NCBI GenBank assembly: GCA_963786955.1
Contig: CAWBAT010000003.1
Span: 192,001-256,000 of the forward strand
DNA: 64,000 nucleotides
Direction of reading: 5' to 3'
DNA from: an uncultured Acidimicrobiia bacterium
GTDB lineage: Bacteria > Acidobacteriota > Terriglobia > Versatilivoradales > Versatilivoraceae
In this document: one piece after another, positions 1 through 64,000 of the stretch
How the letters are laid out: each line of letters opens with the position of its first letter
Position numbering within the stretch: position 1 is the stretch's first letter
Translations under genes and position numbers: made by a program
The notes under the pieces: generated by a model
What the model saw: only the letters and a program-made list of their open reading frames with translations
What the model was told of the DNA's origin: nothing
The model's database searches: none

Positions 1-549
1 GATACAAGTTTGAACTCCTCGAATGCCAGTCCTGCCATAATGATCCGCATGGTGGAGAGTTTGCGGCGCGCGTCGAGAAGGTTTCTTTAAATGGTGGGAA
101 GGACGATTGCCTCAGCTGCCACAACCTCAAGACCTGGAAAGACGTCGTGAAATTTGACCATGCGGAAACAAAGTTTCCTCTCTTCGGAGCTCATCGCGTG
201 GTGGCATGCGCGGATTGTCATCGGCCGGACAACCTGGGGAGGGGTGTCCAGAATATTCGCTTCCGCATGGCCCCGAAAGACTGTGGTGGCTGCCATGAAA
301 ACATTCATGGTGACCAGTTCAAGGTCGACGGCCACAGCCCGGATTGCTCTAGTTGCCATGACGTTTCGAAATGGAAGCCTTCTAAGTTTGATCATGAGAA
401 AAAGGGCGCGTTTCTCCCTGGCTGGTGCGCACCAGTCTGTCCCTTGCCGTCTTTGCCACAAGTCGAAAATTGAAATTGAGGGGCGCGCCATGCTGATCTA
501 TCGCCAGGCGCCAAAACAGTGCTCAGCTTGTCATGCAGACAAAACTTAA
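1..549 (+). CDS. Multiheme cytochrome c, C-terminal part (5' end outside window; one frameshift near 405)
   Basis: Frame 3 from the window start reads CQSCH, CLSCH, CADCH, CGGCH, CSSCH; the shifted frame adds CRLCH, CSACH before the stop at 547-549. FDH...FPLxGAH repeat motifs match the next gene. Confidence 0.9.
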
Positions 550-896
550 ACAGTGGACTAGCGAAGGAGCAATCGATTCATGGTTTCGTTGAGAGTCGGC
601 ACGATGCCGCATTCGCACTGGCTGCCTCTGTGAAGCAATCAGCCGAGCACCGCAGATGGGTACAATGTAAAAATGGCCGCAAGATTGTAAAAAATCCTCG
701 GAATCTTCAAATCACCGTGACTTCAATGTGCAAATGATTTTCGGGAAATTCATGTTTTCTTGCTTCCTCGGATTTTCTCGATACATCTACTCCCGCTCAA
801 CTTTCACCCACCTTGCACCACTTCCGTTTCTATTCCCTAATTTGAGCCGTTGTTGAATTCCCAACCCCAACCAACTAAGACGGGCCTTTCTGAGTA

Positions 897-914
897 TTGG
901 CCAATGAGTTGCAA
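897..914 (+). promoter_or_regulatory. Putative sigma54 (-24/-12) promoter upstream of the giant cytochrome
   Basis: TTGGCCAATGAGTTGCAA has exact GG-N10-GC spacing and a TTGCA -12 element, ~140 bp upstream of the gene in an AT-rich intergenic region. Confidence 0.5.
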
Positions 915-1050
915 TCAATATGATTTGGTCTTTAGCGCACAACCATTCGCAAACTTTTGAAATACAAATTGAAACAAGCTGGAAAACTCTGTACTAACGA
1001 GAGTCTTCTTTACTCTGCAGGCATGAAAGAGCAGATTCTTTCGCTTACAA

Positions 1051-4000
1051 TTGACAGGCTTCAGTGGACAGCGCGTGAAACACGGGAAGCGCCGCGTGCG
1101 GCTGGCTCATCGCTCGAAGGTCGCTAGGGCCAGTTCAATTTTTTCACGGGCTGCGTTGGTACTGCTCTTTCCTTTGTCTTTCGTTTCTCCTCATGTTCTC
1201 AGCAGGGCTATGCAGCCGACAAACGAAATCCTCACGGCTCGTTACAGCTAGTTTGTGAGAGTTGCCACACGACCATAAGTTGGAGGCCAATCCGGAGCAA
1301 ACTAGAGTTCGATCATAACCATGATACCCGTTATCCTTTGCGTGGGTTACATGAAGGAGTGTCTTGTACCAGTTGTCATCGCAGTCTGATATTTAACAAT
1401 GTCGGGACAAAATGTGCTGACTGTCATGCGGATATTCATCGAAGACAATTTGGTCCTCGTTGTGAAGATTGTCATACCGTGCAAGGTTGGAAAGTTAATG
1501 TCCAATCGGTACGGAATCACCTCAACCGTTTCCCCTTGCTTGGGGCACATGCCGCCATCGACTGTGATTCCTGTCATCCAAAGGCTGCCACGAGGAGTCT
1601 ACATTGGTCTCAGCATGGATTGTGTGTCCTGTCATCTCAAAGACTATCAGGGAGCAACCTCTCCAAATCATGCCAGCGCTAATTTCCCACTCACCTGTCA
1701 GACCTGCCACGGAGTTGATCGATGGCAAGGTGCGAAATTTAACCATGCTCAGGTAACCGGATTTGCGTTGGTTGGAGCGCATGCTCAGTTGGAATGCAGT
1801 TCTTGTCACAAAGGACAGCAGTTTAAAGGAACTCCGCGAGATTGTTTTGGATGTCATGCGCAAGACTATAACCGAACAACGAATCCCAACCATGTGGCTG
1901 CCAATTTCCCGAAGGACTGTGCCATTTGTCATGACTCAGAGCATTGGCAAGGAGTCCGATTTGACCATAGCCAGACCGGGTTTGCACTGACGGGGGCGCA
2001 TGTCACGGCGCGATGCGATACCTGCCACCAAGCTGGGCGGTATAAAGGAACTCCAAGAGAATGTTTCAGTTGTCACGTCGCGAAATACGAGGGAACCCAA
2101 AACCCGGATCACCGAAAGGCAAACATCTCGACTCAGTGCGATAGTTGCCACACAACGTCCAATTGGCAGGGGGCCAAGTTTGACCATACATTGACTAAAT
2201 TTGCCCTCACCGGGGCTCATGTCTCAGTCAATTGCACTCAATGCCATGTGAAGGCCAGTTTTCGGGAACCCCCACGGACTGTTTCCTGCCTTATAGCTGC
2301 CATCAGTCAGCTTACAACTAAACCACTAACCCGAACCATCAGAAGGCAGGTTTTTCTCAGAACTGCACGGTCTGTCATACGACTCAGCAGTGGAAAGGCG
2401 CAAAGTTTGACCATAACAACACCAAATTTGCCCTTACCGGGGCTCATAGCTCAGTCGGTTGTGCCCAATGTCATGTGGGAGGGCGGTATGCCGGAACTCC
2501 GACCGATTGCGTCTCCTGTCATTTAAAGGATTTTGATGGAACAACATCACCCAATCACACGGACTGCTAATTTCCCGCGAGATTGCACGGTTTGCCACAC
2601 CACTCAACAATGGAAGGGGGCAAAGTTTGACCATACCAAGACCCGCTTCCCGCTAACTGGCGCCCACATCACCACGAGCTGTGCGCAATGTCACATCAAT
2701 GGAAAGTATACTGGGACGAGCACACAATGCATTGCTTGTCATCAGACTGATTACAATGGGGCAAAGAACCCCAATCACCTTACGGCAGGCTTTCCCGAAG
2801 GATTGCATCGTTTGCCACACCATCACCGGCTGGAAAGGCGCTCGCTTTGATCATAATTCCACGCGCTTTCCGCTGACCGGCTCACATACCAGTGTAAGCT
2901 GTGACAAGTGTCACGTCGGTGGGCAATATGCGGGGACGACGATGCAGTGCGTCGGGCTGTCACAAGGCGGACTACAATGGAACCACAAACCCCAATCATG
3001 TTGCTGCAGGTTTCCCGCAGGACTGCACGGTCTGTCACAACACCGTTCAATGGAAAGGCGCCCACTTTGATCATAATGGCGCGACGAAATTTCCGTTGAC
3101 CGGTGCTCACATTTCTGTCAACTGCAGTCAATGTCACCTGAACAACCGGTTTGCCGGAACGCCATCTGACTGCATCGCCTGCCATCTGGCGGATTATAAT
3201 CGGAACCACGAACCCCAATCACAAAGCAGCAGGATTTCCGCAGACTTGCACGCACTTGCCATACGACGGCGCAATGGAAGGGAGCTCGTTTTGATCACTC
3301 GACGGCCACGCACTTTCCACTTACAGGAGCCCATGTCAACGTTGCTTGTACCCAATGCCATGCCAACAACCGATTTGCCGGAACACCTACGGATTGTGCC
3401 TCCTGTCATTTGAGTGCTTATAACGGAACCACAAATCCCAACCATGTGGCTGCGGGATTCCCTAAAGATTGTTCTTTGTGCCATACGACGACGGCCTGGC
3501 CGGGAGCCAAGTTTGATCATTCGCAAACCAAGTTCCCACTGACGGGCGCTCACGTATCGCTTACTTGCAGCAATTGTCATAGCAGTGGAAAGTACGCCGG
3601 GTTGGGCACGTCCTGTGTCACTTGCCATTTGAAGGAATACAACGCCACGACCAATCCCAATCACGCTGCCGCTGGTTTTCCGCAGGATTGTCAAACCTGC
3701 CACAGCACCACCCAGTGGAAAGGCGCTGATTTTTGATCATAGCAAGACCCGCTTCCCATTGACCGGTGCCCACAGAACCGTCACCTTGTGTGAGTTGTCA
3801 TATCGGTGGACGATACGCGGGAACGCCCATGGATTGCTACAGTTGCCATCGAACTGTATATGAAACCGTGAGCAATCCGAACCATCTTTCCGCCGGCTTC
3901 CCCAAGACCTGCGAGACTTGCCACACGACGACGACTTGGACGGGCGCAACCTTCAACCACAAATTCCCAATTTATTCAGGGACACACAGAGGGAAATGGA

Positions 4001-4168
4001 CCACTTGTAACGATTGCCACACCAATCCGGCGAATTATTCGTTGTTCAGCTGTATCAAATTGTCATACCCACGATAAGACCCCCATGGATCAGAAACATT
4101 CGGGCGTTCGAAACTATGTTTATAACAGTGTGAACTGCTATGCCTGCCATCCAACAGGGAGCAATTAA
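1051..4168 (+). CDS. Giant multiheme cytochrome c (~40 CxxCH) made of tandem ~75-aa triheme repeats; multiple frameshifts
   Basis: Joining ORFs 1051, 1338, 1399, 2533, 2681, 2901, 3410, 3766 and the intervening frames gives a basic plus hydrophobic N-terminus, then repeats FDH-x4-FPLTGAH-x4-CxxCH-x11-CxxCH-x9-PNH-x8-CxxCH, ending CYACHPTGSN* (TAA 4166-4168). Start codon uncertain. Confidence 0.9.
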
Positions 4169-5841
4169 ATGTTGAGAACGATCACCGTTTATTTTGTGCT
4201 CTTCTGCCTTTCTTTTCAGGCCCTTTCTGCCGCTCCGCAGAACGAGGAAAAACAACTCTCTTTTAGGGTCAAATATGTGGCGGCCGATGCCATCTATCTG
4301 GATTCAGGTCTCGAGGCGGGTCTTAAGGAAGGGATGGATTGACCGTCAAGCGGCTCTTGCCCGGAGAGCCGACCATGGCAGCCAAGGTCGTTGGCGAAAT
4401 TGTGGTGACCTCGCTGGCAAGAAGCTCAGCGGTGTGCTCGATTGAATCGTCACAGCTCCCCTTTCAGACGGGGGACATGGCTTTCCTGTCTCAACAAGAT
4501 GCCGAAGCCGTGCACGCCCAGAGCGCTGCGGCAGGCCGAAAATATGCTCAAGTCGTGACGTTTACAGAAGGGGATCCACTGGATGAAGAGATGCGGGAAA
4601 TGGTTCCCCATCCACCGCTTCCCGAAGTGAACCGTATTCGTGGAAGGATTGGTTTCGAAAACAGCAGCATTTGGGATCGCGGAAGCGGGGGGGGCCATTC
4701 TCTTCAGACAGGGCTCGTCGTTAGAGCGGACATGACGAGGATCGGGGGAACCTATTGGAACTTCACTGGCTATTGGCGGGGTCGCATCAACTCCCGTAAT
4801 ACCGGGCCGCAACAGCAAACCCTCACTGACTTGCTCAACCGGACTTATCAGATTGGGCTGCAATACGCCAATCCCCAATCCCGGCTCGTCGCCGGAATCG
4901 GTCGGCTCTATATCCCTTGGGCCAGCAGCTTAAGCACAATTGACGGAGGCTATTTTGGAGCCAGGTTGGGTAAGAATGCCACTGTCGGGTTTTTTGGCGG
5001 TTCTACGCCGGATCCCACAGCTTGGAATTACAACCCGGACCGGCAAATCGCTGGAACCTTCGTCAATTTCGAAGGGGGATCGTATGAACACGTTCGCTAT
5101 ACCAGTACGACTGGTATCGCTTTGACTCGGGTGCAATTCAGGCCGGAACGTGAGTATGCTTTTTTTGAAAACGCGCTGTTCTTCAAGAAATACATCTCAA
5201 TCTATAACAATCTGGAAGTAGACAAATTGACTTTGGGACGCTTTGGGAGCCTCGAGAGCGGGCCTGCGGTGAGCCGAAGTTTCCTGACCGTCCGATATCA
5301 GCCTCACCGGAGAATCGCCTTCGACGTGAATCAAAATTATTTCCGGAACATTCCTACATTCGATACCCGGCTAATTGGGATTGGGCTTCTCGACCGCTAC
5401 CTGTTCCAAGGGTTAAGCGGCGGGGTTCGACTGGAATTACCGTATCGGGTTACGCTCTACACAAGTCTGGGAAGAAGCAAACGCGATTCGGATTTCAAGC
5501 CATCCTTAAACCAGATGTATGGCGTTACATTCAACAGGGTATGGCGCACCGGAATCCGCGCCGATTTTCGTTATTCGCAATTCGATAGTTCCTTTGGAAA
5601 GGGATCTTATTCGGCGATCTCATTTTCCCGAGAAGTGACTGACAAGCTGCGTATAGAGTTGCAAGGGGGAAAGCAAACTCTCGCTTCACCCTTCACTCAA
5701 CAGAGCGATACCTTGTGGATGAACGGTTCATTTGACTATTTTCTAGGGACCCATTACTTCCTGGGTGCCGGTTACATGATTTATCGAGGGCAGGTACAGG
5801 ATTACGACCAATCGTACATTAACTTAGGATATCGATTCTAG
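4169..5841 (+). CDS. Outer-membrane beta-barrel protein (candidate cytochrome-associated porin); frameshift near 4337
   Basis: ATG directly after the cytochrome stop; signal peptide MLRTITVYFVLFCLSFQALSA; alternating amphipathic aromatic/Gly strands; C-terminal SYINLGYRF BAM-type signature. Confidence 0.85.
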
Positions 5842-5894
5842 AGTGAGGTGAATTCCGGTGCTGTTCGGATCAATGTCACAACTCCTATCGGGAG

Positions 5895-6040
5895 AGGGAA
5901 GGTGTGAAGAAATTCCGCCGGGTCGGGGGACCCGGCCTATAACACGGTGGCAGGCGGTTTGGAAGGTTGCAGGCTTGGGGCTTTATCAAAGCCCCAACCT
6001 CACGCGGCGTTTTCCAATTATTTCACACCCTCAGGGGGAC
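5895..6040. repeat. REP-like palindrome cluster inside the cytochrome operon
   Basis: Hairpins GCCGGGTC-GGGG-GACCCGGC (5917-5936) and TTGGGGCTTT-ATC-AAAGCCCCAA, bracketed by inverted GGTGTGAAGAAATT / AATTATTTCACACC. Confidence 0.65.
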
Positions 6041-6124
6041 GCTCAGAGAGCGCCATCGAAATCAATTCTTTCATGCCTTGAGGATTTTGGGGCTGAGGAG
6101 CAGACCGTTTATTCAAGACTTCTG

Positions 6125-6940
6125 ATGATTTTAAGAATGCCATTAGGTTTTGCCGGATGGGGATACTTCTGTTTCATTTCGCTAATCTTTTCCCTCCAAC
6201 TTAAGGTCTCTGCCTCAGAATTTTCTTTGGACACAGTTCTGGATAGGACCGGAAAACGCGTCGAGAAGCTACTGGATCGGTTTTCCGAGGTCACTTGCAC
6301 CGAGGTCGTGTCGCAAACGAAGCTTGGCCCAAGCGGAAAAGTAGCCTCGCAAACAAAAGTGACCTTCGATACATTAATCATCCTGCAGATGACGGACGAT
6401 GATATCAGTATCGAGGAGTCGAGATTGGAGCAAGGGAAACCAATCAAAGGGAAGAATACGGAAAAATCCTTGCTTGTGACCAACGGATTCTCAGTATTCT
6501 TGATGGTCTTTCATCCCTCTTTCAGAAGCAGTTTTGAATTCGAATTGGGAGACACGAATGATTTGGGTGGGCAGCGAATGCAGATCGTCCATTTTCAGCA
6601 AGTTCGTGGAAAACGGTCTCCCTCGGCTCTCCAATTGAGGGGACGCGACTACCCACTTGAGTGGGAAGGGGAAGCCTGGGTTGATCCCCGCACCGGCTAT
6701 GTTGCCCGAATGACGGCAACACTAAAGACAAGCTTGGAAGATGTAGGGCTCAAAAGCCTGAGCAGTGAAGTCGTTTATCAACCGGTGACATTTGTGGGGG
6801 CCGGGGAGACCCAATGGTTACCGTCAGTTGCCATGATCGAGGCTGTGTCGTTAAAGCAACACTGGAGGAACACACATCAATTTTCAAATTACCGTCTCTT
6901 TTCAGTCAACACGAGCACTAAGACTGAGGATCCGCAATGA
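6125..6940 (+). CDS. Hypothetical secreted beta-rich protein
   Basis: ORF 5858-6940; the upstream part translates REP sequence, so the likely start is ATG 6125 or 6137 followed by a signal-like segment. Stop overlaps the next ATG (ATGA). Confidence 0.7.
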   Translation: MILRMPLGFAGWGYFCFISLIFSLQLKVSASEFSLDTVLDRTGKRVEKLLDRFSEVTCTEVVSQTKLGPSGKVASQTKVTFDTLIILQMTDDDISIEESRLEQGKPIKGKNTEKSLLVTNGFSVFLMVFHPSFRSSFEFELGDTNDLGGQRMQIVHFQQVRGKRSPSALQLRGRDYPLEWEGEAWVDPRTGYVARMTATLKTSLEDVGLKSLSSEVVYQPVTFVGAGETQWLPSVAMIEAVSLKQHWRNTHQFSNYRLFSVNTSTKTEDPQ

Positions 6941-7888
6941 AAGAAAGAATGACTTTGGCGCAACCCGTGCGTCTTTTGTCTATCCCTCTAGTGGGGCCCA
7001 ATCTCCGTCATCGAGCTTGTCTCGGAGCAGCCTGGCTGGTGGCTGGGATTCTCATCGTGAGCTTGGCGATCCACGGTTACACCTACTATAAGCTCCCGCT
7101 GCCCAAAGAGTCTTTTCTCCCTTTCATGCATCCTTGAAACCGAGTGGAAGCATCGGACTCCGACTTGGAATATTGGGTACTGTTCTTTTCGGATTTCTCT
7201 ATTTATACCTCATCCGAAAACGCTGGGGTTGGCTGGGCAGGATTGGAAAAACAAGACATTGGCTCGACTTTCACGTACTTTTCGGTACTACCGCGCCAAT
7301 TATCATCACGTTTCATTCCTCCTTTAAACTTCACGGGCTGGCAGGGGTGGCTTACTGGATCATGATGGCAGTGATGATCAGCGGTATCGTTGGTCGATAT
7401 CTCTACGCCATGGTCCCGAGGAGTTTAAGTTCCATGGAAATGTCGTTAAAGAAATGGAAGAAATCATTGCGCTCCAGTCCCGGCAGTTAGGACATCAGGC
7501 ACTCGTCGGGACGCAGGAATTGGAACCCCTATTCCAGGTACCGTCTGCGGATGAGGCCCGGCGCATGTCACTTTATCGAGCGCTGTTAACCCTGGTATGG
7601 CTGGATTTGGCGCGGCCCTTTCAAGTCAGCCGGTTGCGACGGCAGTCCATCTCTCCCTTCACGAAGTTCATCACCCTTGGAGGACTTTTCCCTTCCAGGG
7701 ATGAAGTCCTGGAGACGATTGTCTCAACGGCCAAACGACAGTCCTTGCTGCTCACACGGATACTGTTCCTCGACAGGATTCACCAGGTATTTCATCTCTG
7801 GCATATCGTGCACCGGCCGTTCAGTTATTCTTTTGCAGCGCTTGTCGTTGTCCATATTGGGGTCGCCTTGTGGCTCGGGTATTTTTAG
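6937..7888 (+). CDS. Polytopic inner-membrane protein with conserved His (cytochrome b/ferric-reductase-like); two frameshifts
   Basis: ORFs 6937-7137, 7134-7490 and 7454-7888 join into one protein with TM helices and motifs WLDFHV, ITFHSSFK, HLWHIVHRPF, VVHIG. Confidence 0.7.
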
Positions 7889-7906
7889 TGAACGGATAAA
7901 AAACAA

Positions 7907-8530
7907 ATGAAAAAAAGTATGACGAAGACGCGGCACTCCATACTACTCCTCAGTATTATCCTGGTGACCGGTGCTCTCATCTATTTCACGTTGCCCAGAA
8001 AATCGACTTCACTATCCAAGGTGACGAAAGTAAATCCTGTTGCGGCCCCGGAGATGCAGAAGGAGCATGCCGATAAAGGTGAAAAGTCCCATGAATTAAG
8101 AACCCTGGAGGCGCAACTCCAACAGAAACCGGATCATACTCCAATTCTGTTGCGGCAGGCCGAGATCTATCGCGAAATGGGAAAGCCCACAGAATCGGCG
8201 AAGCTTCTAAAGCAAATTGTTGCCAATGAACCGAACAATTCTCAGGCACAATTAGAGCTAGGCCGAGTTCTCTATGATTCCGGGGACATTCAGGGAGCCA
8301 TCGCAGCGACGAATACGATCCTGAAAAATGATCCCAAAAATACAGATGCCCTCTATAACCTCGGGGCGATTTATGGGAATCTGAATAACGAAAAACTGGC
8401 CCAAGAGTATTGGAACCGTACCATTACCGCTGACCCTTATTCCGCAAGTGCTGATCTTGCCCGTCAAGCGCTGACCCGCATGAGTCACTCGGCGGGTGAA
8501 ACTAGTCAGACCGCGAAAATTTCGAAATAA
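7907..8530 (+). CDS. Membrane-anchored TPR protein
   Basis: N-terminal TM helix, then TPR motifs (AQLELGRVLY, ALYNLGAIY). Confidence 0.85.
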   Translation: MKKSMTKTRHSILLLSIILVTGALIYFTLPRKSTSLSKVTKVNPVAAPEMQKEHADKGEKSHELRTLEAQLQQKPDHTPILLRQAEIYREMGKPTESAKLLKQIVANEPNNSQAQLELGRVLYDSGDIQGAIAATNTILKNDPKNTDALYNLGAIYGNLNNEKLAQEYWNRTITADPYSASADLARQALTRMSHSAGETSQTAKISK

Positions 8531-8735
8531 TTGAAAGTCCGGGCTTTTGCCAGGCTTGGCTAATGTTTTTCTCGAATCTTTTGTGACTCAATTATTTTTA
8601 GTTTGTCTTTTCGAATGTTGCTGGCAGGACGGGGGCAATGGGCTCTAGTCTAAAATGGTAATGGAGCAAGCTAAATTTGGTTCAGACCGTTCCGCGTCAA
8701 GGACCGCACGTGGATTGTACGGTCAACTCGCCATT

Positions 8736-9143
8736 TTAGGGGGGAGACTTTGTCTTCTTGCTGAGCACATGGGCTTCACGAACAAATCGAGCCATGGACT
8801 TTGAAAGATGTCCCAGCACGATAATCCATTCTTCGAAATGACGTTCCCCATTGGATGTCAACTTATAAAGACGTCTCGCCGGACCACTCCCACCCACATT
8901 CCATACCGAGACAACATTGCCATTCTTTTCCAATTGCCGGAGCGTTCGGTAGAGAGCGGCCACTTCGATTTCCGCATCGGTCAAGGCATGCGCCTTTAGT
9001 TCGTTGGCTAAATCATAGCCATAGGATTGGCCCTTCGTCTTCAAGAGAAAGAGCACAACAGGCTCAACAAATCGATACAGATTGCCCATCGCACAACTGC
9101 AGGGATATTCTCGACCGTGACGTAAGCAGATCTTTCGAGCCAT
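8736..9143 (-). CDS. PadR-family winged-helix transcriptional regulator with Cys/His N-terminal extension
   Basis: SYGYDL...ALYRTLRQLEKNGNV...GPARRLYKLTSNG PadR signature; N-terminus CLRHGREYPCSC. Confidence 0.85.
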   Translation of the reverse strand: MARKICLRHGREYPCSCAMGNLYRFVEPVVLFLLKTKGQSYGYDLANELKAHALTDAEIEVAALYRTLRQLEKNGNVVSVWNVGGSGPARRLYKLTSNGERHFEEWIIVLGHLSKSMARFVREAHVLSKKTKSPP

Positions 9144-9242
9144 AGATTTGAGGGTCCCTATATATTGTTCACCAAAGTTTTTTTTCGGACCGGAGCGGAC
9201 TAAAAAATCTGTTGCATGATACTAACAGATTTGTCAATATAG

Positions 9243-9255
9243 ATGCAAGTTGCAT
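9243..9255. promoter_or_regulatory. Candidate operator palindrome between the divergent PadR and secreted-protein genes
   Basis: ATGCAA-G-TTGCAT perfect inverted repeat, with an extra TTGCAT half-site near 9212. Confidence 0.4.
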
Positions 9256-9325
9256 ATAGTTTGTCCGGACCACTCTTACGAGCCGCTCCGGGATATTCAA
9301 AGAAATAAAAGAAAGGAGTCGAGCC

Positions 9326-9814
9326 ATGAAAATCATTGCCAAGCTTGGTCTCATCTTACTTCTCTGGTTCTTAAATCTTACCCCAGTCTCGGCACACTGC
9401 TGGGGCCACCATGGGGATTGCTGCCGTTCCGGGAACGACATGGGAACCTGTGCGGATTGTACTTGGAGATACACCCCGCCTTGTCAGAACGGCCATTTTG
9501 TGGCTCAAGGGTCGGTGCAGAATCTCGAAACAATAAAGGGAAAGGTTGCTGAGGTGAACTACTTGCCTGGCGCCGGCGCCAGTAGTGCGATGGTTGAGAT
9601 TCAATTGCAGGGTGATGCCCCAACAACCCCGGTTCGTCTGGGACCGACTGGCTTTCTCAGTCGAAACGGACTGGGCCTTAAAGAGGGAGACGTGGTTCAG
9701 GTTCGCGGTTATCGCGTGAGTGCCAATGAGGTTGAATTCCTTGTCGCGACCGAGATTGAGAAGAATGGCAAAAACCTGGTCTTGCGAAACGAGCGAGGTC
9801 GGCCTGCTTGGTGA
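9326..9814 (+). CDS. Secreted protein, MamS/MamX-like C-terminal beta domain, Cys/His-rich N-terminus
   Basis: RBS AAGGAG, signal peptide, HCWGHHGDCC...CADC; C-terminus VRLGPTGFL...GDVVQVRG...LRNERGRPAW. Confidence 0.7.
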   Translation: MKIIAKLGLILLLWFLNLTPVSAHCWGHHGDCCRSGNDMGTCADCTWRYTPPCQNGHFVAQGSVQNLETIKGKVAEVNYLPGAGASSAMVEIQLQGDAPTTPVRLGPTGFLSRNGLGLKEGDVVQVRGYRVSANEVEFLVATEIEKNGKNLVLRNERGRPAW

Positions 9815-9963
9815 GGTGGCAGGTACCACGCTAAAACAGGCAACTTGGCGGTATTATTTGCTGGCCGAAAGTGCTCGTCGCATCCTCCCGTTTGCGATGG
9901 AGTGGTTAAGTCAAGACGCTCGACCAGCGCGGGGTAGGATCGAGAGAGTAAAGGGGGTTCTTC

Positions 9964-10407
9964 ATGACACACAAGACGCTGTGGGCGACGGTGTGTAGCG
10001 TTGCCTTGGCGGCGATGGTCTCCATGCCGACGCTCGCGCAACAAGGGGTGGGAGGGAGAAAGGGCTCGCCGCACTACAACCCGAAGACGGAAGTGACATT
10101 CAAAGGCACGGTCCAGGAAGTCAAGGAGTATCCGAGTCAGGGAGGCGGCTCGCGTACTGGCCTGCACGTGATCCTTAAGACGGATAACGGCAGTTTTGAC
10201 GTTCACGTCGGCCCGACCGATTACTGGAAGAAGAATGGATTCGAACTGACCAAGGGGGACTCGATCCAGGTGATTGGCTCGAAGATCAAAGTGGATGACG
10301 CAGAGTTCATTATCGCACGCGAGGTTAAGAAGGGCGACAAGGCCGTTACGCTACGCAACGCCGAGGGGGTTCCCGCCTGGTCCGGTGGACGACGGTCTCC
10401 TCCTTAG
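9964..10407 (+). CDS. Secreted protein, paralog of the previous gene (MamS/MamX-like domain)
   Basis: Signal peptide; YNPKTEVTFKGTV...VHVGPTDYW...GDSIQVIGS...LRNAEGVPAW. Confidence 0.75.
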   Translation: MTHKTLWATVCSVALAAMVSMPTLAQQGVGGRKGSPHYNPKTEVTFKGTVQEVKEYPSQGGGSRTGLHVILKTDNGSFDVHVGPTDYWKKNGFELTKGDSIQVIGSKIKVDDAEFIIAREVKKGDKAVTLRNAEGVPAWSGGRRSPP

Positions 10408-10846
10408 AGCGAAAACCACACTCCCGAACCCGCTGCTCGGCGCACGCTCTTGCATGCGCCGCGGAGCCGCAAACCGTTATTTAATCTCATATAACAGCAC
10501 TGCGTCTCTTGTGAAACAAGACTCTCAGGATATTCCTGCCGGATCCGAAGACAGATCTGATGAGCGGTATGCCGCTGTCTGTGAAGTGCTTTCTGGTCCC
10601 CTTCCAAAATTTCGTCGATTAATCCTTTCACTAGCTGCAGCCTCGGACTCTTCTGCCTAACCACTTTCCGCCCCGGCGAAGCACGTTACAGGTCGTGACC
10701 GAAAAGGCGGACTGGCGTGGCGTCATAAAGAAATGGTAAGGTACTTCCTTCTTGCGGAGCAGTGAGCGGCGTATCCCAATGGGCGTGGGGTGGTGCTGCA
10801 GCACGGCCGTTCTGCCCGGGGCCGGTCAAGTGGAGTGAAAGCAATC

Positions 10847-12312
10847 ATGCGCGTTGGTTTCGTCTGCATCATCGGATTAACTTTGGCCTCACTCCTCGAG
10901 GTGCCGCCTTCCCGCTCAGGCAAATGGGGCGTAGTTAACATCACCTACCAGCAGGCTCAGCCCATTCTCGAAGTGCTTGACGGCGACCTGCCCGCCGAGC
11001 TGAAGAACCGGAGTCCGGCAGAACTGGAGGCCGCTTGGCCGGGCTGGGTCGCACGTCACGGCCAGGAGATTCGTGCCCGCCTGATTCGCGGGGAAGAAGA
11101 TACACTGGTCAATTTTCTTACCTTTGGGACCTCCTACACGACGCAGCCACGGCTAACTCCAGTAGAGTTTAAAGGCTTGCGGCTCAACCAGGTCCCATCA
11201 CAGCTTTCACCCGACAGCTCGCCAGCGGCCACTCTCTTCTTGATCGGGTCGATGACTTGTTGCGGGGCTTGGCGAACCCAGGGAATAACGAAAGACTGCT
11301 TTTCTTTGCCCAGTTCATGGAAAAGCAGGGCTATCATCCTCGAGAAGCGTACGGGGTTCGTCCTGACCTGTCGGAGCGAGCTCGCTTGAAGGCATACGTG
11401 ATTGCCAATGCTGCGCGCGTGGTCAAGGAGCAGGAAGGGTTTTCAAAGGGAGCTAGAGCAGGCCCGTCAGCTGAAGGATCGCACAGAGGATTTTGCGGAG
11501 CGCTCGAAACTTTATCGTTCCCGAGGGCTTTCTTATGACACCTCGCTGTTGCCCAACTTCGCCATAGTGGAGTCGCTCAAGGCGATGCAGGTGCGCAGGC
11601 TACTCGCGCCGGGCAGCGTGCGCCGTGCGGCAGTGATTGGCCCCGGGCTTGACTTTACGGACAAAGTGGGCGGCTACGACTTCTATCCCCAGCAGACTAT
11701 CCAGTGCTTTGCCTTGGCAGATACGTTGTTCCGATTGGGCCTTGCCCGCGTCGGGCAATTGGAGCTCACCACATTCGACATCAGCCAGCGCGTCAACGAC
11801 CACTTGCGGCGTGCAAGGCGCCGCGCCCAACTCGGTCAAGCGTATGTCTTGCAATTGCCCCGACAACAGCAAGTACCTTGGAAGCCGGCGGCTTCCAAAT
11901 TTTGGCGGCAGTTTGGGAACCAAATCGGGACGCCGGTAACTCCTATTCAGGTCGCCAGCGCTCGCCGGGAACGTGGAGACTCGTGCCGTCAAAATCCGCC
12001 CCGCCATCGTTTCAATGATCACGCCGGTGGAACTGGACATCGTGACCCAGCATCTCGACCTACCTCCCAAAGAGCGGTTTCGACCTGATCGTCGCCACCA
12101 ACGTCTTCCTCTATTACAAATTCTTCGATCAATTGCTTGCCCTTGCCAACACGCAAATCATGCTGCGGCCGGGAGGCTTCCTGCTCTCGAACGATTCTCT
12201 GCCCATATTGGACGCCTCTCCAATGCGCTCGGTGGACTACCTCTCACTCTTCTATTCCGACCGCCCTGAAGATGGTGACGTCATTGTTTGGTACCAGCGA
12301 TCACCCGGCTGA
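10847..12312 (+). CDS. Hypothetical protein with C-terminal SAM-dependent methyltransferase-like fold; several frameshifts
   Basis: ORFs 10790, 11257, 11402 and 11973 join up; AVIGPGLDF motif I-like, FDLIVATNVFLYY and LRPGGFLL motifs in shifted frames. Confidence 0.6.
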
Positions 12313-12609
12313 AGTTCCTCCGGAGCATCTCGGTAGCATTCCCCCCCCCCAGGTTTTCTCTTGGCATCGCAGGCTTGATGAGGGCCAACTTGCTAGCCCG
12401 GATTTCTCACCACGAATTGGACTTCCTGGGAGCGCAAGCTTCCAGCCTGCATCTTCGTCGGATTTGACCCAATCCGTGACGGGCAGCGGGAAGGGACAGA
12501 GCCGGCAAGATGCCGGCGGTCCCAGGGGTTGCCAGTTATCCCCGTCCGCCGGTGAGAAATGCGCGCTAGAGCATTCTTCTTAGCTTATTTCACTTCATTG
12601 GCGGTTCAA

Positions 12610-13875
12610 TTACTTTGCCATTGTCCTTTCAAAAGTTGCGGGCAGGGTGGCAGTGGTGCTAGGGTTCGCGATTCCAGCTTCGCCATTTTCCAGCCATTTC
12701 CTGGCGACAGTGCGCACTTTTTCCAGATTGTCTCCACCCACCCCGATTAAGGAATAAAATACCCTTCGTGCCGATTGGTCGTTCGGTAGATCCCAGAAAT
12801 CCATGCCGGCAGGCGAGAAGTGGTTCGGATAGATCTTGAGAGAATCACCGTTCACTTCATGGGCCTGACTGTTAAGCCAGCCGATCGGCCAATGATCCCA
12901 GGACTTCGAAACCCAGCCCCAACCGCCGGTATCACGGAAGCTATGTTCCTTGATGCGGGTAAAATCATGCCGAAAGCCTGAAGCATCTCCAAAAACGCAG
13001 AATGGAGCACCGTCCCGCATCGGTACAATGAGGGCCACTCCAGCTGAGTCGTCGAGCAGTTTCCAATCGGCTCCAGCACGGCGAGGTGTTGCCTTCCAAA
13101 TCGGGTTGGATTCGGGAGTGGGTTTCCAAAATACATCGTACCGACTACTGGAGAAAGGATCGAGCACAGCCAAGGCATGGCTTTCTCCCGTCCGGTCGTC
13201 CTTTCTGAGCACATCACTCCACATTTTATCAACTGGACACATCCCGATCATTTCAATGGGTTCGCGAGCATAGCCTTTGTTCTCTTTAGGGATCAGTGAT
13301 TCATAGGTTTGACGTCGCAGAATCAAGCCGTTTGGGTAAGCCCAAAAATCTTCGCTAGCGCGGTAGGCAGGTTGCCCACTATCCATGTTTACGCCGAAGT
13401 AGGTCCATCTTACCCAGACACGCTCGGGGCCCGATTCGATAATGTCAACAAAGCTATTTTTGTCTTTTCGCCCCCAGTCGTTAAACAATTCGGCCCAGCC
13501 TTCATTTCCTTCAAAGAACTGATAGCAAAAACCTGTCCCGGAGGGGAATTCAAACCAGGGACAATAACTTCCCTCGTGGCAGAAAACGAATCGGAAAGGG
13601 AAGTCCTTCCAAAAGACAATGAAAGCCTTCTTGGGATTGCCGTCGGCATGGGGTGGGCTTGGAAGATCCCCTTTGTAATTCCCGAAGATATAGTCTGTCA
13701 CTTCGACAACCGAAACACCTTCTGTCTTGAGGCGGCTCACTTCCGCTACCGTCAGCGGAAGGGGCTTGATCAGCGGACTCGATATCTTTTCCCCTGCTGA
13801 AAGCTGAAAACCGGTTAGCGCTATCGCTGCCAGCAGAATATAGAAAAGAATGCGAAACAATTTAAGATCCTTCAT
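12610..13875 (-). CDS. Hypothetical secreted Trp-rich protein
   Basis: Clean 421-aa ORF with RBS GGAGGG and signal peptide; no family recognised with certainty. Confidence 0.75.
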   Translation of the reverse strand: MKDLKLFRILFYILLAAIALTGFQLSAGEKISSPLIKPLPLTVAEVSRLKTEGVSVVEVTDYIFGNYKGDLPSPPHADGNPKKAFIVFWKDFPFRFVFCHEGSYCPWFEFPSGTGFCYQFFEGNEGWAELFNDWGRKDKNSFVDIIESGPERVWVRWTYFGVNMDSGQPAYRASEDFWAYPNGLILRRQTYESLIPKENKGYAREPIEMIGMCPVDKMWSDVLRKDDRTGESHALAVLDPFSSSRYDVFWKPTPESNPIWKATPRRAGADWKLLDDSAGVALIVPMRDGAPFCVFGDASGFRHDFTRIKEHSFRDTGGWGWVSKSWDHWPIGWLNSQAHEVNGDSLKIYPNHFSPAGMDFWDLPNDQSARRVFYSLIGVGGDNLEKVRTVARKWLENGEAGIANPSTTATLPATFERTMAK

Positions 13876-14184
13876 TGACCCTCCGTTCTACACAGCAGTA
13901 ACAGGCCCCCAAGCTTATCTTCCACCGGAGCACCGGACCAAAGACGCTAATTTTGTCACCCTTTTGCTGCCCTGCCGCCGGAAGACCGAAACGCCAAAAA
14001 CGCGAAGAGCGCCAAGAGAAAAAAAAGAGATCTGGGCTGCTGCTGGTTGATTCCAAGAGCCTGGAGCTTAGGCTCGCTACCCAATGAGCGCGGCCTCAAT
14101 GCCGCCCTGAGCCACCTCGATGGCGATCCCGTAAGCCCCTGAGTGGTCATTGCGTTCTTGGCGTTTCCACACCATTCTCGTATG

Positions 14185-15412
14185 TTACCCATTCACTGCG
14201 TCCAGCATGGCCACAATGTTTTGAGGAGGAACATCAGCCATGATATTGTGCACTTGCTGGAAAACAAACCCGCCTCCCGGAGCCAGAACCTCAACCTGCC
14301 GTTTTACATGTTCACGGACTGCCTGCGGCTGAACCATGGGGCAAAATGTCGCGTGTGTCGCAGCCTCCCCCCCAGAAGGTGATCTCTCTCCCAAAATCCG
14401 CTTTCAATCCTTTGGGCTCCATCCCCTTACACGTAATCTGAACAGGATTAATGGCATCCAGCCCCGCTTCGATCAGATCGGGAAGAATCTCCCGAACCCC
14501 GCCGCAGCAATGCAGCATTACTTTAACATTGGCCAATTCTTTAGCGCGTTTCCACATTTGTGCATGTCTCGGCTTGAAGAATTCACGATACATTTTCGGG
14601 GACATCTGGGGCCCCCGCTGCGAGCCGAGATCATCTCCGAAAAGTATGATATCGATGTAAGGTCCAACAGCCCCAAGGAACTTTTCCAAGTTCTTGAGAT
14701 GAATCGTAACCAGTTTCTCCAGAAAATCGTGCGCGCGGTCAGGGTCTCCAGCCAACAGCATCAGGAAGTTATCATTGCGGTAAAGAAACTGGCCGATCTC
14801 CAGCAGGTTTCCTCCAAACAAGCCGATGATCGCTTTGTCAGTTTGCTGTCGCAGTTTTCTGGCTCCTTCAATAAATTCCCGTTGTCCTTCCGGTCCTTCG
14901 ATCAAAGGACCTGGAGGGGAAGCCACTGTCGTCCACATGCATTCGCTGAAGGCATCCAGGATGCGGTCATGATCAGCTTTCCCTTCCGCAAAAGGGTAGA
15001 AAGTTTGTTCGAAAAAGAGCGCACCGTCCGGCATCTGAGCAATCACTCTGCCGGTGCGCGAACGCAAAACCCATCGATTAGGTTCCCTTTCGGGGGAGAC
15101 CCACACTGGCATTTGACAAGGGGTGCCGTCAGGGAGAACCCAATCTTTCCAATGAATGGCCTCCAAAGCAAAAGCTCTTCCCAGTTCTATGGCGTCTATG
15201 CCGAATCGGTCTAGGACGTCAGGGTCAACAATCGCCAATTGTTGAACCGGGTCGTAAACTCGGATAGTTTTCTTGGGTAGCCCCAGATAATTTCTCAACC
15301 GCGAGTATGCAACTGCAGCGATGCCTGAGGAACGATGACCCGATAGGTCAACGGCTACCCGGTCGGGATCTCGATGATTTAGAGCGGCAAGAACTCTCTC
15401 TCTTGAGTTCAT
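14185..15412 (-). CDS. Uroporphyrinogen decarboxylase/MtaA-CmuA family protein; frameshift near 14335
   Basis: MNSRERVLAALNHRDPDRV start; GDDLGSQRG, HCCG, DAINPVQ, FWGGGCDT; C-terminal PGGGFVFQQVHNIMADVPPQNI in ORF 14185-14394. Confidence 0.9.
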
Positions 15413-15971
15413 AGGGATGTCCTCTTCCTGAAGTTTTCATTAAAGGGCGATGGATTCCAGTAGATGGAACGTCTTGGCTGCACAATTATCCTTTCGGACG
15501 AAGCAATTTAGATGCCGTGCCAAGGTTTGTGTGGATGGGCTGTGCGCCTCTTCTTTATTTTGCCTATTGGCAAAGATCAGGCTTCTGGATCTCTCTTCAC
15601 GACAGGGGCATCTCCAGAGGAGAATCCCCAACAGAGCTCTCTCAACTCACACGCAATAGCCTGAAGTGTGCTCTCTTCTGGTGTTTGGTACGTCTGGTGC
15701 TATTGCGCCATTCGACCCACACCTTGGCAAGATCCCCCGGGAATCAAAGATTGGAAAATAGTGGGGGGACATTCATCCCCATTTCCAATCGGGATGCGTG
15801 ATCGAGACCGATTTATCTCTTAACCTTAGGGTGAAAAATCTTAACATTGGCATGACAAACAGAGGATTGCGTACTATCATCTTTCTACCGTCTAAAAAGA
15901 CAATGTCCTTGATATTCTCAAGCAGAATGAGCGGATTAAAGTAGGGCTCAAAAAATCACATCACAAATCGA

Positions 15972-18713
15972 ATGCAGAGGATGATCAAATTTTTAACATC
16001 GGCTGAGCATAGGGGCTTCGCCTTTTTTGGGGCAAGACTGCTGTTCAGTGGGGTCATTACCGGAGCTGTGCTCGTTTATGGTACAGGACTATCCTTTTTA
16101 ACCGGGTCTCCGGCGCAAAACGCATCTACGAACCAAATGGGAGTGCGAATGATCATTGTGTACTCAACTGGAGAGGCGGAGAGAATCTTGGAGCGATTGA
16201 AAAGTGGCCTGGAATTTGCGGTGGTTGCGCGAGAGGAGTCCGTAGACCCCACCGCAGTCAACGGCGGCCTCTTGAGTAGGTCCGATATTGCGACACTACA
16301 GCCTGAGTTGAGAGACGCGTTGAAGGGCCTTGAACCAGGGCAGCTTTCACCCATCGTTCAGATACCATTAGGTTATGCAATCTTGAAGCTTTTGTCGCAA
16401 TCCGAAGTGGTGGATATCGAGGAGTCTGACCGTTCTCGGTTGGCCGCCACCAAAGCTCTGGGTAACGTGCGGCTTCCGGCTGATGTTGACGGACGCGCGG
16501 AGGCATTATCGGCTCTGGTTCGGCTCCCCAGGAAGAATGGCTGGGACCAGGACTTGCAGGCGATCTGTGAGTCGTACAACCAATCGTTTTCCGTGTCCAT
16601 GGAAGGGCTCGAGAAGATGCTGAGCCCAACTAGCAAGGAGGGTGCAGATTATGTGAAGTATGCCAAGCCGCTTGATGTGATGCAGGCTCACGTCGCCAAG
16701 GGACAACTCCATGCCTACAAAGGCGAAATGGAGAAGGCCGTCGAAGAGTGGGAAATCGCATACCGGATTGCGGTGGAGGATGTCCCTCTGATTTTGCCTC
16801 GGATGGATGAAATGCTCGGGATTGGCTATCTGCACAAATCCGAGATGGATAATGACGTGTATCGAAATCCCGGCGAGAGGTGCCTTTTCCCAATGCCTCT
16901 GGGGATCCGATACGCGAAAACGGCTAGTTCTGAGAAAGCCATTCAGTATTTCTCCAGATATCTCGAGAAAAAGCCCGACGAGCTCGAAGTGAAATGGCTA
17001 CTGAATTTGACCTACATGACGTTGGGAGAATACCCGGCTGGGGTTCCGCAAAAGTACCTGCTGCCCCCCGCTCTGTTCACATCTATTGAGAATGTCGGAC
17101 GATTTAAAGACGTGGCCCCCGAAGCCGGATTGAACCTGTTCGTGATGGCCTCGGGCGTGATCGTGGATGACTTCGATAATGATGGATTATTCGAGGTGGT
17201 GACTACGAGTTGGGACAGTTGCGAGCCGATGCACTATTTGCACAACAATGGGAAGGGGAGCTTCACAGACCAAGCCGCGAAGGCAGGACTATCAAACCAG
17301 TTGGGTGGGTTGAACCTCATGCAGACAGACTACAACAACGATGGATGCTTGGACATTCTGGTGTTGCGGGGAGCCTGGCAATCGCTGGGGCAGCGCAAAT
17401 CGTTGCTCCGAAATAATTGCAACGGAACCTTCACTGATGTCACCCAAGAGAGCGGCCTGGCAAAGCCGGCCACGAACACGCAGGCCGGAGTTTGGGCGGA
17501 TATCAACAACGACGGTTTTCTTGATCTCTTCGTGGGTAACGAGAATGGCCCCAGCCAGTTATTTCTGAATAAGGGTGACGGGACCTTCACAGACATCTCC
17601 CAATCTGCCGGCATCGACCAAACCAAGTTCACGAAGGGAGTTGTGGCGGAAGATTATGACAACGACGGGTACGTGGATTTCTACGTTTCGAACGTGATCG
17701 GCTACAACTTTCTATATCACAACAAGCACGATAGAACCTTCACAGAGATCGCGGATCAAGCCAGAGTGCCGGGGACCGGAAGGAGCTTCGCCACCTGGTT
17801 CTTTGACTATGACAATGATGGTTGGCCTGACATTTTCGATACAGCCTACCAGGCGTCGGTTGATGAGACCGTGCGTACCTACCTCGGGCTTCCTCACAAT
17901 GCCCCATCCTCAAGACTATACAAGAACCTGGGAAATGGCGCGTTCCGCGATGTGACCAAGGAAGTCGGACTTGACCGGGTCTTCATGCCCATGGGCGCTA
18001 ATTTCGGCGACGTGGATAACGACGGATATTTGGATATCTACCTCGGCACCGGTGACCCTTCTTATGCCTCTCTGGTTCCCAATATCTTGTTCCGCAATAA
18101 GGAAGGAAAATCTTTCGTCGATATCACCGCTTCTTCGGGCACCGGCGAGTTGCATAAAGGACACGGCGTCGCCTTTGTAGACATTGACAACGATGGCGAC
18201 GAAGATATTTTCACCTCAATTGGTGGTGCGGTGCCTGGTGACCGTCATGCATTCCGCCTTTTCGAGAACCCTGGCAACGGCAACAATTGGATCAGTCTGC
18301 GGCTAGTGGGAAGCAAGTCAAACCGGGCCGCGATTGGAGCGAAGATCAAAGTGACGGTGAAGAACGAGGGCCAGCCAATCCGGGCGATCTATCGCACCGT
18401 CGGCAGTGGAGGGTCTTTTGGAGCGTCCCCGTTGCAGCAACACATCGGTTTAGGCAAATCGGCGCAGATTGTGAGCCTCGAAATAAGGTGGCCGGGAGGA
18501 AGCATGACACCGCAAATATTCTCCAACGTAGGCAAGAACCAGTTTCTCGAAATCAAAGAGTCTGCCGCGGACTATACGAAACTCGAGCGGCGGCCGTTCC
18601 ACCTGGGAGGCACGAAGAATGAGGCCTCGATCCCCGTCAACCCTTCCGCGGATCATCAAAAGCAAAAGGGTGCAGACGGAGTAATTCAACAGGGAATTCA
18701 GCGGATACGGTGA
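15972..18713 (+). CDS. Parvulin-PPIase + TPR + FG-GAP (CRTAC1/ASPIC-UnbV) protein
   Basis: EFAVVAREESVDP...GG.L...LEPGQLSPIV rotamase-like segment; DFDNDG/DYNNDG/DINNDG repeats; NRAAIGAKIKV...QHIGLG ASPIC-UnbV tail. Confidence 0.88.
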   Translation: MQRMIKFLTSAEHRGFAFFGARLLFSGVITGAVLVYGTGLSFLTGSPAQNASTNQMGVRMIIVYSTGEAERILERLKSGLEFAVVAREESVDPTAVNGGLLSRSDIATLQPELRDALKGLEPGQLSPIVQIPLGYAILKLLSQSEVVDIEESDRSRLAATKALGNVRLPADVDGRAEALSALVRLPRKNGWDQDLQAICESYNQSFSVSMEGLEKMLSPTSKEGADYVKYAKPLDVMQAHVAKGQLHAYKGEMEKAVEEWEIAYRIAVEDVPLILPRMDEMLGIGYLHKSEMDNDVYRNPGERCLFPMPLGIRYAKTASSEKAIQYFSRYLEKKPDELEVKWLLNLTYMTLGEYPAGVPQKYLLPPALFTSIENVGRFKDVAPEAGLNLFVMASGVIVDDFDNDGLFEVVTTSWDSCEPMHYLHNNGKGSFTDQAAKAGLSNQLGGLNLMQTDYNNDGCLDILVLRGAWQSLGQRKSLLRNNCNGTFTDVTQESGLAKPATNTQAGVWADINNDGFLDLFVGNENGPSQLFLNKGDGTFTDISQSAGIDQTKFTKGVVAEDYDNDGYVDFYVSNVIGYNFLYHNKHDRTFTEIADQARVPGTGRSFATWFFDYDNDGWPDIFDTAYQASVDETVRTYLGLPHNAPSSRLYKNLGNGAFRDVTKEVGLDRVFMPMGANFGDVDNDGYLDIYLGTGDPSYASLVPNILFRNKEGKSFVDITASSGTGELHKGHGVAFVDIDNDGDEDIFTSIGGAVPGDRHAFRLFENPGNGNNWISLRLVGSKSNRAAIGAKIKVTVKNEGQPIRAIYRTVGSGGSFGASPLQQHIGLGKSAQIVSLEIRWPGGSMTPQIFSNVGKNQFLEIKESAADYTKLERRPFHLGGTKNEASIPVNPSADHQKQKGADGVIQQGIQRIR

Positions 18714-19585
18714 AACTAATGAAAGGAAGAATATTCTTCGCCATTGCGGTATGCCTTAGCGCAGGACAGGCCTGGGGCACAGAGCGTTACCCCGTAACCG
18801 GGCTGATCTTAAAAATCGACCGACCACATCAGACCTTCGTTGCATCGTGCGCGGCTATTCCCCAATATATGGAAGCGATGACAATGCCGTTTTCAGTTCG
18901 TGACCAGAAACTGCTGGATGGTCTGGAGCCAAGCATGCAAGTGGATTTCACCTTGGTGGTGGAAGAAAACGACTCCTATGCCGAGGATATTCGCGTGCAC
19001 AGCTATCAAAGTCTGGAACAGGAACCGCTCCTGGTCCGCAGGTTGCAACTTCTGGACAGCTTGGATAAGACGAAACCGGCGATGAACACGCTGGCCCTCG
19101 GCCAGCCAGTTTCCGATTTTGCTTTGATCGATCAAACCAAGCGGCGCATTACCCTTTCACAATTTGCAAATAAGGTTGTGGCTATCACGTTCATCTATAC
19201 GAGTTGTCCGTTACCGAACTACTGTTTCCGGCTGTCCAACAATTTCGGACACCTTCAGAAGCGTTTCGCAGACCAAATGGGACGTGATCTCATCTTACTG
19301 AGCATTAGCATTGACCCGGTACACGATCAGCCGGAGGTAATGGCCAAGTATGCCGAAACGTGGAAGGCCGATCCTAACTCGTGGCACTTCCTGACAGGTT
19401 CATTATCTGACGTCAAGCAGGTGTGCCGCGGCTTCGGCGTCAATTATTGGCCGGATGAGGGCAGCCTGACGCATTCTTTGCATACGGTTGTCATTGACCG
19501 CCAGGGGAAACTGGCAGCTAACTTCGAGGGAAACGAGTTCACGGCTGAACAATTAGGCGATTTTGTAGCGACAACGTTGCGTTAG
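18710..19585 (+). CDS. SCO1/SenC family protein with N-terminal CusF-like domain
   Basis: IPQYMEAMTMPF CusF-like motif; FIYTSCPLPNYC, SISIDPVHD, WHFLTG, HSLHTVVIDRQG. Overlaps the upstream stop. Confidence 0.88.
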   Translation: MKLMKGRIFFAIAVCLSAGQAWGTERYPVTGLILKIDRPHQTFVASCAAIPQYMEAMTMPFSVRDQKLLDGLEPSMQVDFTLVVEENDSYAEDIRVHSYQSLEQEPLLVRRLQLLDSLDKTKPAMNTLALGQPVSDFALIDQTKRRITLSQFANKVVAITFIYTSCPLPNYCFRLSNNFGHLQKRFADQMGRDLILLSISIDPVHDQPEVMAKYAETWKADPNSWHFLTGSLSDVKQVCRGFGVNYWPDEGSLTHSLHTVVIDRQGKLAANFEGNEFTAEQLGDFVATTLR

Positions 19586-19777
19586 CCAGACAAATTCGGC
19601 TACGGTATTGGGGAGACGACAATATCAGGCTGCATGCACTCTGTCTCAATAGATCTGATATTTCAGGAGTCACTGAGTGTTGAGACTTAAGATATTTCTT
19701 TATAAGATTTCATATCTTTGTGACTGAGTTTTCCTAAATCAGCGTCTGTCGACTAAATCAAGATTCTTCCGAGAAAT

Positions 19778-20653
19778 TCATACACTCACCACCGGGCAGG
19801 GAGACTCACGGATGATGGTGTAGGCATGAGTGCGAAATCGCCCTAAGGTGCTCACGATGGAGCCTCGACCTACAACGATCAGTTCGGCTTGAACCAATTT
19901 GGCCGCTGCGCAAACTGCTTGAGCGACATCCCCTATTTCCAGTTCCACTTCAAACTTCGTTCCAGCGGCCTGTTGGAGATTATTGAGATCCGTGCGAGCT
20001 TGATCGATCAAGTATTTCCGCCATTCTGGAGCAAAATAATAATCCTCCGCCCGAGGGTTGAGCGCCGTAATCACATGAAGTAGAGTCAACTTGGCGTTGA
20101 ATTCGGTGGCAAGCCGGGATGCCCAGTCGAGTGTTTGCATGCTATGCGGACCTAAGTCGATGGCGCAGAGGATATGACGCAGCGGGATGACTTCTGCCGG
20201 GGATTTGGATTGAAAATGGGCCCCCGTCCAGACTGGGCATTCTGCGTCGTGGAGAACTTTTGAGGTGACAGACCCGAGCAACATTCTGCGGAAGGGCCCG
20301 TATCCGTGCGTTGGCATCAAAATCAAGTCGCAGCCGGTAGATTGTGCCTGTTCGACAATTTTATGGGCTGGGTCCCCCTCGAGTAGGATACGGGTGACTC
20401 TGAAGTCCCGCAGTTCATCGGCAAGAAACGCTTCGAGCTGTTTCCTCGCCTCCTTTCTTCTCTCCACCATGTATTCTCCGGACAGGCTAATACCGAGTTC
20501 GGAAGAACCAAATTCAAGGAAAGGTGGCAATACATGGCATACGATGATCTCACAACTAAAATGCTTTGCGAGCGGGGGCAGGGCGTACCGGATGGCTTCG
20601 TGGCAACGTTCCGAGAAATCAACTGGTAAAAGGATTTTCTTCAATTGAAACAT
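19778..20653 (-). CDS. Tandem-domain universal stress protein
   Basis: KILLPVDFS; DLILMPTHG...LLGSVTSKVL; second domain ILCAIDL...PCPVVSV. Confidence 0.92.
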   Translation of the reverse strand: MFQLKKILLPVDFSERCHEAIRYALPPLAKHFSCEIIVCHVLPPFLEFGSSELGISLSGEYMVERRKEARKQLEAFLADELRDFRVTRILLEGDPAHKIVEQAQSTGCDLILMPTHGYGPFRRMLLGSVTSKVLHDAECPVWTGAHFQSKSPAEVIPLRHILCAIDLGPHSMQTLDWASRLATEFNAKLTLLHVITALNPRAEDYYFAPEWRKYLIDQARTDLNNLQQAAGTKFEVELEIGDVAQAVCAAAKLVQAELIVVGRGSIVSTLGRFRTHAYTIIRESPCPVVSV

Positions 20654-20875
20654 GAGATTCTCCTATTTGAGGTGGGGAAGAGCGAGATCTATGCCAATGA
20701 ACCCTATTGAATGAAAAAGAGCTGGATCTCTTCGATTTCTTTCTCCGATAGCCACAAAGAGGCATCGCATGGATTGCAAAGACCCGTGCCAGTCGGAAAT
20801 TTAAGGGGCCGAAATCTGGAGATCACTCGTCTTCTTGGCGATGTGCGGGCCCGGATTTTCACCCGAGTTCAATCC

Positions 20876-21082
20876 CTAATGGGATTCGCCTTTTACTCTC
20901 GTTAGCCGGAATGCCCAAATTGACATCAAGATCGCTCCTGCAAAAGGGAGCCAGGAGACCCAGACCGGAATGGTCCAAGAGTCAACTTGAACCGGTAAGG
21001 CGAAAACCAGCCGAAATAAATGGGCCATGGCAAAAAACAGGAAGAGGAAGCAGGTGAGACTCAAATAGGATTTGCTAGTCAT
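20876..21082 (-). CDS. Small two-TM membrane protein
   Basis: AGGAGG RBS before ATG 21082; two hydrophobic segments with HLFRL and W..PVWVSW. Confidence 0.65.
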   Translation of the reverse strand: MTSKSYLSLTCFLFLFFAMAHLFRLVFALPVQVDSWTIPVWVSWLPFAGAILMSIWAFRLTRVKGESH

Positions 21083-21121
21083 GATGTGACCTCCTTTTTG
21101 ATCTTCTTCCAATGAGTTTGA

Positions 21122-21137
21122 TGCAATCGATTGGCCA
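21122..21137 (-). promoter_or_regulatory. Putative sigma54 promoter for the small membrane protein/USP genes
   Basis: Minus strand reads TGGCCAATCGATTGCA (GG-N10-GC), ~40 bp upstream of ATG 21082. Confidence 0.5.
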
Positions 21138-21334
21138 TGAGTTTTAATGGCAGGTGGAAACTTCCGCAGTCACTGTTCAAACAAACATGGGATCTGCCGA
21201 TGGCCCCAAGGGAATAACCCCACTAACTGCGCGAATCAATGGGTGAAAAACACCGAACTGCGGCGGTTTCCCCAGTCTAAACCAGACTTTTTCCCTGAAC
21301 TGGATGGGGCAAGTTTCCAGGAAGGGACTGCCTC

Positions 21335-22498
21335 TCAGATTGGGATGAAAGCTCCGTGAAACAGCTGGGCGAGCCTACCGGAATCTTCCTGTTTTGTGAA
21401 AAGTGTCAAACGCAAGGGCGACGTATCCACTCCGAGTATCTCAACTCCGTTGTGTCTTGCTAGAGTTAAGGCGCGAGTGACTTCGCTCGCCTGCCCTAAA
21501 CTGGTTCCCACGACAGAAACAGCGGCAAAATCTTCCTCTGTTTGTAAGCGAGAAGCGAATCGGGCTTGCAATGAAAGCCGTAAAGCTGGCCAGTCGGGAA
21601 GGTCATCGCGGCTGAAAATGGCGACCGAGCTCGCTTGATCGTCGATAAGTCTCCACAAAGAGACACCGGCCTCCGCCAGGGGTTCTCCCAAGTATGATGC
21701 AGACTCTGAGAGACGCAACCTGACCAGATTTCTGGCGATCGCAACACCGCAAGCATTCTGACCACTGGCCGCGGCGCCCACGCGTGTTCCCCCGCCGTCC
21801 GCATGAGCGGAGCGCGCTTGGATTTGGATCCCGGCTTTTCGAGCCCACTCAACGGCCTGAGCGTTCAACACCTTGGCGCCGTGTTCAGCCAGTTCCTGCA
21901 TTTCGTCGTAAGAGATCTGGTCTAAGCGACGAGCGGCTTCAACAACGCGAGGGTCTGCGGTGTACACGCCATCCACGTCAGAGCAAATCTCGCAAAACGA
22001 GGCGTTCAAAGCAGCTGCCAGCGCCACGGCGGTTGTGTCAGAACCACCGCGGCCGAGTGTGGTAATTTCCCGTTTATAAGACATGCCCTGGAATCCCGCC
22101 ACAATCACGATTTTGTTGCGCTCCAATTCGTCTTGAATGCGAACGGGGCGGACCTCGATAATCCGGGCGCCGGAATGCCGGTCGTTGGTAATAATGCCCG
22201 ACTGCGACCCCGTAAAAGAGATGGCTTCTTGTCCACGCTTTTGAATAGCCATCGCCAATAGGGCCATCGAAATTCTTTCGCCAGTAGACAAGAGCATATC
22301 GAGCTCCCGTCGCGGCGGCGAATCTGTGACCTGATGCGCTAGAGTGATCAGGTCATCGGTTGTCCTGCCCATAGCCGATACGACCACACATACCCGCTTC
22401 CCCTCTTGCGCCGTCCTGACAACGCGGTCAGCGACCCGCTCCAGCCGGGGGACATCTGCCACCGAACTGCCTCCATATTTTTGAACAATGATTTCCAT
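21335..22498 (-). CDS. lysC: Aspartate kinase
   Basis: [38 protein letters not shown]; divergent C-terminal ACT region. Confidence 0.92.
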
Positions 22499-22540
22499 TT
22501 GGGCTCGATATTCTCTATGAACTAATTTTTTGAAAAGGGA

Positions 22541-24412
22541 TCATGATTCGATTGATCGCTTGACTGCCGTCATCGGGGGTACCAGTCTCATCTGTCGAAT
22601 CATGTCTTGGACCCTTGGGTCGGCTCGCAGAGAGTCGTATGTTGGATACACGTTCAGGTAAGCCAGAGGACATTCCCGCTCGTTGAACGCTTTTTTGAGC
22701 CAGGTATAAGCCTCATCCGGCTTATTAAGTGCGTTATTCAAGAGTGCGAACGTCACCGAGGGAACGTGACGTTCTAGAGAAAGCTGTAGCAATTCCTCTT
22801 TGAGGAGCTCCGCTTTCTCCTGGTCTCCCATGATGGCGTAACAGTGGGCCAGAATCCCGGTTACATACGGGAGGTCCCCTGATAATGCCCTGGCTTTTTG
22901 AAAATATTGCAGTGCTTCACGGAACATTCCCAATTGCATGTAAGATCGTCCTAAGCCTGTGTAGAAATGGTAATAATTGGGATCCAGACATACGCCCTTC
23001 TGGAACTGCTCAATGGCCTGCTCGTACTCGCGTCTGTGGATCAACACAAAGCCAACGCTGCAGTTAATGAGATGAGAAAGAGGATCTACAAACAAAGCAT
23101 GCTGGATATGTTGCAGGGCCTCATCCACTCGCCCCAAAGGTAAGAGGTAGTCGGTTGCATACCAGTGTTGCGCTTCCACGTTCCCATACGAGGAAGACTC
23201 CAGAGCTTGCCAATAATGCCGCTCGGCCGCTTCCCAATCCCAGTCATAGACTGACCGCACAAAACCGAGTGCCATATGGGATTCGGGGACATGTGGATCC
23301 AACTCGATTGCCTTGAGAGCTGCGGCCCTGACTTTCGGCATGATGTCATGGGGTCGGTGCAAGCCTTTGTGTGCCAGCAAACTGAAGGATTCCGCCAATC
23401 CCCCATAGGCTGCTGCATAATCTGGGTCTACCTCAGTAGCTTGATGAAAGAATTCTATAGATTTCTTGATTCCTTCTTCTGTTCGTTTGCGGCAGTAAAA
23501 CCGCCCTTTGAGATAAATATGATAGGCATCTAAATTCAGACTGGCACGGGGCAAAGAAGAACCGCCCGGCTGGTAGAGGTGCCTCAGAGTATTCACAATC
23601 GTATTGGAAATCTCATCCTGAATAGCAAAAACGTCTTTCATCTCTCTTTCGAAGGTTTTCGACAAAAGATGGTAGCCATCCGCGGCGTTGATGAGTTGGG
23701 CCGTGATCCGAAGTCGGTCACCGGCTTTCCGTACACTCCCTTCCAAAACCGTCTGAACATTCAGTTGTTCGCCCAATTTTCGGACATCGTAGGCTTTCCC
23801 TTTGAATTGAAAAACTGAGGTGCGTGCGACAACGCTCATACCCTCAACTTTACCCAGAGCGTGAATTATTTCTTCAGTCAACCCATCGCTAAAGTATTCG
23901 TTCTCACTGTCGGAGCTCAAATTCACGAAGGGCAATACGGCGATGGTTTTCAAATGGGGCTTCGGTGCGTGCGACAAAGGATGTGCCGTTTGCACTCCTG
24001 GTAAGTCCTGTACGTTTGCCTCGAAACAAGGGATATAGCTTCCTTTGGGCAGATTGAAACGGATGGGATCGGTCCCACCCTCAACCTCATAGTACTCTTT
24101 GAGTTTCAGGCGAAGGCGCCGAGCCTCGCCGCGCACCACCGGATCGGTTCTGGGGTCGAAAGATTCCCCACGGTCAAAGACCTCTATCCCGATCGAGTAT
24201 TCCTTGAGCCGGTCTCCATGCCCCCCCAAAGTCTGTTCAACAATAAATTTCAGGAAGCGGCTCATCCGTTCTGACCGGATGAACCCCGCACTGGCCATAA
24301 CCTTTCTGAGCTGCTTTTGGATTGCTTCGTCACTGAGCGCTGCCCCACGGCTTGAACTCGATGACTTATCCGCGGGCTCAGGGCCTTCGAATTGGGTATC
24401 AGGCTTTGGCAT
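22541..24412 (-). CDS. TolB-like + TPR protein with N-terminal wHTH-like domain (putative regulator)
   Basis: LKEYSIGIEVFDR...DPVVRGEARRLRLKL; IAVLPFVNLS...EYFSDGLTEEII; TPR C-terminus. Confidence 0.85.
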   Translation of the reverse strand: MPKPDTQFEGPEPADKSSSSSRGAALSDEAIQKQLRKVMASAGFIRSERMSRFLKFIVEQTLGGHGDRLKEYSIGIEVFDRGESFDPRTDPVVRGEARRLRLKLKEYYEVEGGTDPIRFNLPKGSYIPCFEANVQDLPGVQTAHPLSHAPKPHLKTIAVLPFVNLSSDSENEYFSDGLTEEIIHALGKVEGMSVVARTSVFQFKGKAYDVRKLGEQLNVQTVLEGSVRKAGDRLRITAQLINAADGYHLLSKTFEREMKDVFAIQDEISNTIVNTLRHLYQPGGSSLPRASLNLDAYHIYLKGRFYCRKRTEEGIKKSIEFFHQATEVDPDYAAAYGGLAESFSLLAHKGLHRPHDIMPKVRAAALKAIELDPHVPESHMALGFVRSVYDWDWEAAERHYWQALESSSYGNVEAQHWYATDYLLPLGRVDEALQHIQHALFVDPLSHLINCSVGFVLIHRREYEQAIEQFQKGVCLDPNYYHFYTGLGRSYMQLGMFREALQYFQKARALSGDLPYVTGILAHCYAIMGDQEKAELLKEELLQLSLERHVPSVTFALLNNALNKPDEAYTWLKKAFNERECPLAYLNVYPTYDSLRADPRVQDMIRQMRLVPPMTAVKRSIES

Positions 24413-24622
24413 TTCTGTTTTCCCCCGATTCTCTCTCTATTCACTTTAACTTAGTTATCCAGATGGATTCAAGCTTCTCACTACCGTGTCACACCGTGCA
24501 ATTACCGGGTCACACTTACTTGACTTCAATTTTTGAGCCAATCTAGCTGTTGAGGGCAGCGCGCGGCCTGCCCTCAAGCCCTCAATTGATGAAGGCCAGT
24601 TTTTCACAAATAGGAGATAACA

Positions 24623-26125
24623 ATGAGAAAACCAATACGAATACAAACGCATGAAGCAAAGTTACACTTTCAGTCATCTTCGAATTGTTCCCCCTCACCC
24701 GGCTCGCCGTCCGGCGGACCGCTCTCTCCCCAAGGGAGAAAGGCTGGGGGTGAGAGGACAATTGTCACAAAACTTACTGCTTCTGTATTAGTCCGATGTC
24801 TCGTGGTTATCGCTGGGGCGATGTTCCACCTCCCTTCTGCTCTGGCGGAGAGTCACGAAGTCCTAAATCCTGCCAGCGCGTCTTTGCTCGAGCGGGCTGG
24901 TGAACTCAACGGCTCAGCCGAGCGACTGAAAGCCGAAGGTCGCTATATGGAAAGTGAGCCTCTCTATCGAGAAGCGCTCGATCTCTTTCGGCAGGTCAAT
25001 AGGGAAGAAGATCCCAACACGGCTGACGCCTTAAATAATCTTGCCGAGCTCTGCCGGATCCAGAATCGATGGGAAGAGGCGAACCGCCTTTACCAGCAAG
25101 CCCTATTCATCATTGAGAAAACTTTGGGTGCTGAGCATCCCTCTGTAGCCACAACACTCAATAACTGGGGGCAACTTCTGGTCGCGAAAGCAGACTATGA
25201 AAAGGCCGAACCGGCCTATCTCAAATCATTGAAGATCTGGAAAATGACTTTGGGACCCAAACACCCCTATGTGGCAACAGGGTTAAATAATCTGGCTGAA
25301 ATGTATCGAATCCAGGGACGCTACAAAGAGGCAGAGTCGCTCTACAAACAGTCCTTGGAAATCCGCAAGGAATCCCCTGAGCTCGACGAAACCGCGACGG
25401 CGGCTACACTCAATAACTTGGGGCTGTTGTATTTTCATCTAGGCCAATATGGTCAAAGTGAACGGTTGCTCCGCCAGGCACTCACCATACGAGAAAGACT
25501 GCTCGGTCGGTGCCATCCCGATGTTGCCTCCAGCTTGAGCAATTTGGCGGAACTGCTTCGAGTTCAGAACCGGCATACCCGTCCAGAGCCACTTTACCGG
25601 AGAGCCCTGCAGATTTGGGAAATGACCTTGGGACAAGACGATCCCAAAGTAGCGCTCTGCCTTTCCAATCTAGCCGCCTGGTACCTGGGTGAAGGAAAGG
25701 CAGGGAAAGCCATCCCCTTGTTGGAGCGGTCCCGTTCGATTCGGGAGAGAGTACTGGGACCCGATCACCCGGAGGTAGCGGGTAGTTTAAGCACCCTGGC
25801 TGCCGCCTATTATTCTTTCCGGCAAACAGTCCAAGCAGAGCAGCTCCTCGTCCGCGCGTTGGCCATCCGGGAGAAAGCGTTGGGTCCGAATCATCCCGAT
25901 GTAGCCCGGAACCAGGTTTCTCTTGCCACGATCTATTGTGGCCAACACCGTTACACCGAAGCGCAGGAATTACTGCAGCAGGCCACATCCAATTTGGAAA
26001 AAAGTTTGACTGCCGATAACCCTGAAGCCAGAGCGTGTCTGCAGCAATATGCCGCGGTACTTCGTAAGACCCATCAAAGTGGTGACACCGGGACCATGAA
26101 TGGAATGGCTAAAACCTTACGATGA
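24623..26125 (+). CDS. Secreted TPR protein (kinesin-light-chain-type 42-aa repeats)
   Basis: Repeats LG.HP.VA..LNNLA.LY; true start probably downstream (~24760) because the 5' end translates a palindromic repeat. Confidence 0.85.
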   Translation: MRKPIRIQTHEAKLHFQSSSNCSPSPGSPSGGPLSPQGRKAGGERTIVTKLTASVLVRCLVVIAGAMFHLPSALAESHEVLNPASASLLERAGELNGSAERLKAEGRYMESEPLYREALDLFRQVNREEDPNTADALNNLAELCRIQNRWEEANRLYQQALFIIEKTLGAEHPSVATTLNNWGQLLVAKADYEKAEPAYLKSLKIWKMTLGPKHPYVATGLNNLAEMYRIQGRYKEAESLYKQSLEIRKESPELDETATAATLNNLGLLYFHLGQYGQSERLLRQALTIRERLLGRCHPDVASSLSNLAELLRVQNRHTRPEPLYRRALQIWEMTLGQDDPKVALCLSNLAAWYLGEGKAGKAIPLLERSRSIRERVLGPDHPEVAGSLSTLAAAYYSFRQTVQAEQLLVRALAIREKALGPNHPDVARNQVSLATIYCGQHRYTEAQELLQQATSNLEKSLTADNPEARACLQQYAAVLRKTHQSGDTGTMNGMAKTLR

Positions 26126-26305
26126 GAGATTCCCAAACCAAGAGATATGGGCTGAGAGGGCTATTCGACTCGGACGATACCTTGCTGCTGGCAGGAACTG
26201 TTTTCACCAAACGGACCACCGCTATGCGGCTCACTTTTTCATGCATTTGATTATCCCTTGGCTCGCTCTAGAAACAGTCCTTTGCAGCTTATTTCCAAAG
26301 CCTCT

Positions 26306-26372
26306 CCCCGCAGATGACGCAGATTCCGCAAGAAAACCATTTGACGGAGAATCGGCGCCATCTGTGGGTGAA
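26306..26372 (+). repeat. CGCAGAT-family repeat copy
   Basis: CCCCGCAGATGACGCAGATTCCGCA...ATCGGCGCCATCTGTGGG, homologous to copies at 34278, 36016, 36167, 36729 and 36901. Confidence 0.75.
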
Positions 26373-26453
26373 TAGTTTTCTTAGTGGTTAAACGATTGGG
26401 GGGTTATCACTAGTGCCTTGACTTAGCTCTAGATCCGTTCAACTGCTATGGCC

Positions 26454-28060
26454 TTAGCTGATTGAGGTGAGCTGCCGCCCTCGATTCGCTTCGTCCAGGA
26501 GGCGGAGACCTTCCAGGATAAGCTGGGTGTTGCTGCAGCCGATCTGCTCACCGAAAGGTTGGGGTGAAGATTGGAATTCAAAGCGGGCTTTCTGGATGTT
26601 GAGTATTTCAAAGAAAGCCATCTCCGCTCTTTTCCCTTGGTAGATCGCATCTACGATCCTTCCTAAATTGAAGAAGACGATTCCTAGGTGGCCCTCGGCA
26701 CTCAAGACCAATTTCCCACTCTTTCGCCCGTTAGCCAGGATCTGGAGAACATCGAGCAACTCAATCTCTGAGAGATCGCCACGGAAGGCGGCGCTGTCCC
26801 GTTTGAGCTGTCAAAAGCCCCTGGGGATTTTGTGGTTTCAGCTTCATTGAGAGATTGCGTCGTCCAGAGTGTTGGGCTGAGAGTGGCCTCAATGACTCCG
26901 ATGCCCACCGTGACAGGCTTTCCCGAGTCTGTCGTGATGGTATTCTCTACAATCTGTTTGATATTATTCATGATCTGCTGGGCCCGTTCTTTCGGGACGT
27001 TAGGCAAAATCATGCCGAATTCTTCGTTCCCGGTTCTCCCCACCACGCTTCCCTTGCGTACATGCGTCTTGACCAGAAATCCTACCTTGTGAAGAACTGT
27101 TTCAGCGGCGGTCTGGCCCTGGGTCATGACGATATCCTGGAAATCATTGACGTAGAGCAGACCGAGACAGAGCGGGTAATTTTGCTGATTGGCATTGCGC
27201 ATTTCTACCGCTAGCCTTTCTTCGAAAAACTGAGGGGATTCCAGGCCGGTGAGCTGATCTTTCAGTTCCCGAGTCTGGGCCTCGTTGAAATGCCGGGCAT
27301 TCTGAAGTGCCACTGCGGTATGTCCGGCAACTGTTGACGAGCAAGGAAATTTCTTCTGGCGTTCCAGGAATTCTCTTCCTGGCAGCTGTGAATCATAATC
27401 ATGCCGATTTGGGTGGATTTGTAGATTAAGGGACAGACGAGAATCGAATTGAACAGAAAAAAATTCCAAAATTTCTCGTTGAAAGCAAACAATGGAGAAG
27501 TTTGAATTTTCTCAAACGAGATGGTGTCTTTAGCTTCCGAAATCAACTGCCAGAGGATCGTATTCAGCTTTCAATTTTTCCCAAGGGCATGGAGAGATTG
27601 TTTTTCGGCAGAGACGTATGTTGGGTCTCTTCCCATTCGCTCGGACTCGGGCACCCAGATCAAGCAACGATCTCCCGAATCGTTTTTAGAAGGCCGGAGG
27701 TCGAAACCTCCAAGACATCTTGATAATCCCGGGTGTCATAAATCTCGCGAACGATTGAGTCGATCCTGGCAATGAATTCCCTTTTGTGAAGATCGGGCTG
27801 AATTCCGTTTGTTGGATTCGGTCGGTCGCCAATTCTGTGCGGATCTCATTCATTTCATTCTCAAGTTGGCTGACTTGCTCCGATTTTCCCGTATCCCGAT
27901 AAATTTTTTGCAGGGTTTCCTTGGCAGGCAGGTACCTGGGATGCTTCTTGTTGAGGGTGCTCAAGATCTCAACCGCTTGGGAATAACACTCATACTTTAC
28001 GGCAATCTCGGCGAGAATCATTGCATCGAGAATTTCCGGATCTACAGTTTGAGTAGCCAT
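26454..28060 (-). CDS. TPR-like + GAF + degenerate GGDEF + DUF4388 (PatA-N-like) signalling protein; frameshifted
   Basis: AVALQNARHF...KDQLTGL; GRTGNEEF in place of GGDEF; C-terminal LLDVLQILANGRKSGKL...LILEGLRLLDEA. Confidence 0.75.
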
Positions 28061-28468
28061 CGCTTGACCACGATTCTATTGATACAAAATTGACTCATCT
28101 ACCCCGCCGAAGTCGAAGAATCATGGGCAGGGCTCATATCTATTTCAGTTTGGTCCTCTAAACTGGTTCCAACGCTCTACATCCGAGATATCGGCCAGAG
28201 CGGTTAATGGCTTTAATATGTTCATCCTTGGAGGAACTCCGGTTGCTGGCGGAGAAACGAATCTCTGGGAAATTAGAGTGCCAGTTATAGCATGGTGAAT
28301 TCAGATTTCAATTGTTTTGCGTTGCAGCGGTCTTGTCGCTCAGATGGTTTCAACAAAACGTGTCGAAATGCTCCGGCCTGCGTCCGTCAAACGCAAACCT
28401 ACACGCAGATGTCCGGCGATATACCGGGTCGATCGCTCCATGTGCCGATGCCTCCGAACCTGACTCGT

Positions 28469-29030
28469 TTACTTTGGGTGAGAGGCAATAAAGTTCAAGG
28501 CGAAATTTTTGAGGGTTGGGCTGGTGAGTCCGATCCGGGTAGCTTCATCGAGGGCCCTCTCTTTGGGCCAGCCTTGTTCTAAGACTCTGTAGATCATCCA
28601 GAAAGCGCCCACCCGATTGGCGCTGGCGCAATGAATGAGCATAGGCTGGAAGGACTTGTTTTTCACCACCGTCAGAAATTCAGTGACTTGTCCAGGGGTG
28701 GGAGCACTCGGAAATGACCGGGATATTGAGGTATCGTAGGCCGGCTTTTTCAACGGCATTCTTCTCTTCCTCAAGGTTAACTCCCTCCTGAGCGGTGCGG
28801 AGATTTAATACGGACCGAAAACCGTCGGACGCAAGTTTTGCATAGGCGTTGATGGAGGGTTGGCCCCCGGTCGCGAAATTCGGTCCCACACACAAGACAT
28901 GGGGGATGTCTTCCTTTAGGGTCTGTTCCAACTCTGCCATTCTTTTTTGTTCTTGCGGTGAATCTTCTGCATAGACAGGACATGGAATGGGCAAGATCAA
29001 TGTAAGCAATACGATCGCAAGTCGGATCAT
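28469..29030 (-). CDS. Exported DUF442/BLH-type PTP-fold sulfurtransferase-like protein; frameshift near 28700
   Basis: Signal peptide; ATGGQP...GFRSVLNLR; HCASANRVG (CX4R) loop. Confidence 0.8.
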
Positions 29031-29216
29031 GAGGCCTCCTTTGCCGATGACATGATACCTTTGAAAAACCACAGAGCGCGCGGGGCAACTACCCCTGCCA
29101 TTTCGAACCACCATTCAATTCCCTCTGATTTGAAGATAACACTTTCCTCTTGAAAATCCACTTGATAGGGGACCTTCAACGGAGTAGATTCAACATTCTT
29201 TTTCTCGAGGAATATT

Positions 29217-30343
29217 ATGTCCCGTTCTGATATCAACCTCCAATCACGTTGTACTCAGCTCGAAAATGCCCTTGATTTCGCACAATGCCAGCTCAAGAAT
29301 TTAATCGAGGGACAACCCGATTTCTTTCCAATGTACACAGTAAATGGAAAGTGGCGGCACGGAGGGGAATATTGGACAAACTGGTGCGAGGGATTCCTAC
29401 CGGGGATTCTTTGGATTCTCTTCCAACTCACTGGAAATCGTTATTGGCGAAACAAGGCGGAGCATTACAGCCTGCTATTGGAATCACGCAAAAATGACCG
29501 GAACGTCCACGACCTCGGATTTGTTTTCCATTCATCTTACGGCCGCTGGTACGGTCTAACTCAGGATCCGGAATTGCGGGAAACCTTGATTCAGGCCGGC
29601 CGGACGCTGGCGTTGCGCTTCCAGCCGAAAGGCCAGTACCTCTGTTCTTTCTTGGGAACGGAGTCTCTGTTCATTGACATCATGATGAATGTGGGGATTA
29701 TCTTTTGGGTAGCGGAAAAAACCCAGGATGATCGTCTTTGGGATATTGCCACCTGCCATTGCCGGACCTCTCAACAGTACCTCGTTCATTCTGACGGAAG
29801 CACGGTTCACGAAGCGATCTTCGATCCCGCTCGAGGAGTCTTTCTGCGTGAAAGTACTCAGCAGGGGCTTCGCCCCAATTCCTGTTGGTCACGAGGATTG
29901 TGTTGGGCGTTATACGGGTTTGGCACAGCCTACCAATTCACGCCGCGACCCTTCCTTTCTGGAAACAGCCGAACTCTGCGCGGGCTATTATCTCCGCCAT
30001 GTTCTAGAAGACTGGGTTCCCTATTGGGATTTCCATGTACCCGCAGGTCCAGATTCCCTCTGGGACAGTTCCGCCGCTGCTATTGCGGCTTCCGGATTGT
30101 GGAACTTAGCGGCACTACTCTCCAGATCGGGAGAAGTCACACCAATATCGCAATGCCGCCTTTGAAATCCTGGATAGACTGACGTCGGCTCAGTTTCTAG
30201 CGCGTGGCCACGCAGGTCAAGAGGGCATCCTTCTTCACGGCGTTTACCATTATCATAAGAAGTTAGGCGTCGATGAGTCGGTCATGTGGGGAGAACATTT
30301 CTTGATGGAAGCGTTGCAAAAAGCGCTCAATGCGTTACGGTAA
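29217..30343 (+). CDS. Glycoside hydrolase family 88 (unsaturated glucuronyl hydrolase); frameshifted
   Basis: WCEGFLPG, HDLGF, IDIMMN, WSRGLCWALYGF, PYWDF, DSSAAAIAASG across ORFs 29217 and 29728 plus the tail. Confidence 0.88.
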
Positions 30344-30451
30344 CGACATAATAGGGTCAAGGATCAAGCTGCAACGGTCAAGGATCGAGGCGCGAGGAAG
30401 CTAGATTTTATTCCTCTAAGAGCATGTTGTGCTGGTTCGCCTCCTGGCTTT

Positions 30452-31922
30452 GTGGAATCTGAGAAAGCAGTCTTGAAAAGATACTTTCATTATCAATCAC
30501 TGGAAGAGTTGGCAGCCGAAATCAAAAAGCTGCAGCTTCCCATTCCATTGGAAGGCGATCCCGAAAAGGTCAAACAAATTCTCAGCCGACCTGTCCGCGT
30601 CGGCACATTTTCCATTGGGAACTCACTGGCGATCCATCCCATGGAGGGGTGTGATGGGACGTCGGGCGGACGGCCTGATGAATTAACGTTTCGCCGTTAT
30701 GAGCGCTTTGGCCGTGGTGGAGCGAAGCTGATCTGGTTTGAAGCAACGGCGGTCGTTCCTGAGGGGCGCGCCAATCCGAGGCAGTTACTCCTCACGGAAG
30801 ACAATGCAGGGTCATTCGAAGAACTTCTCACTCATACCCGCCGGGTGCACCAAGAGATGTATCAGGATTCTGAAAATCTCCTCGAAGTCTTGCAATTAAC
30901 TCATTCCGGCCGATACAGTCATCCTCTCCCTCTCATTATTCAGCGCCATCCGGTCCTAGACGGGCTCACCTTCCTGGATCGCCGAAAATCAATCAAGATT
31001 CCCGCGGACTATCCTGTTTTGAGCGATGATTATCTGGAACAGCTGGAAGACCATTTTGTTGAAGCAGCCCGAATTGCCAAGAAAATCGGATTCAAAGCTG
31101 TCGATCTCAAACTAACCCATGGGTACCTCGGAAACGAGTTGCTCGGTGCGAGAACTCGCCCGGGAAAGTATGGAGGCTCCCTGGAGAATCGCAGCCGATT
31201 TGCGCGAAATGTTGTTTCGAAAATTCGCAGCGAGTGTGGGCCGGATTTATTGATCGCGACTCGATTGGGTGTGCACGATAGCGTGCCCTTTCGAGCTGGA
31301 TTCTCAGACTCGGTGCGGAAAACCCAGAGCCTATCCGCTTCCATACGATTATGGGTTTGGAGTTTCAAAGGAGAATCCACTGGCTCCTGACTTAAACGAA
31401 CCCCTGGATCTGATTCGAATGCTGAAGGAGCAGGGGGTGGCGCTCTTTAATATTTCCCTGGGTAATCCCTACACCAATCCGCATATCGGCCGGCCATTTG
31501 AAAAGCCAGACGAGGGAAATTACTGGCCCCCAGAACATCCACTCATTGGCGTTGCGCGACATTTCGAGATCTGCGCCCAATTGCAGCAAGCATTCCCCGC
31601 ATTGACTTTTGTTGGGACTGGATACAGTTGGCTTCAACACTTCCAAATCAATGCCGGTGCAGCCAATATTCGAGACGGGCGCGTGAGTCTGATGGGTGTC
31701 GGACGAGGAGCCCTGGCTTACCCGGAATTCGCGAGGGATGCCCTGACCAAAGGGGTGCTCGATCCCGCTCGGACTTGTAAGACCCTGACCTTCTGTACCT
31801 ACCTCATGCGCCAGAAAAATCATCCCCTTGGGCAATTTCCTACCGGGTGCCCACCCTTTGATAAAGAAGTCTATGGCCCCATTGTGAAAGAGGCGAGGAA
31901 GATTCAGAAGGGACGAACTTAG
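30452..31922 (+). CDS. NADH:flavin oxidoreductase (Old Yellow Enzyme family); frameshift near 31310
   Basis: IHPMEGCD, GGAKLIWFEATAV, QLTHSGRYS, HGYLGNELL, YGGSLENRSRF, GVGRGALAYP. Confidence 0.9.
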
Positions 31923-32181
31923 CCACTACTGTGCTGTCTAAGCCGTCAGGTGACAATGGAGGGGCGGTATGGTGACATTTCTTTTCAATCTCTACGCCGA
32001 GATAAATTGTCTTTCCCTGGATGGCCCGAAACCAAAGTATACTTGCCAGGGGAGATTCCAGATTGGAAGAAAGCAGCCTTCAAACTACGTAACGGGGTAT
32101 CGTGCCCGCGCCTGAAGCGCCCCTTCCCCCTTTGTTGACGGCTTAGCTGGATCGGGCGATCTGATAAAGAGGAGAGATGCC

Positions 32182-32481
32182 ATGCATCCAATGACAGACG
32201 AAATTCTGAAAAAACTCGAATCGCACCGGCACGACCTGAAAGCTTATGGAGTCCGAAGCTTGGGACTCTTCGGCTCATACGCGCGCGGGGAACAAAGAGA
32301 GGGAAGTGACGTAGACTTCGTAGTCGACTTCGAGAGAAAATCTTTCGACGCCTATATGGATCTGAAGAGTTACCTAGAGAATCTCTTGGGCTGCGGGGTT
32401 GATCTGGTGATTAGCGACACAATCAAACCAAGGTTGCGCGACCCCATTCTGGCGGAGGTGCTGCATGCCCAAGGACTATAG
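32182..32481 (+). CDS. Minimal nucleotidyltransferase (MNT/MntA-like antitoxin)
   Basis: [20 protein letters not shown] motif; 99 aa. Confidence 0.92.
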
Positions 32482-32803
32482 GGTGTATCTTGACGACATG
32501 CCGGAGGCCATCGTTAAGATTCGCAAATACACAGCGGGGCTCTCGAATGAGGATTTCCGTGCGGATGAGAGGACTGTGGATGCAGTGGTTCGCAACTTAG
32601 AAGTGATCGGAGAAGCCGCCAAGCAGATTCCAGAGGAGATTCGCGAGCGAGTTCCAGAAATCGAGTGGAAAAAGATTGCTGGACTCCGCGACATCCTGAT
32701 CCACGAGTACTTTGGAGTTGACACGGAGATTATTTGGGACATCGTTGAAAATAAACTGTCTGTACACGAAAACAAGGTGCAGATCATGCTGACCAACTCA
32801 TGA
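32465..32803 (+). CDS. HEPN DUF86/HepT-like RNase toxin
   Basis: [12 protein letters not shown]; [10 protein letters not shown] (RX4HXY); overlaps the MNT gene. Confidence 0.92.
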
Positions 32804-32957
32804 AAATTTCATGAAGGACAGTCATGTGAACAACTCCCAATTTGAAAGTCCGAGACGGGCGTAGTGACACAAACTCAATGCGCAACTGATCCTCCTTGAT
32901 CTTCTGCTGGCCGGATGGGAGAATGGCGGCTGAAATTTATAACCGAGGAGATCATTT

Positions 32958-34238
32958 ATGCGTTGCACTATTCAATCCATTCAAGCTATGGAAATCCTTG
33001 ATTCCCGGGGAAATCCTACGTTACGTGCCCTCGTCACCTTGGACAATGGAGTTCAAGGCTCGGCCTCGGTTCCTTCCGGCGCTTCAACCGGTGAACATGA
33101 GGCTGTGGAATTGCGCGATGGGGATAAAAAGCGTTATGGAGGCAAAGGGGTGCTCAAGGCAGTGGCGAACGTCAATGACGTCATCGCTCCCGCTCTGAAA
33201 GGAAAAGACCCGTCACGTCAATCAGAGATCGACTATCTCATGATCGAATTGGATGGGACACCCAATAAGGGAAAGCTAGGGGCTAACGCGATTCTGGGAG
33301 TTTCAATGGCTGTGAGCAGAGCGGCTTCCATCGCGGCAGACGTTCCTCTCTATGCTTATTTAGGTGGAACAGGCGCAGTGCGACTACCGGTGCCCATGAT
33401 GAACATTCTCAATGGGGGGAAGCATGCTGACAATAGTGTGGATTTTCAGGAGTTCATGGTGATGCCGATAGGGGCGCCTACTTTTGCCGAGGCCCTTCGC
33501 TATGGAGCTGAAGTTTTTCACACCCTGAAGGGCATCTTGAATAAGAAAAAGTATGCAACGGGTGTCGGAGATGAGGGAGGCTTTGCGCCCAATTTGAAAA
33601 GCGATGAAGAAGCCTGTCAATTAATTGTGACGGCCATTGAACAAGCGGGGTATCAGCCTGGCAAAGATGTGTCCATCGCGCTCGATGCCGCGGCCAGCTC
33701 AATTCTTGAGGAGGGCGCCTATCATTTTACGAAATCGGGCCAGGGAAAGAAGACCAGTGATGAGATGACTCAGCTCTTTGCGGATTGGATCCAGAAATAT
33801 CCTATTGTCTCCATCGAAGATGGGCTGGCGGAGAATGACTGGGGCGGGTTCAAGAAGCAAACCGCCGTGTTAGGTGGCAAGGTACAAATCGTGGGTGACG
33901 ACCTTTTCGTCACAAACACCCGGTTCGTCACCCGCGGCATCCAGGAAAGCTCTGCCAACGCGGTCCTTATCAAGCTCAATCAGATTGGTTCGGTCACGGA
34001 AACGATCGAAACAATTCAAATGTGCCGCAAGGCAGGCTGGGGTTATATTATTTCACATCGTTCAGGGGAGACTGAAGACGCGTTCATGGCGGATTTCGCG
34101 GTTGCTATGGGTGGGGGGCAAATCAAGACAGGATCCGCCTGCCGCAGCGAACGGATTGCGAAATACAACCGGCTCTTGGAGATTGAGGCGGAACTAGGTA
34201 AACGGGCGGTCTTTGGAAATCCTTTTCAGAAGATGTAG
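32958..34238 (+). CDS. eno: Enolase
   Basis: [50 protein letters not shown]. Confidence 0.98.
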
Positions 34239-34277
34239 GGCACACGACTGTGATCACATGGGCTGTCCCATTTCTTT

Positions 34278-34400
34278 CCCACAGATGGACGCAGATTTCA
34301 CAGATGATTTCTCGACGATAATGGGCGGCAACCGGAGGCTAATGGTTTTCTGAGCGGTTAAAGGATCGGAAGATAGTTAGTGCGTGCCTTGACTCAGCCG
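34278..34400 (+). repeat. CGCAGAT-family repeat copy with extended tail
   Basis: CCCACAGATGGACGCAGATTTCACAGAT...ATGGTTTTCTGAGCGGTTA, matching 36729-36850. Confidence 0.75.
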
Positions 34401-34408
34401 TTGGGTTA

Positions 34409-34590
34409 TCAGCCGACGGCGGCACGGTTGCATATCTGGCCGTCTTTCACAACAATAACGGCGAGTGCGGGCAGGTCGTGATTCTTGAAAAGAGTTTCCA
34501 GTGAGTGCGCCGTGTCGACTGGTGGTGCTGTGCCGGTGGAAGGTGGGTTGCTGAAAAAGTAATTGATGCCAAGCAACTCGACTGCGTCAT
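34409..34590 (-). pseudogene. 5' stub of a serine hydrolase/beta-lactamase-family gene
   Basis: Minus frame reads SLETLFKNHDLPALAVIVVKDGQICNRAAVG*, stopping before any SxxK motif, next to the repeat. Confidence 0.55.
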
Positions 34591-35372
34591 GCGTTGACGG
34601 AAAAAATCTGCAGCCAGAGCGATTTGAACAGCGCCATGCGCACGACGTCCTGACGCTGATCGCCTACTTTCAGGTCTTCGAGAAAAACGCCCTCCAGTTC
34701 GAATCCAAACCGGCTGTTGATATTGAGGTTGCTCATGTTGATGTCGCGCGAGTGGATGTAAACCTTGTTTAGGTTGAGAATCATGAACGCGTAGTAAAGG
34801 AAGCCGAACGTGGCGCGTTTGCCGATGCCTTTGCCCTGCAGCCCGGGTTCGCCCACGAGCTTCTTCATCTCCAGTTTGCCTGCCTCACAATCAATATTCT
34901 CGCCACCCACAATGCCCACCGGCTGGTCCTCGAAATAAACCCCAAAATACTCTCGGGTGGGATGCGTGAAGTGGTGTTGCAGGTCGACTTCACTCGCTGG
35001 AAACGCTGGTACGAAGCTCTCGCGCACGCCCGGGGCTTGCAACCATTCAACCACTTTGGGGATGACCGCCAGTTGAAGTGGCCGAAGCGAAACATGTTGC
35101 ACGGTCAATTGCTTGCGCGCCGCCCATTCATCCTTCACGGCCGCAAGCGTGAATATCTCGCTATAATACGCCACGTCCTTGCCAGGCTTCCGCTCCTGCG
35201 CCATGAGATTGTCGAGCAGGTGCGACGCAACGCGCAAGATTTCGTCCTTCTGTACGCCGTAGTTGTTGAGTTCGTTGTAAAAGCCTTTGGCGACCAGCTT
35301 GAGCATCTGGTCGCGTTGCTGTCTGGAGGCTGTCTTTTCTTTATTGCTCGCGTTCATTGGCTGATTGATCAC
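34587..35372 (-). CDS. GNAT (RimJ/RimL-like) N-acetyltransferase
   Basis: QGKGIGKRA acetyl-CoA loop; LNLNKVYIHS...RFGFELEG. Confidence 0.85.
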   Translation of the reverse strand: MINQPMNASNKEKTASRQQRDQMLKLVAKGFYNELNNYGVQKDEILRVASHLLDNLMAQERKPGKDVAYYSEIFTLAAVKDEWAARKQLTVQHVSLRPLQLAVIPKVVEWLQAPGVRESFVPAFPASEVDLQHHFTHPTREYFGVYFEDQPVGIVGGENIDCEAGKLEMKKLVGEPGLQGKGIGKRATFGFLYYAFMILNLNKVYIHSRDINMSNLNINSRFGFELEGVFLEDLKVGDQRQDVVRMALFKSLWLQIFSVNA

Positions 35373-35487
35373 TGGTGTTGATAAGAAATCGCTTTTCAGG
35401 CGGCACGGGCACCCGCCCGTTCAGACGGGCTGAAACAACGCTTTCATGGGGAAGAGTGTGCCATGGGGTGCGTGACGAAGGCAAGCG

Positions 35488-35820
35488 ATGAAGGCAAACG
35501 TCCCCTGCGGGCCGGGTCTGCCCGCAGGGGACGTGATCGAGTCTGGAACTGGCAGCGAGGAACCGATCAAGGCTCGACTACTGTTCGAGCCCAAACGGGC
35601 CGTCTACATCACCGACCGCTCGTGGCACCCGACGCAGGAATTCCGGACGCGTTCGGATGGCCGGATCGAGATGAGCTTGCAGAGAACGGGGCGCAAGGAA
35701 CTGGTGCGGTGGGTCTGGTCCTGGATGCCCGACAGGAAGGTGTTGGCTCCCAAGAGCCTGCGGGATCGGATCATGGAGAAGCTTCGGGATGGACTACGGG
35801 CACAGCAAGAAGGAGAATGA
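35488..35820 (+). pseudogene. Isolated C-terminal (WCX) part of a WYL-domain regulator
   Basis: YITDRSWHPTQ...DGRIEMSL...ELVRWVWSW...VLAPKSLRDRI; no HTH or WYL core upstream. Confidence 0.7.
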
Positions 35821-35844
35821 CTGCCCAAACACACGCTGTTCACC

Positions 35845-35999
35845 TAGCGGGACTTCCTGAAAAAATGGGATACTACAATGGTGGAATTCCAAGGCCAGCG
35901 CTTCTTGTTAACCGGCCTCAAGAAAGCCACACCCCATTTCCTTGTGGACTTCCATGGCGGCGCCAATGATGGAATAGGTCTGGGCGTCCTTTTCCATAC
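35845..35999 (-). repeat. 155-bp direct duplicate of 36557-36711 (5' part of the GxxExxY gene)
   Basis: TAGCGGGACTTCC...CTTTTCCATAC appears identical at both loci. Confidence 0.92.
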
Positions 36000-36009
36000 G
36001 TATTCTCAA

Positions 36010-36300
36010 ACCTTCCCCCGCAGATGACGCAGATTTCACAGATAATTTCGGGGCGAACAGGGGTGGAATCTGTCGCCTGATGGTTTTAGGTATGGTCTTG
36101 ACAAAACCTCCAACCTGATGGAATGAGTGTGAGAATCTTTATCGTTACCTATTGCCGATGCTTCTTCCCGCAGATGGCGCAGATTTCACAGCTAATTTCT
36201 CGGCGAACATCGGCGAAATCTGTGGGCTATTAATCTTCTTAATGGTTCTATGATAGGAAGTTTCTTAATACGTTTCGTGAATCAGCCCTGAATTTCTTTG
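36010..36300 (+). repeat. Two tandem CGCAGAT-family palindromic units (~150-bp period)
   Basis: CCCGCAGATG(A/G)CGCAGATTTCACAG...GAAATCTGT at ~36016 and ~36167. Confidence 0.8.
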
Positions 36301-36307
36301 CAAGAAG

Positions 36308-36709
36308 TTATGCCTGAGAATTTGCTCTAGTCTTTTTGGGTATAGTCAGGATGAGACGTTCATATTGCAAGTTTGGGCTGCCAAAATTGAGCAGGAGAGC
36401 TCGAGAATATCCCGTGGCGTTCAAATAGTTGATGACCTGTGCCCTATGAGAATCGATGAGTGTTTCAACGGCCTTGAGCTCCACCAGGACTGAATCAAAA
36501 CAGACAAAGTCTGCCTTGTATAAACATCCCAATAATTGGTTTTTGTAGAGTATCTTTAGCGGGACTTCCTGAAAAAATGGGATACTACAATGGTGGAATT
36601 CCAAGGCCAGCGCTTCTTGTTAACCGGCCTCAAGAAAGCCACACCCCATTTCCTTGTGGACTTCCATGGCGGCGCCAATGATGGAATAGGTCTGGGCGTC
36701 CTTTTCCAT
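36308..36709 (-). pseudogene. GxxExxY protein (PD-(D/E)XK-like) with in-frame TAA at the motif tyrosine
   Basis: [37 protein letters not shown]...YKADFV...VELKA...AQVINYL...LLLNFG; stop at 36620-36622. Confidence 0.88.
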
Positions 36710-36721
36710 ACATGTTCCCAA

Positions 36722-36962
36722 AGCTTCTCCCGCAGATGACGCAGATTTCACAGATGGCTTCTGGGTGGCAATCGGCGAAATCTGTGGGCTGATGGTTTTC
36801 TGAGCGGTTAGACGATAGAAAGTTTTTGAATGCGTTTCTTGAGTCAGTCGGATGTTCTATTGCGAACAGTCTTTTTCTTTACGTATTCCGAAAGCTTCTT
36901 CCCGCAGATGACGCAGATTTCACAGATGGCTTCTCGGTGGCAATCGGCGAAATCTGTGCGTG
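36722..36962 (+). repeat. Two tandem CGCAGAT-family palindromic units upstream of GxxExxY
   Basis: CCCGCAGATGACGCAGATTTCACAGATGGCTTCT..GTGGCAATCGGCGAAATCTGTG at 36729 and 36901. Confidence 0.85.
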
Positions 36963-36976
36963 AAGACTATTAGGAG

Positions 36977-37300
36977 CTACACAGTTGCCCGTTGAATCAA
37001 TCTCTTCAGGTGGTGGATTTCCCTGCGGACCCGCTTTAGTTCTTTGTGATTGTGAGCGGCCAGCGCTTCATCTCTCTTTTTCTTGAACTCTTTGATTTGA
37101 GTTTTCACCGAAGCTTTATCGATGCCCGCTACACTGTGATGGCCGTGCATCTCTATGTTGAGGGCTTGGCAAAGAGCCGGCAAAAGCTGACTCTTGTGCA
37201 TCTGGGAATGGCCCTTGACAGCTTCAGGTCCAATGCCATTGGCAATCTCTCGTAATTCCGCCAGGGTCTTCTTCTTGAGTTCTCCATATGAATACGCCAT
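36977..37300 (-). CDS. Small basic protein with Rho N-terminal-like helical domain
   Basis: LKKKTLAELREIA...SQMHKSQL; AGGAG RBS. Confidence 0.75.
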   Translation of the reverse strand: MAYSYGELKKKTLAELREIANGIGPEAVKGHSQMHKSQLLPALCQALNIEMHGHHSVAGIDKASVKTQIKEFKKKRDEALAAHNHKELKRVRREIHHLKRLIQRATV

Positions 37301-37479
37301 GAAATCAGTCTCCTTTGAGGATTGAGTTCAATTCCAGTCAAGACTAGCCCGGATTTCTCTCTGCCAGCGCCGCTATTGGGCATGGAGTTACGACCCATGT
37401 AGGCCGGGAGCCCCACCCGGCGAACGACATTCCTCAAAAACATGGTGTGTCTGTTTTCCCCGGTGGTGAGAAATCCAGC

Positions 37480-37962
37480 CTACAGCTTATAACCAAATTT
37501 TCGCAGCAGCTCTTTTCGTTTACGTTGATCCTCCTCACCCTCGACCCCTTTGGGCGAAAATCCGTCCACCACTCCGAGAATTCCCCTGCCTTGTTCCGTT
37601 TCCGCAACGATGACTTCAACCGGGTTAGCTGTGGCACAATAAATGGAACAGACTTCCTGACACTGGCGGACTGCATTGAGCACATTGATCGGGAAAGCGT
37701 TCTTAAGGACGATGAGAAAGGTGTGACCCGCTCCCACATTGCTGATGTTGTCCGTCGCAGACTGAACGAGTTCCTGATTATTTCCCTGGTGCCGCACGAG
37801 GCAAGGGCCGGACGCTTCGTTGAAGGCAATTCCGAATTGGATGCCGGGGACCGCAGCGATCAGGATCTCATAAAGATCTTCGACGGTCTTGATGAAATGG
37901 CTCTGTCCCAGAATGACGTTGCACCCTTCTGGAAATGTCAGGCGGATCGTTTTCAGGTCCAA
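37480..37962 (-). CDS. Adenosine-specific kinase family (DUF355) protein
   Basis: GQSHFIKTVEDL, AFNEASGPCL, CATANP, RGILGVVDG. Confidence 0.9.
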   Translation of the reverse strand: MDLKTIRLTFPEGCNVILGQSHFIKTVEDLYEILIAAVPGIQFGIAFNEASGPCLVRHQGNNQELVQSATDNISNVGAGHTFLIVLKNAFPINVLNAVRQCQEVCSIYCATANPVEVIVAETEQGRGILGVVDGFSPKGVEGEEDQRKRKELLRKFGYKL

Positions 37963-37974
37963 GGTGTTCTTCTT

Positions 37975-39441
37975 TCAAGCCAGGACATTGGGCACCAGTT
38001 CTCCGGCAACATCCGTGAGGCGAAAATGGCGTCCCTGAAATTTATAAGTCAGCTTCTTATGATCGACACCCAGGCAATGCAGGATCGTGGTCTGCAGGTC
38101 ATGGACATGGACCGGATCTTTGACGATATTGTAGCAGTAGTCATCCGTCTCGCCATAGACGACTCCTCGCTTCACGCCGCCTCCAGCCAGCCACATCGAG
38201 AAGCAACGAGGATGATGATCTCTCCCGTAATTGGTCTCGGTTAGAGTGCCCTGGCAATACACCGTTCGACCAAACTCTCCACCCCAGACCACCAAAGTGT
38301 CGTCGAGCATGCCTCGCTGTTTGAGGTCCATAATGAGCGCTGCAGAAGCCTGATCGACTCCCTTGGCTTGCAGCTGAATATCCCGCGGCAAATCCGCGTG
38401 CTGATCCCAGCCGCGATGATAGAGTTGAATAAAGCGAACATCACGTTCTGCCAAGCGGCGTGCCAGTAAGCAGTTGGCGGCATACGTCCCCGGTTTGCGA
38501 GAATCGGGTCCATACATTTCGAAAACGGAATCAGGTTCCTTCGACAGGTCCATCAATTCCGGAACAGAGGTCTGCATCCGATAAGCCATTTCATACTGGG
38601 CAATCCGCGTCTCGATCTCCGGATCGCCGTAGTCCTGGGCCTTCATCTTGTTAAGTTCCGCGAGGCTATCGAGCATGTTTCGTCGTGTATTTTTGTCAAT
38701 CCCTTCAGGATCGGACAGATAGAGGACCGGGTCTCCACTGGACCGGAATTTGACACCCTGATATCGCGAGGGGAGGAAGCCGCTCCCCCAGAGCCTGGAG
38801 AAGAGGGGTTGATCAGGAATGAGAGCCTGAGCCTGAGAAATGAGAACCACATAGGTCGGAAGATTATGGTTTTCACTGCCAAGACCGTAACTGATCCATG
38901 CCCCCATACTGGGCCGCCCCGGCTGCTGGCTACCCGTCTGTATAAAGGTAATGGCCGGGTCGTGATTGATGGCATCGGTAAACATGGTCCGAATGATCGT
39001 GATGTCATCGACGATCTTGGCATGGTGGGGGAGTAGTTCACTGATGTAAGCTCCGGACTGCCCGGCCTGTTCAAACTTGAAAATGGGCGCTGCCACGGGA
39101 AGCGAACTCTGACCGGATGTCATCCCCGTAATCCGTTGTCCGTGCCGTATCGAGTCAGGTAACTCTGTTCCCTGGAGCTTGCGAAGTTTCGGCTTATAGT
39201 CGAACAACTCAAGCTGAGAGGGTGCCCCGGACTGGTGAAGAAAAATCACTCGTTTGGCTTTGGCGGCGAAATGGGGCAACCCAGCCAACCCACCCGTCTT
39301 TGGGTTTAGTTCGGCCGTTGAGGCGTTGATGTCCGGACTGAGCAGAGACCCCAACGCAACAATCCCAATTCCCTTGCTGGTTCGGGAAAAGAACTGGCGT
39401 CGGGTCAGTTGTAGATTTATTTCCTGTTCCAAAGTCATCAT
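37975..39441 (-). CDS. DUF1501 (planctomycete-type, Tat-exported) protein
   Basis: TRRQFF Tat signal; [39 protein letters not shown]. Confidence 0.92.
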
Positions 39442-39442
39442 G

Positions 39443-42400
39443 TCATTCCTTGGTCACTGTTTCGTCTAGGTTCAGAATTGTGCTGGCTACAGTTACCCAA
39501 GCGGCCAGTTCGCTGGCATTTAGCTTAGAGTCAAAAGGCGACTCCCCGATTTTCAAAAGCTTCATGGCTGCCTCTTGGTCCTGGCGATAATGTGCCAGTT
39601 CCTTTTCCGCCAGCTCGCTAAGAACTTGATACTCCTGCTGAGCCGGATCACGGGACAAAGCCCATTGGTAAGCGTAATGGATTCGCTTCGCAGGGTCATT
39701 GCCACCCCATCAATCATGTGTTGTGCCAGGGTACGTGAGGCTTCGACATAGGTAGGATCGTTTAGGAGGACAAGGGCTTGTAAGAGGGGTATTCGTCCGG
39801 GCTCTTCGAGACGTACATTTCTCTCGATCGGGCGCATCAAAGGTCGCCAGGGAAACCGGTGGAACAGTCCTCTTCCAAACCGAATACATGCTCCGCCGAT
39901 AGAGATCCTTACCTGCACTCGGCAGATAATTTTGACCGGTGAAGATTTCTCCAAAAGCCATCTCTTCCCAGAGACCTTTGGGCTGGTAAGGATAAACGCT
40001 TCGGCCACCGATCTCCGGATTGAGGAGCCCGCTGATTGCCAGGGCATTGTCTCGAACGAACTTCGGCCGGAAGACGAAAACGGGGACCTCGTGCCAGAAG
40101 ACGGTTCTCCGGATCTCGTTCCAGCAACTCGGGTGTCACACGCGACGCCTGACGATAGGTGGAGCTGGTCACAATCAGACGTTGCATGGTCTTGATGTCC
40201 CAATGGGTGCGAATGAATTCCGTAGCCAGCCAATCGAGCAACTCAGGATGACTCGGCATCTCCCCCTGTGACCCGAAATCTTCAGAGGTCTTGACCAACC
40301 CAATCCCAAAGTAGTTTTGCCAATAGCGGTTGACGGCCACCCGCGCCGTCAGCGGATGAGAAGCGATCGACAAGCCATTTGGCAAAGCCCGAACCGACTC
40401 ATGGGCGCTTCCTTTGGCATGTGCGCCAGCCAGGTCAACACGGCCGGTTGAACCTTTTCGCCATGGTTCCGATAATCTCCCCGAGTCAAGACAAAGGAGT
40501 CTCGCGGTTTTTGGGCCTCTCGCATGACCATCGTGCTCGGAATCAGCTTCTTCTAAAATCGATCTTCTGAGCATTGAGCTCTTTCCATTCTGACATACGC
40601 TTGTCTGATTTCCTGGGGTGCGTCGTAGGTCAGGAAATACTCGGTGATTTTCGTGCGCTGCGACTTGAGTTCCAGATCCTCTTTTGACTCCTTAGGTTTT
40701 TCAATTCCCGGCTCATCGAGTAAGGCCGCGTCTTGCTTGAGGAGGTCCACCCAGAGAAAAGGTTTGTCCGCCAAATCGGTCAAGATGATCCGAATCGGGT
40801 AATGCTTGCTAGAATAACGACTTCGGCAGGAGTCAGAGCCCGACTATAGAATACTGCAAGTCATCGATAAAACCTTGAAGACCGATGCTATCTTCTTGTT
40901 GCCGATCTCCAGGCCATCGTTAACCTGGAGGGTTCCGCTTAGAGTTATCCTGCAGGGTCTCTGTTTCCACGGCTTTCCCGTCGACATAGATCCTCATCCC
41001 GGAGGCTTTCCCGGATCCATCATAGGTCAGCGTATAGTTGTGCCAATTTTCTAAAATGACGGGTTGTTTAGTGCGGATTTGGATTGCACTTTCCGGCCAC
41101 TGATGGACCAGACGCACGACAACCCGGGAGCCTCTTTTGAAGCGGGGCATCTTCTCGATTTCTTCATAAAAAAGCTCAACTCCCCGCCGGTCTAAGCCTT
41201 CACTGGATTTGTCGGAGGAGTCCGATGTCTTTTCTGCCAATGGGAATATTTGTAGGATTGGCCCAGAGTCCAACTGAGAACGGGATGTTTCCATTCGATC
41301 GCCTCGGTCTTGAGAAATTCCACCTGGGACTCTCCGTCCAATTCTCCTGACTGCCGGATCGCTCCCACGTTATACGCAATCTGGCCTTTGAGCACTTTGG
41401 CATGCTGATAATTCCCAGAGGTGTCAGCCAAAAACCCATCGAATTCGTAATTGGCTAACAGCCCATCTTTGGGAGCTTGAGGCATCGTGGACAATCTAGT
41501 CTTCTGCCAACTTCTCCAAGCCTGGCGATCTTTTCGCCCGGCATCAATCGTTCTTCTGCTGAAATTTTCGCTTTCAAGCTCATTGAGCTGCTTTTCCTGA
41601 TCGGTGGAGGGAAGTAACAAATATGGGTTTGGCATTTCCTCTCGATCCGTCCAGACCTTTTTCTGGAATCGTATTGAAGAAAGAATAGATCCGGTAATAT
41701 TCCTTCTGCTTGATCGGATCATATTTATGATCATGGCAGCGCGCACAGCCAATCGCCATCCCCATCCAGACCGTTCCGGTTGTGTCGACACGATCGATGA
41801 CATACTCATTCTGGTACTCCTCCGGGATCGCGCCGCCCTCGAAATTGATCATATGGTTGCGATTGAAACCGCTGGCAATCTGCTGCTGGACCGTCGCTTT
41901 GGGGAGCAGGTCTCCGGCCAACTGCTCAATGGTGAACTGGTCGAAGGGCATATTCGTGTTAAAGGCGTTGATGACCCAATCCCGCCAATGCCACATTTCC
42001 CGCAAGCTGTCGATATGGTAGCCATGCGTGTCCGCATAGCGCGCCAGATCGAGCCACTGCATGGCCATTTTCTCGCCATAGTGAGGCGAACTGAGGAGTT
42101 GATCCACTCTTCTTTCGTAAGCGTCGGGTGAATTGTCGGAAAGAAACGATTCCACTTCGGTAGGGGTCGGAGGCAGGCCTGTCAAATCAAGGGTCACCCG
42201 GCGCAATAAGGTCGCTTTGCTTGTTTCAGGGGATGGCTTCAATCCTTCTTTATCCAATCGGGCAAGCACGAAATAGTCAACCGGATTGCGGGGCCACTTG
42301 GCATCGCTTACGGCAGGAAGCTCAGGCCGCACGGGAGGGTCATAAGCCCAATGGGTTTGCCACTTGGCGCCCTGTTCGATCCATTGGCGAATCAACTCGA

Positions 42401-42765
42401 TTTGTGGATCGGTCAAAGTCCGTTCGAAAGTCACCGGCGGCATATGCATTGCCGGATCTTTTGAACTGATTCGCTGATAGACCCGGCTGGCTCCAGCATT
42501 TCCCGGAACGATGACTTGATAGCCTCCCCGGTCCGCGAAGGCCCCGCCTTCGTATCAAGCCGCAAGTTCGCCATTCTTTGCCCTTCATCAGGCCCATGAC
42601 ATACAAAGCAGGTATCTGAAAGAATCGGACGAATGTCGCGATTGAAATCAAGCGTCTTTGTTGGCTGGTCCGCAGCCTCAACTGCAGAAGCATCCAAAGA
42701 ATACCAGACGAGGCCGATCAAACCAATCCCGCCAACCCAGTAGAGCAATCGACGTCTCAATTCAT
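39443..42765 (-). CDS. PSCyt1 + DUF1549/DUF1553 (PSD1) planctomycete cytochrome c protein with LamG insert; multiple frameshifts
   Basis: [17 protein letters not shown]; [12 protein letters not shown]; [11 protein letters not shown]; [13 protein letters not shown]; YRRSMY..WKRT; [11 protein letters not shown]. Confidence 0.9.
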
Positions 42766-42939
42766 GTCCTCCTTATGATGACCTCTGAAGCTGCTTGGCC
42801 GTGACTGAAGTAATAATTGTTTAAGCACAACACTACGGAGAAATGACATTGGCAATAGAAGATGATCCGCGTACTCATGAACTCTTGATCATAATGTACT
42901 TCCTGTTGATTTTGCCGTCAATTGTTTCATGCTTTCGAC

Positions 42940-43560
42940 ACTGCGTTTCTGGGGGGGCAGGCGTCCTCGCCTGCCATCGATGTGCAGGCCAGAGTCCCGC
43001 ACCACAAGGTTGGGGCGCAGGTGTCCTCGCCTGCCCACAAGCGGCCTGAATGGCCGCCACTGCGGGCGGGACGCCCGCGCTCCCAGGGGCAATCCCGTCT
43101 GCTCTTCCAAGTCTAATTCAATCTGCTACGGTCAACTGTCGCTTCGTTGTCATGTTTCACCATTTCAAACCGCAACACTCATTTAGACAACTCGCCGCGG
43201 GTTCTTTGAGCGTGCGTCGGAGCGCCCGCTCCACTTGGCGACTTAGAAGCAACGTCGAATTTCGGGTCGAGTTTTTTTTATTTGCCATCCATGAGTTGAA
43301 GGCTAACTCTACTGGTGGTAGATTGCCTTTTCCGAAGGCTTTGTCAGAGCCTTCTGTTGACACGGTAGAAACAGGCATCCTTGCCTGTCCATTGGCCGAA
43401 TGGCCAACATTAGTTGCGGCCTGTCGCTACGGGCCGAAAGGTTAAATGAATCGCGGCCTAGCGCGGGCCGACAGGCTAGGGAGCCTGTCGCTACTGACCG
43501 AAGGGTTAAATGAACCGCGCCCTGGCACGGCCGAACAGGGTAGGAGCTTGTTACTATCTT
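42940..43560. repeat. Cluster of REP-like palindromes
   Basis: GCAGGCGTCCTCGCCTGC (two variants), TGCGGGCGGGACGCCCGCGCTCCCAG, ACAGGCATCCTTGCCTGT, ACAGGCTAGGGAGCCTGTCGCTAC and tandem CCGAA(A/G)GGTTAAATGAA units. Confidence 0.75.
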
Positions 43561-43590
43561 AAGAACTCATATCGAATCCCATTGAATCCT

Positions 43591-46449
43591 ATGCTGACGG
43601 GAAAATACCAGGAACTTTATCAAGCGCTCTCTTCTGCCATTCCCACGGAACGGCTCATTCATGACCCTCTCCGGACACTGGCTTATGGGACAGACGCCAG
43701 TTTCTATCGGCTCATCCCGAACCTGGTGGTGAAGGCTGAATCGGAGGAAGAACTCTTAGCCGTGATGAGGGCATGCCGCTTGCTGCAGATCCCGTTTACA
43801 TTCCGAGCGGCCGGGACCAGCCTGTCGGGGCAGTCCATCAGTGACTCGGTGCTGGTGATGCCAGGCAGCGGTTGGAAAGGAATCTGGATCAGCCCGGACG
43901 GCACCCAGATCAGGCTGCAGCCAGGAGTGATCGGTACTCATGCGAATATCCGTCTGCTCCCGTACGAACGCAAGATCGGTCCCGACCCCGCTTCGATCAA
44001 TTCCGCCATGATCGGAGGCATTGCGGCGAACAATTCCAGCGGGATGTGCTGTGGGACGGCACAGAATAGCTACAACACGGTGGCCTCGATGAGAATGATC
44101 TTCGTCGATGGATCGGTGCTGGATACCGGCAGCCTGGAAAGCAGAAGGCAGTTTGCCGAGACTCATCCCGGGATGATGGACCTTGTTCGGGACTTGTCGG
44201 AGCGGACCAGAAAGAATTCTGATCTGGCAGCGCGGATTCGCCGCAAATTCAAAATGAAGAACACCACCGGGTACAGCCTCAACGCCCTGGTCGACTTTGA
44301 GGATCCAATCGACATCATCACCCATCTCATGATTGGGTCAGAGGGGACACTTGGTTTTATCTCTGAGATTACCTACCACACGGTGCCGGATCACCCTTTT
44401 AAGGCAACGAGTCTCATGCTTTTCCCGGATATTAAGACGGCCTGTGAAGCAACCATCCTGCTGAAAAGCCGTCCGGTCGCCGCCGTTGAAATCATGGACC
44501 GCGCCAGTCTCCGTTCCGTGGAGGCGAAACCTGGAATGCCGGTTTATCTTAAGAACCTGGAAGCTGCTGTCGCTGCCCTGCTGGTGGAAACTCGAGCGGA
44601 GTCTGCTTCAATACTCGAGCAGCAAGTGGGAGAGATCCGACAATGTCTCTCAGAATTGCCTACGGTGCTCCCTCTCGCCTTTACGCAGGACAAAAAGGAG
44701 TACACCGAGCTTTGGAACATTCGCAAAGGATTATTTCCCTCGATTGGTGCGATTCGACAAGTAGGAACAACTGTCATCATTGAAGATGTCGCTTTCCCCG
44801 TCGAGCGGCTTGCTCAGGCAACCCTCGATCTGCAAGGCCTCTTCGAAAAACATGGTTATTCGGAGGCGATTATCTTCGGCCACGCCTTGGAGGGGAATCT
44901 TCATTTTGTGTTCACCCAGGACTTCAATCGCCAGGAGGAAGTGGAACGCTATCGGAGATTTCTGGATGACTTAACACGTCTCGTGGTTGAGGACTACGAT
45001 GGATCGCTCAAGGCGGAGCACGGGACCGGGCGAAACATGGCGCCCTTTGTCGAACTGGAGTGGGGCAGGGAAGCCTACGATCTTATGAAAGAGATTAAGC
45101 AGATTTTTGATCCAGACAATCTCTTGAATCCCGGCGTCATTCTCAATGGGGATGCTTCGATCCATGTCAAAAACCTGAAGCCGCTCCCCCAGGCGCATCC
45201 GATCATCGACAAATGCATCGAATGCGGTTTTTGCGAAATGAATTGCCCATCGCGCGACCTCAGTTTAACTCCCAGACAGCGGATTGTTGTGTGGCGCGAA
45301 GTGTCGCATCTGAGAGCGACCGGAGAGAACCCGGCCCGGCTGGCGGAGTTGAAACAAATCTTTTCGTATCAGGGAGAGCAGACCTGCGCGACCGACGGGC
45401 TGTGTGCCACGAGTTGTCCGGTCAATATTGACACGGGGAGATTGATCAAAGAGCTCAGAGCGCTCGATCATTCAGCACTGGCAGACACTGTAGCGACCAT
45501 GCTTGCCAAACACATGGGGGCGGTGACCTCCGGGATGCGGGGGGTTCTGAATCTGGCGGACTGGACGCATGCCTTGATTGGAACTCAAGCGATGTCTCGA
45601 TTGACTTCAGGCCTCAGGAAATTCTCCGGAAATCGAATACCCCAATGGAATCCCTACCTGCCGCGCGCCGCCGGACGCATCAGTTCGGTGTTGGGAAATC
45701 CAGAGAATCCGTTGAAAGTCGTCTATTTCCCCAGCTGCATCAGTCGAACTTTAGGATTGGCTCGCTCCAGTCCCGAATTGGAATCACAGAACGGGAGAAT
45801 TGATTCCCTGCTGCGCAAAGCCGGCTATGAGGTGATCTATCCTTCCAGGCTGTCTGGATTGTGTTGCGGGATGGCCTTTGCCAGCAAAGGGTTCACCCGA
45901 CAGGGTGATGCCAAAGCCGCTGAATTGGCCGCTGCCCTGCGAGAAGCCGCTGAGGGAGACCGTTATCCGATTCTCTTTGATACGAGCCCTTGCTTGTACC
46001 GGATCAAAGAAGTTTTGGCGACACCGACCCAACTCAATCTTTTCGGCCCGGTGGAATTTGTTCAGAAATTCCTTAAGTCGAGACTCCATTTTAGAAAAAT
46101 TCCGGGCACGGTGGCAGTTCACGCAACCTGCAGTTCACGAAAGATGAGCCAAGAGGAGAGAATTCAGGAAGTGGCTGAATCGTGTGCGGAAACGGTGATC
46201 CTTCCGGAAACGGTGGGCTGTTGCGGGTTTGCAGGGGATCGCGGCTTTAGCATACCGGAACTGACTGCCTCGGCGCTCCACCGGCTAAAAGAATCCTTGC
46301 CGGATGGCTGCCAGACCGGGTATTCGACCAGCAAGACTTGCGAAATTGGCCTTTCACTCCATAGCGGCATGAATTATCAATCGATTCTAGTTTTAGTGGA
46401 TCAGTGCACCGAGCCGTTGGACCCCAAGTTGGTAGGGCGCGCTCGCTGA
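43591..46449 (+). CDS. FAD- and Fe-S-binding D-lactate dehydrogenase (Dld-II type)
   Basis: AYGTDASFYRL, FRAAGTSLSGQ, KAEHGTGRNMAPF, CIECGFCEMNCP, CATDGLCATSCP, CCG domains. Confidence 0.9.
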   Translation: MLTGKYQELYQALSSAIPTERLIHDPLRTLAYGTDASFYRLIPNLVVKAESEEELLAVMRACRLLQIPFTFRAAGTSLSGQSISDSVLVMPGSGWKGIWISPDGTQIRLQPGVIGTHANIRLLPYERKIGPDPASINSAMIGGIAANNSSGMCCGTAQNSYNTVASMRMIFVDGSVLDTGSLESRRQFAETHPGMMDLVRDLSERTRKNSDLAARIRRKFKMKNTTGYSLNALVDFEDPIDIITHLMIGSEGTLGFISEITYHTVPDHPFKATSLMLFPDIKTACEATILLKSRPVAAVEIMDRASLRSVEAKPGMPVYLKNLEAAVAALLVETRAESASILEQQVGEIRQCLSELPTVLPLAFTQDKKEYTELWNIRKGLFPSIGAIRQVGTTVIIEDVAFPVERLAQATLDLQGLFEKHGYSEAIIFGHALEGNLHFVFTQDFNRQEEVERYRRFLDDLTRLVVEDYDGSLKAEHGTGRNMAPFVELEWGREAYDLMKEIKQIFDPDNLLNPGVILNGDASIHVKNLKPLPQAHPIIDKCIECGFCEMNCPSRDLSLTPRQRIVVWREVSHLRATGENPARLAELKQIFSYQGEQTCATDGLCATSCPVNIDTGRLIKELRALDHSALADTVATMLAKHMGAVTSGMRGVLNLADWTHALIGTQAMSRLTSGLRKFSGNRIPQWNPYLPRAAGRISSVLGNPENPLKVVYFPSCISRTLGLARSSPELESQNGRIDSLLRKAGYEVIYPSRLSGLCCGMAFASKGFTRQGDAKAAELAAALREAAEGDRYPILFDTSPCLYRIKEVLATPTQLNLFGPVEFVQKFLKSRLHFRKIPGTVAVHATCSSRKMSQEERIQEVAESCAETVILPETVGCCGFAGDRGFSIPELTASALHRLKESLPDGCQTGYSTSKTCEIGLSLHSGMNYQSILVLVDQCTEPLDPKLVGRAR

Positions 46450-46600
46450 GCGCGCCGCTGGAATTTAGAATTTGTGCAGGCCAGAGGCCCGCACCACAAC
46501 CTTGTGGTGCAGGCGTCCCGCCTGCCTCCAGTGCATTGCCGGATTCGTGGGCTTTATCCGTAGAACTTGTAGGTAGGGCGCCCTCGCCGACGTCCCATAG
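46432..46600. repeat. GTAG-type REP-like palindromes overlapping the dld stop
   Basis: GTAGGGCGCGCTCGCTGAGCGCGCC, GCAGGCGTCCCGCCTGC and GTAGGGCGCCCTCGCCGACGTCCC; the first recurs at 53275. Confidence 0.7.
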
Positions 46601-46611
46601 GAGCGAGAATC

Positions 46612-47215
46612 CTCTCGCCAAGGCGCGAAGGACGCCAAGAAAGGATTAAAACGGATAGGTTAGATTATTGTAGACGCATCTGTTTTAGTTTTGCTCAGAA
46701 TAAAGCCCGCGGGTGTTGCATACAATAAACTGTTGTGTACAGGCTCGGGGACGGAGAGGGAGAAAACCCATTGGATCTTTGCGCTCTTGGCGTCTTGGCG
46801 AGATGGCGTTACCTTTCATTTTGTTCAATCTGTGATATTCCAGCCGGAAGGAATCTGAAGCCAAATGGGCTGAAGATTGGGAATTTAGCAGCGCTTGCGC
46901 GGCGCGATGGTGCTCTGGGAGCGCGGGCATCTTGCCCGCAGACGTTACCGAAAATAGAGGTTTCTCTCGCCAAGGCGCATAAGGACGCCAAGATAAGGAT
47001 TAGAACGGATAGGTTAAATTGTTGTAGATGCATCTGTTTTAGTTTTGCTCAGAATGAAGCCTGCGGGTGTTGCATACAATAAACTGTGTACAGACTCGGG
47101 GACGGATAGGGAGAGAACCCATTGGATCTTTGCGCTCTTGGCGTCTTGGCGAGATGGCGTTACCTTTCATTTTGTTCAATCTGTGATATTTCCAGCCGGA
47201 AGGATTCTGGAGCCA
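46612..47215 (+). mobile_element. Two ~250-bp direct copies of a MITE/REPIN-like unit with CGCCAAG-family terminal inverted repeats
   Basis: Units 46612-46863 and 46964-47215; each begins CTCTCGCCAAGGCGC..AAGGACGCCAAGA and has the inverted TCTTTGCGCTCTTGGCGTCTTGGCGAGA ~190 bp downstream. Confidence 0.8.
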
Positions 47216-47236
47216 GATAGGCCGAAACCGTTGAAA

Positions 47237-48493
47237 TCAATCCCATGATGGCCAGGTAAGCTGCCACGGCCGTTGCGCCGAATCCGCGAGCAATGCCGTC
47301 GCGATCAGCGGGGCGATTCCCCCGGACAGCACCGAGCTGAGCTGGTAGGTTAGCGAAGTACCCGTGTAACGCACCCGCGGCCCGAACAATTCAGACAAAA
47401 ACGCGGCTTGTGGACCGTACATCAAGTCATGTCCGACGTTGACGACGAGAATGATCGCGACGGCCATCAGCACCGGAGAACGTGAATTGAGGAGCCAGAA
47501 AAAGGGGTAGGCAAAAAACAGAATAAAGAGAGCACCCGCGAGATAGAGCGGACGGCGTCCCACACGATCCGAGAGAGCCGCGTAGCCGGGAACGGTGAAC
47601 AAACCAATGATGGCGGAAAGGATTACCCCGACCAGAGGAATACTTCGGGGAAGGCCGAGATGACTCTCCGAATAACTCAGGACAAAGACTGTGGCCAGGT
47701 AAAAGGAACCGTTCTCGGCGATCCTCATGCCCGTGCCCAGTAGCACGATTCGCGGATAGTTGCGAAACAGCTCGATGATGGGGAATGCAGACTCAGCTTG
47801 ATTTTCTTTCAACTTCTCAAAGACGGGTGATTCCAGGATTTTGAGGCGAACGAAAAGGCCAACCCCGATCAATACAAAGCTCAGCAGAAATGGAATTCTC
47901 CAGCCCCATGCGATGAATTGAGATTCGGAGAGGAAGGACGAGAGCAAGGCAAAAACGCCTGTTGATAGAAGCAATCCGGCTGAAACACCCATCTGGGGCC
48001 AGCTTCCATAAAAGCCGCGTTTCCCTTCGCTCGCATGTTCAACCGCCATCAAGACGGCCCCTCCCCATTCCCCGCCAACTCCAATGCCTTGGGCAAATCG
48101 CAGGACAACGAGCAGAATGGGCGCCAGAACTCCAACCGAGTGGTAGGTGGGAATAACCCCAATCAGAAAGGTGGCAATCCCCATGATGAGCAAGGAATAC
48201 ACGAGCATTGACTTGCGTCCGATTTTATCGCCGTAGTGGCCGAAGAGCACTCCGCCTACAGGGCGCGCCACGAAACCGACGGCAAAGGTCCCGAAGGCCG
48301 ATAACGTGCCAGCTAGAGGATTGACCATCGGAAAGAAAAGTTTATTGAAAACAAGCGCGGCGGCCGTCCCGTACAGGAAGAAGTCATACCATTCGATGCT
48401 GGTCCCGATGAAACTAGCCAAAATGACTTGGCGGATGGAGGACGTTTCTGGGAGCGCGGGCGTCCCGCCCGCAAATGTTTGCCATGGTTTCAT
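47237..48493 (-). CDS. MFS metabolite:H+ symporter (MHS/ShiA-like)
   Basis: GTSIEWYDFFLYG, GDKIGRK, GVGGEWGGA, WGWRIPFL, SDRVGRRP; the last TM segment is probably lost to a frameshift. Confidence 0.92.
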   Translation of the reverse strand: MKPWQTFAGGTPALPETSSIRQVILASFIGTSIEWYDFFLYGTAAALVFNKLFFPMVNPLAGTLSAFGTFAVGFVARPVGGVLFGHYGDKIGRKSMLVYSLLIMGIATFLIGVIPTYHSVGVLAPILLVVLRFAQGIGVGGEWGGAVLMAVEHASEGKRGFYGSWPQMGVSAGLLLSTGVFALLSSFLSESQFIAWGWRIPFLLSFVLIGVGLFVRLKILESPVFEKLKENQAESAFPIIELFRNYPRIVLLGTGMRIAENGSFYLATVFVLSYSESHLGLPRSIPLVGVILSAIIGLFTVPGYAALSDRVGRRPLYLAGALFILFFAYPFFWLLNSRSPVLMAVAIILVVNVGHDLMYGPQAAFLSELFGPRVRYTGTSLTYQLSSVLSGGIAPLIATALLADSAQRPWQLTWPSWD

Positions 48494-48567
48494 GGACCGG
48501 GATGCTAGCTCTTGACCTAAGCAGTTTAGGAGTTTAAGTGGATTGTGTAAAATAAAAGAATTGAAAC

Positions 48568-48722
48568 TTTTCTGGATGCCGGAAATGGCAAAAGAATATT
48601 TTGATCGTTTTATTCGAGACTCCGGGCATTTTGAGAATGCTAAGGACTACATCCATGAGAATCCAGTAAAGGCTGGTTTATTTGCAAAGGCTGAGGACTG
48701 GGAATTTGCCAGCGCTCGCCGC
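48568..48722 (+). pseudogene. 3' remnant of a RAYT/IS200-like tyrosine transposase
   Basis: FW...EYFDRFIRDSGHFENAKDYIHENPVKAGL..KAEDWEFASA; no HUH N-terminal part. Confidence 0.75.
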
Positions 48723-48745
48723 AGCGCGCCCGAAAAAGAGAATCT

Positions 48746-48921
48746 TCTCGCCAAGGCGCAGAGACCGCCAAGCAAGAACAGGATGAAGATCAGATTCATT
48801 GGGTCCTCTTGGAAAAAGGTTTAGTATACCTATAGAGAAATTAATTAATAGATGGAATTGCCCCGATCGTCAGCTGGTTGTCGATGAGTACCAGGGCCTT
48901 TGCGCTCTTGGCGGCTTGAGA
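48746..48921 (+). mobile_element. Degenerate CGCCAAG-family MITE-like unit
   Basis: TCTCGCCAAGGCGCAGAGACCGCCAAG ... CTTTGCGCTCTTGGCGGCTTGAGA inverted pair. Confidence 0.6.
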
Positions 48922-49013
48922 TTAGAGAATCCTCTCGACAACGTTTGGCATGAGAGATTCTTAATACTAAAGGTGACGCCAATCACAGCCTTCGGGGCCA
49001 TTTGCCGTTCGTT

Positions 49014-50367
49014 TCATTTCTTGATGGCTCGTATCTCTGTAGCGCGCTTCTCCAGCGCATCCGCCTCTTCAGTGCGATTGGTCAACCGATAAAGTAAAGC
49101 GATATTCTCTAAGGATGTGGCCACATCCGGATGGTCCGGGCCGAGGGCCTTCTCCCGGATCTGCCAGCGAGCGTTTGAAGAGAGGCTCGGCCGGTGCGTA
49201 CTGGCCTTCCAATTGGTACAGCGTCGCGAGGTTGTTCAGGCTCATGGCCACATCGGGATGGTCCGGGCCGAGGGTCTTCTCCTTGATTGCGAGCGAGCGC
49301 TTGTAGAGCGGCTCGGCCTGTGCGTACCGGCCTTGCGACTGGTACAGCTCCGCTAGGTTGTTCAGGTCCGTTGCCACGCCAAGGTGATTGGGACCAAGTA
49401 CTTTCTCGTCAATCGCCAACGAGCGTTTGAAGAGCGGTTCGGCCTTGTCATAATGGAATTGGCTTCGCTGCACCGCCGCGAGGTTGTTCAAGCAGATGGC
49501 CACGTCGGGATGTTCCGGGCCGAGAGCCTTTTCTGTGATTGCCAGAGAGCGTTCGAAAAGCGGCTCGGCCTGTGCGAACTGGCCTTGCGAATGGTACAGC
49601 GCGGCGAGATTGTTCAGGCAGGCGGCCACATCGGGATGGTCCGGGCCGAGAGACTTCTCCGTGATTGCCAGCGAGCGTTTGTAAAGCGGCTCAGCCTGTG
49701 CATATTGGCTTTGCGAATGGTACAGCTTCGCGAGGTTGTTTAAGCTGATAGCCACTTCGGGATGGTCCGCGCCGAAGGCCTTCTCCAGGATTGCCAGCGA
49801 GCGTTTGTAGAGCGGCTCGGCCAGCGCATACTGGTTTTGGTGTCTGTACAGCTCCGCGAGGTTGTTCAGGCTGGTGGCCACGTCGGGATGGTCTGGGCCG
49901 AGAGCCTTCTCCCGGATCGAGAGTGAGCGTTTGAAGAGTTGCTCGGCCTCCGCGTACTGGCCTAGCGAATGGTACAATTCGGCGAGGTTGTTGAGGCTTG
50001 TGGCTACATCGGGATGGTCCGGGCCAAGGGCTTTCTCAGAGATCGCTAGCGAGCGCTTAAAGAGCGGCTCGGCCTGCGCGTATTGGCCTTGCGAAGAGTA
50101 AAGCATCGCGAGGTTGTTCAGGCTCCTAGCCACAATGGGATGGTTTACTCCGTAATTTTTCTCGGCGACCTCGAGCGCCTTTTTCGCAACGATCACGGCA
50201 CGATCATATTCTCCATTTTGATAGAGCGACATCAGTTCCTGATTGAGAATTTCCCACTCGCCGCCAGTCTGTTGTGAGAATGCGGGGAGGGAACTCAGCA
50301 GGAGCAGTCCAACTGTTCCAATTCTTTGGAATATCACCGAATGCACACTGAAAGAGCAGGTTCTCAT
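49014..50367 (-). CDS. Secreted TPR protein (kinesin-light-chain-type repeats); frameshift near 49160
   Basis: About nine near-identical 42-aa repeats AEPL.KRSLAI.EKALGPDHPDVA.SLNNLA.LY after a signal peptide. Confidence 0.9.
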
Positions 50368-50436
50368 GAGGATATATTTTACGGCACGACTTGCTGGCAC
50401 GGGATGAGGATGGTAGTAATGCTGGTTGTCACGAAA

Positions 50437-50906
50437 AATCCCCTCCTATTTTAGGAGGGGGTTAGGGGGTGGTAACGCCTGTCCTTCGCACCTAAGATCT
50501 GACGTTCAGTTAAGCTTGTTCGAATGGTCTCCAAAACCCCCTGAACATTATCCAACACGGCTCTGTTCTCAAAACGTAGTACTCGTACGTTAAGTTTAGA
50601 CAAATAAGCCGTTCGTCGGGAATCGTATTCCGCTTTGAATGAGTTGAAGTGACCTTCGCCGTCCAGCTCGATAGCAAGTCTGCACTCCGGGCAGAAAAAA
50701 TCCACAATGTAGCTCCCAATACTGTGTTGCCGGCGAAACTTCATCCCCTCTAGCTGCGAGCGTTGTAGGTTCTTCCAGAGAATAGCCTCTGCAGGAGTGA
50801 GTGAGTTTCGCAGAGATTTGCGTCTGGATTTCAGTGATTTGAGGTTATGGATTGGCATGTAGAACTTTACCACCCCCTGGCCCCCTCCTAAAATAGGAGG
50901 GGAATT
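50437..50906 (-). mobile_element. DUF559 cassette bounded by ~38-bp inverted repeats
   Basis: AATCCCCTCCTATTTTAGGAGGGGGTTAGGGGGTGGTA (50437-50474) is the near reverse complement of TACCACCCCCTGGCCCCCTCCTAAAATAGGAGGGGAATT (50868-50906). Confidence 0.7.
50451..50858 (-). CDS. DUF559 (Vsr-like) endonuclease-domain protein
   Basis: LRNSLTPAEAILW..L, KFRRQHSIGSYIVDFFC, LAIELDGEGH, VLRFEN. Confidence 0.92.
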   Translation of the reverse strand: MPIHNLKSLKSRRKSLRNSLTPAEAILWKNLQRSQLEGMKFRRQHSIGSYIVDFFCPECRLAIELDGEGHFNSFKAEYDSRRTAYLSKLNVRVLRFENRAVLDNVQGVLETIRTSLTERQILGAKDRRYHPLTPS

Positions 50907-50987
50907 AGATGACGGACCAGCCTGGTCTTAGCAAACTTGCAGAAGGAGTTTGCCACCCCTTGCCCTCTTCTAAGTAGGCGGGGAGAA

Positions 50988-52673
50988 TCAGCTCGGCTCT
51001 TGAACACTCAAATATTGGTTGGCCTTCAAGTTTTTAAGAACCTGAACTTTTCCACAAGGCCAGGTGATAACAACCTGATCCACGGCAGGGCAGTTCCCCA
51101 ATCCAAAATGCACGCGCGGGTCATTTCTGGAAATATAGCTGCCACCATTTCGTACTGTATCCATCTGTTTCTTACCACACTGTTCAATTTCAACTTTTGC
51201 CCCGATAGCGTCTCGATTGCAACCCTTTCCCTTTAACTTGAACGCCATCCAAGAATTATCAGATGTCGCCAGGTTTTCTAATAGAAGTGGACGGCCTTCT
51301 ATCGGGAGCACAACCAAATCCATCTTGCCATCATTATTATAGTCCGCAGCGGCTCCCCCGCGGTAGGAGTTGTGATAAGGGAGCGGGGGGGTCGGGAAAA
51401 ACTTTGCTTCACGATTCTCGAATATGGCGACGGGTTGCAGGTAACTCGTGCTGCCGAGCTTGTCCGCTTCTGGATAGACATGGCCGTTGGCTGTCCAGAG
51501 ATCTTTATCCCCATCGTTATCGAAATCTGTAAAGCCGCATCCCCACCCGAGTAAAGGAAGAGTGATGATTCGCAGGCCAGCACTTAACGATATATCCTCA
51601 TAGAACCCAGGGGTCTTTTGGTGAAATAATGGGAAATAATCTTCGGAAAAAGTGGTGACCAGAAGGTCGATTTTCCCGTCATTGTCATAGTCTCCGACGG
51701 CGACCCCCATATTGGTCTGAGCACGGCCATCTGCATTCAGGGCCACGCCACTGTCGAGCGCGTCCTCTTTAAAGGTACCGTCACCCAGATTGCGATAAAG
51801 GTAATTGGGACAAGAGTCATTCGCTACAAAGATGTCCAATTTGCCATCCCCGTTAAAGTCGTCAAAGACTGCACTGAAACCGTAATACCCAGCGGAGTCG
51901 GTTACCCCGGCTTCATGGGTCACTTCCTTGAAGGTGCCGTCACCATTATTGCGATAGAGAAGATCCGCTTCTCCTTTTAAGCCTCGCGGCCCGCAGAAGC
52001 CTGAGATCCCATTATACCGACAAACCGGAGGTTTTGCAGGCAGCGCCAGCGCCTTGATATCGACATATCCCGCTATGTAAAGATCCAAGTTCCCATCGCC
52101 GTCATAATCTCCAAAGGCGCTTCCCGTGTGCCAAGATACCTGCTGTTTTAGCCCTGCGGATTTCCCCAGTTCCGAAAATGTTCCATCGTGATTGTTCCTG
52201 AAGAGAAGATCGACTCCAATCGTGGTGATGAGGATATCCACAAATCCATCATTGTCATAGTCGGCTGCGTTCGCCCCCGTACCCCAATAAGGGTTGAAAA
52301 TTCCTGCCTTTGTGGTGACATCTTGAAAGTGACCGTTCCCGAGGTTCCGGTAAAGATAAACCCCTTCCTTTTGGGGCTGTGGCGCGGATCCGGACAAGGT
52401 CTTCCGCAATTCTTCCAAGTTTGAACCATTGACAACTAATAAGTCCATCCAACCATCATTGTCATAGTCCAACCAGGCAGCCCCGCTCCCATTTGCATCA
52501 AAAATCCACGGTTTGTCTGATGCCCCGCATCGCATTGAGGCCATGATCCCAGAAGCAGCGGCGACGTCCTGGAGACTGATTTCGCTGTTTTGGCTATTCG
52601 AATTAGGGAACTGATTTTGAGAGCTTAGCAATGGCAGTATTAGGAATAATAGAATTAAGAGGGCACGAGTCAT
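50988..52673 (-). CDS. CRTAC1-family FG-GAP/ASPIC-UnbV protein
   Basis: GSGAAWLDYDNDG, DYDGDG, DFNGDG, MGVAVGDYDNDG, NRDAIGAKV...HFGLG. Confidence 0.92.
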   Translation of the reverse strand: MTRALLILLFLILPLLSSQNQFPNSNSQNSEISLQDVAAASGIMASMRCGASDKPWIFDANGSGAAWLDYDNDGWMDLLVVNGSNLEELRKTLSGSAPQPQKEGVYLYRNLGNGHFQDVTTKAGIFNPYWGTGANAADYDNDGFVDILITTIGVDLLFRNNHDGTFSELGKSAGLKQQVSWHTGSAFGDYDGDGNLDLYIAGYVDIKALALPAKPPVCRYNGISGFCGPRGLKGEADLLYRNNGDGTFKEVTHEAGVTDSAGYYGFSAVFDDFNGDGKLDIFVANDSCPNYLYRNLGDGTFKEDALDSGVALNADGRAQTNMGVAVGDYDNDGKIDLLVTTFSEDYFPLFHQKTPGFYEDISLSAGLRIITLPLLGWGCGFTDFDNDGDKDLWTANGHVYPEADKLGSTSYLQPVAIFENREAKFFPTPPLPYHNSYRGGAAADYNNDGKMDLVVLPIEGRPLLLENLATSDNSWMAFKLKGKGCNRDAIGAKVEIEQCGKKQMDTVRNGGSYISRNDPRVHFGLGNCPAVDQVVITWPCGKVQVLKNLKANQYLSVQEPS

Positions 52674-52744
52674 GGGTTATCCAGAATTTCCATTATGAAT
52701 TTTCCGACGGACACAAGTACATAAGTTGCAAAAATTCGCGCTAA

Positions 52745-53345
52745 TTGTTGTAGCCGGGGTCGTTGACCCCGGGCCTAAATAGCGGGGCCAGCTACAATAC
52801 GGACTCCTGCAAGTAAGTGCTAGTATATACCAAACCGAGATGAGAAGGTAATCTGGGACCGCGGGCATCCTGCCCGCAGTCAATGAAAGATAACCACGGG
52901 AGACACGGGGCTTTTCACTTGCAAAAGTAGAATAACCGCAGATAAACGCAGATTAATACATGGAAAATGAGAAATGAGCGATGAACAATTGGAAATGGGG
53001 CAATTGCGGCAAGGGGGGCGGCGGTCCAAAGCAAGGGGTGAAGAAATTGAGAGCTCCGTAGGGAACGGACGCTGTTCCGTTCCTTTGTAGAGTGTTGAAA
53101 CCATTGGAATTTAGTGCTCCTTGGAAACAAGGAACGCACCAGCGAGCGTTCCCTACAACTAGTTCCACAATTTTTTCATGCCTTTCCCCATCTGAGATCA
53201 ATTATTGCGGCCTGAACCCTCGCCTCGCCCCCAAACAAAAATTGTTATGCGTTAGTTGTCGGGGGAATTTCTGGTAGGGCGCGCTCGCCGAGCGCGCCGC
53301 GGACGGCCCGGCGGTCCGTCCCTACCCACTCAGCCGCTACAAAAG
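52745..53345. repeat. Mosaic of different REP-like palindromes
   Basis: GTAGCCGGGGTCGTTGACCCCGG; GGGACCGCGGGCATCCTGCCCGC; ACCGCAGATAAACGCAGAT; GTAGGGAACGGACGCTGTTCCGTTCC with inverted GGAACGCACCAGCGAGCGTTCCCTAC; GTAGGGCGCGCTCGCCGAGCGCGCC; GGACGGCCCGGCGGTCCGTCCCTAC. Confidence 0.75.
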
Positions 53346-53429
53346 CGACAATCTCAAATCGTCACCGAAGGCCTTGCCCTTACAGATTTCCCCCCGTAAC
53401 TAACGCATTACAAAAATTCGATAAAAGTA

Positions 53430-53457
53430 TTGACAATTTCCTGGCATTGGGTTTAAT
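53430..53457 (+). promoter_or_regulatory. Candidate sigma70 promoter upstream of the TonB-dependent receptor
   Basis: TTGACA-N16-TTTAAT in an AT-rich intergenic region. Confidence 0.35.
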
Positions 53458-53804
53458 GTTTGCCTTCCCGTGACGTTTCCATGATAAATGTTTGAGAAAT
53501 CCTCTCGGAAGTTTCTTTTTTCCGTTACGTAGTAATTGCAGTGAAGCCTGTTTAATCGGTTGACGTGAAATTGACCATTTACTCCAAAGGCTCTGAATGT
53601 TCGCTTCATCAAATTAAGTCTTTTGAGGGGTGTTTCGGTCGAGCCAGACGCGTCAAATAAAACGAATTTTCGTAATCATATTCGAGACTTCGTATAAATT
53701 GAGTGTTTTACAGATTTCCGATCTACTGGATTAAACTGATTATTTTGTTTTTAAGTCACTTTTTATCATTAGTTTACAATTATTTAAATCGATGATTAAT
53801 GAAT

Positions 53805-53821
53805 CTGGCAATGCGATTGCA
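53805..53821 (+). promoter_or_regulatory. Putative sigma54 promoter upstream of the TonB-dependent receptor
   Basis: CTGGCAATGCGATTGCA (GG-N10-GC) after an AT-rich tract, ~200 bp before ATG 54027. Confidence 0.55.
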
Positions 53822-54026
53822 TTGTTTTACATAACTGTGACAGAGTTGCGCGTTATTCGTTCGCCCGTCTAGAACCAATAAAATTGAAAGCAGTGACCAA
53901 GAATATTATGAGTGAGATGACCCAGTCATAAATTTCTCCGAAAAAATTATCGTGTTAAGCAAGCAAAGAATTTTGTCGATTCCCCTAACATTAAAGCAGT
54001 GCAATACCCTCTCAAAGGAGAACAGC

Positions 54027-57000
54027 ATGAGTAAGTTTGGGCAACGGATGTTAGTTTATGCCAGTGTGGTGATTCTTACCCTAGTAGCTACGGTTTCTCC
54101 CTTCATGGCGCAGACCAACCGGGGCACGATCACGGGAACAGTAACCGATGCGTCTGGAGGTTTGGTCGTGGGGGCCACTATTACTGCCATCAATACCGGG
54201 ACAAACGTTCGTACGACGGCAACAAGCGGAACAGGGGGGAGTTTTACCGTCCCGCTCCTGCAGGTGGGGCAGTATCAGGTGACGGTCGAACACCCGGGCT
54301 TCAAGAAATTTGTTCAGGGCAACATCATCGTAAACATTGCTCAAATTACTCGCGTGGATGCCAAACTGGAAATAGGGCAGGTCAGCGAATCCGTCGAAGT
54401 CTCTGCAGTGGCAGTCCAGGTTCAGGCCGATAGTTCTGAACGAGGTGTGATTATTTCGGGGAAGCAAGTTCTTGATTTGCCCTTGGTGGGGGTGCAGGAG
54501 GTACGCAATCCGGCCTTTTTCATTTCGCTCGTTCCTGGAGTCACCAGCAGAGGGACGGCTTATGGCACTTATAGCGGTGGCGGTCGGCAGTTAAATACCA
54601 CCGTCAATGGAAGCCCGAGCGGCAGTATTGAGTGGCTTCTCGAAGGCGCCAATATTGGTCAAGGAACCGTTTTGTCAGGGAGTTTTCAACAACTCCCCTT
54701 TCCCCCAGACGTGGTGGGAGAGTACAACGTGATGACGCTCCTTCCTCCGGCGGAATTCGGACAATCCGGGTTAGGAATCACCAACTTTACATTGAAGAGC
54801 GGGACGAACGGAATTCATGGCACAGTCTATGAGTATTTCCGCAACACTGCCTTGGATGCAAGGGGCTTTTACGCTGCGAAGACGCCTAGGAACATGCAGA
54901 ATGAATTCGGAGCGACTGTCGGCGGGCCGATCCACAAAGACAAGACTTTCTTCTATGGGTGGTATACGGGGTTCCGCAACATTAAGGAGCCTGGCGCCAA
55001 CTCTAATGATACTGTTCCCACCGATGCGATGAAGAACGGCGACTTGAGTAACATTCTCGGCCCCCAGATTGGCACTGATGCCCTGGGTCGGCCGGTTTTA
55101 TCAAATGCCATTTACGATCCGGCAACTACGCGACTCGTCCCGGCAGGTGCGATTGACCCGGGTACCGGTCTCGTCAACAGCAGTGGTGCCGCCGCGTGGA
55201 TGAGGGATGCGTTCCCGGGAAACATCATCCCGCAAAACCGGATTGATCCTGTGGCTAAGAATATGTTTTCGTACTTTCCGAGCGTGGGGACTTGCTCGAC
55301 TTGCCGCTATGGTTACCAGTACAGAATTGGAACACGGCGCAGGAATCACGTCAACCGACAGCATCAACAATTGGGGTGTCAAACTTGACCATGTGTTCTC
55401 CGACAAAAACCGGATCTATGGATCTTATATGTGGAAGAGTGAGTATGTTCCAGCGGGTTCGAAATATCCAGACCCGATTGGTGAAGGTTCCTACTCGACA
55501 AACGGATGGCGCGTTCTTCGCATCAGCCAGGATTATTTCATGAGGACGAACCTGGTCAACCACTGGACGTTTGGATTTAATCGGGAGTGCTAATGCCAGT
55601 CTCCCGACGGCGGGCTTTGGCTGGCCGGCAGTCCTCGGATATTCGGGTGTGCCTCAGACGGGTCTTGGGTCGGTCTTCCCGGAAAGTGATATCGCAGGCT
55701 TGGGGGCCACTTACGCGAGACAGGGTGTGAATACTTCATGCCAATAACAATTTCAGTATTGCGGACGACATCACCTGGATCAAAGGAAAGCATACGATCA
55801 AGGGCGGCTTCAGTTACATGAAGTTGCAAGTAAACCAGTTGGGAACCAGTTACTCGGCCAGTTATAACCAATACAATGCCGGACCGACCGGGCTTATGGA
55901 CTCCAAATTTTATGATGCCGGCTGCGCGGTAGGTGGCAACTGTACAGGGATGGGAGTTGGAAGCTTCCTCTTAGGCTTGCCGACCAGTGGCACGGTAGGC
56001 ATCACTGCGACAGAGGTCGCGGATCGAATGGGGCGATGGGCAGGTTATGTCCAGGACGATTACAAGATGAGCTTCAAAGCTTACCTTCAACATGGGTCTT
56101 CGTTGGGACGCGTTCCTGACCCACCGTAGACGCGCACAACCAAAAATCATGGCTGGATCCATTCACGATGAATACCGCTATCGGGATCCCAGGTGCCATG
56201 GTATATGCGTCAGATGCAAAGCGTGCGCCATCGACTACTTATATGAAGAATTTTGGACCACGTTTTGGGTTTGCCTATAGCCTCAACCCGAAGACGGTAA
56301 TACGGGGTGGGTACGGGATGCTATACACAGCCGGAGGGGCCCAACGTTCCTTGGCAAGTGCTTGGGAACAATTGGGGTACAATGGTTCCCAGGGTTGCGG
56401 CCAGTCTTCCCTTGGCGGGTTTTCAGGAGCGGTGTCTTGCTCTCCCCAGGGTCTAGCGATGTCCACATGACCCTCGCCACCGGTTGGCCTGCTCAATACT
56501 TCCTACCTGTGGGGAATCTCACTCAAAACGCCTTTGATGGCCAAGGTCCACCGACGTGGGGGCCATGGCCTGGGGATGAGATCCCGCCCAATATCCAAAC
56601 TGCGCAGCTTCAGTATCCAGCGGCAGCTTCCAGGGCAGATTATTCTCGATGTTGGCTATGTTTGGACCAAAGGAACACATTTGTCGAGTCGTTTGATCCA
56701 CAGTAATGTGGTGGAGGTCTAAATCAGAGCTTCGGGGCCGATCTCTTCAAGAACATTGCGGATCCTACCATCCAGGCTCTTCCCAGTTGTACAGGCGATG
56801 CCGATCGATCCCGCGAACGGCAGGCATGCTCCATTCACGGGGTTCCAGACTCTGTGGGGTAGCGGTGCCCAACTGGGCCAGGCATTGCGTCCAATGCCGC
56901 AGTACCGGAACGACAGCGTTCAAGGGCTTTCGCAATTGCGGGATTTGGAGAAACTCAGGGGATGTCAACCTATAATGCCCTCCAAATTCAGGCCAGGAAG

Positions 57001-57776
57001 AATCTATCCTATGGCTTGAGCTTCCTGGTATCGTACACCTGGTCCAAGACTCTTACGAATGCAGGAAGTCTAATCAATGAATTCGCAGGATTCACCCAGG
57101 ACTTCTATAACACAGGTGGTGAGAGAGCGCTGAGCCTCAATGATTATCCGAGTAACTTGGCGATTTCCTATCAGTACGAATTGCCCTTCGGTCCGGGCAA
57201 GAAATGGGCGAACCAAGGGGGAGTGATTAACAAGGTGGTTGGAGGATGGAGCGTTGCCGGATTCAGGTCTTACCGGAGCGGCGCCCCTCAGGGGGTCTTT
57301 TCTTCAGGTAATTCCCTTAACCCTTACATGTCGGATAACAGTTTCACCACCCGCGCCAACCGCGTTCCCGGCGTGCAGAAGTATTCGGATGCCTGGCTCA
57401 ATGGGACCTGGGATCCCAATGGTGCTGGAGCGCTGGGGCAACGATACAACATCAATGCTTGGAATGACCCAGCTCCTTTTACGTTTGGGACCACTCCAGT
57501 CAACGGATGGCGATATCCGCCAATTGCCTTACCTGAATGAGGATATCTCCATCATCAAACGGACCAACATTAATGAACGGGTTAGCGTTGAATTCCGTTG
57601 TGATTTCCTGAACGCCTTCAACCGTGTCCTTTTCGGCTTCGATCAGGGTGGGGACCAGTACGGCCAAGCTATCAGGCGGGCGGTATTGGAGGTGGCGTGA
57701 ATGGTACTTCGGCCGCGTGGCAGTCCAGACGAATGCCCCGCGCGAAATTCAATTCGGATTAAAGATCAACTACTAA
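54027..57776 (+). CDS. TonB-dependent receptor with N-terminal carboxypeptidase-regulatory-like domain (Oar-like); multiple frameshifts
   Basis: AAGGAG RBS; [12 protein letters not shown]; [17 protein letters not shown]; [12 protein letters not shown]; YVQDDYK; [10 protein letters not shown]; YNALQ; ends [12 protein letters not shown]. Confidence 0.9.
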
Positions 57777-57807
57777 GTTTTACAAGCTAGAAAGTTAATT
57801 TAAGCAT

Positions 57808-57849
57808 AAGGATGAGGACCAGGAATAACTGGTCCTCATCCTTTTTTTT
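57808..57849 (+). terminator. Rho-independent terminator
   Basis: AAGGATGAGGACCAG-gaataa-CTGGTCCTCATCCTT stem running into a T8 tract, 30 bp after the receptor stop. Confidence 0.88.
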
Positions 57850-58463
57850 GTCATCTTCTGCAGGGATTCTCTCGCCAAGGCGCTAAGGACGCCAAGACAA
57901 GTGAAAGAATCACTCGCCAAGGCGCGAGGGACGCAAAGAATGGGTTAGGGCGAAATAAGTCATATTGTTTTGTATTTAAACACATCAGTGAATCACGAGT
58001 TTGAAACGGATTTGTGTGAGACGGCTTATTTAGTAACGATTTAATGATTAGGACAGCACAATATAATTGCCAACGGCCTTACAGAAATCCCAAATATTAC
58101 TTTGCGCACTTGGCGTCTTGCGAGAGTAGAGAATGCTCTCGACAAGACGTAATGGAGCGCCAAGACAAGTGAAGGAATCTCTCGCCAAGACGCAGAGGAC
58201 GCCAAGAATAGATGAGAACCCGAAACGTAGCGTCTGATTGCAAACACCGAAGTTTCAGTAAACAAAACTCTTGGGTCTCGACAGTTGGAATGCGTGTGTG
58301 AGGCAATACAGCTTGGGAACTGCGAGAGGCGGAATTGGAGTTCGAGAGGCAACACTCTACCCAACTCGACGAACGCCTTATACGAAATCGATAAGGTCTT
58401 TGCGCACTTTGCGTCTTAGCGAGAGTAGAAAACGTTCTCGCCAAGGCGCAGAGGACGCCAAGA

Positions 58464-58547
58464 ATAGATGGGAATCAAATAGGTAAGATTGTTGTGGACT
58501 TCGCCGTTGCGTTACGCCGGGGGCTTGGACTGGGGTTGATAGGATAG
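58464..58547 (+). pseudogene. Degenerate 5' stub of a GxxExxY gene
   Basis: IDGNQIGKIVVDFAVALRRGLGLGLIG* aligns with MDENQIGRIVVDTAIAVHRGIGPGLLET of the gene at 59323 and directly follows a CGCCAAG motif. Confidence 0.7.
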
Positions 58548-58574
58548 GTCGAGAGACCCGGGGACTCTTGCAGT

Positions 58575-58720
58575 CCAAAGGTGTGCTTGGCAACCCGGCT
58601 TCTATAAACGAGGATTCGGTCGGCGAAACAGTTTAAATTCATGTCAGTGTATGTTGAAGAAAATCCCGTTCGGGCCGGCCTAGTGAACATACCTTCCGAT
58701 TGGAAATTGTCGTCTACCCA
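58575..58720 (+). pseudogene. 3' remnant of a RAYT-like transposase
   Basis: WQPGFY / RIRSAKQFKFMSVYVEENPVRAGLVNIPSDWK, split over two frames. Confidence 0.65.
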
Positions 58721-58933
58721 TCCAAGCTATCAGAGGATCGTGACCAAGCCCTGGCCTTGGATGTTTGAAAAGGAGTGAGCAGGAAAAAAATGGGAACCCT
58801 GACCGGGTGTCATTCGCCGCTGAGGACAGCGGCTCCCACAATGAGGAGTTTCCATTAAAATCTTTAATAGGGTGCCTGAGATTGTGAAACCTAGTGAAGG
58901 AATCTCTCGCCAAGGCGCTAAGGACGCAAAGAC

Positions 58934-59323
58934 CTATTCTCTTTCGGCGAGGCCGTTGACGATTCGGAAAATGCCATCCTTCATCTGTGCTTCCCCGAAG
59001 TTCAGCAAATAGCCCAGCTTCATGCCCGTGAGCTTTAAATAAGTAAGCAGTTGTTTCTTGTGGGCATTATTGATCGCCTCGATGGACTTCAACTCCAGAA
59101 TTACCTTCCCTTCGACGACGATGTCAGCTCTGAATCCCTCGTCAAACCTGAATCCACCGTACTCAATGGGAATGGGGATTTGTCGCTCAACCGTCAACCC
59201 TCGTTCTCGCAGTTCCTTCGCCAAAACAACCTCGTACACTGTCTCCAACAATCCTGGCCCAATTCCTCGGTGTACCGCAATGGCTGTGTCCACAACAATC
59301 CGACCTATCTGGTTCTCATCCAT
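58934..59323 (-). CDS. GxxExxY protein (PD-(D/E)XK-like nuclease fold), intact
   Basis: GPGLLETVYE, GFRADIVVEGKVILELKS, KQLLTYLKLT...GYLLNFG. Confidence 0.95.
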   Translation of the reverse strand: MDENQIGRIVVDTAIAVHRGIGPGLLETVYEVVLAKELRERGLTVERQIPIPIEYGGFRFDEGFRADIVVEGKVILELKSIEAINNAHKKQLLTYLKLTGMKLGYLLNFGEAQMKDGIFRIVNGLAERE

Positions 59324-59628
59324 ACTTGGCATCCATTACGTCTTATTGAGACCGGTCTCTACTCTCGCCAAGACGCCAAGTGCGCAAAGTGATCTATGGG
59401 ATTTCTGCAAGGCCGTTGGCAATTAATATTGTGCCGTCCTTGAATAATTAAATCGTGACCAAATAAACCGTCTCAGATAAATTCGGTTCAAGCTCGTGAT
59501 TCACTGATATGTTTGTATACACAACTATATCACCTATTTCGCCCTAACTCATTCTTTGCGTCCTTTGCGTCTTAGCGAGAAAAGGCTTCAATATTCTGTA
59601 TCGGGAAGGGACCCGACTGTATAAGAGC

Positions 59629-60828
59629 TCACTGGGGTGTTGTTCGGGCGCGTTGGTAGACTTTCTCTTTCTCGGCTGCCGAGAGCCTCTGGACTTCCTT
59701 CAGTTCCAGGGCACTCGCTTTCTTGTCACCCAGCTCGCGATAAACCTGTGCCAGGAAATAATGCGTCTGCGTGTCATTGGGTTCAGACGAGAGGGCGGTG
59801 AGAAGCTCCGCTTTGGCCTTCTCCAGGTCCTTCAGAGCCAGGTAACATTTTCCCAGGAGAAAATGAGGGCGTGACGCACCGGGCTGGGCGGCCGAGGCGA
59901 CGCGCAAGTAATCCATGGCCCCGGCACAATTGTCCCGGCCCACGGCGAACTCAGCGAGGTAGAGGTTGACCCGGAAGTCATTGGGGTCCTCGCGCAGGGC
60001 CTGCAAGAATTCCTTTTCCGCCTCATCAATCTGTTTCAAATTTCGATAGGCTACTCCCAGCGAGTAATGCAGACCAGGAGCGTCTGGACGTTTGCCCAGC
60101 GCAGCCCGATATTCTTTGAGCGAGGCTTCGTAGAGCTTGTTACTGGCGTAAACTTCGCCCATCAACGCATGTAACTGGAAAGAGTCGGGGTCAAGGTCGG
60201 TAAGAATTTGGATGACATCGAGAGCGGCGTTCATGTGGAGCCGTGCGAGTTGGTAGAGCGCGTCGGCATCCTTGGGATTTCTGGCCAAAGACTGATTGAA
60301 CTGGGCGATGGCATCATCCGAACGGCCAAGTGACACGAGGGCGATGGCGTTGTAGTAATGGCATCGCGGGTGGGGGCTGGGCGTTGAGAGTTCGGCTCGG
60401 AAACTATCCGTGGCTTTTTGAAACTGGTTGAGGCCGAGGAAGGAAGCGCCAAGAAAGAAATTGACTTCAGGATATTGAGCTGAGAAAGATAACGCGCGCT
60501 GAAACGCTTCAATCGATTCCTGAAACTTGAGTTCCGTCTGGTAGAGGATGCCGAGGCGCTTGTAGACTTCAGGATCGTTGGGGGCGAGAGCTAAAGCCTG
60601 TCGATAATTGCCCTCGGCGCTTCTATAGTCACTGGCCTTTTCATAAACACGCGCCTGATCGAGGAGCGATTTCACATCTGCGGGTCTCCCAAAAATTTGC
60701 TGCGGCGAGGCAACCAGCAAGAGCGCCCAAATGAGAAGATAGGCGCACGAAGTGGAGGACCGAATAAAAATGGGAACAAACATGGCCGTGAGCTTTGGAT
60801 GAGTGATCACTTGTTGATGTACCTCCAC
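59629..60828 (-). CDS. Secreted TPR protein
   Basis: Signal-like N-terminus (true start probably ~60783); many TPRs; PDSFQLHALMGE motif. Confidence 0.88.
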   Translation of the reverse strand: MEVHQQVITHPKLTAMFVPIFIRSSTSCAYLLIWALLLVASPQQIFGRPADVKSLLDQARVYEKASDYRSAEGNYRQALALAPNDPEVYKRLGILYQTELKFQESIEAFQRALSFSAQYPEVNFFLGASFLGLNQFQKATDSFRAELSTPSPHPRCHYYNAIALVSLGRSDDAIAQFNQSLARNPKDADALYQLARLHMNAALDVIQILTDLDPDSFQLHALMGEVYASNKLYEASLKEYRAALGKRPDAPGLHYSLGVAYRNLKQIDEAEKEFLQALREDPNDFRVNLYLAEFAVGRDNCAGAMDYLRVASAAQPGASRPHFLLGKCYLALKDLEKAKAELLTALSSEPNDTQTHYFLAQVYRELGDKKASALELKEVQRLSAAEKEKVYQRARTTPQ

Positions 60829-60895
60829 CTAAGAATGCCCTGAGTTTTCGGTAGCCCGGTGCTGAACTTCGAGGCTAGGAGTTTCGACGTCTTCA

Positions 60896-60940
60896 GCGGC
60901 TTTGCCGCTAGATGTACGGAAAGTCTCTGACTTTCCGCGC
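60896..60940 (+). repeat. REP flanking the RAYT (left)
   Basis: GCGGCTTTGCCGC-TAGATGTAC-GGAAAGTC-TCT-GACTTTCC-GCGC; inverted partner at 61586-61629. Confidence 0.8.
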
Positions 60941-60963
60941 CACCGCTCCTCGGTTTCTAGGGG

Positions 60964-61545
60964 CTATGCCCCAGCTGCAGATTTCCTCCACTTTATGCTA
61001 TCGACGCCGACATCCAATGGTTCGTTTTCGGTCGCAAGTCTCTGCCAAACCCTGGCACTTGACCAAGAATAATCCATGGCCTTTTCCACCAGTCCGGCAC
61101 GCACTGGGTTCTGGTGAATGTAATTTACCTTCTGCATCAACACCTTTTCGCTGAAGATGGAAAAGACGTTCGATTCATGACCCCAGAGCGAGTAAAGATG
61201 GTGCCGTTTCCCCTCGTCGTGCCGCAGTTTTCGCAGCGACTGTTCGTACTTTTGCCGCCTTAAGTACTCGATCACCTCGTGAGCAATCGTGCCTTTGATA
61301 TAGCGAAGCATCACAGAGGCTTGCCTTGGGTTGTCGGTTAACAAATGCAAGTGATCCGGCATGAGGACATAGGCCAGCAGCAGGAACCCACAAGATTGAC
61401 GGGCTTGATTGATCCCTTGACATGTGATGGCCTTAATAGGATCAGTCTGAAACACTGGGAGACGGTCTTTTGCAACGGCGGTGATGTAAAGACTGGGTGT
61501 ATCTCTAGACACTCGAAACCTGCTAGTCGTCATCTTTGGCCTCAC
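60964..61545 (-). CDS. REP-associated tyrosine transposase (RAYT, IS200-like HUH)
   Basis: YITAV...R.PVF; AYVLMPDHLHLL HUH motif; YIHQNPVRAGLV..A.DYSWSSA. Confidence 0.92.
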   Translation of the reverse strand: MRPKMTTSRFRVSRDTPSLYITAVAKDRLPVFQTDPIKAITCQGINQARQSCGFLLLAYVLMPDHLHLLTDNPRQASVMLRYIKGTIAHEVIEYLRRQKYEQSLRKLRHDEGKRHHLYSLWGHESNVFSIFSEKVLMQKVNYIHQNPVRAGLVEKAMDYSWSSARVWQRLATENEPLDVGVDSIKWRKSAAGA

Positions 61546-61585
61546 GGACTGTAGGGCGTAGCCCCAGAATCAAAGATGCTGAATT

Positions 61586-61629
61586 GGCGGAAAGTCAAAG
61601 ACTTCCCGTACATCAGGCGGCAGAGCCGC
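61586..61629 (-). repeat. REP flanking the RAYT (right, inverted)
   Basis: GGCGGAAAGTCAAAGACTTCCCGTACATCAGGCGGCAGAGCCGC is the near reverse complement of 60896-60938. Confidence 0.8.
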
Positions 61630-61789
61630 CAAACCTGGAAACATGATTGTTTCGTAGTAGTTTCTTCGTCATTCAAAACACCTCCCATCCTCTGCGAGTT
61701 GCCTTCGAGCCTGGAAACTCCAAATCCCTCGTTTCAGCAACGGGGCAGTAAATGGGTTGACAACCCTATACGGGCATTAATGGTGTTGG

Positions 61790-63127
61790 CTATTGAGTCC
61801 CCGAATCTTTCAGTTTTTGTACAGCCTCTTGGAGCCTCTCCCTCGCCTTTTCTTGGCCTTCACGAGTCAATCGTTCGAAGGCCTGAATGTGCTTTTGGCT
61901 TTCCTCCTTGTTTCCCAAGCGTGCATAAAGCTCGGCAAGCTGGAAGTGGACTTCCTTTAAATCGGGGTCTTGTTCCAGAGCCTTGTTGAAAACTTGAACG
62001 GCGCGTTCGGGATCTCCAGTGCCAACGTAACATTTTCCGAGCAGGACGTAGGCCTGGGTCAATTGGGGGTAGACAGAAATAGTCACTTCAAGGTGCGGGA
62101 TAGCCTGAAGAAATTCTTTGTTCGTGACAAAGATGTCGGCGAGGTAATAATTAGCTAACGGCTGGTTGGGATCCTCTATTAGCGCTTGTTTCAGCTCCTG
62201 CTGGGCGTTCTCAAGATTCTTGTTCTGCCAGTAAACCTGGCCCAGGGCTACGTGGATTCCCGGGAAATTGGGGTTCTTGCGGCTGACTTCCTTGAATTCT
62301 TTAATGGCTTCTTCAAATCGAAAGTTATCTGCCAAGACCTCAGCTCGGATCGCATGGGTGAATTCTGAATCGGGATAAAGCTTCGCAAGATTTTCGGCAG
62401 CCCGTTGAGCCGCAACCTTGTAATCTACAGCCAGTTGATACAGAGTGGCCACATTCTGAGGATCGTCCTTCAGCAAGATTTCCAATTGCTGGATAGCTTC
62501 CAGAAGCCGGCCTGACGAACTGAGTGCCAAAGCCAGGTAGTATCGGGCCTGCCTATCTTTGGGATTGCCCGTGAGTTCTTTTTGGGTCGCTTCTATGGTC
62601 TTATCGAACTTGTTTAATGCATAATACGAAATCCCCAGCAATGAATTCACCCCGGGGTAGAGAGGAGCCCGCCGGAGAATTCTCTGAAATATCTCAATCG
62701 ACTCATCATATTTTGCCTTGTTGCTGGCAAATGAGACCCAATCTTTTGAGAATCTCGGGATCATCCGGAGAAATGAGCAATGCTTTCTTGTAAACTCCCT
62801 TCGGCCGCACTCATAGTTTTTGCCCTTCTCCAATTCGAAGGCCTGGTTGAGCAGGCTTTCCATGCTGTCTGACTTGGTTTGGGCGTGAATCAGGTTGGCA
62901 GTCATCAGGATGATTGCCAAGGGGACGACAACGACCAAGGTGTTCCTCCATTCATTTGCCTTAAGCTGTGAAAAACTTCGAATACGCCGCGTGAGGTTGA
63001 GGCAATGAGAAAGCCTCAAGCCTACAATGACTGCAAGGAGTTGTGTAGGTGTTGTAAGCGGATTCCCCTGACCAGGCGGAGTATTTTCAAGCATTCCCTT
63101 CAGAGGGGGTGAGAAAAGTGAGGTCAT
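61790..63127 (-). CDS. Secreted TPR protein, paralog of 59629-60828 (start uncertain; compensating frameshifts ~62720-62810)
   Basis: TPRs; PDSEFTHAIRAE motif; hydrophobic signal near 62940. Confidence 0.82.
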   Translation of the reverse strand: MTSLFSPPLKGMLENTPPGQGNPLTTPTQLLAVIVGLRLSHCLNLTRRIRSFSQLKANEWRNTLVVVVPLAIILMTANLIHAQTKSDSMESLLNQAFELEKGKNYECGRREFTRKHCSFLRMIPRFSKDWVSFASNKAKYDESIEIFQRILRRAPLYPGVNSLLGISYYALNKFDKTIEATQKELTGNPKDRQARYYLALALSSSGRLLEAIQQLEILLKDDPQNVATLYQLAVDYKVAAQRAAENLAKLYPDSEFTHAIRAEVLADNFRFEEAIKEFKEVSRKNPNFPGIHVALGQVYWQNKNLENAQQELKQALIEDPNQPLANYYLADIFVTNKEFLQAIPHLEVTISVYPQLTQAYVLLGKCYVGTGDPERAVQVFNKALEQDPDLKEVHFQLAELYARLGNKEESQKHIQAFERLTREGQEKARERLQEAVQKLKDSGTQ

Positions 63128-63385
63128 CGGGTAATGGTTATGTCCAGAACTCAGTGTGATTGATTCCTATTCCTGCCGACCTAATTGGAGGCTGGAGGGG
63201 ATCAACGATACACTCGCGCTCACATTATCGCCCATTCCAAGACCAACCGTGGAAGACCGAAACGCCAAGGACGCGAAGCGCGCCAAGGAAAATATGGATG
63301 CAACTGAAGACTCACGGGTGGTAAGAGAATCGTACCGGGGTACTGTGCCTAGCATCAGCACGACGGTCTTCGTGGGTAATGGGGT

Positions 63386-64000
63386 TCAGTTGTTCCCTGC
63401 GGCATTTTGCTTCTCCATGGCCTTCTCGTTTGTTGCTTTCATCTTCTCTTTCTTCTTCTCTCGTTCTTCGTGATCGAGCTTTTGGAAAACTTCAAGGTGG
63501 TATTGCCGTTTGTCTGGCTGTTGGAGCCGCGTATAAACTTGTGCAAGCTGGTAATGCACCATTTTTTCATTGGGCCCCAATTCTTCGGCCTTTAACAAGA
63601 GCTTAAGTGCGTCCTCGAACCTTCCCTGTGCGATATAACACTTGCCCAGCTCTAAATACCCCAGCATGAACAAGGGGGCGGCTGCCACAACAGTTTCCAG
63701 GCGGGGAACGGCTTCCGGCATCCTCTGACCCTTAATCAGGATGTCGGCCAGGTAAAAATTGGCCATCGGGTGGTTGGGGTCTTCGCTTAAGGCGAGTAGC
63801 AGTTCCGGTTCGGCAGTTAGGGTAATCGACTTTATTGTAATAAAGCAATCCCAGCGCGAAATGGATTCCTGGAAAATTAGGGTCTTTTCCAAGAGTTCTT
63901 TGTATTTTTCGATGGCTTCAGGGTATTTTTCCCCGTCTGCAAAGCTTTCTGCCTTGAAAACCAGCATGTAAGTCGAGTTTGCATCGAGTGTCGCCCAACT
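63386..64000 (-). CDS. TPR protein, C-terminal part (5' end outside window)
   Basis: HPMANFYLADILI, YLELGKCY, VHYQLAQVY; third paralog of the array. Confidence 0.82.
   Translation of the reverse strand, partial: SWATLDANSTYMLVFKAESFADGEKYPEAIEKYKELLEKTLIFQESISRWDCFITIKSITLTAEPELLLALSEDPNHPMANFYLADILIKGQRMPEAVPRLETVVAAAPLFMLGYLELGKCYIAQGRFEDALKLLLKAEELGPNEKMVHYQLAQVYTRLQQPDKRQYHLEVFQKLDHEEREKKKEKMKATNEKAMEKQNAAGNN

What the first reader, a model, noticed from the sequence alone, without database searches (positions are those of the whole stretch)
1..8530. Complete-looking porin-cytochrome extracellular electron transfer operon in a probable acidobacterium
Seen in sequence: co-oriented, closely linked genes for a multiheme cytochrome (>=7 hemes in window), a ~40-heme cytochrome, a beta-barrel whose ATG directly follows the cytochrome stop, a secreted protein, a His-rich TM protein (ATGA overlap) and a TPR protein. 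Established: MtrCAB (Shewanella) and Pcc/OmabcB (Geobacter) use a porin plus multiheme cytochromes to carry electrons across the outer membrane. Inference: this is an architecturally different conduit spanning inner membrane to cell surface. The proteins lack the MtrA/MtrB motifs I recognise and the barrel (~550 aa) is smaller than MtrB.
Basis: partly seen in the sequence, partly recalled or inferred. Interest (0 to 1): 0.85.

Follow-up and report, generated by a model that had tools for sequence, protein, structure and literature searches.

The report
Acidobacterial porin-cytochrome electron conduit cluster
A soil acidobacterium carries a widely conserved but apparently undescribed gene cluster that looks built to carry electrons from the cell interior to the outside through very long haem-wire proteins and an outer-membrane barrel, although in this particular sequence the genes are riddled with frameshifts.

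Summary
They are the last 7 haem sites of one multihaem cytochrome and a second cytochrome with 36 readable CXXCH (its intact 83%-identical ortholog has 40). Then come a 556-aa barrel whose ATG abuts the cytochrome's TAA, a secreted protein, a His-bearing membrane protein (ATGA overlap) and a TPR protein.

The DNA is damaged: at least 14 frameshifts and one in-frame stop. Other genes of the window are split too, so this is probably assembly error.

The cluster is strongly co-conserved. 430 stretches in species genomes encode the barrel, and 77 of the 80 loci fetched have a multihaem cytochrome just upstream. Cytochrome 1 almost always has 23 haems; cytochrome 2 ranges from 16 to 112, in steps of three.

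The barrel models as 22 strands, belongs to no known family, and is not MtrB. The membrane protein has four invariant His placed as in dihaem b cytochromes. In 55 of 80 loci a ferredoxin-FAD/NAD(P) reductase follows it, and elsewhere the two are fused; this window lacks that gene.

Best reading: a new variant of porin-cytochrome conduit with a quinone-independent input.

The parts
3..549 (+). 3' part of multihaem cytochrome 1. It carries 7 CXXCH; the intact orthologs have 23. One frameshift near 405 moves the reading from frame 3 to frame 1; the stop is at 547-549.
   Evidence: Pfam Cytochrome_C7 E 2.2e-08. The L001 ortholog is 646 aa with 23 CXXCH.
1051..4168 (+). Multihaem cytochrome 2. It has a signal peptide, a conserved N-terminal module, 73-74-aa three-haem repeats and a conserved C-terminal module. 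36 CXXCH are readable. It has 10 firm and 2 doubtful frameshifts and one in-frame stop near 2319.
   Evidence: The L001 ortholog is 1039 aa with 40 CXXCH. Pfam Cytochrome_C7 scores 150.6 bits in 12 stretches. Repeat spacing is 32/16/25 residues.
4169..5841 (+). Outer-membrane protein of 556 aa. It has a signal peptide, a small N-terminal beta domain, a conserved segment modelled as unstructured (about 4516-4623) and a barrel predicted with 22 strands. One frameshift lies near 4337.
   Evidence: No Pfam or NCBIfam family.
5842..6124 (.). Spacer of about 280 nt with two G+C-rich hairpins (about 5916-5937 and 5971-5998). The L001 ortholog has only 27 nt at this place.
6125..6940 (+). Secreted protein of 271 aa with a signal peptide and no known family. 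The frame is open throughout.
   Evidence: Conserved next to the barrel in 71 of 78 loci with enough DNA. There is only a weak lead to the LolA/RseB-like fold.
6937..7888 (+). Inner-membrane protein of about 316 aa. It has five predicted membrane helices, a cytoplasmic helical domain and four invariant His. I read it as a dihaem b-type transmembrane electron carrier. Frameshifts lie near 7099 and 7446.
7907..8530 (+). Membrane-anchored TPR protein of 207 aa. The gene is intact.
   Evidence: Pfam TPR_19 E 5.4e-19. A homolog lies in 30 of 80 loci, either upstream or downstream of the cluster.
8539..8559 (+). Terminator-like hairpin just after the TPR stop, possibly the end of the operon.
   Evidence: The number of such sites in the region is not above the shuffled expectation, so only its position speaks for it.

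Best explanation
This is a frameshift-damaged and 5'-truncated copy of a gene cluster conserved across Acidobacteriota. I read the cluster as encoding an electron path out of the cell, in two modules.

Outer module (cytochrome 2 plus the barrel). This is the most conserved pair. The barrel is an outer-membrane protein of about 22 strands, with a periplasmic N-terminal domain that in some lineages also carries a cell-wall-binding AMIN domain. It holds or sheathes one end of cytochrome 2. Cytochrome 2 is a linear all-bis-His haem wire made of three-haem units, so electrons can cross the outer membrane as in porin-cytochrome complexes.

Inner module (cytochrome 1, the secreted protein and the membrane protein). 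In most relatives, NAD(P)H is oxidised in the cytoplasm by a membrane-anchored ferredoxin-FAD protein. Electrons then cross the inner membrane through two b haems held by four invariant His of the membrane protein. They are taken up by cytochrome 1, whose fixed 23 haems would about span the periplasm, and passed on to cytochrome 2.

Consequences. The flow is outward and quinone-independent. It would act as an electron sink (iron, humics, particulate organic matter) rather than a proton-pumping respiration. The TPR protein may help mature the giant cytochromes.

Shown: gene content, co-conservation, haem arithmetic, predicted folds, the His pattern and the fusion. Inferred: haem b binding, direction of flow, which cytochrome contacts the barrel, and that anything reaches the cell surface.
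For: Co-conservation.
- 430 of 505 candidate stretches in species genomes encode a relative of the barrel; 80 loci were fetched.
- 77 of the 80 have a multihaem ORF (at least 4 CXXCH) just upstream of the barrel. The other 3 have fewer than 1.5 kb of upstream DNA.
- The secreted protein follows the barrel in 71 of 78 loci with enough DNA, and the membrane protein in 63 of 74.
- Six loci with ample flanks keep only cytochrome 2 plus the barrel.

Coupling of the genes. The barrel's ATG abuts the stop of cytochrome 2, and the secreted and membrane genes overlap by ATGA.

Haem arithmetic.
- Cytochrome 1 has 23 CXXCH in 42 of the 45 loci that hold two intact cytochrome genes.
- Cytochrome 2 has 22-97 CXXCH in those 45 loci, and the count is 1 modulo 3 in 41 of them.
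- Counts of 16 and 112 occur in loci outside that set.
- The number of His is about twice the number of haems, for example 32 His for 16 haems and 226 for 112.

Barrel. The AlphaFold2 model has pLDDT 78.5, with 22 strands after an N-terminal beta domain. Long forms carry AMIN at E 6e-15.

Membrane protein.
- The model has pLDDT 85.7.
- H113, H127, H293 and H307 are kept in 47 of 47 orthologs and in 4 of 4 fused relatives. Each pair is 14 residues apart on two helices that run the same way.
- Positive charge is concentrated on the N-terminal side.

Flavoprotein.
- The next gene in 55 of 80 loci encodes an N-terminal membrane helix, a 2x[4Fe-4S] domain and an FAD/NAD(P) domain.
- The same domains are fused to this membrane module in a 743-aa Anaeromyxobacteraceae protein (E 3.1e-34, 86% of the query covered) and in Atlas clusters.

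Physiology. One carrier is a Paludibaculum fermentans strain (L057). The species reduces Fe(III) (PMC8407742, abstract and passages).
Against: - No result shows a cytochrome inside the barrel or outside the cell.
- The barrel's nearest solved folds are pilus ushers and generic porins at TM-scores of 0.28-0.39. MtrB is not among the 50 matches listed.
- I could not measure the lumen. A conserved segment, modelled as unstructured, might plug it.
- Both cytochromes have plain Sec signal peptides and no lipoprotein signal.
- The closest characterised haem polymers, GSU1996 and its kin, are periplasmic and are thought to store charge (PMC10138318, passages).
- Haem b binding is inferred from the His pattern only. 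The Pfam cytochrome b561 match is weak (15.3 bits against a cut-off of 30.1) and no solved fold matches.
- In this window and in its closest relative L001 the flavoprotein gene is not next to the cluster, and no homolog lies anywhere in the 64 kb.
- The genes here are broken.
Confidence: 0.55

Rival explanations
1. Periplasmic charge store or periplasmic redox chain. The two cytochromes stay in the periplasm, as is proposed for the Geobacter haem polymers. The barrel is an unrelated envelope protein, for example an anchoring or export pore, that merely shares the operon.
For: - The repeats are c7-type three-haem units (Pfam Cytochrome_C7, 12 stretches), like GSU1996/GSU2210, which are periplasmic (PMC10138318, passages).
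- The signal peptides are plain Sec type.
- The barrel has no likeness to MtrB.
- Its AMIN and FlgT_C-like domains point to a structural role in the envelope.
Against: - Cytochrome 2 and the barrel stay adjacent in 77 of 80 loci, and as a bare pair in six, with stop-ATG abutment here.
- If the roughly 1 nm per haem of GSU1996 holds here (my extrapolation), a wire of up to 112 haems would be several times longer than a periplasm of about 200 A (PMC7096707 and PMC10138318, passages).
Confidence: 0.15
2. Electron uptake. The same hardware runs inward, as in PioAB/MtoAB iron oxidisers, and brings electrons from Fe(II) or reduced humics into the cell.
For: Porin-cytochrome modules without a surface cytochrome are known from iron oxidisers (PMC7096707, passages). 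No MtrC-like surface cytochrome is encoded in the cluster.
Against: - The conserved partner is an NAD(P)-type flavoprotein with low-potential FeS clusters.
- Reducing it from Fe(II) across a membrane that is negative inside is uphill twice over (my inference).
- The one cultured carrier belongs to an iron-reducing species (PMC8407742).
Confidence: 0.08
3. In this genome the cluster is a decaying pseudogene array: the frameshifts and the stop are real, so the system does not work in this organism.
For: - There are 10-12 frameshifts and a nonsense codon in the 3.1 kb of cytochrome 2.
- Several other long genes of the window are intact, for example 15945-18710 and 43510-46446.
- No DNA-level tandem repeat is present that could explain misassembly.
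Against: - Unrelated genes of the window are split in the same way. The OMP_b-brl_4 gene at 53916-57697 is in at least six pieces, and the PSD1/PSCyt2 gene at 39565-42772 is in several.
- Read through, cytochrome 2 is 83% identical to its L001 ortholog, like the barrel at 84%, so there is no sign of relaxed constraint.
- All but one of the 10 firm shifts are single-base insertions, which looks like a sequencing error pattern.
Confidence: 0.15

Closest known systems
MtrCAB of Shewanella (and MtoAB/PioAB)
   Same: A multihaem cytochrome gene lies directly upstream of an outer-membrane barrel gene. The proposed logic, a haem wire sheathed by a barrel, is the same (PMC7096707, passages).
   Different: - No family membership. 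The DmsE/MtrA model scores 36.2 bits against a cut-off of 192.2, and the OmcA/MtrC model 20.1 against 209.3.
- The barrel hits no Pfam or NCBIfam family and no PDB sequence.
- It has 22 modelled strands, against 28 predicted for MtrB in the papers I read (26 in the solved structure, recalled).
- The cytochromes have 23 and 16-112 haems, not 10.
- There is no MtrC-like surface cytochrome, and the input is not a CymA-type quinol oxidase.
Geobacter-type Pcc clusters (OmaB-OmbB-OmcB and Ext clusters)
   Same: The barrel lies in the 18-22 strand range reported for Pcc porins. It is clustered with periplasmic multihaem cytochromes (PMC4245776, passages).
   Different: - Pcc periplasmic cytochromes have 5-14 haems and come with a 12-haem outer cytochrome (PMC4245776 and PMC7096707).
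- Here there are 23 haems plus a variable 3n+1 count, and no third cytochrome.
- That survey does not mention Acidobacteria (0 occurrences).
- Sequence homology to OmbB could not be tested because I had no reference sequence.
GSU1996 / GSU0592 / GSU2210 'nanowire' cytochromes of Geobacter
   Same: Single polypeptides built from c7-type three-haem domains, with the haems in a line (PMC10138318, passages). Pfam Cytochrome_C7 matches 12 stretches of cytochrome 2.
   Different: - The NCBIfam three-haem domain model scores below its cut-off: 29.3 and 34.5 bits against 40.
- phmmer finds no PDB relative.
- GSU1996 domains have one His-Met haem each. Here the number of His is twice the number of haems and Met is scarce.
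- Lengths reach 112 haems, against 12-27.
- The gene is tied to a barrel gene.
EET1/EET2 clusters of peat Acidobacteriota (Fiorito et al. 2026 preprint, 10.64898/2026.05.27.727921)
   Same: Conserved porin plus multihaem cytochrome clusters in Terriglobales and Bryobacterales, divergent from Mtr/Omc and transcribed in peat (abstract, sections 8, 9 and 12 read).
   Different: The text describes cytochromes of 8-13 haems that are OmcE-, MtrC-, MtrA- or OwcA-like. It mentions no 23-haem or repeat-expanded cytochrome in the clusters and no inner-membrane flavoprotein module ('inner membrane' and 'NADH' occur 0 times). I could not see its figures or supplements, so overlap with this cluster cannot be excluded.
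Transmembrane dihaem b electron carriers with a cytoplasmic NAD(P)H flavoprotein (NOX/ferric-reductase type; recalled, not tested)
   Same: Works alike on paper: NAD(P)H, then FAD, then two b haems stacked across the membrane on His pairs about 14 residues apart, then an outside acceptor.
   Different: - No sequence or fold match to any solved protein.
- There is an extra 2x[4Fe-4S] domain.
- The partner is a separate gene in most loci.
- The acceptor is a periplasmic multihaem cytochrome.

Membership tests
MtrB/PioB outer-membrane porins | Sequence match to the family (Pfam model or a solved MtrB chain) | tested here: not met
   No Pfam family at E up to 0.1 for the window's barrel or the L001 barrel. 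A profile of 14 barrels against all PDB sequences gave only Symplekin at E 1.6. MtrB is not among the 50 Foldseek matches listed.
MtrB/PioB outer-membrane porins | 26-28 transmembrane strands | tested here: not met
   The AlphaFold2 model has 22 strands between residues 156 and 555 (my count from the DSSP list). 28 are predicted for MtrB in PMC4245776 and PMC7096707.
MtrA/DmsE decahaem cytochromes (TIGR03508) | Score above the curated cut-off; 10 haems | tested here: not met
   22.8 and 36.2 bits against a cut-off of 192.2. The cytochromes have 23 and 40 CXXCH.
OmcA/MtrC surface decahaem cytochromes (TIGR03507) | Score above the curated cut-off | tested here: not met
   16.7 and 20.1 bits against a cut-off of 209.3.
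Geobacter-type Pcc | Porin with 18-22 transmembrane strands | tested here: met
   22 strands in the model. The range is taken from PMC4245776.
Geobacter-type Pcc | Periplasmic cytochrome of 5-14 haems plus an outer 12-haem cytochrome | tested here: not met
   23 haems in 42 of 45 loci, and 16-112 haems for cytochrome 2. There is no third cytochrome gene in L001, L003, L041 or L057.
Geobacter-type Pcc | Sequence homology to OmbB/OmaB/OmcB | not testable with these tools
   No reference sequences or named models were on hand. NCBIfam gave no family for the barrel.
c7-type three-haem polymer cytochromes (GSU1996 kind) | Tandem three-haem c7-like domains | tested here: met
   Pfam Cytochrome_C7 scores 150.6 bits in 12 stretches. 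The repeat is regular at 73-74 aa, with CXXCH spacing of 32/16/25 residues.
c7-type three-haem polymer cytochromes (GSU1996 kind) | NCBIfam domain model TIGR04257 above its cut-off | tested here: not met
   29.3 bits (L001) and 34.5 bits (L041) against a cut-off of 40.
c7-type three-haem polymer cytochromes (GSU1996 kind) | One His-Met haem per domain | tested here: not met
   32 His and 4 Met for 16 haems; 226 His and 15 Met for 112 haems. This is counting only; the ligands themselves were not seen.
Cyc2-type fused porin-cytochromes | Haem motif within the barrel protein | tested here: not met
   0 of 270 barrel-family proteins examined hold a CXXCH.
Dihaem transmembrane b-type cytochromes | Two His pairs, 13-14 residues apart, on two membrane helices running the same way (the criterion is recalled) | tested here: met
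   H113/H127 and H293/H307 are present in 47 of 47 orthologs and in 4 of 4 fused relatives. The helices are 106-127 and 279-313.
Dihaem transmembrane b-type cytochromes | Match to a known family such as Pfam Ni_hydr_CYTB | tested here: not met
   15.3 bits against a cut-off of 30.1. No PDB sequence hit. The best Foldseek E-value is 0.6.

The most novel reading that the evidence does not exclude
Cytochrome 2 is a single-polypeptide haem nanowire whose length is tuned genetically. Lineages add or drop three-haem units, giving 16 to 112 haems. That is roughly 15 to 110 nm if the 1 nm per haem of GSU1996 holds here. A dedicated barrel of an unknown family anchors it in the outer membrane, or exports it, so that most of the wire stands outside the cell. 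It is charged directly from cytoplasmic NAD(P)H through a ferredoxin-flavoprotein, a new dihaem membrane protein and a 23-haem bridge across the periplasm, with no quinone involved. That would be a complete cytoplasm-to-environment wire of a kind not described, in one of the most abundant soil phyla.
Probability: 0.2. Interest if true: 0.9.

Novelty: new variant of a known kind. Interest (0 to 1): 0.7.

Why it matters
Acidobacteriota are among the commonest soil and peat bacteria, and how they dispose of electrons without oxygen is an open question for carbon and methane budgets. This cluster occurs in hundreds of their species genomes. Its parts match no characterised family: a barrel of unknown kind, a cytochrome of fixed length, a cytochrome whose haem count varies seven-fold in units of three, and an inner-membrane entry that seems to bypass quinones. 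One cultured iron reducer, Paludibaculum fermentans, carries it, so the model can be tested directly. If it holds, annotation tools for iron and electron-transfer genes are missing a major system.

Tried and rejected
- Complex prediction. The central contact is therefore untested.
- Sequence searches of solved structures found nothing for the barrel, the membrane protein, the secreted protein or either cytochrome.
- The fold search of the membrane protein found nothing significant.
- The LolA/RseB-like lead for the secreted protein from the Atlas did not hold up. Only 1 of 57 orthologs touches MucB_RseB, at E 0.028.
- No DNA tandem repeats lie in 1-8600. The window has no Rfam family and no tRNA. 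Promoter and terminator scans were not above chance.
- A frameshift that my aligner called in the secreted gene near 6181 is rejected. The frame is open from 6125 to 6940, and tblastn aligns residues 24-275 in that same frame.
- I considered the Cyc2-type fusion and rejected it.
- Literature searches (one search failed on a term that was too short) found no description of this architecture. The supplements and figures of the 2026 preprint were not available to me.


Full report
OBSERVATION

- CXXCH motifs number 43 in the three + frames of 1-4500. The controls are 0 on the opposite strand, 6 on both strands of the remaining 59.5 kb, and a mean of 0.145 in 200 shuffles.
- The motifs hop between frames. 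A frameshift-aware alignment to the intact proteins of the closest genome locus (L001, a Terriglobia MAG) places the breaks:
  - one shift in cytochrome 1, near 405;
  - ten firm shifts in cytochrome 2 (1590-4054), plus two doubtful ones in its signal peptide and an in-frame stop near 2319;
  - one shift in the barrel, near 4337;
  - two shifts in the membrane protein, near 7099 and 7446;
  - none in the TPR gene.
- A shift called in the secreted gene is an alignment artefact, because that frame is open from 6125 to 6940.
- The barrel's ATG at 4169 follows the TAA at 4166-4168, and ATGA joins the secreted and membrane genes at 6937-6940.
- Cytochrome 1 is cut by the window edge: 7 of its 23 haem sites remain.
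- Read through, cytochrome 2 matches 1027 of the 1039 residues of the 40-haem L001 protein at 83% identity. '~40 haems' is therefore right, although only 36 motifs are readable.

ARE THE BREAKS REAL?

Other genes of the window are split in the same manner. An OMP_b-brl_4 outer-membrane gene at 53916-57697 is in at least six pieces, and a PSD1/PSCyt2 gene at 39565-42772 is in several. Some long genes are whole, however (15945-18710 and 43510-46446).

Nine of the ten firm shifts in cytochrome 2 are single-base insertions. Read through, the protein is as similar to L001 (83%) as the barrel is (84%). I take the breaks as assembly error, at about 0.8, with a decaying operon as the alternative.

CO-CONSERVATION

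- The barrel has more than 3700 relatives in the large protein set, nearly all about 555 aa and unnamed. The best are 96% and 86% identical.
- A profile search of 1.84 billion representatives gave 1443 clusters at E up to 0.001 and 281 at E up to 1e-30.
- In one genome per species, 430 of 505 candidate stretches encode a relative, and the best 80 were fetched.
- By record title, almost all are Terriglobia, Terriglobales, Bryobacterales or 'Acidobacteriota' MAGs. One is Paludibaculum fermentans strain T20B24 (L057).
- A multihaem ORF lies just upstream of the barrel in 77 of the 80 loci. The three exceptions have fewer than 1.5 kb of upstream DNA.
- The secreted protein follows in 71 of 78 loci with enough DNA, and the membrane protein in 63 of 74.
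- A TPR homolog is present in 30 of 80 loci, on either side of the cluster.
- Six loci with long flanks (L035, L041, L046, L048, L053, L069) hold only a short cytochrome 2 (16-28 haems) and the barrel.
- Two of those six share a MAG with a full cluster: L053 with L072, and L069 with L077. The bare pair therefore behaves as a module that can be duplicated on its own.

THE CYTOCHROMES

- Among the 45 loci with exactly two intact cytochrome ORFs, cytochrome 1 has 23 CXXCH in 42 and 13 in 3.
- In those 45 loci, cytochrome 2 has 22 to 97 CXXCH, and the count is 1 modulo 3 in 41. Outside that set there are 16-haem forms and one of 112 haems and 2820 aa (L052).
- An alignment of the short forms shows a conserved N-terminal module, a conserved C-terminal module, and insertions of whole three-haem units between them.
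- In L001 the units are 73-74 aa long, with haem spacing of 32/16/25 residues. His residues number about twice the haems and Met is rare, which fits bis-His ligation throughout.
- Pfam sees c7-type domains (150.6 bits, 12 stretches).
- Every curated NCBIfam model is below its cut-off (MtrA/DmsE, OmcA/MtrC, HmcA, and the three-haem 'nanowire' domain). phmmer finds no solved relative.
- The nearest characterised proteins are the Geobacter haem polymers GSU1996 (12 haems; '12 nm' in the title of its structure paper as cited) and GSU2210 (27 haems). These are periplasmic and are thought to act as capacitors (PMC10138318, passages).
- If about 1 nm per haem holds here (my extrapolation), 23 haems would roughly match a periplasm of about 200 A (PMC7096707, passage). 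A wire of 40 to 112 haems would far exceed it.

THE BARREL

- AlphaFold2 on 66 sequences gave pLDDT 78.5 and pTM 0.64. The model has a signal peptide, a small beta domain (30-106), a helix, a segment below pLDDT 50 (117-152), and then 22 strands to the C-terminus.
- The low-confidence segment is among the best conserved parts of the protein (invariant F131, P136, E140, R142). This remains unexplained; it could be a partner-binding or a lumen-lining stretch.
- Foldseek finds only generic relatives: pilus ushers FimD/PapC (E 3e-10, TM 0.35-0.39), porins and AlgE. MtrB is not among the 50 matches listed.
- No Pfam or NCBIfam family matches the barrel part, even in 32 distant relatives of 510-555 aa.
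- Long forms (745-1153 aa, common in Terriglobales) add an N-terminal AMIN domain (4 of the 5 tested, best E 6e-15) and a long Pro/Ala/Thr/Ser linker. The N-terminal beta domain weakly matches FlgT_C.
- None of 270 family members holds a CXXCH, so this is not a fused Cyc2-type protein.
- Twenty-two strands is fewer than MtrB has, but it lies within the 18-22 reported for Pcc porins (PMC4245776, passage).
- From the textbook barrel formula (recalled), I estimate a C-alpha radius near 20 A for 22 strands, against about 23.5 A for 26. That is an estimate, not a measurement.

THE INNER-MEMBRANE END

- The 317-aa membrane protein models well (pLDDT 85.7). It has five long membrane helices and a helical domain between the fourth and fifth.
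- H113, H127, H290, H293 and H307 are present in all 47 orthologs.
- H113/H127 sit on helix 106-127 and H293/H307 on helix 279-313. Each pair is 14 residues apart, and the two helices run the same way. That is the classic arrangement for two b haems stacked across a membrane (criterion recalled).
- Net positive charge lies on the side of the N-terminus, the loop between helices 2 and 3, and the helical domain (about +11 against about +3). That side should therefore be cytoplasmic.
- No family, solved sequence or solved fold matches: Pfam b561 scores 15.3 bits against a cut-off of 30.1, and the best Foldseek E-value is 0.6.
- The Atlas pointed to proteins in which this module is joined to FAD and 4Fe-4S domains. 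A search for longer relatives confirmed it: 7 hits, the best a 743-aa Anaeromyxobacteraceae protein (E 3.1e-34, 86% of the query covered) with Fer4 and Pyr_redox domains ahead of the membrane module. H113, H127, H293 and H307 are kept; H290 is not.
- In 55 of the 80 loci the gene straight after the membrane protein encodes the same parts as a separate protein. These are an N-terminal membrane helix followed by a basic stretch, a 2x[4Fe-4S] domain, and a thioredoxin-reductase-like FAD/NAD(P) domain. The best NCBIfam match is YpdA, at 175 bits and below its cut-off. I saw no CxxC active site in the L003 sequence.
- Gene fusion and gene neighbourhood thus agree that the membrane protein works with a cytoplasmic NAD(P)H-type flavoprotein.
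- This window and L001 lack that gene beside the cluster, and tblastn finds none in the 64 kb. Here the electron donor is unknown.

HOW IT MOST LIKELY WORKS

I read two modules.

- Inner module: NAD(P)H, then FAD, then FeS, then two b haems, then cytochrome 1. This brings electrons into and across the periplasm without quinones.
- Outer module: cytochrome 2 plus the barrel. This takes them through, or at least to, the outer membrane.

Outward flow is favoured by the potentials of the parts. It would cost membrane potential, so the system looks like an electron sink for fermentative or oxygen-starved cells rather than an energy-conserving respiration (inference).

That would suit Paludibaculum fermentans, a facultative anaerobe that reduces Fe(III) and whose genome paper mentions only 'multiple membrane-bound multihaem cytochromes' (PMC8407742, abstract and passages).

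The TPR protein weakly resembles the CcmH/CycH TPR domain (26.6 bits against a cut-off of 42). It may chaperone the giant apocytochromes (inference). The secreted protein has no assignable role.

WHAT IS KNOWN

- Porin-cytochrome clusters in Acidobacteria have been noted for Holophaga, as MtrB-like and ExtB/E-like types (PMC7399161, passages).
- A 2026 preprint describes conserved, transcribed clusters EET1 and EET2 in peat Terriglobales and Bryobacterales, with cytochromes of 8-13 haems (10.64898/2026.05.27.727921; abstract and sections 8, 9 and 12 read). Its text does not mention 23-haem or repeat-expanded cytochromes in those clusters, nor an inner-membrane module.
- My searches found no paper describing this architecture.
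- The survey of Pcc clusters does not mention Acidobacteria.

I therefore file this as a new variant of the porin-cytochrome kind and not as a member of the Mtr or Pcc families.

LIMITS

- The one computation that bears directly on the central claim, a complex prediction of the barrel with cytochrome 2, could not be run.
- I had no coordinates from which to measure the lumen.
- I could not see which organisms hold the distant barrel relatives.
- All functional statements rest on sequence, predicted structure and gene context.

Noticed in passing
L052:1365-9827 (also L030, L009, L067): Cytochrome 2 reaches 112 CXXCH in 2820 aa in a Bryobacterales MAG, and 97 and 85 in others. The haem count is 1 modulo 3 in 41 of the 45 loci that hold two intact cytochrome genes.
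   Followed up: partly
window about 4516-4623 (L001 barrel residues 117-152): This segment of the barrel protein is among the most conserved in the family (invariant F, P, E, R), yet it is modelled below pLDDT 50. It may be a partner-binding or lumen-lining stretch.
   Followed up: no
L041:9140-11473; L051:8225-11479; P0123, P0133: Terriglobales-type barrels carry an N-terminal AMIN domain and a Pro/Ala/Thr/Ser-rich linker of 100-400 residues ahead of the domains shared with the window's protein.
   Followed up: partly
window 53916-57697 and 39565-42772: A CarboxypepD_reg/OMP_b-brl_4 outer-membrane gene is split into at least six ORF pieces, and a PSCyt2/PSD1 gene into several. Frameshifts are therefore window-wide, though other long genes are intact.
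   Followed up: partly
window 5842-6124: A spacer of about 280 nt with two G+C-rich hairpins lies between the barrel and the secreted-protein gene. L001 has 27 nt at this place. It could be an inserted repeat element or an internal attenuator.
   Followed up: no
window 8736-10407: A PadR-family regulator lies on the minus strand. Next to it are two paralogous small secreted proteins (9260-9814 and 9952-10407) with no Pfam family; the first has a Cys/His-rich N-terminal stretch.
   Followed up: no
L001:147-4107 (minus strand, upstream of cytochrome 1): In the closest relative, an FMN_bind protein, a two-domain multicopper oxidase and a CarboxypepD_reg outer-membrane protein lie divergently upstream of the cluster. 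The window starts too late to show whether it has them.
   Followed up: no
L057:123-2397 and 18789-20144: In Paludibaculum fermentans T20B24 the cluster is flanked by two RepA/RPA-like replication-initiator genes and a DDE transposase. That hints at an integrated mobile region.
   Followed up: no
window 12610-13887 (minus) against L001:14149-15315: A conserved hypothetical gene of 421 aa is whole in the window but split into two ORFs in L001, so the relative's assembly has breaks of its own.
   Followed up: no
window 32116-32800: A nucleotidyltransferase plus HepT-like RNase pair, which is a toxin-antitoxin type module.
   Followed up: no
L050 and L064 (record titles): Two loci with typical cluster content carry record titles naming Bordetella parapertussis (a MAG) and Candidatus Dormiibacterota. 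These are probably binning or labelling artefacts.
   Followed up: no

Follow-up and report, generated by a model that had tools for sequence, protein, structure and literature searches.

The segment 35845-36962 of the DNA analyzed here (a stretch of 64,000 nucleotides, hereafter the window) probably represents one small selfish cassette, repeated in tandem as four units and now decaying, the arms of which consist of clade-specific CRCAGAT repeats and the spread of which would have been driven by the nuclease that it encodes. In each unit of this cassette, a GxxExxY nuclease gene would be accompanied by a tail, a hairpin and a leader; among the four apparent units of the array, one holds a whole gene with a nonsense codon, one holds approximately the first 50 codons, and two are devoid of a gene. 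The arms are built of two or three copies of CRCAGAT that are placed one helical turn apart and end outward in (A)TCC/CCC. The pairing of GxxExxY clades with particular units points to an undescribed selfish system that consists of a gene and its repeats.

A decayed GxxExxY array and its hairpins

With an internal TAA read through, the gene at 36308-36709 on the minus strand matches the PF13366 (PDDEXK_3) profile over positions 3-116 of 117 (E 9.6e-38, 129.6 bits, cut-off 22). This TAA, at 36620-36622, stands at the Y codon of the GxxExxY motif and breaks the reading frame, so that the gene is a pseudogene: it is a member of the family by descent in which the intact motif and the ORF have been lost, with D...ELK (the D...ExK motif) still encoded in the translation. 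Because the gene is a pseudogene, nothing acts at 35845-36962 at present, and the gene-repeat system at this site is dead. The interval 35845-36087 is a duplicate of 36557-36799 (92% identical) and therefore the fragment at 35845-35997 on the minus strand (PF13366 positions 3-48, with a single TAA, the same in-frame one, at 35908-35910) is a second copy of approximately the first 50 codons of the gene, cut off at 35845, where it meets what is left of a WCX-domain gene. The neighbors of the cassette are protein-coding genes and the locus does not lie in an rRNA gene; scans of the window with Rfam (at gathering thresholds) and for tRNAs gave no match.

The two palindromes of ~65 bp that the initial annotation placed on each side of the gene are located as four hairpins of ~62 bp. 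The first of these (e1, 36016-36080), with left-arm CRCAGAT units at 36019, 36028 and 36037 and a decayed right arm, is followed by a spacer (36081-36165) that consists of a tail-like segment and a decayed gene-start remnant, i.e., a unit with the gene deleted. Hairpin e2 (36166-36227) has left-arm units starting at 36169 and 36178 and the right arm ATCGGCGAAATCTGTG at 36209-36224, and adjoins a tail segment of ~65-80 nt (36228-36307) which is common to the repeat copies and is also present at the solo copies. Read in the direction of the gene, this segment follows the pseudogene and precedes the next hairpin. About 20 nt upstream of the ATG of the gene stands e3 (36728-36789; units at 36731, 36740 and 36749, right arm at 36771-36786), followed by the tail and decayed gene-start remnant of a second unit with the gene deleted (36790-36899); the sequence at 36870-36958 is 82% identical to that at 36136-36224. 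The outer end of the array is hairpin e4 (36900-36960, fold z -1.3), which abuts the stop codon of a Rho_N-like gene and is the only part of the array for which G002, a genome of the same genus, has an orthologue; a single hairpin is found there in place of the four-hairpin array.

The dispersed copies claimed at ~26306 and 34278 and the half copy at ~52936 are all real. The first is a gene-less copy with an intact hairpin and a tail (26306-26430); the second, also gene-less, is located directly after the enolase gene (34277-34400), has an intact left arm, a decayed right arm and a retained tail, and has a partial orthologue in G002; the third is a two-unit half arm (52935-52953, plus strand) with CGCAGAT at 52937 and 52947. 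The units of this half arm have a 10-bp period, and those at e3 a 9-bp period. The word CGCAGATTTCACAG, with at most two mismatches allowed, has six matches compared with 0.54 expected, and none of the 100 shuffles reaches six; the right-arm hairpin word has nine matches compared with 0.73 expected. As DNA, three of the six hairpin copies fold better than shuffles (z -3.2 at 36727, i.e., e3, -2.1 at 36165, i.e., e2, and -4.9 at 26305), and those at 36015 (e1) and 34276, with their decayed right arms, have z about 0 (0.0 in both cases). A hairpin together with its ~65-nt tail makes up one repeat unit of about 130 nt. When the four hairpins were used as queries in blastn-short, the CRCAGAT hairpin family was found at only six places in the 5.65-Mb genome, all of them in the window region; hence the family is not genome-wide here, unlike the CGCMAAG and CRCAAAG classes. 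The 5′ duplicate at 35845-35997, the death of the gene, the ~130-nt unit and the restriction to six genomic sites are additions to the initial annotation. A promoter role of the ~65-nt tail was considered and dropped upon inspection of the sequence, the hexamer spacing being unfitting.

The other GxxExxY gene in the window (58934-59332) is intact and lies between inverted CGCMAAG arrays at 58908-58931 and 59366-59389 (locus 58908-59389, minus strand), with a further foldback arm at 59554-59569. The mutual exclusion of motifs that had been proposed for the two loci holds: CGCCAAG is absent around the pseudogene, with no CGCMAAG match between 33782 and 42363, and the intact gene has no CRCAGAT array, only a single CACAGAT inside the gene. 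The genome contains 20 PF13366 matches, and each of the 14 longer loci lies between inverted arms composed of short periodic units, with the unit differing between clades; the combination of palindromic repeats at the gene and gene-less copies elsewhere is also true of other unit classes genome-wide. Given that genes of PF05635 four-helix-bundle proteins in the same genome show the same inverted-array layout with other units, this layout is not exclusive to nucleases and does not itself require one.

Pairing of GxxExxY clades with repeat units

The first statistic applied to the flanks, the presence of any 6-mer at least three times, was positive at all 200 of 200 GxxExxY loci and in 123 of 126 controls. 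Because it did not discriminate loci from controls, a test for inverted periodic arrays was adopted instead, which detected such arrays at 147 of the 200 loci compared with 12 of 178 distal control windows. The presence of CRCAGAT depends on the similarity to the window protein: at least three units are found in the flanks of 66 of the 80 genes with at least 50% identity, which come from many phyla, and flank arrays of this unit accompany 8 of 15 genes at 45-50% identity, 2 of 29 at 40-45%, and 0 of the 71 members below 40%. When 185,579 species genomes were scanned for members of this clade, at least three exact CRCAGAT units are located beside the gene at 68 of 80 loci, compared with 6 of 75 distal windows; one of the 12 loci with fewer than three exact units, L116 (54% identity), bears another unit. 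Among relatives in the same class, at least three units are present at 8 of 104 loci, those with the most similar proteins.

A FastTree phylogeny was built from 196 GxxExxY proteins, 116 of which could be assigned to 16 unit classes. The class changes 22 times on this tree, the minimum possible being 15, compared with a mean of 47.8 (range 44-49) in 200 label shuffles. The proposal that each GxxExxY clade has a cognate repeat is thus upheld, and the alternative of a random distribution over the phylogeny fails, with 22 changes against at least 44 under shuffled labels. Other branches carry the constant CRC followed by another 4-base word (CAAG, GAAG, AGAG, GAAT, GGGG and others), and the AGAT label also occurs outside the main clade (L150, L031). 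Since each unit class goes back essentially to a single evolutionary event or to very few, co-evolution cannot be established by independent contrasts. We consider it reasonably probable that CRCAGAT is the conserved DNA partner of this GxxExxY branch throughout bacteria and would be recognized by the protein.

The gene is located within the foldback at 100 of the 116 labeled loci and outside complete foldbacks at 16, the window included. CRCAGAT arrays also occur where no clade gene was found by query (12 matches in G045, 12 in G049 and 8 in G051), and copy number varies between genomes; G025 contains 225 array seeds. Co-occurrence of arrays and clade genes over 61 genomes was tried as a test and rejected as too confounded, by spacing subfamilies and by similar units in other clades.

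Constraint on the arms and probable mobility of the cassettes

At four-fold sites, the 66 clade genes are at chance (0.28-0.31 compared with 0.27), and the positions of the CRCAGAT unit are 0.84-1.00 identical between loci; this conservation ends at the outer ATCC of the arm, i.e., at a sharp element boundary. Because the unit remains 84-100% identical despite synonymous saturation, it is under selection and, judging from these sequences, its pairing with the clade is more than shared descent of neutral DNA. The earlier proposal of a dedicated gene-repeat system, as opposed to random insertion, gains support from this pairing past neutral saturation, and the likeliest reader of the unit is the only gene of the cassette. 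At variable positions, the arms of one cassette are 0.65 alike compared with 0.38 between cassettes, a difference that also fits a pure hairpin requirement.

Such arms could, in principle, act in RNA, with a long stem around the ORF that would resemble 23S rRNA intervening sequences and serve RNase III processing or the stability or regulation of the mRNA, which we regard as quite improbable. GxxExxY cassettes do share with ORF-bearing rRNA intervening sequences and PF05635 cassettes the layout of a small ORF between inverted arrays of short periodic units, the ends of the ORF often run into the arms, and three of the six hairpins in the window fold better than shuffles. They differ from these in encoding a nuclease fold rather than a helical bundle, in employing CRC-N4 units and in lying outside rRNA. 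Against a stem in RNA, the conserved entity is a specific 7-mer and not pairing: transversions account for 203 of the 383 arm mismatches, and changes compatible with G:U pairs are about as frequent in the sense strand (87) as in the antisense strand (93). With transversions so abundant and no such bias, the constraint on the arms is not that of an RNA stem. The location of the gene outside complete foldbacks at 16 of the 116 labeled loci, the one in the window among them, and the dispersal of gene-less hairpins also speak against a role in RNA.

The second-class (CGCCAAG-class) element of this genome, of ~0.65 kb, is represented by four full and five internally deleted copies, and two pairs of the deleted copies have identical breakpoints at different loci; because gene-less derivatives share deletion breakpoints at different loci, we conclude that this element has been mobilized in trans. 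Gene-less copies share arms with gene-bearing ones, orthologous sites included, and for the G029 cassette that precedes purB, the orthologous position in G057 contains the same arms with an unrelated 95-nt interior. In a non-systematic look at element ends, no target-site duplication was evident at those inspected. The least probable of the readings considered here is that the repeats are immobile operators and the protein is a domesticated DNA-binding factor involved in autoregulation or in a host function. In its favor, related genomes share the position of some cassettes (that between gltB and gltD in several Verrucomicrobia, and that in front of purB), and the conserved catalytic residues fit a maintained function; nevertheless, the arrays flank both sides of the gene and occupy many gene-less sites, multi-copy families have common deletion breakpoints at different loci, congeners differ in presence and absence, and pseudogenes are frequent.

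It is also possible, albeit unlikely, that the arrays are cis elements moved by host recombination at hairpins or by an unlinked recombinase, with GxxExxY being cargo (e.g., an addiction or defense nuclease), and that the pairing reflects long co-inheritance together with selection on the arms unrelated to the protein. This scheme is compatible with the layout being common to four-helix-bundle genes, with the persistence of arrays in genomes that lack a detected cognate gene, with the different interiors that identical arms can hold (G057 and G029), and with the co-variation of the arms of one cassette. Generic machinery, however, leaves unexplained the combination of the 84-100% fixation of the unit in one clade, over many phyla and at synonymous saturation, with the differences in units between clades of one genome, and the cassette encodes no clade-specific factor other than the GxxExxY protein.

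The nuclease-driven spread that we favor would involve binding of several protomers to the unit array of their own cassette, followed by a nick or cut in the arms or in an extruded hairpin. Such a nick or cut would result in copying or movement of the cassette and of gene-less hairpins with the same arms, either by transposition or by homing-like repair with the shared arms as the template; an indirect hint of the homing-like route is that, at orthologous sites, the same arms occur both around the gene and in its absence. The residues E26, D66, E76 and K78 are conserved at 96-100% over 196 GxxExxY proteins, and the model of the relative L010 (pLDDT 93.7) has a PD-(D/E)XK fold, with PDB matches to PD-(D/E)XK nucleases; by conservation and by this model, the enzyme looks functional in the family at large. 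Fold searches yielded generic PD-(D/E)XK similarity (best Foldseek match Cas4 SSO0001, E 4.7e-05; VIA-align Z up to 7.8 with 3ijm, BpuSI and AF1548) and no specific structural relative of GxxExxY, and a PDB sequence search with the intact window paralogue gave no match at E up to 1. A homodimer prediction for a clade protein (two copies, alignment A2) returned no answer (score 0.00, mark 0.42) and is uninformative either way.

Comparison with known systems and implications

REPIN-RAYT systems consist of REP doublets and a REP-associated tyrosine transposase (PMC3116915; PMC3337134). The GxxExxY systems are similar in that palindromic repeats of its own stand on both sides of a small nuclease-type gene, hairpins of the same repeat that lack the gene are scattered over the genome (here, at 26306 and 34278), different gene clades are paired with different repeat families, and persistence is long, with partly vertical inheritance. 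The differences are that GxxExxY has a PD-(D/E)XK fold, unlike the HUH/Y1, IS200/IS605-like transposase; that each arm contains 2-4 direct 7-mer units spaced by 8-11 bp, unlike the single REP; that the gene lies inside the foldback at most of the labeled loci (100/116); and that a genome often contains several copies of the gene, as with the 20 matches here.

Insertion sequences and MITEs resemble the GxxExxY cassettes in having terminal inverted repeats (147 of 200 loci), and their derivatives do so in the internally deleted, gene-less copies with common breakpoints at several loci and in the variable copy number. Unlike in insertion sequences, the only gene of the cassette encodes a PD-(D/E)XK protein of ~125 aa, for which PF13366 is the sole Pfam match and no match to a transposase family was obtained; the ends are periodic unit arrays, and those inspected show no target-site duplication.

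The homing endonuclease I-Ssp6803I belongs to the PD-(D/E)XK type. By analogy, GxxExxY would likewise be a small PD-(D/E)XK enzyme encoded in a selfish element, with proposed copying into sites that share its flanks; unlike I-Ssp6803I, it is not encoded in an intron or intein, and a repeat array or hairpin, which is also present beside the gene, would be its target.

PF13366 is a very large family present in many bacterial phyla, with the function given as unknown (PMC3424549). A literature search under the GxxExxY family names returned incidental mentions only, and no paper describing the hairpin cassettes was found. A clade-specific 7-base unit that is under selection provides a concrete and cheap test of PF13366, namely, binding or cutting of cognate compared with non-cognate units. 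If borne out, the pairing would explain dispersed hairpin repeats in Planctomycetes, Verrucomicrobia, Acidobacteria, Bacteroidota and other phyla, and would add to REPIN-RAYT a second, independent case of gene-repeat symbiosis. Positions that discriminate the unit classes lie around 60-62, 97-102 and 109-112 (L010 numbering); they are candidates for residues that set the 4-base word but, being confounded by phylogeny, are a lead only.

More speculatively, and with considerable doubt, the GxxExxY proteins might amount to a library, made by nature, of small nucleases that read sequence, in which one protomer reads each CRC-N4 unit, the constant CRC is the signature of the family, the 4-base word is set by a few surface residues, and three protomers assemble on each arm, along units placed one helical turn apart; together with the four-helix-bundle cassettes, these might form a widespread, undescribed class of hairpin cassettes that recognize themselves and home into gene-less hairpins of their own kind. 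If it is true that few residues read the 4-base word, the family could offer a compact, re-targetable scaffold for DNA recognition.

A decayed locus with a clade-specific repeat

The locus at 35845–36962 belongs, in decayed form, to a gene-repeat system that is widespread. Its GxxExxY (PDDEXK_3) gene, on the minus strand at 36308–36709, matches the PF13366 profile over positions 3–116 of 117 (E 9.6e-38) if a single internal TAA (36620–36622) is read through. This codon stands at the tyrosine of the GxxExxY motif, GFLEAVYQEA in relatives and GFLEAG*QEA in the window; the sequence still codes for the D...ExK catalytic motif. Given the in-frame TAA, the gene is a pseudogene, and this copy is dead. 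Segment 35845–36087 is a 92% copy of 36557–36799, so the first ~50 codons, including the TAA, occur again at 35845–35997. This duplicate breaks off where what is left of a WCX-domain gene (35488–35820) begins to adjoin it. The start of this truncated ORF is overlapped by a dispersed repeat of ~180 bp (35379–35559), with copies at 84–90% identity in the source genome G000 (C3:329259, C2:81, C3:68100, C5:1743717) and several further ones in G002, a genome of the same genus.

The initial annotation described ~65-bp palindromes on each side of the gene, and four hairpins were indeed found, their words well above chance (6 matches vs. 0.54 expected and 9 vs. 0.73). When the copies were folded as DNA against shuffles, the second (~36166–36227; z –2.1 at 36165) and third (~36728–36789; z –3.2 at 36727) beat the shuffles, the fourth (~36900–36960; z –1.3 at 36899) was marginal, and the first (~36016–36080), with a decayed right arm, had z about 0 (36015). 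The left arms consist of two or three CRCAGAT units at 9-bp spacing (e.g., 36731, 36740, 36749), and the right arms of two reversed units. On the plus strand, a common ~65-nt tail comes after each hairpin, and a gene start, intact or decayed to a remnant, comes before it. Read in gene orientation, the region comprises four tandem tail-hairpin-leader-gene units, one with the full dead gene, one cut to the first ~50 codons and two with the gene deleted. The dispersed copies reported near 26306, 34278 and 52936 were recovered as gene-less copies at 26306–26430 (z –4.9 at 26305, beating the shuffles) and 34277–34400 (right arm decayed, z about 0 at 34276) and as a two-unit half arm at 52937/52947. 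A blastn-short search of the 5.65-Mb genome found no copies outside six places; with a looser two-unit seed, the number of sites rises to nine, of which the window holds six.

The two motif families had been described as mutually exclusive at the two GxxExxY loci of the window, and this holds: the CGCMAAG unit is absent between 33782 and 42363, and the intact gene at 58934–59332 has CGCMAAG arrays on either side (58908–58931 and 59366–59389) and no CRCAGAT array. Further CGCMAAG clusters, on both strands at 46616–47151, 48749–48913, 57873–58462 and 63263–63287, are gene-less foldbacks (paired arms) of the same class as the arrays around the intact gene.

In G002, the genes flanking the locus are collinear (86–92% identity), and ~58 bp stand in place of window positions 35558–36908. 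Next to these comes a single hairpin, the ortholog of the outermost one, which is therefore older than the G000/G002 split. A partial hairpin after the enolase gene is present in G002 too; in another related genome, G001, 120 bp without a hairpin lie between enolase and a Rho_N-like gene. The gene-bearing array either expanded in G000 or collapsed in G002; the WCX remnant is shorter in G002, which makes us favor deletion in that genome.

Clade-to-unit pairing

G000 contains 20 PF13366 matches, namely, 12 long open genes, two long ones with a stop and six fragments, several of which adjoin a full copy. Inverted arms of short direct units bracket all 14 long loci, and the unit varies by clade (e.g., CACGGAG, CACAAAG, CGCGAAT, CGCCAAG, CACGGGG, CGCAAAA). 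Two-unit seeds of the general form CRC-N4 number 387 genome-wide compared to 213 in reversed sequence, and mostly lie at gene-less sites. The leading classes, named by their four-base word, are AAAG (32 vs. 1 in the reversed control), CAAG (32 vs. 0), AAAA (28 vs. 0), GGGG (22 vs. 0) and AGAT (14 vs. 0), the second and last being the two families whose genome-wide count had been proposed. At C5:249034–249360, successive half-arms of several classes (CGCAAAG, CGCGAAT, CACGGGG) occur without a nuclease gene.

The nearest same-class relatives, from other genera and families (L010–L013, L015–L017; 49–58% identity), are all CRCAGAT-flanked, and slightly remoter proteins are accompanied by CGCGAAA, CACGAAG or CGCGAAT units. 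A clade-directed scan of one genome per species (185,579 species) yielded 589 relatives in 607 candidate stretches. The best 80 of the 589 (54–66% identity to the query) were kept; by record titles, these come from Chloroflexota, Verrucomicrobiota, Planctomycetota, Acidobacteriota, Bacteroidota, Desulfobacterota, Nitrospirota, Gammaproteobacteria and others. At least three exact CRCAGAT units lie within ~170 nt of the gene in 68 of these best 80, compared to 6 of 75 distal windows. A 200-locus set was assembled from 14 G000 loci, 28 same-class relatives, the 80 from the scan and 78 further loci, leaving out L034, L186 and L194, which are cut by contig ends. Of the 200 loci, 147 have inverted periodic arrays (two or more units per side, spacing 8–11), compared to 12 of 178 distal controls.

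The proposal that each nuclease clade has a cognate repeat is supported by the dependence on identity to the window protein: at least three CRCAGAT units accompany 66/80 genes at 50% or more, 8/15 at 45–50%, 2/29 at 40–45% and 0/71 below 40%. A FastTree phylogeny was built from 196 proteins (rows shorter than 95 aa excluded), and 116 loci could be assigned to one of 16 CRC-N4 classes. Along this tree, there are 22 label changes; 200 label shuffles average 47.8 and never fall below 44. This contradicts a random distribution of repeat class, although, given that kinship alone yields few changes, the count shows non-randomness rather than co-evolution. There are exceptions: 12 of the best 80 scan loci have fewer than three exact CRCAGAT units, L116 has another unit, and the AGAT label is found outside the main clade too. 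CRCAGAT arrays are also present in three genomes (G045, G049, G051) where this query detected no clade gene. The number of arrays in a genome varies from 0 to 225 among 61 relatives, with 0–2 control matches per strand. The 225 two-unit seeds of G025, a genome of the same class, form two subfamilies, CGCAGAT with a 10-bp period and CACAGAT with a 9-bp period, and are mostly short gene-less hairpins (e.g., C6:150183–150252); an in-frame stop interrupts L015, the gene of G025 with CACAGAT units in its flanks.

Selection on the unit and the protein

Among 66 open CRCAGAT-class genes, four-fold site identity in pairs at 50–70% protein identity is 0.28–0.31, compared to 0.27 by chance, so that neutral DNA is randomised at this depth. 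Between loci, unit positions are 0.84–1.00 identical and spacers 0.27–0.47, and arm conservation ends abruptly outside the terminal ATCC. The CRCAGAT unit is under purifying selection in its clade; other clades within the same genomes keep a different unit. Such a clade-specific repeat unit maintained by selection is new and testable. Because the unit is selected and the cassette (gene plus arrays) encodes no clade-specific factor other than the GxxExxY protein, this protein is the probable reader of the unit. The original observation is confirmed and its interpretation as a dedicated gene-repeat system supported, with protein-unit recognition suggested by sequence comparison.

The constraint on the arms does not look like that on an RNA stem: 203 of the 383 arm-arm mismatches (2998 positions, 134 loci) are transversions, and G:U-compatible changes are without strand bias (87 sense vs. 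93 antisense). At variable positions, arms of one cassette are 0.65 alike, compared to 0.38 for arms of different cassettes, and unit spacing is equal in both arms at 34 of 41 loci, implying that the arms are homogenised or that complementarity matters at the DNA level.

A structural model of L010, from a 46-row alignment (pLDDT 93.7), has two helices, a three-strand meander, a helix and two strands. Its PDB matches are generic PD-(D/E)XK nucleases (Cas4 SSO0001, 3ijm, BpuSI, AF1548, TT1808, Hjc; Z up to 7.8). G21, G23, E26, Y29, D66, E76, K78, Q90 and N107 are 96–100% conserved over 196 proteins. Class-separating positions cluster around 60–62, 97–102 and 109–112, a pattern confounded by phylogeny and only a lead.

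Layouts, mobility and related systems

PF05635 four-helix-bundle genes of G000 (10 matches) have inverted periodic arrays as well, with other units (e.g., AAGGTCGA and GAGATGCGA types), which implies that the nuclease is not needed for this layout. For these G000 members of the 23S rRNA intervening-sequence protein family, the units are 8–9 bp long and their types differ from the GxxExxY ones and also between paralogs; array-bracketed members lie at C8:452434, C6:465990, C5:11892, C4:382427, C3:167545, C8:340644, C6:737248 and C6:456835. The closest described logic is that of REPIN-RAYT (PMC3116915, PMC3337134), in which a gene is likewise tied to a palindromic repeat of its own that also exists in copies without the gene; enzyme fold and repeat design are different. 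The literature searched by family name yielded no description of a GxxExxY gene-repeat system. PF13366 function is given as unknown in a 2012 superfamily survey (PMC3424549), GxxExxY is mentioned incidentally in an RT neighborhood (10.1101/2021.01.26.428298) and an algal virus gene list (PMC12085832), and the name occurs also in PMC9756366.

At 100 of the 116 labeled loci, the gene lies inside a foldback whose outer TCC ends point away from it; at 16, including the window, L010, L011, L043, L049, L065, L067, L083 and L095, it lies between two complete foldbacks, and on the tree several of these fall into a cluster with the window protein. Nested or tandem foldbacks are common (e.g., L065, L095), and tandem genes at ~450–485-bp spacing occur in three relatives (G003, G016, G055), which suggests insertion within or next to another element of that kind.

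A CGCCAAG-class GxxExxY element of ~0.65 kb with long terminal inverted repeats is present in G000 in four full copies at 81–100% identity (C5:795237–795893, C4:154750–155406, C6:452380–453084, C8:196387–196996) and five internally deleted ones (C4:533579–533988, C7:47237–47638, C8:332732–333274, C6:874021–874348, C6:1065566–1065873). One breakpoint pair is common to the gene-less C6:874021 and C6:1065566 and another to C4:533579 and C7:47237; as these four copies all lie at different loci, the deleted forms were copied after deletion. No target-site duplication was seen at the element ends inspected. Beyond the conserved ends, the flanks form a variable palindrome (GCTGTAGC...TCAAC), which means either a longer terminal repeat or insertion of the element into a different palindrome.

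CRCAGAT cassettes or foldbacks lie directly upstream of purB at L012 (G029), L052 and L200 (G057:C2:304010–304170), the hosts being a planctomycete-class relative and a Terriglobia MAG. At the L012 cassette site of G057, which is a congener of G029, the two arms are again present but enclose an unrelated, gene-less interior of 95 nt; this interior contains short arrays of still other units. Other recurrent cassette sites lie between gltB and gltD (L040, L041, L051, L061, L083), upstream of ahcY (L048, L062, L099) and just after a tRNA gene (L016, L017, L068, L104).

Follow-up and report, generated by a model that had tools for sequence, protein, structure and literature searches.

REPs are, as described in one account (PMC3733652), short palindromes with a conserved GTAG or CGTC tag, and insertion sequences (ISs) are given there as 0.8–2 kb in size. 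RAYT/REP/REPIN systems make use of an HUH-Y1 enzyme, and IS/MITE pairs of a transposase, which can be of the DDE, serine, tyrosine, or HUH type. IS200/IS605 elements, which are single-strand and hairpin-dependent and produce no target duplication, have a Y1 transposase, TnpB, and subterminal hairpins. The intervening sequences of 23S rRNA, in turn, have a small ORF from a highly paralogous family together with inverted repeats which form a long stem in the transcript.

The unit considered here consists of a short repeat (the arm), a GxxExxY ORF, and then the same repeat in inverted orientation, altogether about 440–480 nt. On balance we view this unit as a compact selfish insertion element having MITE- or REPIN-like derivatives. 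A full-text literature search found no description of this arm-gene-arm architecture, nor was one known to the original prediction, and the GxxExxY element behaves like a mobile DNA element of very small size, apparently one previously undescribed.

An analogy with RAYT/REPIN had been proposed. What holds of this is the framing of a nuclease-type gene by inverted copies of a short repeat, along with gene-less hairpin doublets, which in some genomes (Gemmatirosa) are dispersed. The analogy is otherwise loose. That is, the enzyme is of the PD-(D/E)XK rather than HUH-Y1 type, the GxxExxY gene is multi-copy and itself lies within the repeated unit, a single arm is a run of heptads rather than a palindrome (only the arm pair is palindromic) and lacks a GTAG or CGTC tag, and arms occur only at the gene, i.e., with none more than 500 nt away, in 52 of 80 GxxExxY loci.

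Resemblance to IS/MITE pairs is seen in terminal inverted repeats of ~26–28 nt around a single small ORF, in internally deleted copies that keep both ends, in an intergenic location, and, in some hosts, in many copies per genome. Differing are the enzyme, a 129-aa PD-(D/E)XK nuclease rather than any of the transposases noted above, the heptad makeup of the arms, the lack of a target-site duplication (36 loci), and size, which at about 450 nt is far below the 0.8–2 kb given for ISs in the above account (PMC3733652). With IS200/IS605 elements the GxxExxY element shares the lack of a target-site duplication, small size, and a plausible dependence on DNA secondary structure, but it has neither Y1 transposase nor TnpB and is enclosed by true terminal inverted repeats rather than possessing subterminal hairpins. 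As with 23S rRNA intervening sequences, a small ORF whose family is rich in paralogues sits within stem-forming inverted repeats, but the ORF family is another one, and GxxExxY elements lie between protein-coding genes rather than in rRNA.

The Intact Element

The window, i.e., the whole 64,000-nt stretch of DNA that was analyzed, has a cluster of arms containing one intact gene with two arms of its own:

58934..59323, minus strand: intact GxxExxY / PDDEXK_3 nuclease ORF, 129 aa plus stop
58903..58932, plus strand: 3' arm of the intact element, three well-preserved CRCNRAG heptads which match the core exactly and end one base short of the stop codon
59324..59351, plus strand: 5' arm of the intact element, degenerate, inverted relative to 58903–58932, abutting the ATG at 59323

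The open frame as a whole is 58934..59332 (minus strand), offering an alternative upstream ATG at 59332; the ATG at 59323 is the likely start because homologues begin at MDENQ, most of these being 127–129 aa in length. The ORF matches both TIGR04256 (138.5 bits, cutoff 35) and PF13366 (138.1 bits, cutoff 22) over its full length. These two, GxxExxY and PDDEXK_3, are its only Pfam/NCBIfam matches, with no known transposase class among them.

The window arm is 28 nt long and is built of three CRCNRAG heptads. That such a motif abuts the stop codon, with an inverted and degenerate copy abutting the ATG, had been claimed from the outset, and both are located as listed. The 5' copy shares 68% identity with the reference inverted copy (family D3) and its own-arm pairing score is only 13. 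Because this 5' arm has decayed, the intact window copy may no longer move. A second GxxExxY copy is present at ~36 kb. The 89-nt repeats of this copy show only weak folding (z = -0.2 to -3.4), and on that account were not accepted as arms of the same kind.

Residues E27, D67, E77, K79, Q91, and Y95 show no variation among 25 homologues. The first four, all of them found in the window protein, we take to be the PD-(D/E)XK catalytic set (E ... D ... ExK), which the protein thus keeps intact. An AF2 model is of moderate quality (pLDDT 75), and the best Foldseek matches to it are Cas4 and the archaeal Hjc Holliday-junction resolvases (4ic1, E 1.3e-3; 2eo0, 4tkd, and 2wiw, E 3–4e-3), suggesting a shared, minimal PD-(D/E)XK fold, but with a TM of about 0.4 and with no significant sequence match to a solved structure in the PDB (best E 0.27). 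PADLOC 2.0 returned Cas4 as its sole match (E 0.0043, 40 residues, 59–98), i.e., no significant match to a component of the anti-phage defence systems known to it, and the GxxExxY element differs from Cas4 in lacking a CRISPR context. The GxxExxY / PDDEXK_3 family is very large, comprising 19,329 representatives at 50% identity, and its function is listed as unknown in a 2012 superfamily survey (PMC3424549).

Degraded Copies in the Window

The 26-nt arm core occurs in the window six times with three or fewer mismatches, versus zero expected, and 12 times with five or fewer, versus zero to one in 20 shuffles even with up to eight mismatches. Eleven copies, seven forward and four inverted, are found within 57864–59580, agreeing with an earlier count of about eleven clustered motifs. 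The enclosing inverted repeats of ~255 bp that were described along with them are real, but are ~245 nt in length, and consist of three parts: 57913–58049 with 59443–59579 (137 nt, 85%), 58064–58120 with 59369–59425 (93%), and 58120–58156 with 59332–59368 (86%). Beyond the intact element, the following arms and units can be delineated:

57864..57898, plus strand: solo arm copy at the left cluster edge, the D1 reference copy, just past the terminator hairpin of the upstream gene
57906..58126, plus strand: unit U1, beginning with an arm and finishing with an inverted one, and having between them 5' and 3' ORF remnants separated by an internal deletion (I1, I3)
58131..58165, plus strand: degenerate arm copy, twin of 59324–59351 within the inverted duplication (D1 60%, I7 86%)
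58174..58425, plus strand: unit U2, decayed, internally deleted, both arms (D1, D3, I4)
58430..58640, plus strand: unit U3, arm (D4) and 5' GxxExxY remnant, without a matching 3' arm
59357..59580, minus strand: unit U1', inverted copy of U1 (I1, I3)
46612..46805, plus strand: deletion-derivative unit with both arms, from arm matches and alignment
46964..47156, plus strand: near-duplicate of the 46612 unit, from arm matches and alignment
48746..48920, plus strand: decayed unit directly after a RAYT C-terminal fragment
63263..63400, plus strand: arm, then a strongly decayed ORF start (weak tblastn match, E 5.5)

The ~245-nt inverted duplication has unit U1 as its left half, and the inverted copy of U1, U1', holds ORF remnants for residues 4–37 and 117–130. 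Within U2, 58311–58352 matches GxxExxY residues 38–51 by tblastn, and within U3, 58458–58511 is 67% identical over residues 2–19. Six units, at 46612, 46964, 48746, 57913, 58178, and 59362, had been described as gene-less. All six exist, but tblastn and alignment find ORF remnants, so they are not gene-free; the unit starting at 63263 is additional to these. The ‘gene-less’ units of the window are internal-deletion derivatives in which both the 5' and the 3' end of the ORF survive. The units starting at 46612 and 46964, as near-duplicates, lie ~350 nt apart. The window cluster is perhaps best viewed as a graveyard of insertions along with local duplications, i.e., one intact gene and at least seven degraded copies, and this along with the rest of our preferred explanation we consider somewhat favored overall.

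Arms and Hairpins in Other Genomes

For comparison, 80 GxxExxY loci (634,310 nt) were chosen via the gene, of which 78 were testable for inverted flanks. Inverted motif pairs around GxxExxY genes, as the original prediction called for seeking, are found above the 99th percentile of controls in 55 of the 78, spanning at least 15 phyla, with the remaining 23 not exceeding that percentile. A score of at least 30 is reached in 43 of 78 versus in none of 385 control pairs. These 634,310 nt contain 335 occurrences of the strict three-heptad pattern, versus two in shuffles. Tandem heptads lie within 110 nt of the gene in 75 of 80 loci, and 13 of 80 are without a strict arm over that same distance. 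All four distant homologues inspected, of 42–54% identity and on plasmids or chromids (Sphingomonas, Gemmatirosa, Bernardetia, Bacteroides), possess arms as well. The arm-gene-arm architecture is general across phyla, with the arms being terminal inverted repeats of three CRCNRAG heptads, spaced by 8–9 nt. In the common arrangement the arm ends 0–10 nt before the ATG. Orientation is reversed in about ten loci, with arms there found 10–30 nt from the ATG, and some loci have direct repeats.

Arms are tied closely to the gene, and to each other. Their density falls about 160-fold, being 9.56 per kb over the 60 nt closest to the gene and 0.06 per kb at a distance of 3–5 kb. Covariation between the two arms is seen in the pairing of 86.7% of cells, versus 35–54% in slid controls, and in double changes, which are present in 13 of 26 pairs and which number 85 cells versus 40.1 ± 5.8 in shuffles (0/500 as high). 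The best partner of the 5' arm is its own 3' arm in 17 of 44 loci, and the latter is among the top three in 26 of 44.

Spacing between forward and inverted arms is bimodal, with 76 loops of 7–144 nt and 29 of 381–475 nt. All 29 of the latter enclose a GxxExxY gene, but four of 39 pairs spaced by 250 nt or more enclose other ORFs, this among loci which were chosen via the gene. The shorter pairs are gene-less hairpins. One locus (L003) has an array of these empty hairpins beside a filled one, and in Gemmatirosa they are dispersed, at 49 or more BLAST places over two replicons. The unit breaks down by internal deletion into MITE-like copies, and also into short hairpins, which can be arrayed or dispersed, and gene-less derivatives, postulated earlier to be non-autonomous copies, are seen in both of these forms.

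Inheritance, Transfer, and Insertion

Arm type fits the protein tree better than host phylum does, with 23 changes for arm type versus a shuffled mean of 42 (0/300), and 36 for phylum versus 45 shuffled. Thus arm type tracks protein clade, a co-phylogeny suggested earlier as a check, and linkage alone could suffice as its explanation. Of CAC-type loci, 18 of 19 fall within one protein clade that spans nine named phyla, and a single MAG carries two GxxExxY subfamilies (L026, L034) whose arm types are distinct. Across phyla, gene and arms travel together as a single unit, through inheritance as well as transfer.

A comparison of filled and empty sites had been suggested too, and one such inter-species pair was found, at 72.7% identity and thus placing the junctions only approximately. 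In Sphingomonas parapaucimobilis a complete arm-gene-arm unit (~440 nt) separates fabD from fabG, genes which in S. paeninsulae and in Rhizobium are adjacent, with no arms between them. The matched span is 1142 nt in S. parapaucimobilis versus 691–711 nt in S. paeninsulae, Rhizobium, Methylobacterium, and Shinella. A second filled/empty comparison, in Prevotella, was uninformative. The arms appear to arrive and depart together with the gene. E. coli genomes have neither gene nor arms, rather than the motif being equally abundant where the gene is missing.

Neighbors differ between genomes (fabD/fabG, ade/guanylyltransferase, radA/FAD protein), with unrelated flanks. Among 36 loci no target-site duplication was found, the best direct repeats averaging 1.92 nt versus 1.68 ± 0.23 as permuted (29/200 permutations as high). 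Plasmid carriage is rare, at 8 of 72,556 records, most on replicons of 0.4–1.6 Mb, and a search of phages for the GxxExxY element gave no match.

Alternative Explanations

The arms might mainly constitute an RNA device, one in which a stem formed on read-through makes the ribosome-binding site and start codon inaccessible, and may also provide an RNase III site. A nuclease gene that could be harmful would in this way be silenced or processed, the repeats would not be transposon ends, and the gene would spread via ordinary recombination or transfer. Consistent with this are the last heptads, which are purine-rich and Shine-Dalgarno-like and which commonly end, as noted, just before the ATG, the RNA fold of one element (L005), in which the entire ORF is enclosed by a 28-bp stem (z = -5.7), the co-orientation of the upstream neighbor in 50 of 56 loci, and the lack of a promoter-like site for the window gene, the region having one site, placed elsewhere, versus 2.0 expected. 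G:U pairs on the sense strand, however, are not in excess over A:C mismatches (28 vs 35), gene-less hairpins persist, as arrays and, in Gemmatirosa, far from any gene, and the reversed arms of about ten loci stand further from the ATG. The Sphingomonas empty site, furthermore, lacks arms, and therefore the arms come with the gene. Against Rfam 15 there was no match in the window at gathering score, with only sub-threshold, miRNA-like hairpin matches, in seven loci; the window has no rRNA, and no tRNA was found in it. As the main role of the arms an RNA device seems unlikely to us, but it is compatible with a mobile element, i.e., both can be true.

Alternatively, GxxExxY could be a homing-type nuclease which cuts gene-less hairpins, with repair from a gene-bearing copy, via arm homology, then placing the gene into the loop. 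In favor of this are the bimodal arm-pair spacing described above, the empty hairpins adjoining a filled one (L003), and a weak Foldseek match of the protein model to the PD-(D/E)XK homing endonuclease I-Bth0305I (E 0.064). Window units, however, hold ORF remnants and so are decayed copies rather than naive targets, empty fabD-fabG sites have no hairpin, and insertion sites differ between genomes rather than a single conserved target being interrupted. We consider homing to be improbable.

A further possibility is that the arms, as REP-like sequences, owe their mobility to a RAYT (an HUH tyrosine transposase) acting in trans, with GxxExxY a passenger or hitch-hiker. RAYT sequences, which the original prediction had missed, are indeed present in the window:

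60964–61545, minus strand: intact RAYT located 1.4 kb from the cluster, scoring 89.1 bits against NF047646 (cutoff 80)
48645–48746 and 58650–58757: RAYT C-terminal fragments, inside or against units

The proximity of these to the arms is what speaks for RAYT. The intact RAYT, however, is framed by a different, unrelated 43-nt inverted repeat (88%), found only at those two sites in the window, and the ORFs of the 80 loci gave no RAYT match at E <= 10 (phmmer with the window RAYT as single-sequence query, of limited sensitivity). RAYTs act genome-wide, so absence within ±5 kb says little. The arms, in addition, cluster tightly on GxxExxY genes and co-vary with GxxExxY clade, and an arm is a heptad repeat rather than a palindrome with a GTAG or CGTC tag. 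Linkage of the arm motif to RAYT, which the original prediction had named as an outcome speaking against it, was rejected on the basis of RAYT's own 43-nt repeat and the lack of phmmer matches, and mobilisation by RAYT strikes us as still less probable than homing.

That the repeats are a local accident, i.e., duplication plus inversion within one genome and without general meaning, might be entertained given the ~245-nt inverted duplication and the closely spaced units at 46612 and 46964, but is hardly credible in light of arm covariation and of the same architecture being found in most of 80 loci (at least 15 phyla) and in four of four inspected plasmid or chromid loci.

A Possible Mechanism and Its Implications

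Returning to the selfish insertion element, we infer that the GxxExxY nuclease itself moves it. The nuclease, most likely dimeric as its nearest structural relatives (Hjc resolvases, Cas4) are, would recognize its own arms, either in the form of duplex repeats or in that of a hairpin or four-way structure which they can extrude. It would then cut at the outer arm edge, and the element, leaving no target-site duplication, would move into intergenic DNA that is A-rich and lies immediately downstream of a gene in the same orientation. In a read-through transcript the arms would pair into a ~26–28-bp stem, burying the Shine-Dalgarno-like last heptads along with the start codon, and the buried start codon would hold the nuclease at a low level.

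More tentatively, and with the odds if anything against it, GxxExxY may be the sole protein needed. The result would be a ~450-nt transposon moved by a 129-aa, Hjc/Cas4-like nuclease which resolves the hairpin or four-way structure of its own arms, the arm-gene-arm unit being excised and host repair or ligation completing the insertion. Gene-less hairpins would be its non-autonomous partners, i.e., the PD-(D/E)XK counterpart of RAYT/REPIN and IS/MITE pairs. We know of no strand-transfer activity for a PD-(D/E)XK nuclease on its own.

The mobility hypothesis is directly testable by cleavage and mobility assays, and one small protein plus a 26-nt arm provides a minimal system for studying structure-specific DNA recognition. 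If gene and arms are mobile, then this would explain the patchy, cross-phylum distribution of the GxxExxY family, the many homologues found on short contigs, the heptad-coded peptides which gene callers add to some GxxExxY proteins, and a widespread class of intergenic hairpins. If true, it would moreover extend, by a class of nuclease, the small set of enzymes known to drive bacterial repeat families.

The GxxExxY gene and its arms

The unit considered here, that is, an arm, then the GxxExxY gene, then an inverted arm, is seen in the window along with a larger duplication:

58934–59332 (−), full-length GxxExxY / PDDEXK_3 ORF (138.5 bits to TIGR04256, 138.1 bits to PF13366)
58903–58932, 3′ arm of 28–30 nt, one base past the stop of that ORF
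59324–59351, 5′ arm, an inverted and degenerate copy of 58903–58932, immediately ahead of the ATG
57913–58156 and 59332–59579, inverted duplication of about 245 nt bracketing the arm cluster (85–93% identity)

The start codon is probably the ATG at 59323, as close homologues are mostly 127–129 aa in length and begin with MDENQ. An arm consists of TCTC followed by three direct CRCNRAG heptads at 8–9-nt spacing. Its 26-nt core occurs six times in the window at three or fewer mismatches, versus zero expected, and 12 times at five or fewer, versus 0–1 in 20 shuffles; seven forward and four inverted copies are held within 57864–59580. The original prediction, i.e., of GxxExxY along with its own inverted repeats as a class of selfish element, located arm copies and duplication correctly to within a few bases, and its enclosing inverted repeat is indeed present, though shorter than the ~255 nt then proposed.

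The repeat cluster begins 20 nt past a strong, intrinsic-terminator-like hairpin (57808–57843; 15 pairs, then a T run), which closes the upstream outer-membrane beta-barrel gene. A TPR-repeat gene (59629–60828, −) adjoins the region of the cluster and of a REP-associated tyrosine transposase (RAYT) gene and, with stretches at ~61800–62400 and ~63400–64000 which by eye may also be TPR-like, flanks both.

Recurrence across phyla

A scan over one genome per species, using 25 aligned homologues as query, confirmed at least 583 of at least 601 candidate stretches. The loci analysed are the best 80 of those at least 583, with 58–76% identity to the window protein, and they come from Verrucomicrobiota, Planctomycetota, Pseudomonadota, Thermodesulfobacteriota, Myxococcota, Lentisphaerota, Chloroflexota, Acidobacteriota, Bacteroidota, Nitrospirota, and several candidate phyla. 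Over the 70 nt inspected per side, the recurrent order is heptad arm, ATG, gene, stop, inverted arm. The strict three-heptad pattern is found 335 times in 634,310 nt of these loci, versus 2 upon shuffling, and tandem heptads lie within 110 nt of the gene in 75 of 80 loci; in 13 of 80 there is no strict arm on either side. The 100-nt flanks score at least 30 as inverted repeats in 43 of 78 testable loci, versus 0 of 385 random pairs of equal spacing. The inverted motif pairs looked for around GxxExxY genes in many genomes thus are found, with 55 of 78 loci above the control 99th percentile and 23 not above. Roughly 10 loci are reversed, i.e., with the inverted arm 10–30 nt ahead of the ATG and the forward arm past the stop, and 24 loci, having several units in a row, score as direct repeats too.

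More distant homologues are found on PLSDB replicons (gene in 8 of 72,556 records), with heptad arms at both gene ends in all four inspected. Neither gene nor arms were seen among 5,426 E. coli genomes. Three loci assigned to different phyla (L038 and L073, and also L056) have sequence in common with one another past the arm boundaries, on either side; for this subfamily, the element proper may extend farther out, or the unit may be carried by a larger repeat.

Covariation and co-phylogeny of the arms

Heptads vary among loci (CGCAAAG, CGCCAAG, CGCAGAG, CACGGAG, CACAAAG, CGCAACG), with both arms of one locus agreeing. Upon alignment of 25 elements, 86.7% of cells are paired and double-sided changes are seen in 13 of 26 pairs, with 85 double-change cells versus 40.1 ± 5.8 when shuffled (0/500). 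Sliding the partner by 1–3 columns reduces pairing to 35–54%. The best partner of a 5′ arm is its own 3′ arm in 17 of 44 loci, and is among the top three in 26 of 44.

Arm type also follows the protein tree, as the original prediction had called for, requiring 23 changes versus 42 shuffled (0/300), with phylum requiring 36 versus 45; this is a quick LG+G4 tree of 81 rows and few columns, many forks of which lack resolution. CAC-type loci fall within one clade in 18 of 19 cases, a clade covering nine named phyla, and in one Terriglobia MAG there are two subfamilies that differ in arm type (loci L026 and L034). It follows that the arms travel with the gene, between phyla too. Co-phylogeny is not proof of recognition, however, as physical linkage alone could yield the same pattern.

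Within read-through RNA, the arms may pair into a 26–28-bp stem over Shine-Dalgarno-like heptads and the AUG, throttling expression. That the arms' role is purely at such an RNA level, which would be compatible with mobility, is nonetheless unlikely: sense-strand mismatches consist of 28 G:U versus 35 A:C, and without a G:U bias the constraint on arms does not look sense-RNA-specific.

Gene-bound arms and gene-less units

Arms belong to the GxxExxY gene rather than to the genome at large. Up to 60 nt from the gene there are 9.56 arms per kb, versus 0.06 per kb at 3–5 kb, and 52 of 80 loci have no arm beyond 500 nt. Forward–inverted pairs form two spacing classes, 76 with loops of 7–144 nt and 29 spaced 381–475 nt, with all 29 of the latter enclosing a GxxExxY gene. 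Of pairs spaced 250 nt or more, 4 of 39 enclose other ORFs; since loci were sampled via the gene, these counts do not fairly test whether the cargo is exclusive. Such other ORFs, like those lying between further adjacent arms, include both housekeeping and small accessory genes, as expected if hairpins sit in intergenic DNA.

Units that have the same ends and were predicted to be gene-less do exist, but are not gene-free. Searching with the intact protein (tblastn) reveals GxxExxY remnants just inside their arms:

59552–59451, residues 4–37
59444–59403, residues 117–130
58458–58511, residues 2–19
58311–58352, residues 38–51

Nine aligned units share one layout: 5′ arm, initial 100–190 nt of the ORF, internal deletion, final 20–45 nt of the ORF, 3′ arm. 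Judging from these remnants, gene-less units derive from the gene-bearing unit as dead copies, related to it as MITEs are to their parent elements, i.e., internally deleted with ends kept.

Tandem arrays of short arm–loop–arm units adjoin a gene-bearing unit, or surround a gene located between units, at three loci (L003, L031, L029). An N run (masked or unresolved sequence) lies within the array of L031, at 4840–4939, which fits the idea that hairpin arrays break assemblies. At least 49 places on two megaplasmids (2.1 Mb) of Gemmatirosa kalamazoonensis match, by BLAST, an 801-nt query that combines element and hairpins. Across 81 kb of these megaplasmids (loci L087 and L088) there are perfect ~90-nt hairpins of two arm types, with strong single-strand folding (z = −4.5 to −11), far from the only GxxExxY copy there, which is frameshifted and split over two frames. 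In that genome the picture of dispersed hairpins resembles REPINs.

Insertion sites

In Sphingomonas parapaucimobilis (L081, NZ_CP155749.1, 338–801) a unit stands between fabD and fabG of the fatty-acid synthesis operon, in the same orientation, beginning 7 nt past the fabD stop and ending 22 nt ahead of the fabG start, and leaving undamaged the fabG ribosome-binding site, which lies immediately past the 3′ arm. The two fab genes directly adjoin each other, without arms, in S. paeninsulae and Rhizobium indigoferae, and the matched span is 691–711 nt in these two, Methylobacterium, and Shinella, versus 1142 nt in S. parapaucimobilis. The search for empty sites in relatives thus supplies one filled/empty site, Prevotella having yielded no second one; as it is a comparison between species, at 72.7% identity, junctions are not readable to the base. 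With empty sites armless, arms arrive with the gene. Homing of the gene into already present, empty hairpins accordingly is improbable.

No target-site duplication was detectable in 36 loci. In those loci the gene's sense strand is rich in A over the 8 nt beyond each arm (44% A each side), an asymmetry for which the palindrome itself cannot account. An upstream ORF is co-oriented with the gene in 50 of 56 loci, and the downstream neighbour in 43 of 66.

The neighbouring RAYT and other repeats

The original prediction overlooked an intact RAYT:

60964–61545 (−), intact RAYT (89.1 bits, cutoff 80)
60896–60938 and 61587–61629, 43-nt inverted repeat framing it (88%), including a small GC hairpin
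48645–48746, RAYT C-terminal fragment, ending exactly at the start of a heptad arm
58650–58757, RAYT C-terminal fragment within the cluster, past a GxxExxY 5′ remnant

The two unrelated fragments, of ~35 aa each, might suggest RAYT-driven REPs, with GxxExxY as passenger gene. This is quite improbable: the heptad motif does not track RAYT in the window, where the RAYT has its own 43-nt repeat, one unrelated to heptad arms and confined, within the window, to those two places. Nor was RAYT detected among ORFs of the 80 loci (phmmer, window RAYT as query, E ≤ 10), which is modest evidence since the query was a single sequence and RAYTs act in trans. The window RAYT possibly represents the 'TIR-associated tyrosine transposase' type that PMC3733652 reports from Acidobacteria; the accessible portion of that catalogue, of GTAG/CGTC REPs and such transposases, does not include heptad arms. 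A merely local accident is scarcely credible given recurrence of the architecture across phyla.

Beside the 46.6-kb units are GC-rich palindromes of other types (by eye, 46420–46600, 46900–46945, 48445–48480), some with a GTAGG start, which resemble ordinary REP-type repeats. Another GxxExxY copy, a distant one (36365–36682, −; 30% identity, in-frame stop), has its 5′ part duplicated at 35845–35970. A different repeat, of 89 nt, is present four times in direct orientation in its region, 35845–36958; each of the four has three ATCTGYG units, they fold weakly (z = −0.2 to −3.4), and there is no inverted pair among them. A 243-nt direct repeat (92% identity) spans 35845–36087 and 36557–36799.

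The protein and a possible mechanism

Residues E27, D67, E77, K79, Q91, and Y95 do not vary among 25 homologues, and are presumably the PD-(D/E)XK set plus QxxxY motif. No sequence relative was found in the PDB. An AlphaFold model (pLDDT 75, pTM 0.73) is closest to Cas4 SSO0001 and archaeal Hjc junction resolvases, weakly so (E 1.3e-3 to 6e-3, TM ~0.4); PADLOC and PHROGs supply only faint Cas4-like matches. At 50% identity the family comprises 19,329 representatives with E ≤ 1e-3, or 6,241 with E ≤ 1e-10, and a search of 50,697 phage records turned up no copy. Certain representatives of ~270–295 aa (e.g., P0121, P0122, P0125) have two GxxExxY stretches, arising either from read-through of tandem units or from genuine fusion. 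PMC3424549 lists the family's function as unknown and describes mixed clades and multiple transfers, and PMC8934634 uses the GxxExxY name, in the portion available, solely as a domain label beside a reverse transcriptase.

The arm–gene–arm unit is gained, inherited, and transferred whole, its nuclease intact, and it decays to MITE-like copies and hairpins. The nuclease may act on its own arms, the three heptads of each resembling an array of candidate binding sites. As the nearest folds of the model are dimeric, structure-specific nucleases, the substrate could be a hairpin or four-way junction, which arms can form, with movement presumably leaving no duplication. On balance we lean towards the selfish-element reading as a whole; that the GxxExxY protein is sole catalyst of movement is a more doubtful, if tenable, proposition. 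The unit works like an IS with MITEs, except in having no known transposase class and no target duplication, and partly like RAYT/REPIN systems, except in having neither an HUH enzyme nor a palindromic tagged REP. Full-text searches of the open literature turned up no account of this architecture. The element is filed here as an insertion element bounded by TIRs, whose nuclease is minimal and non-canonical; should that nuclease prove sufficient, the element would deserve the status of a new class.
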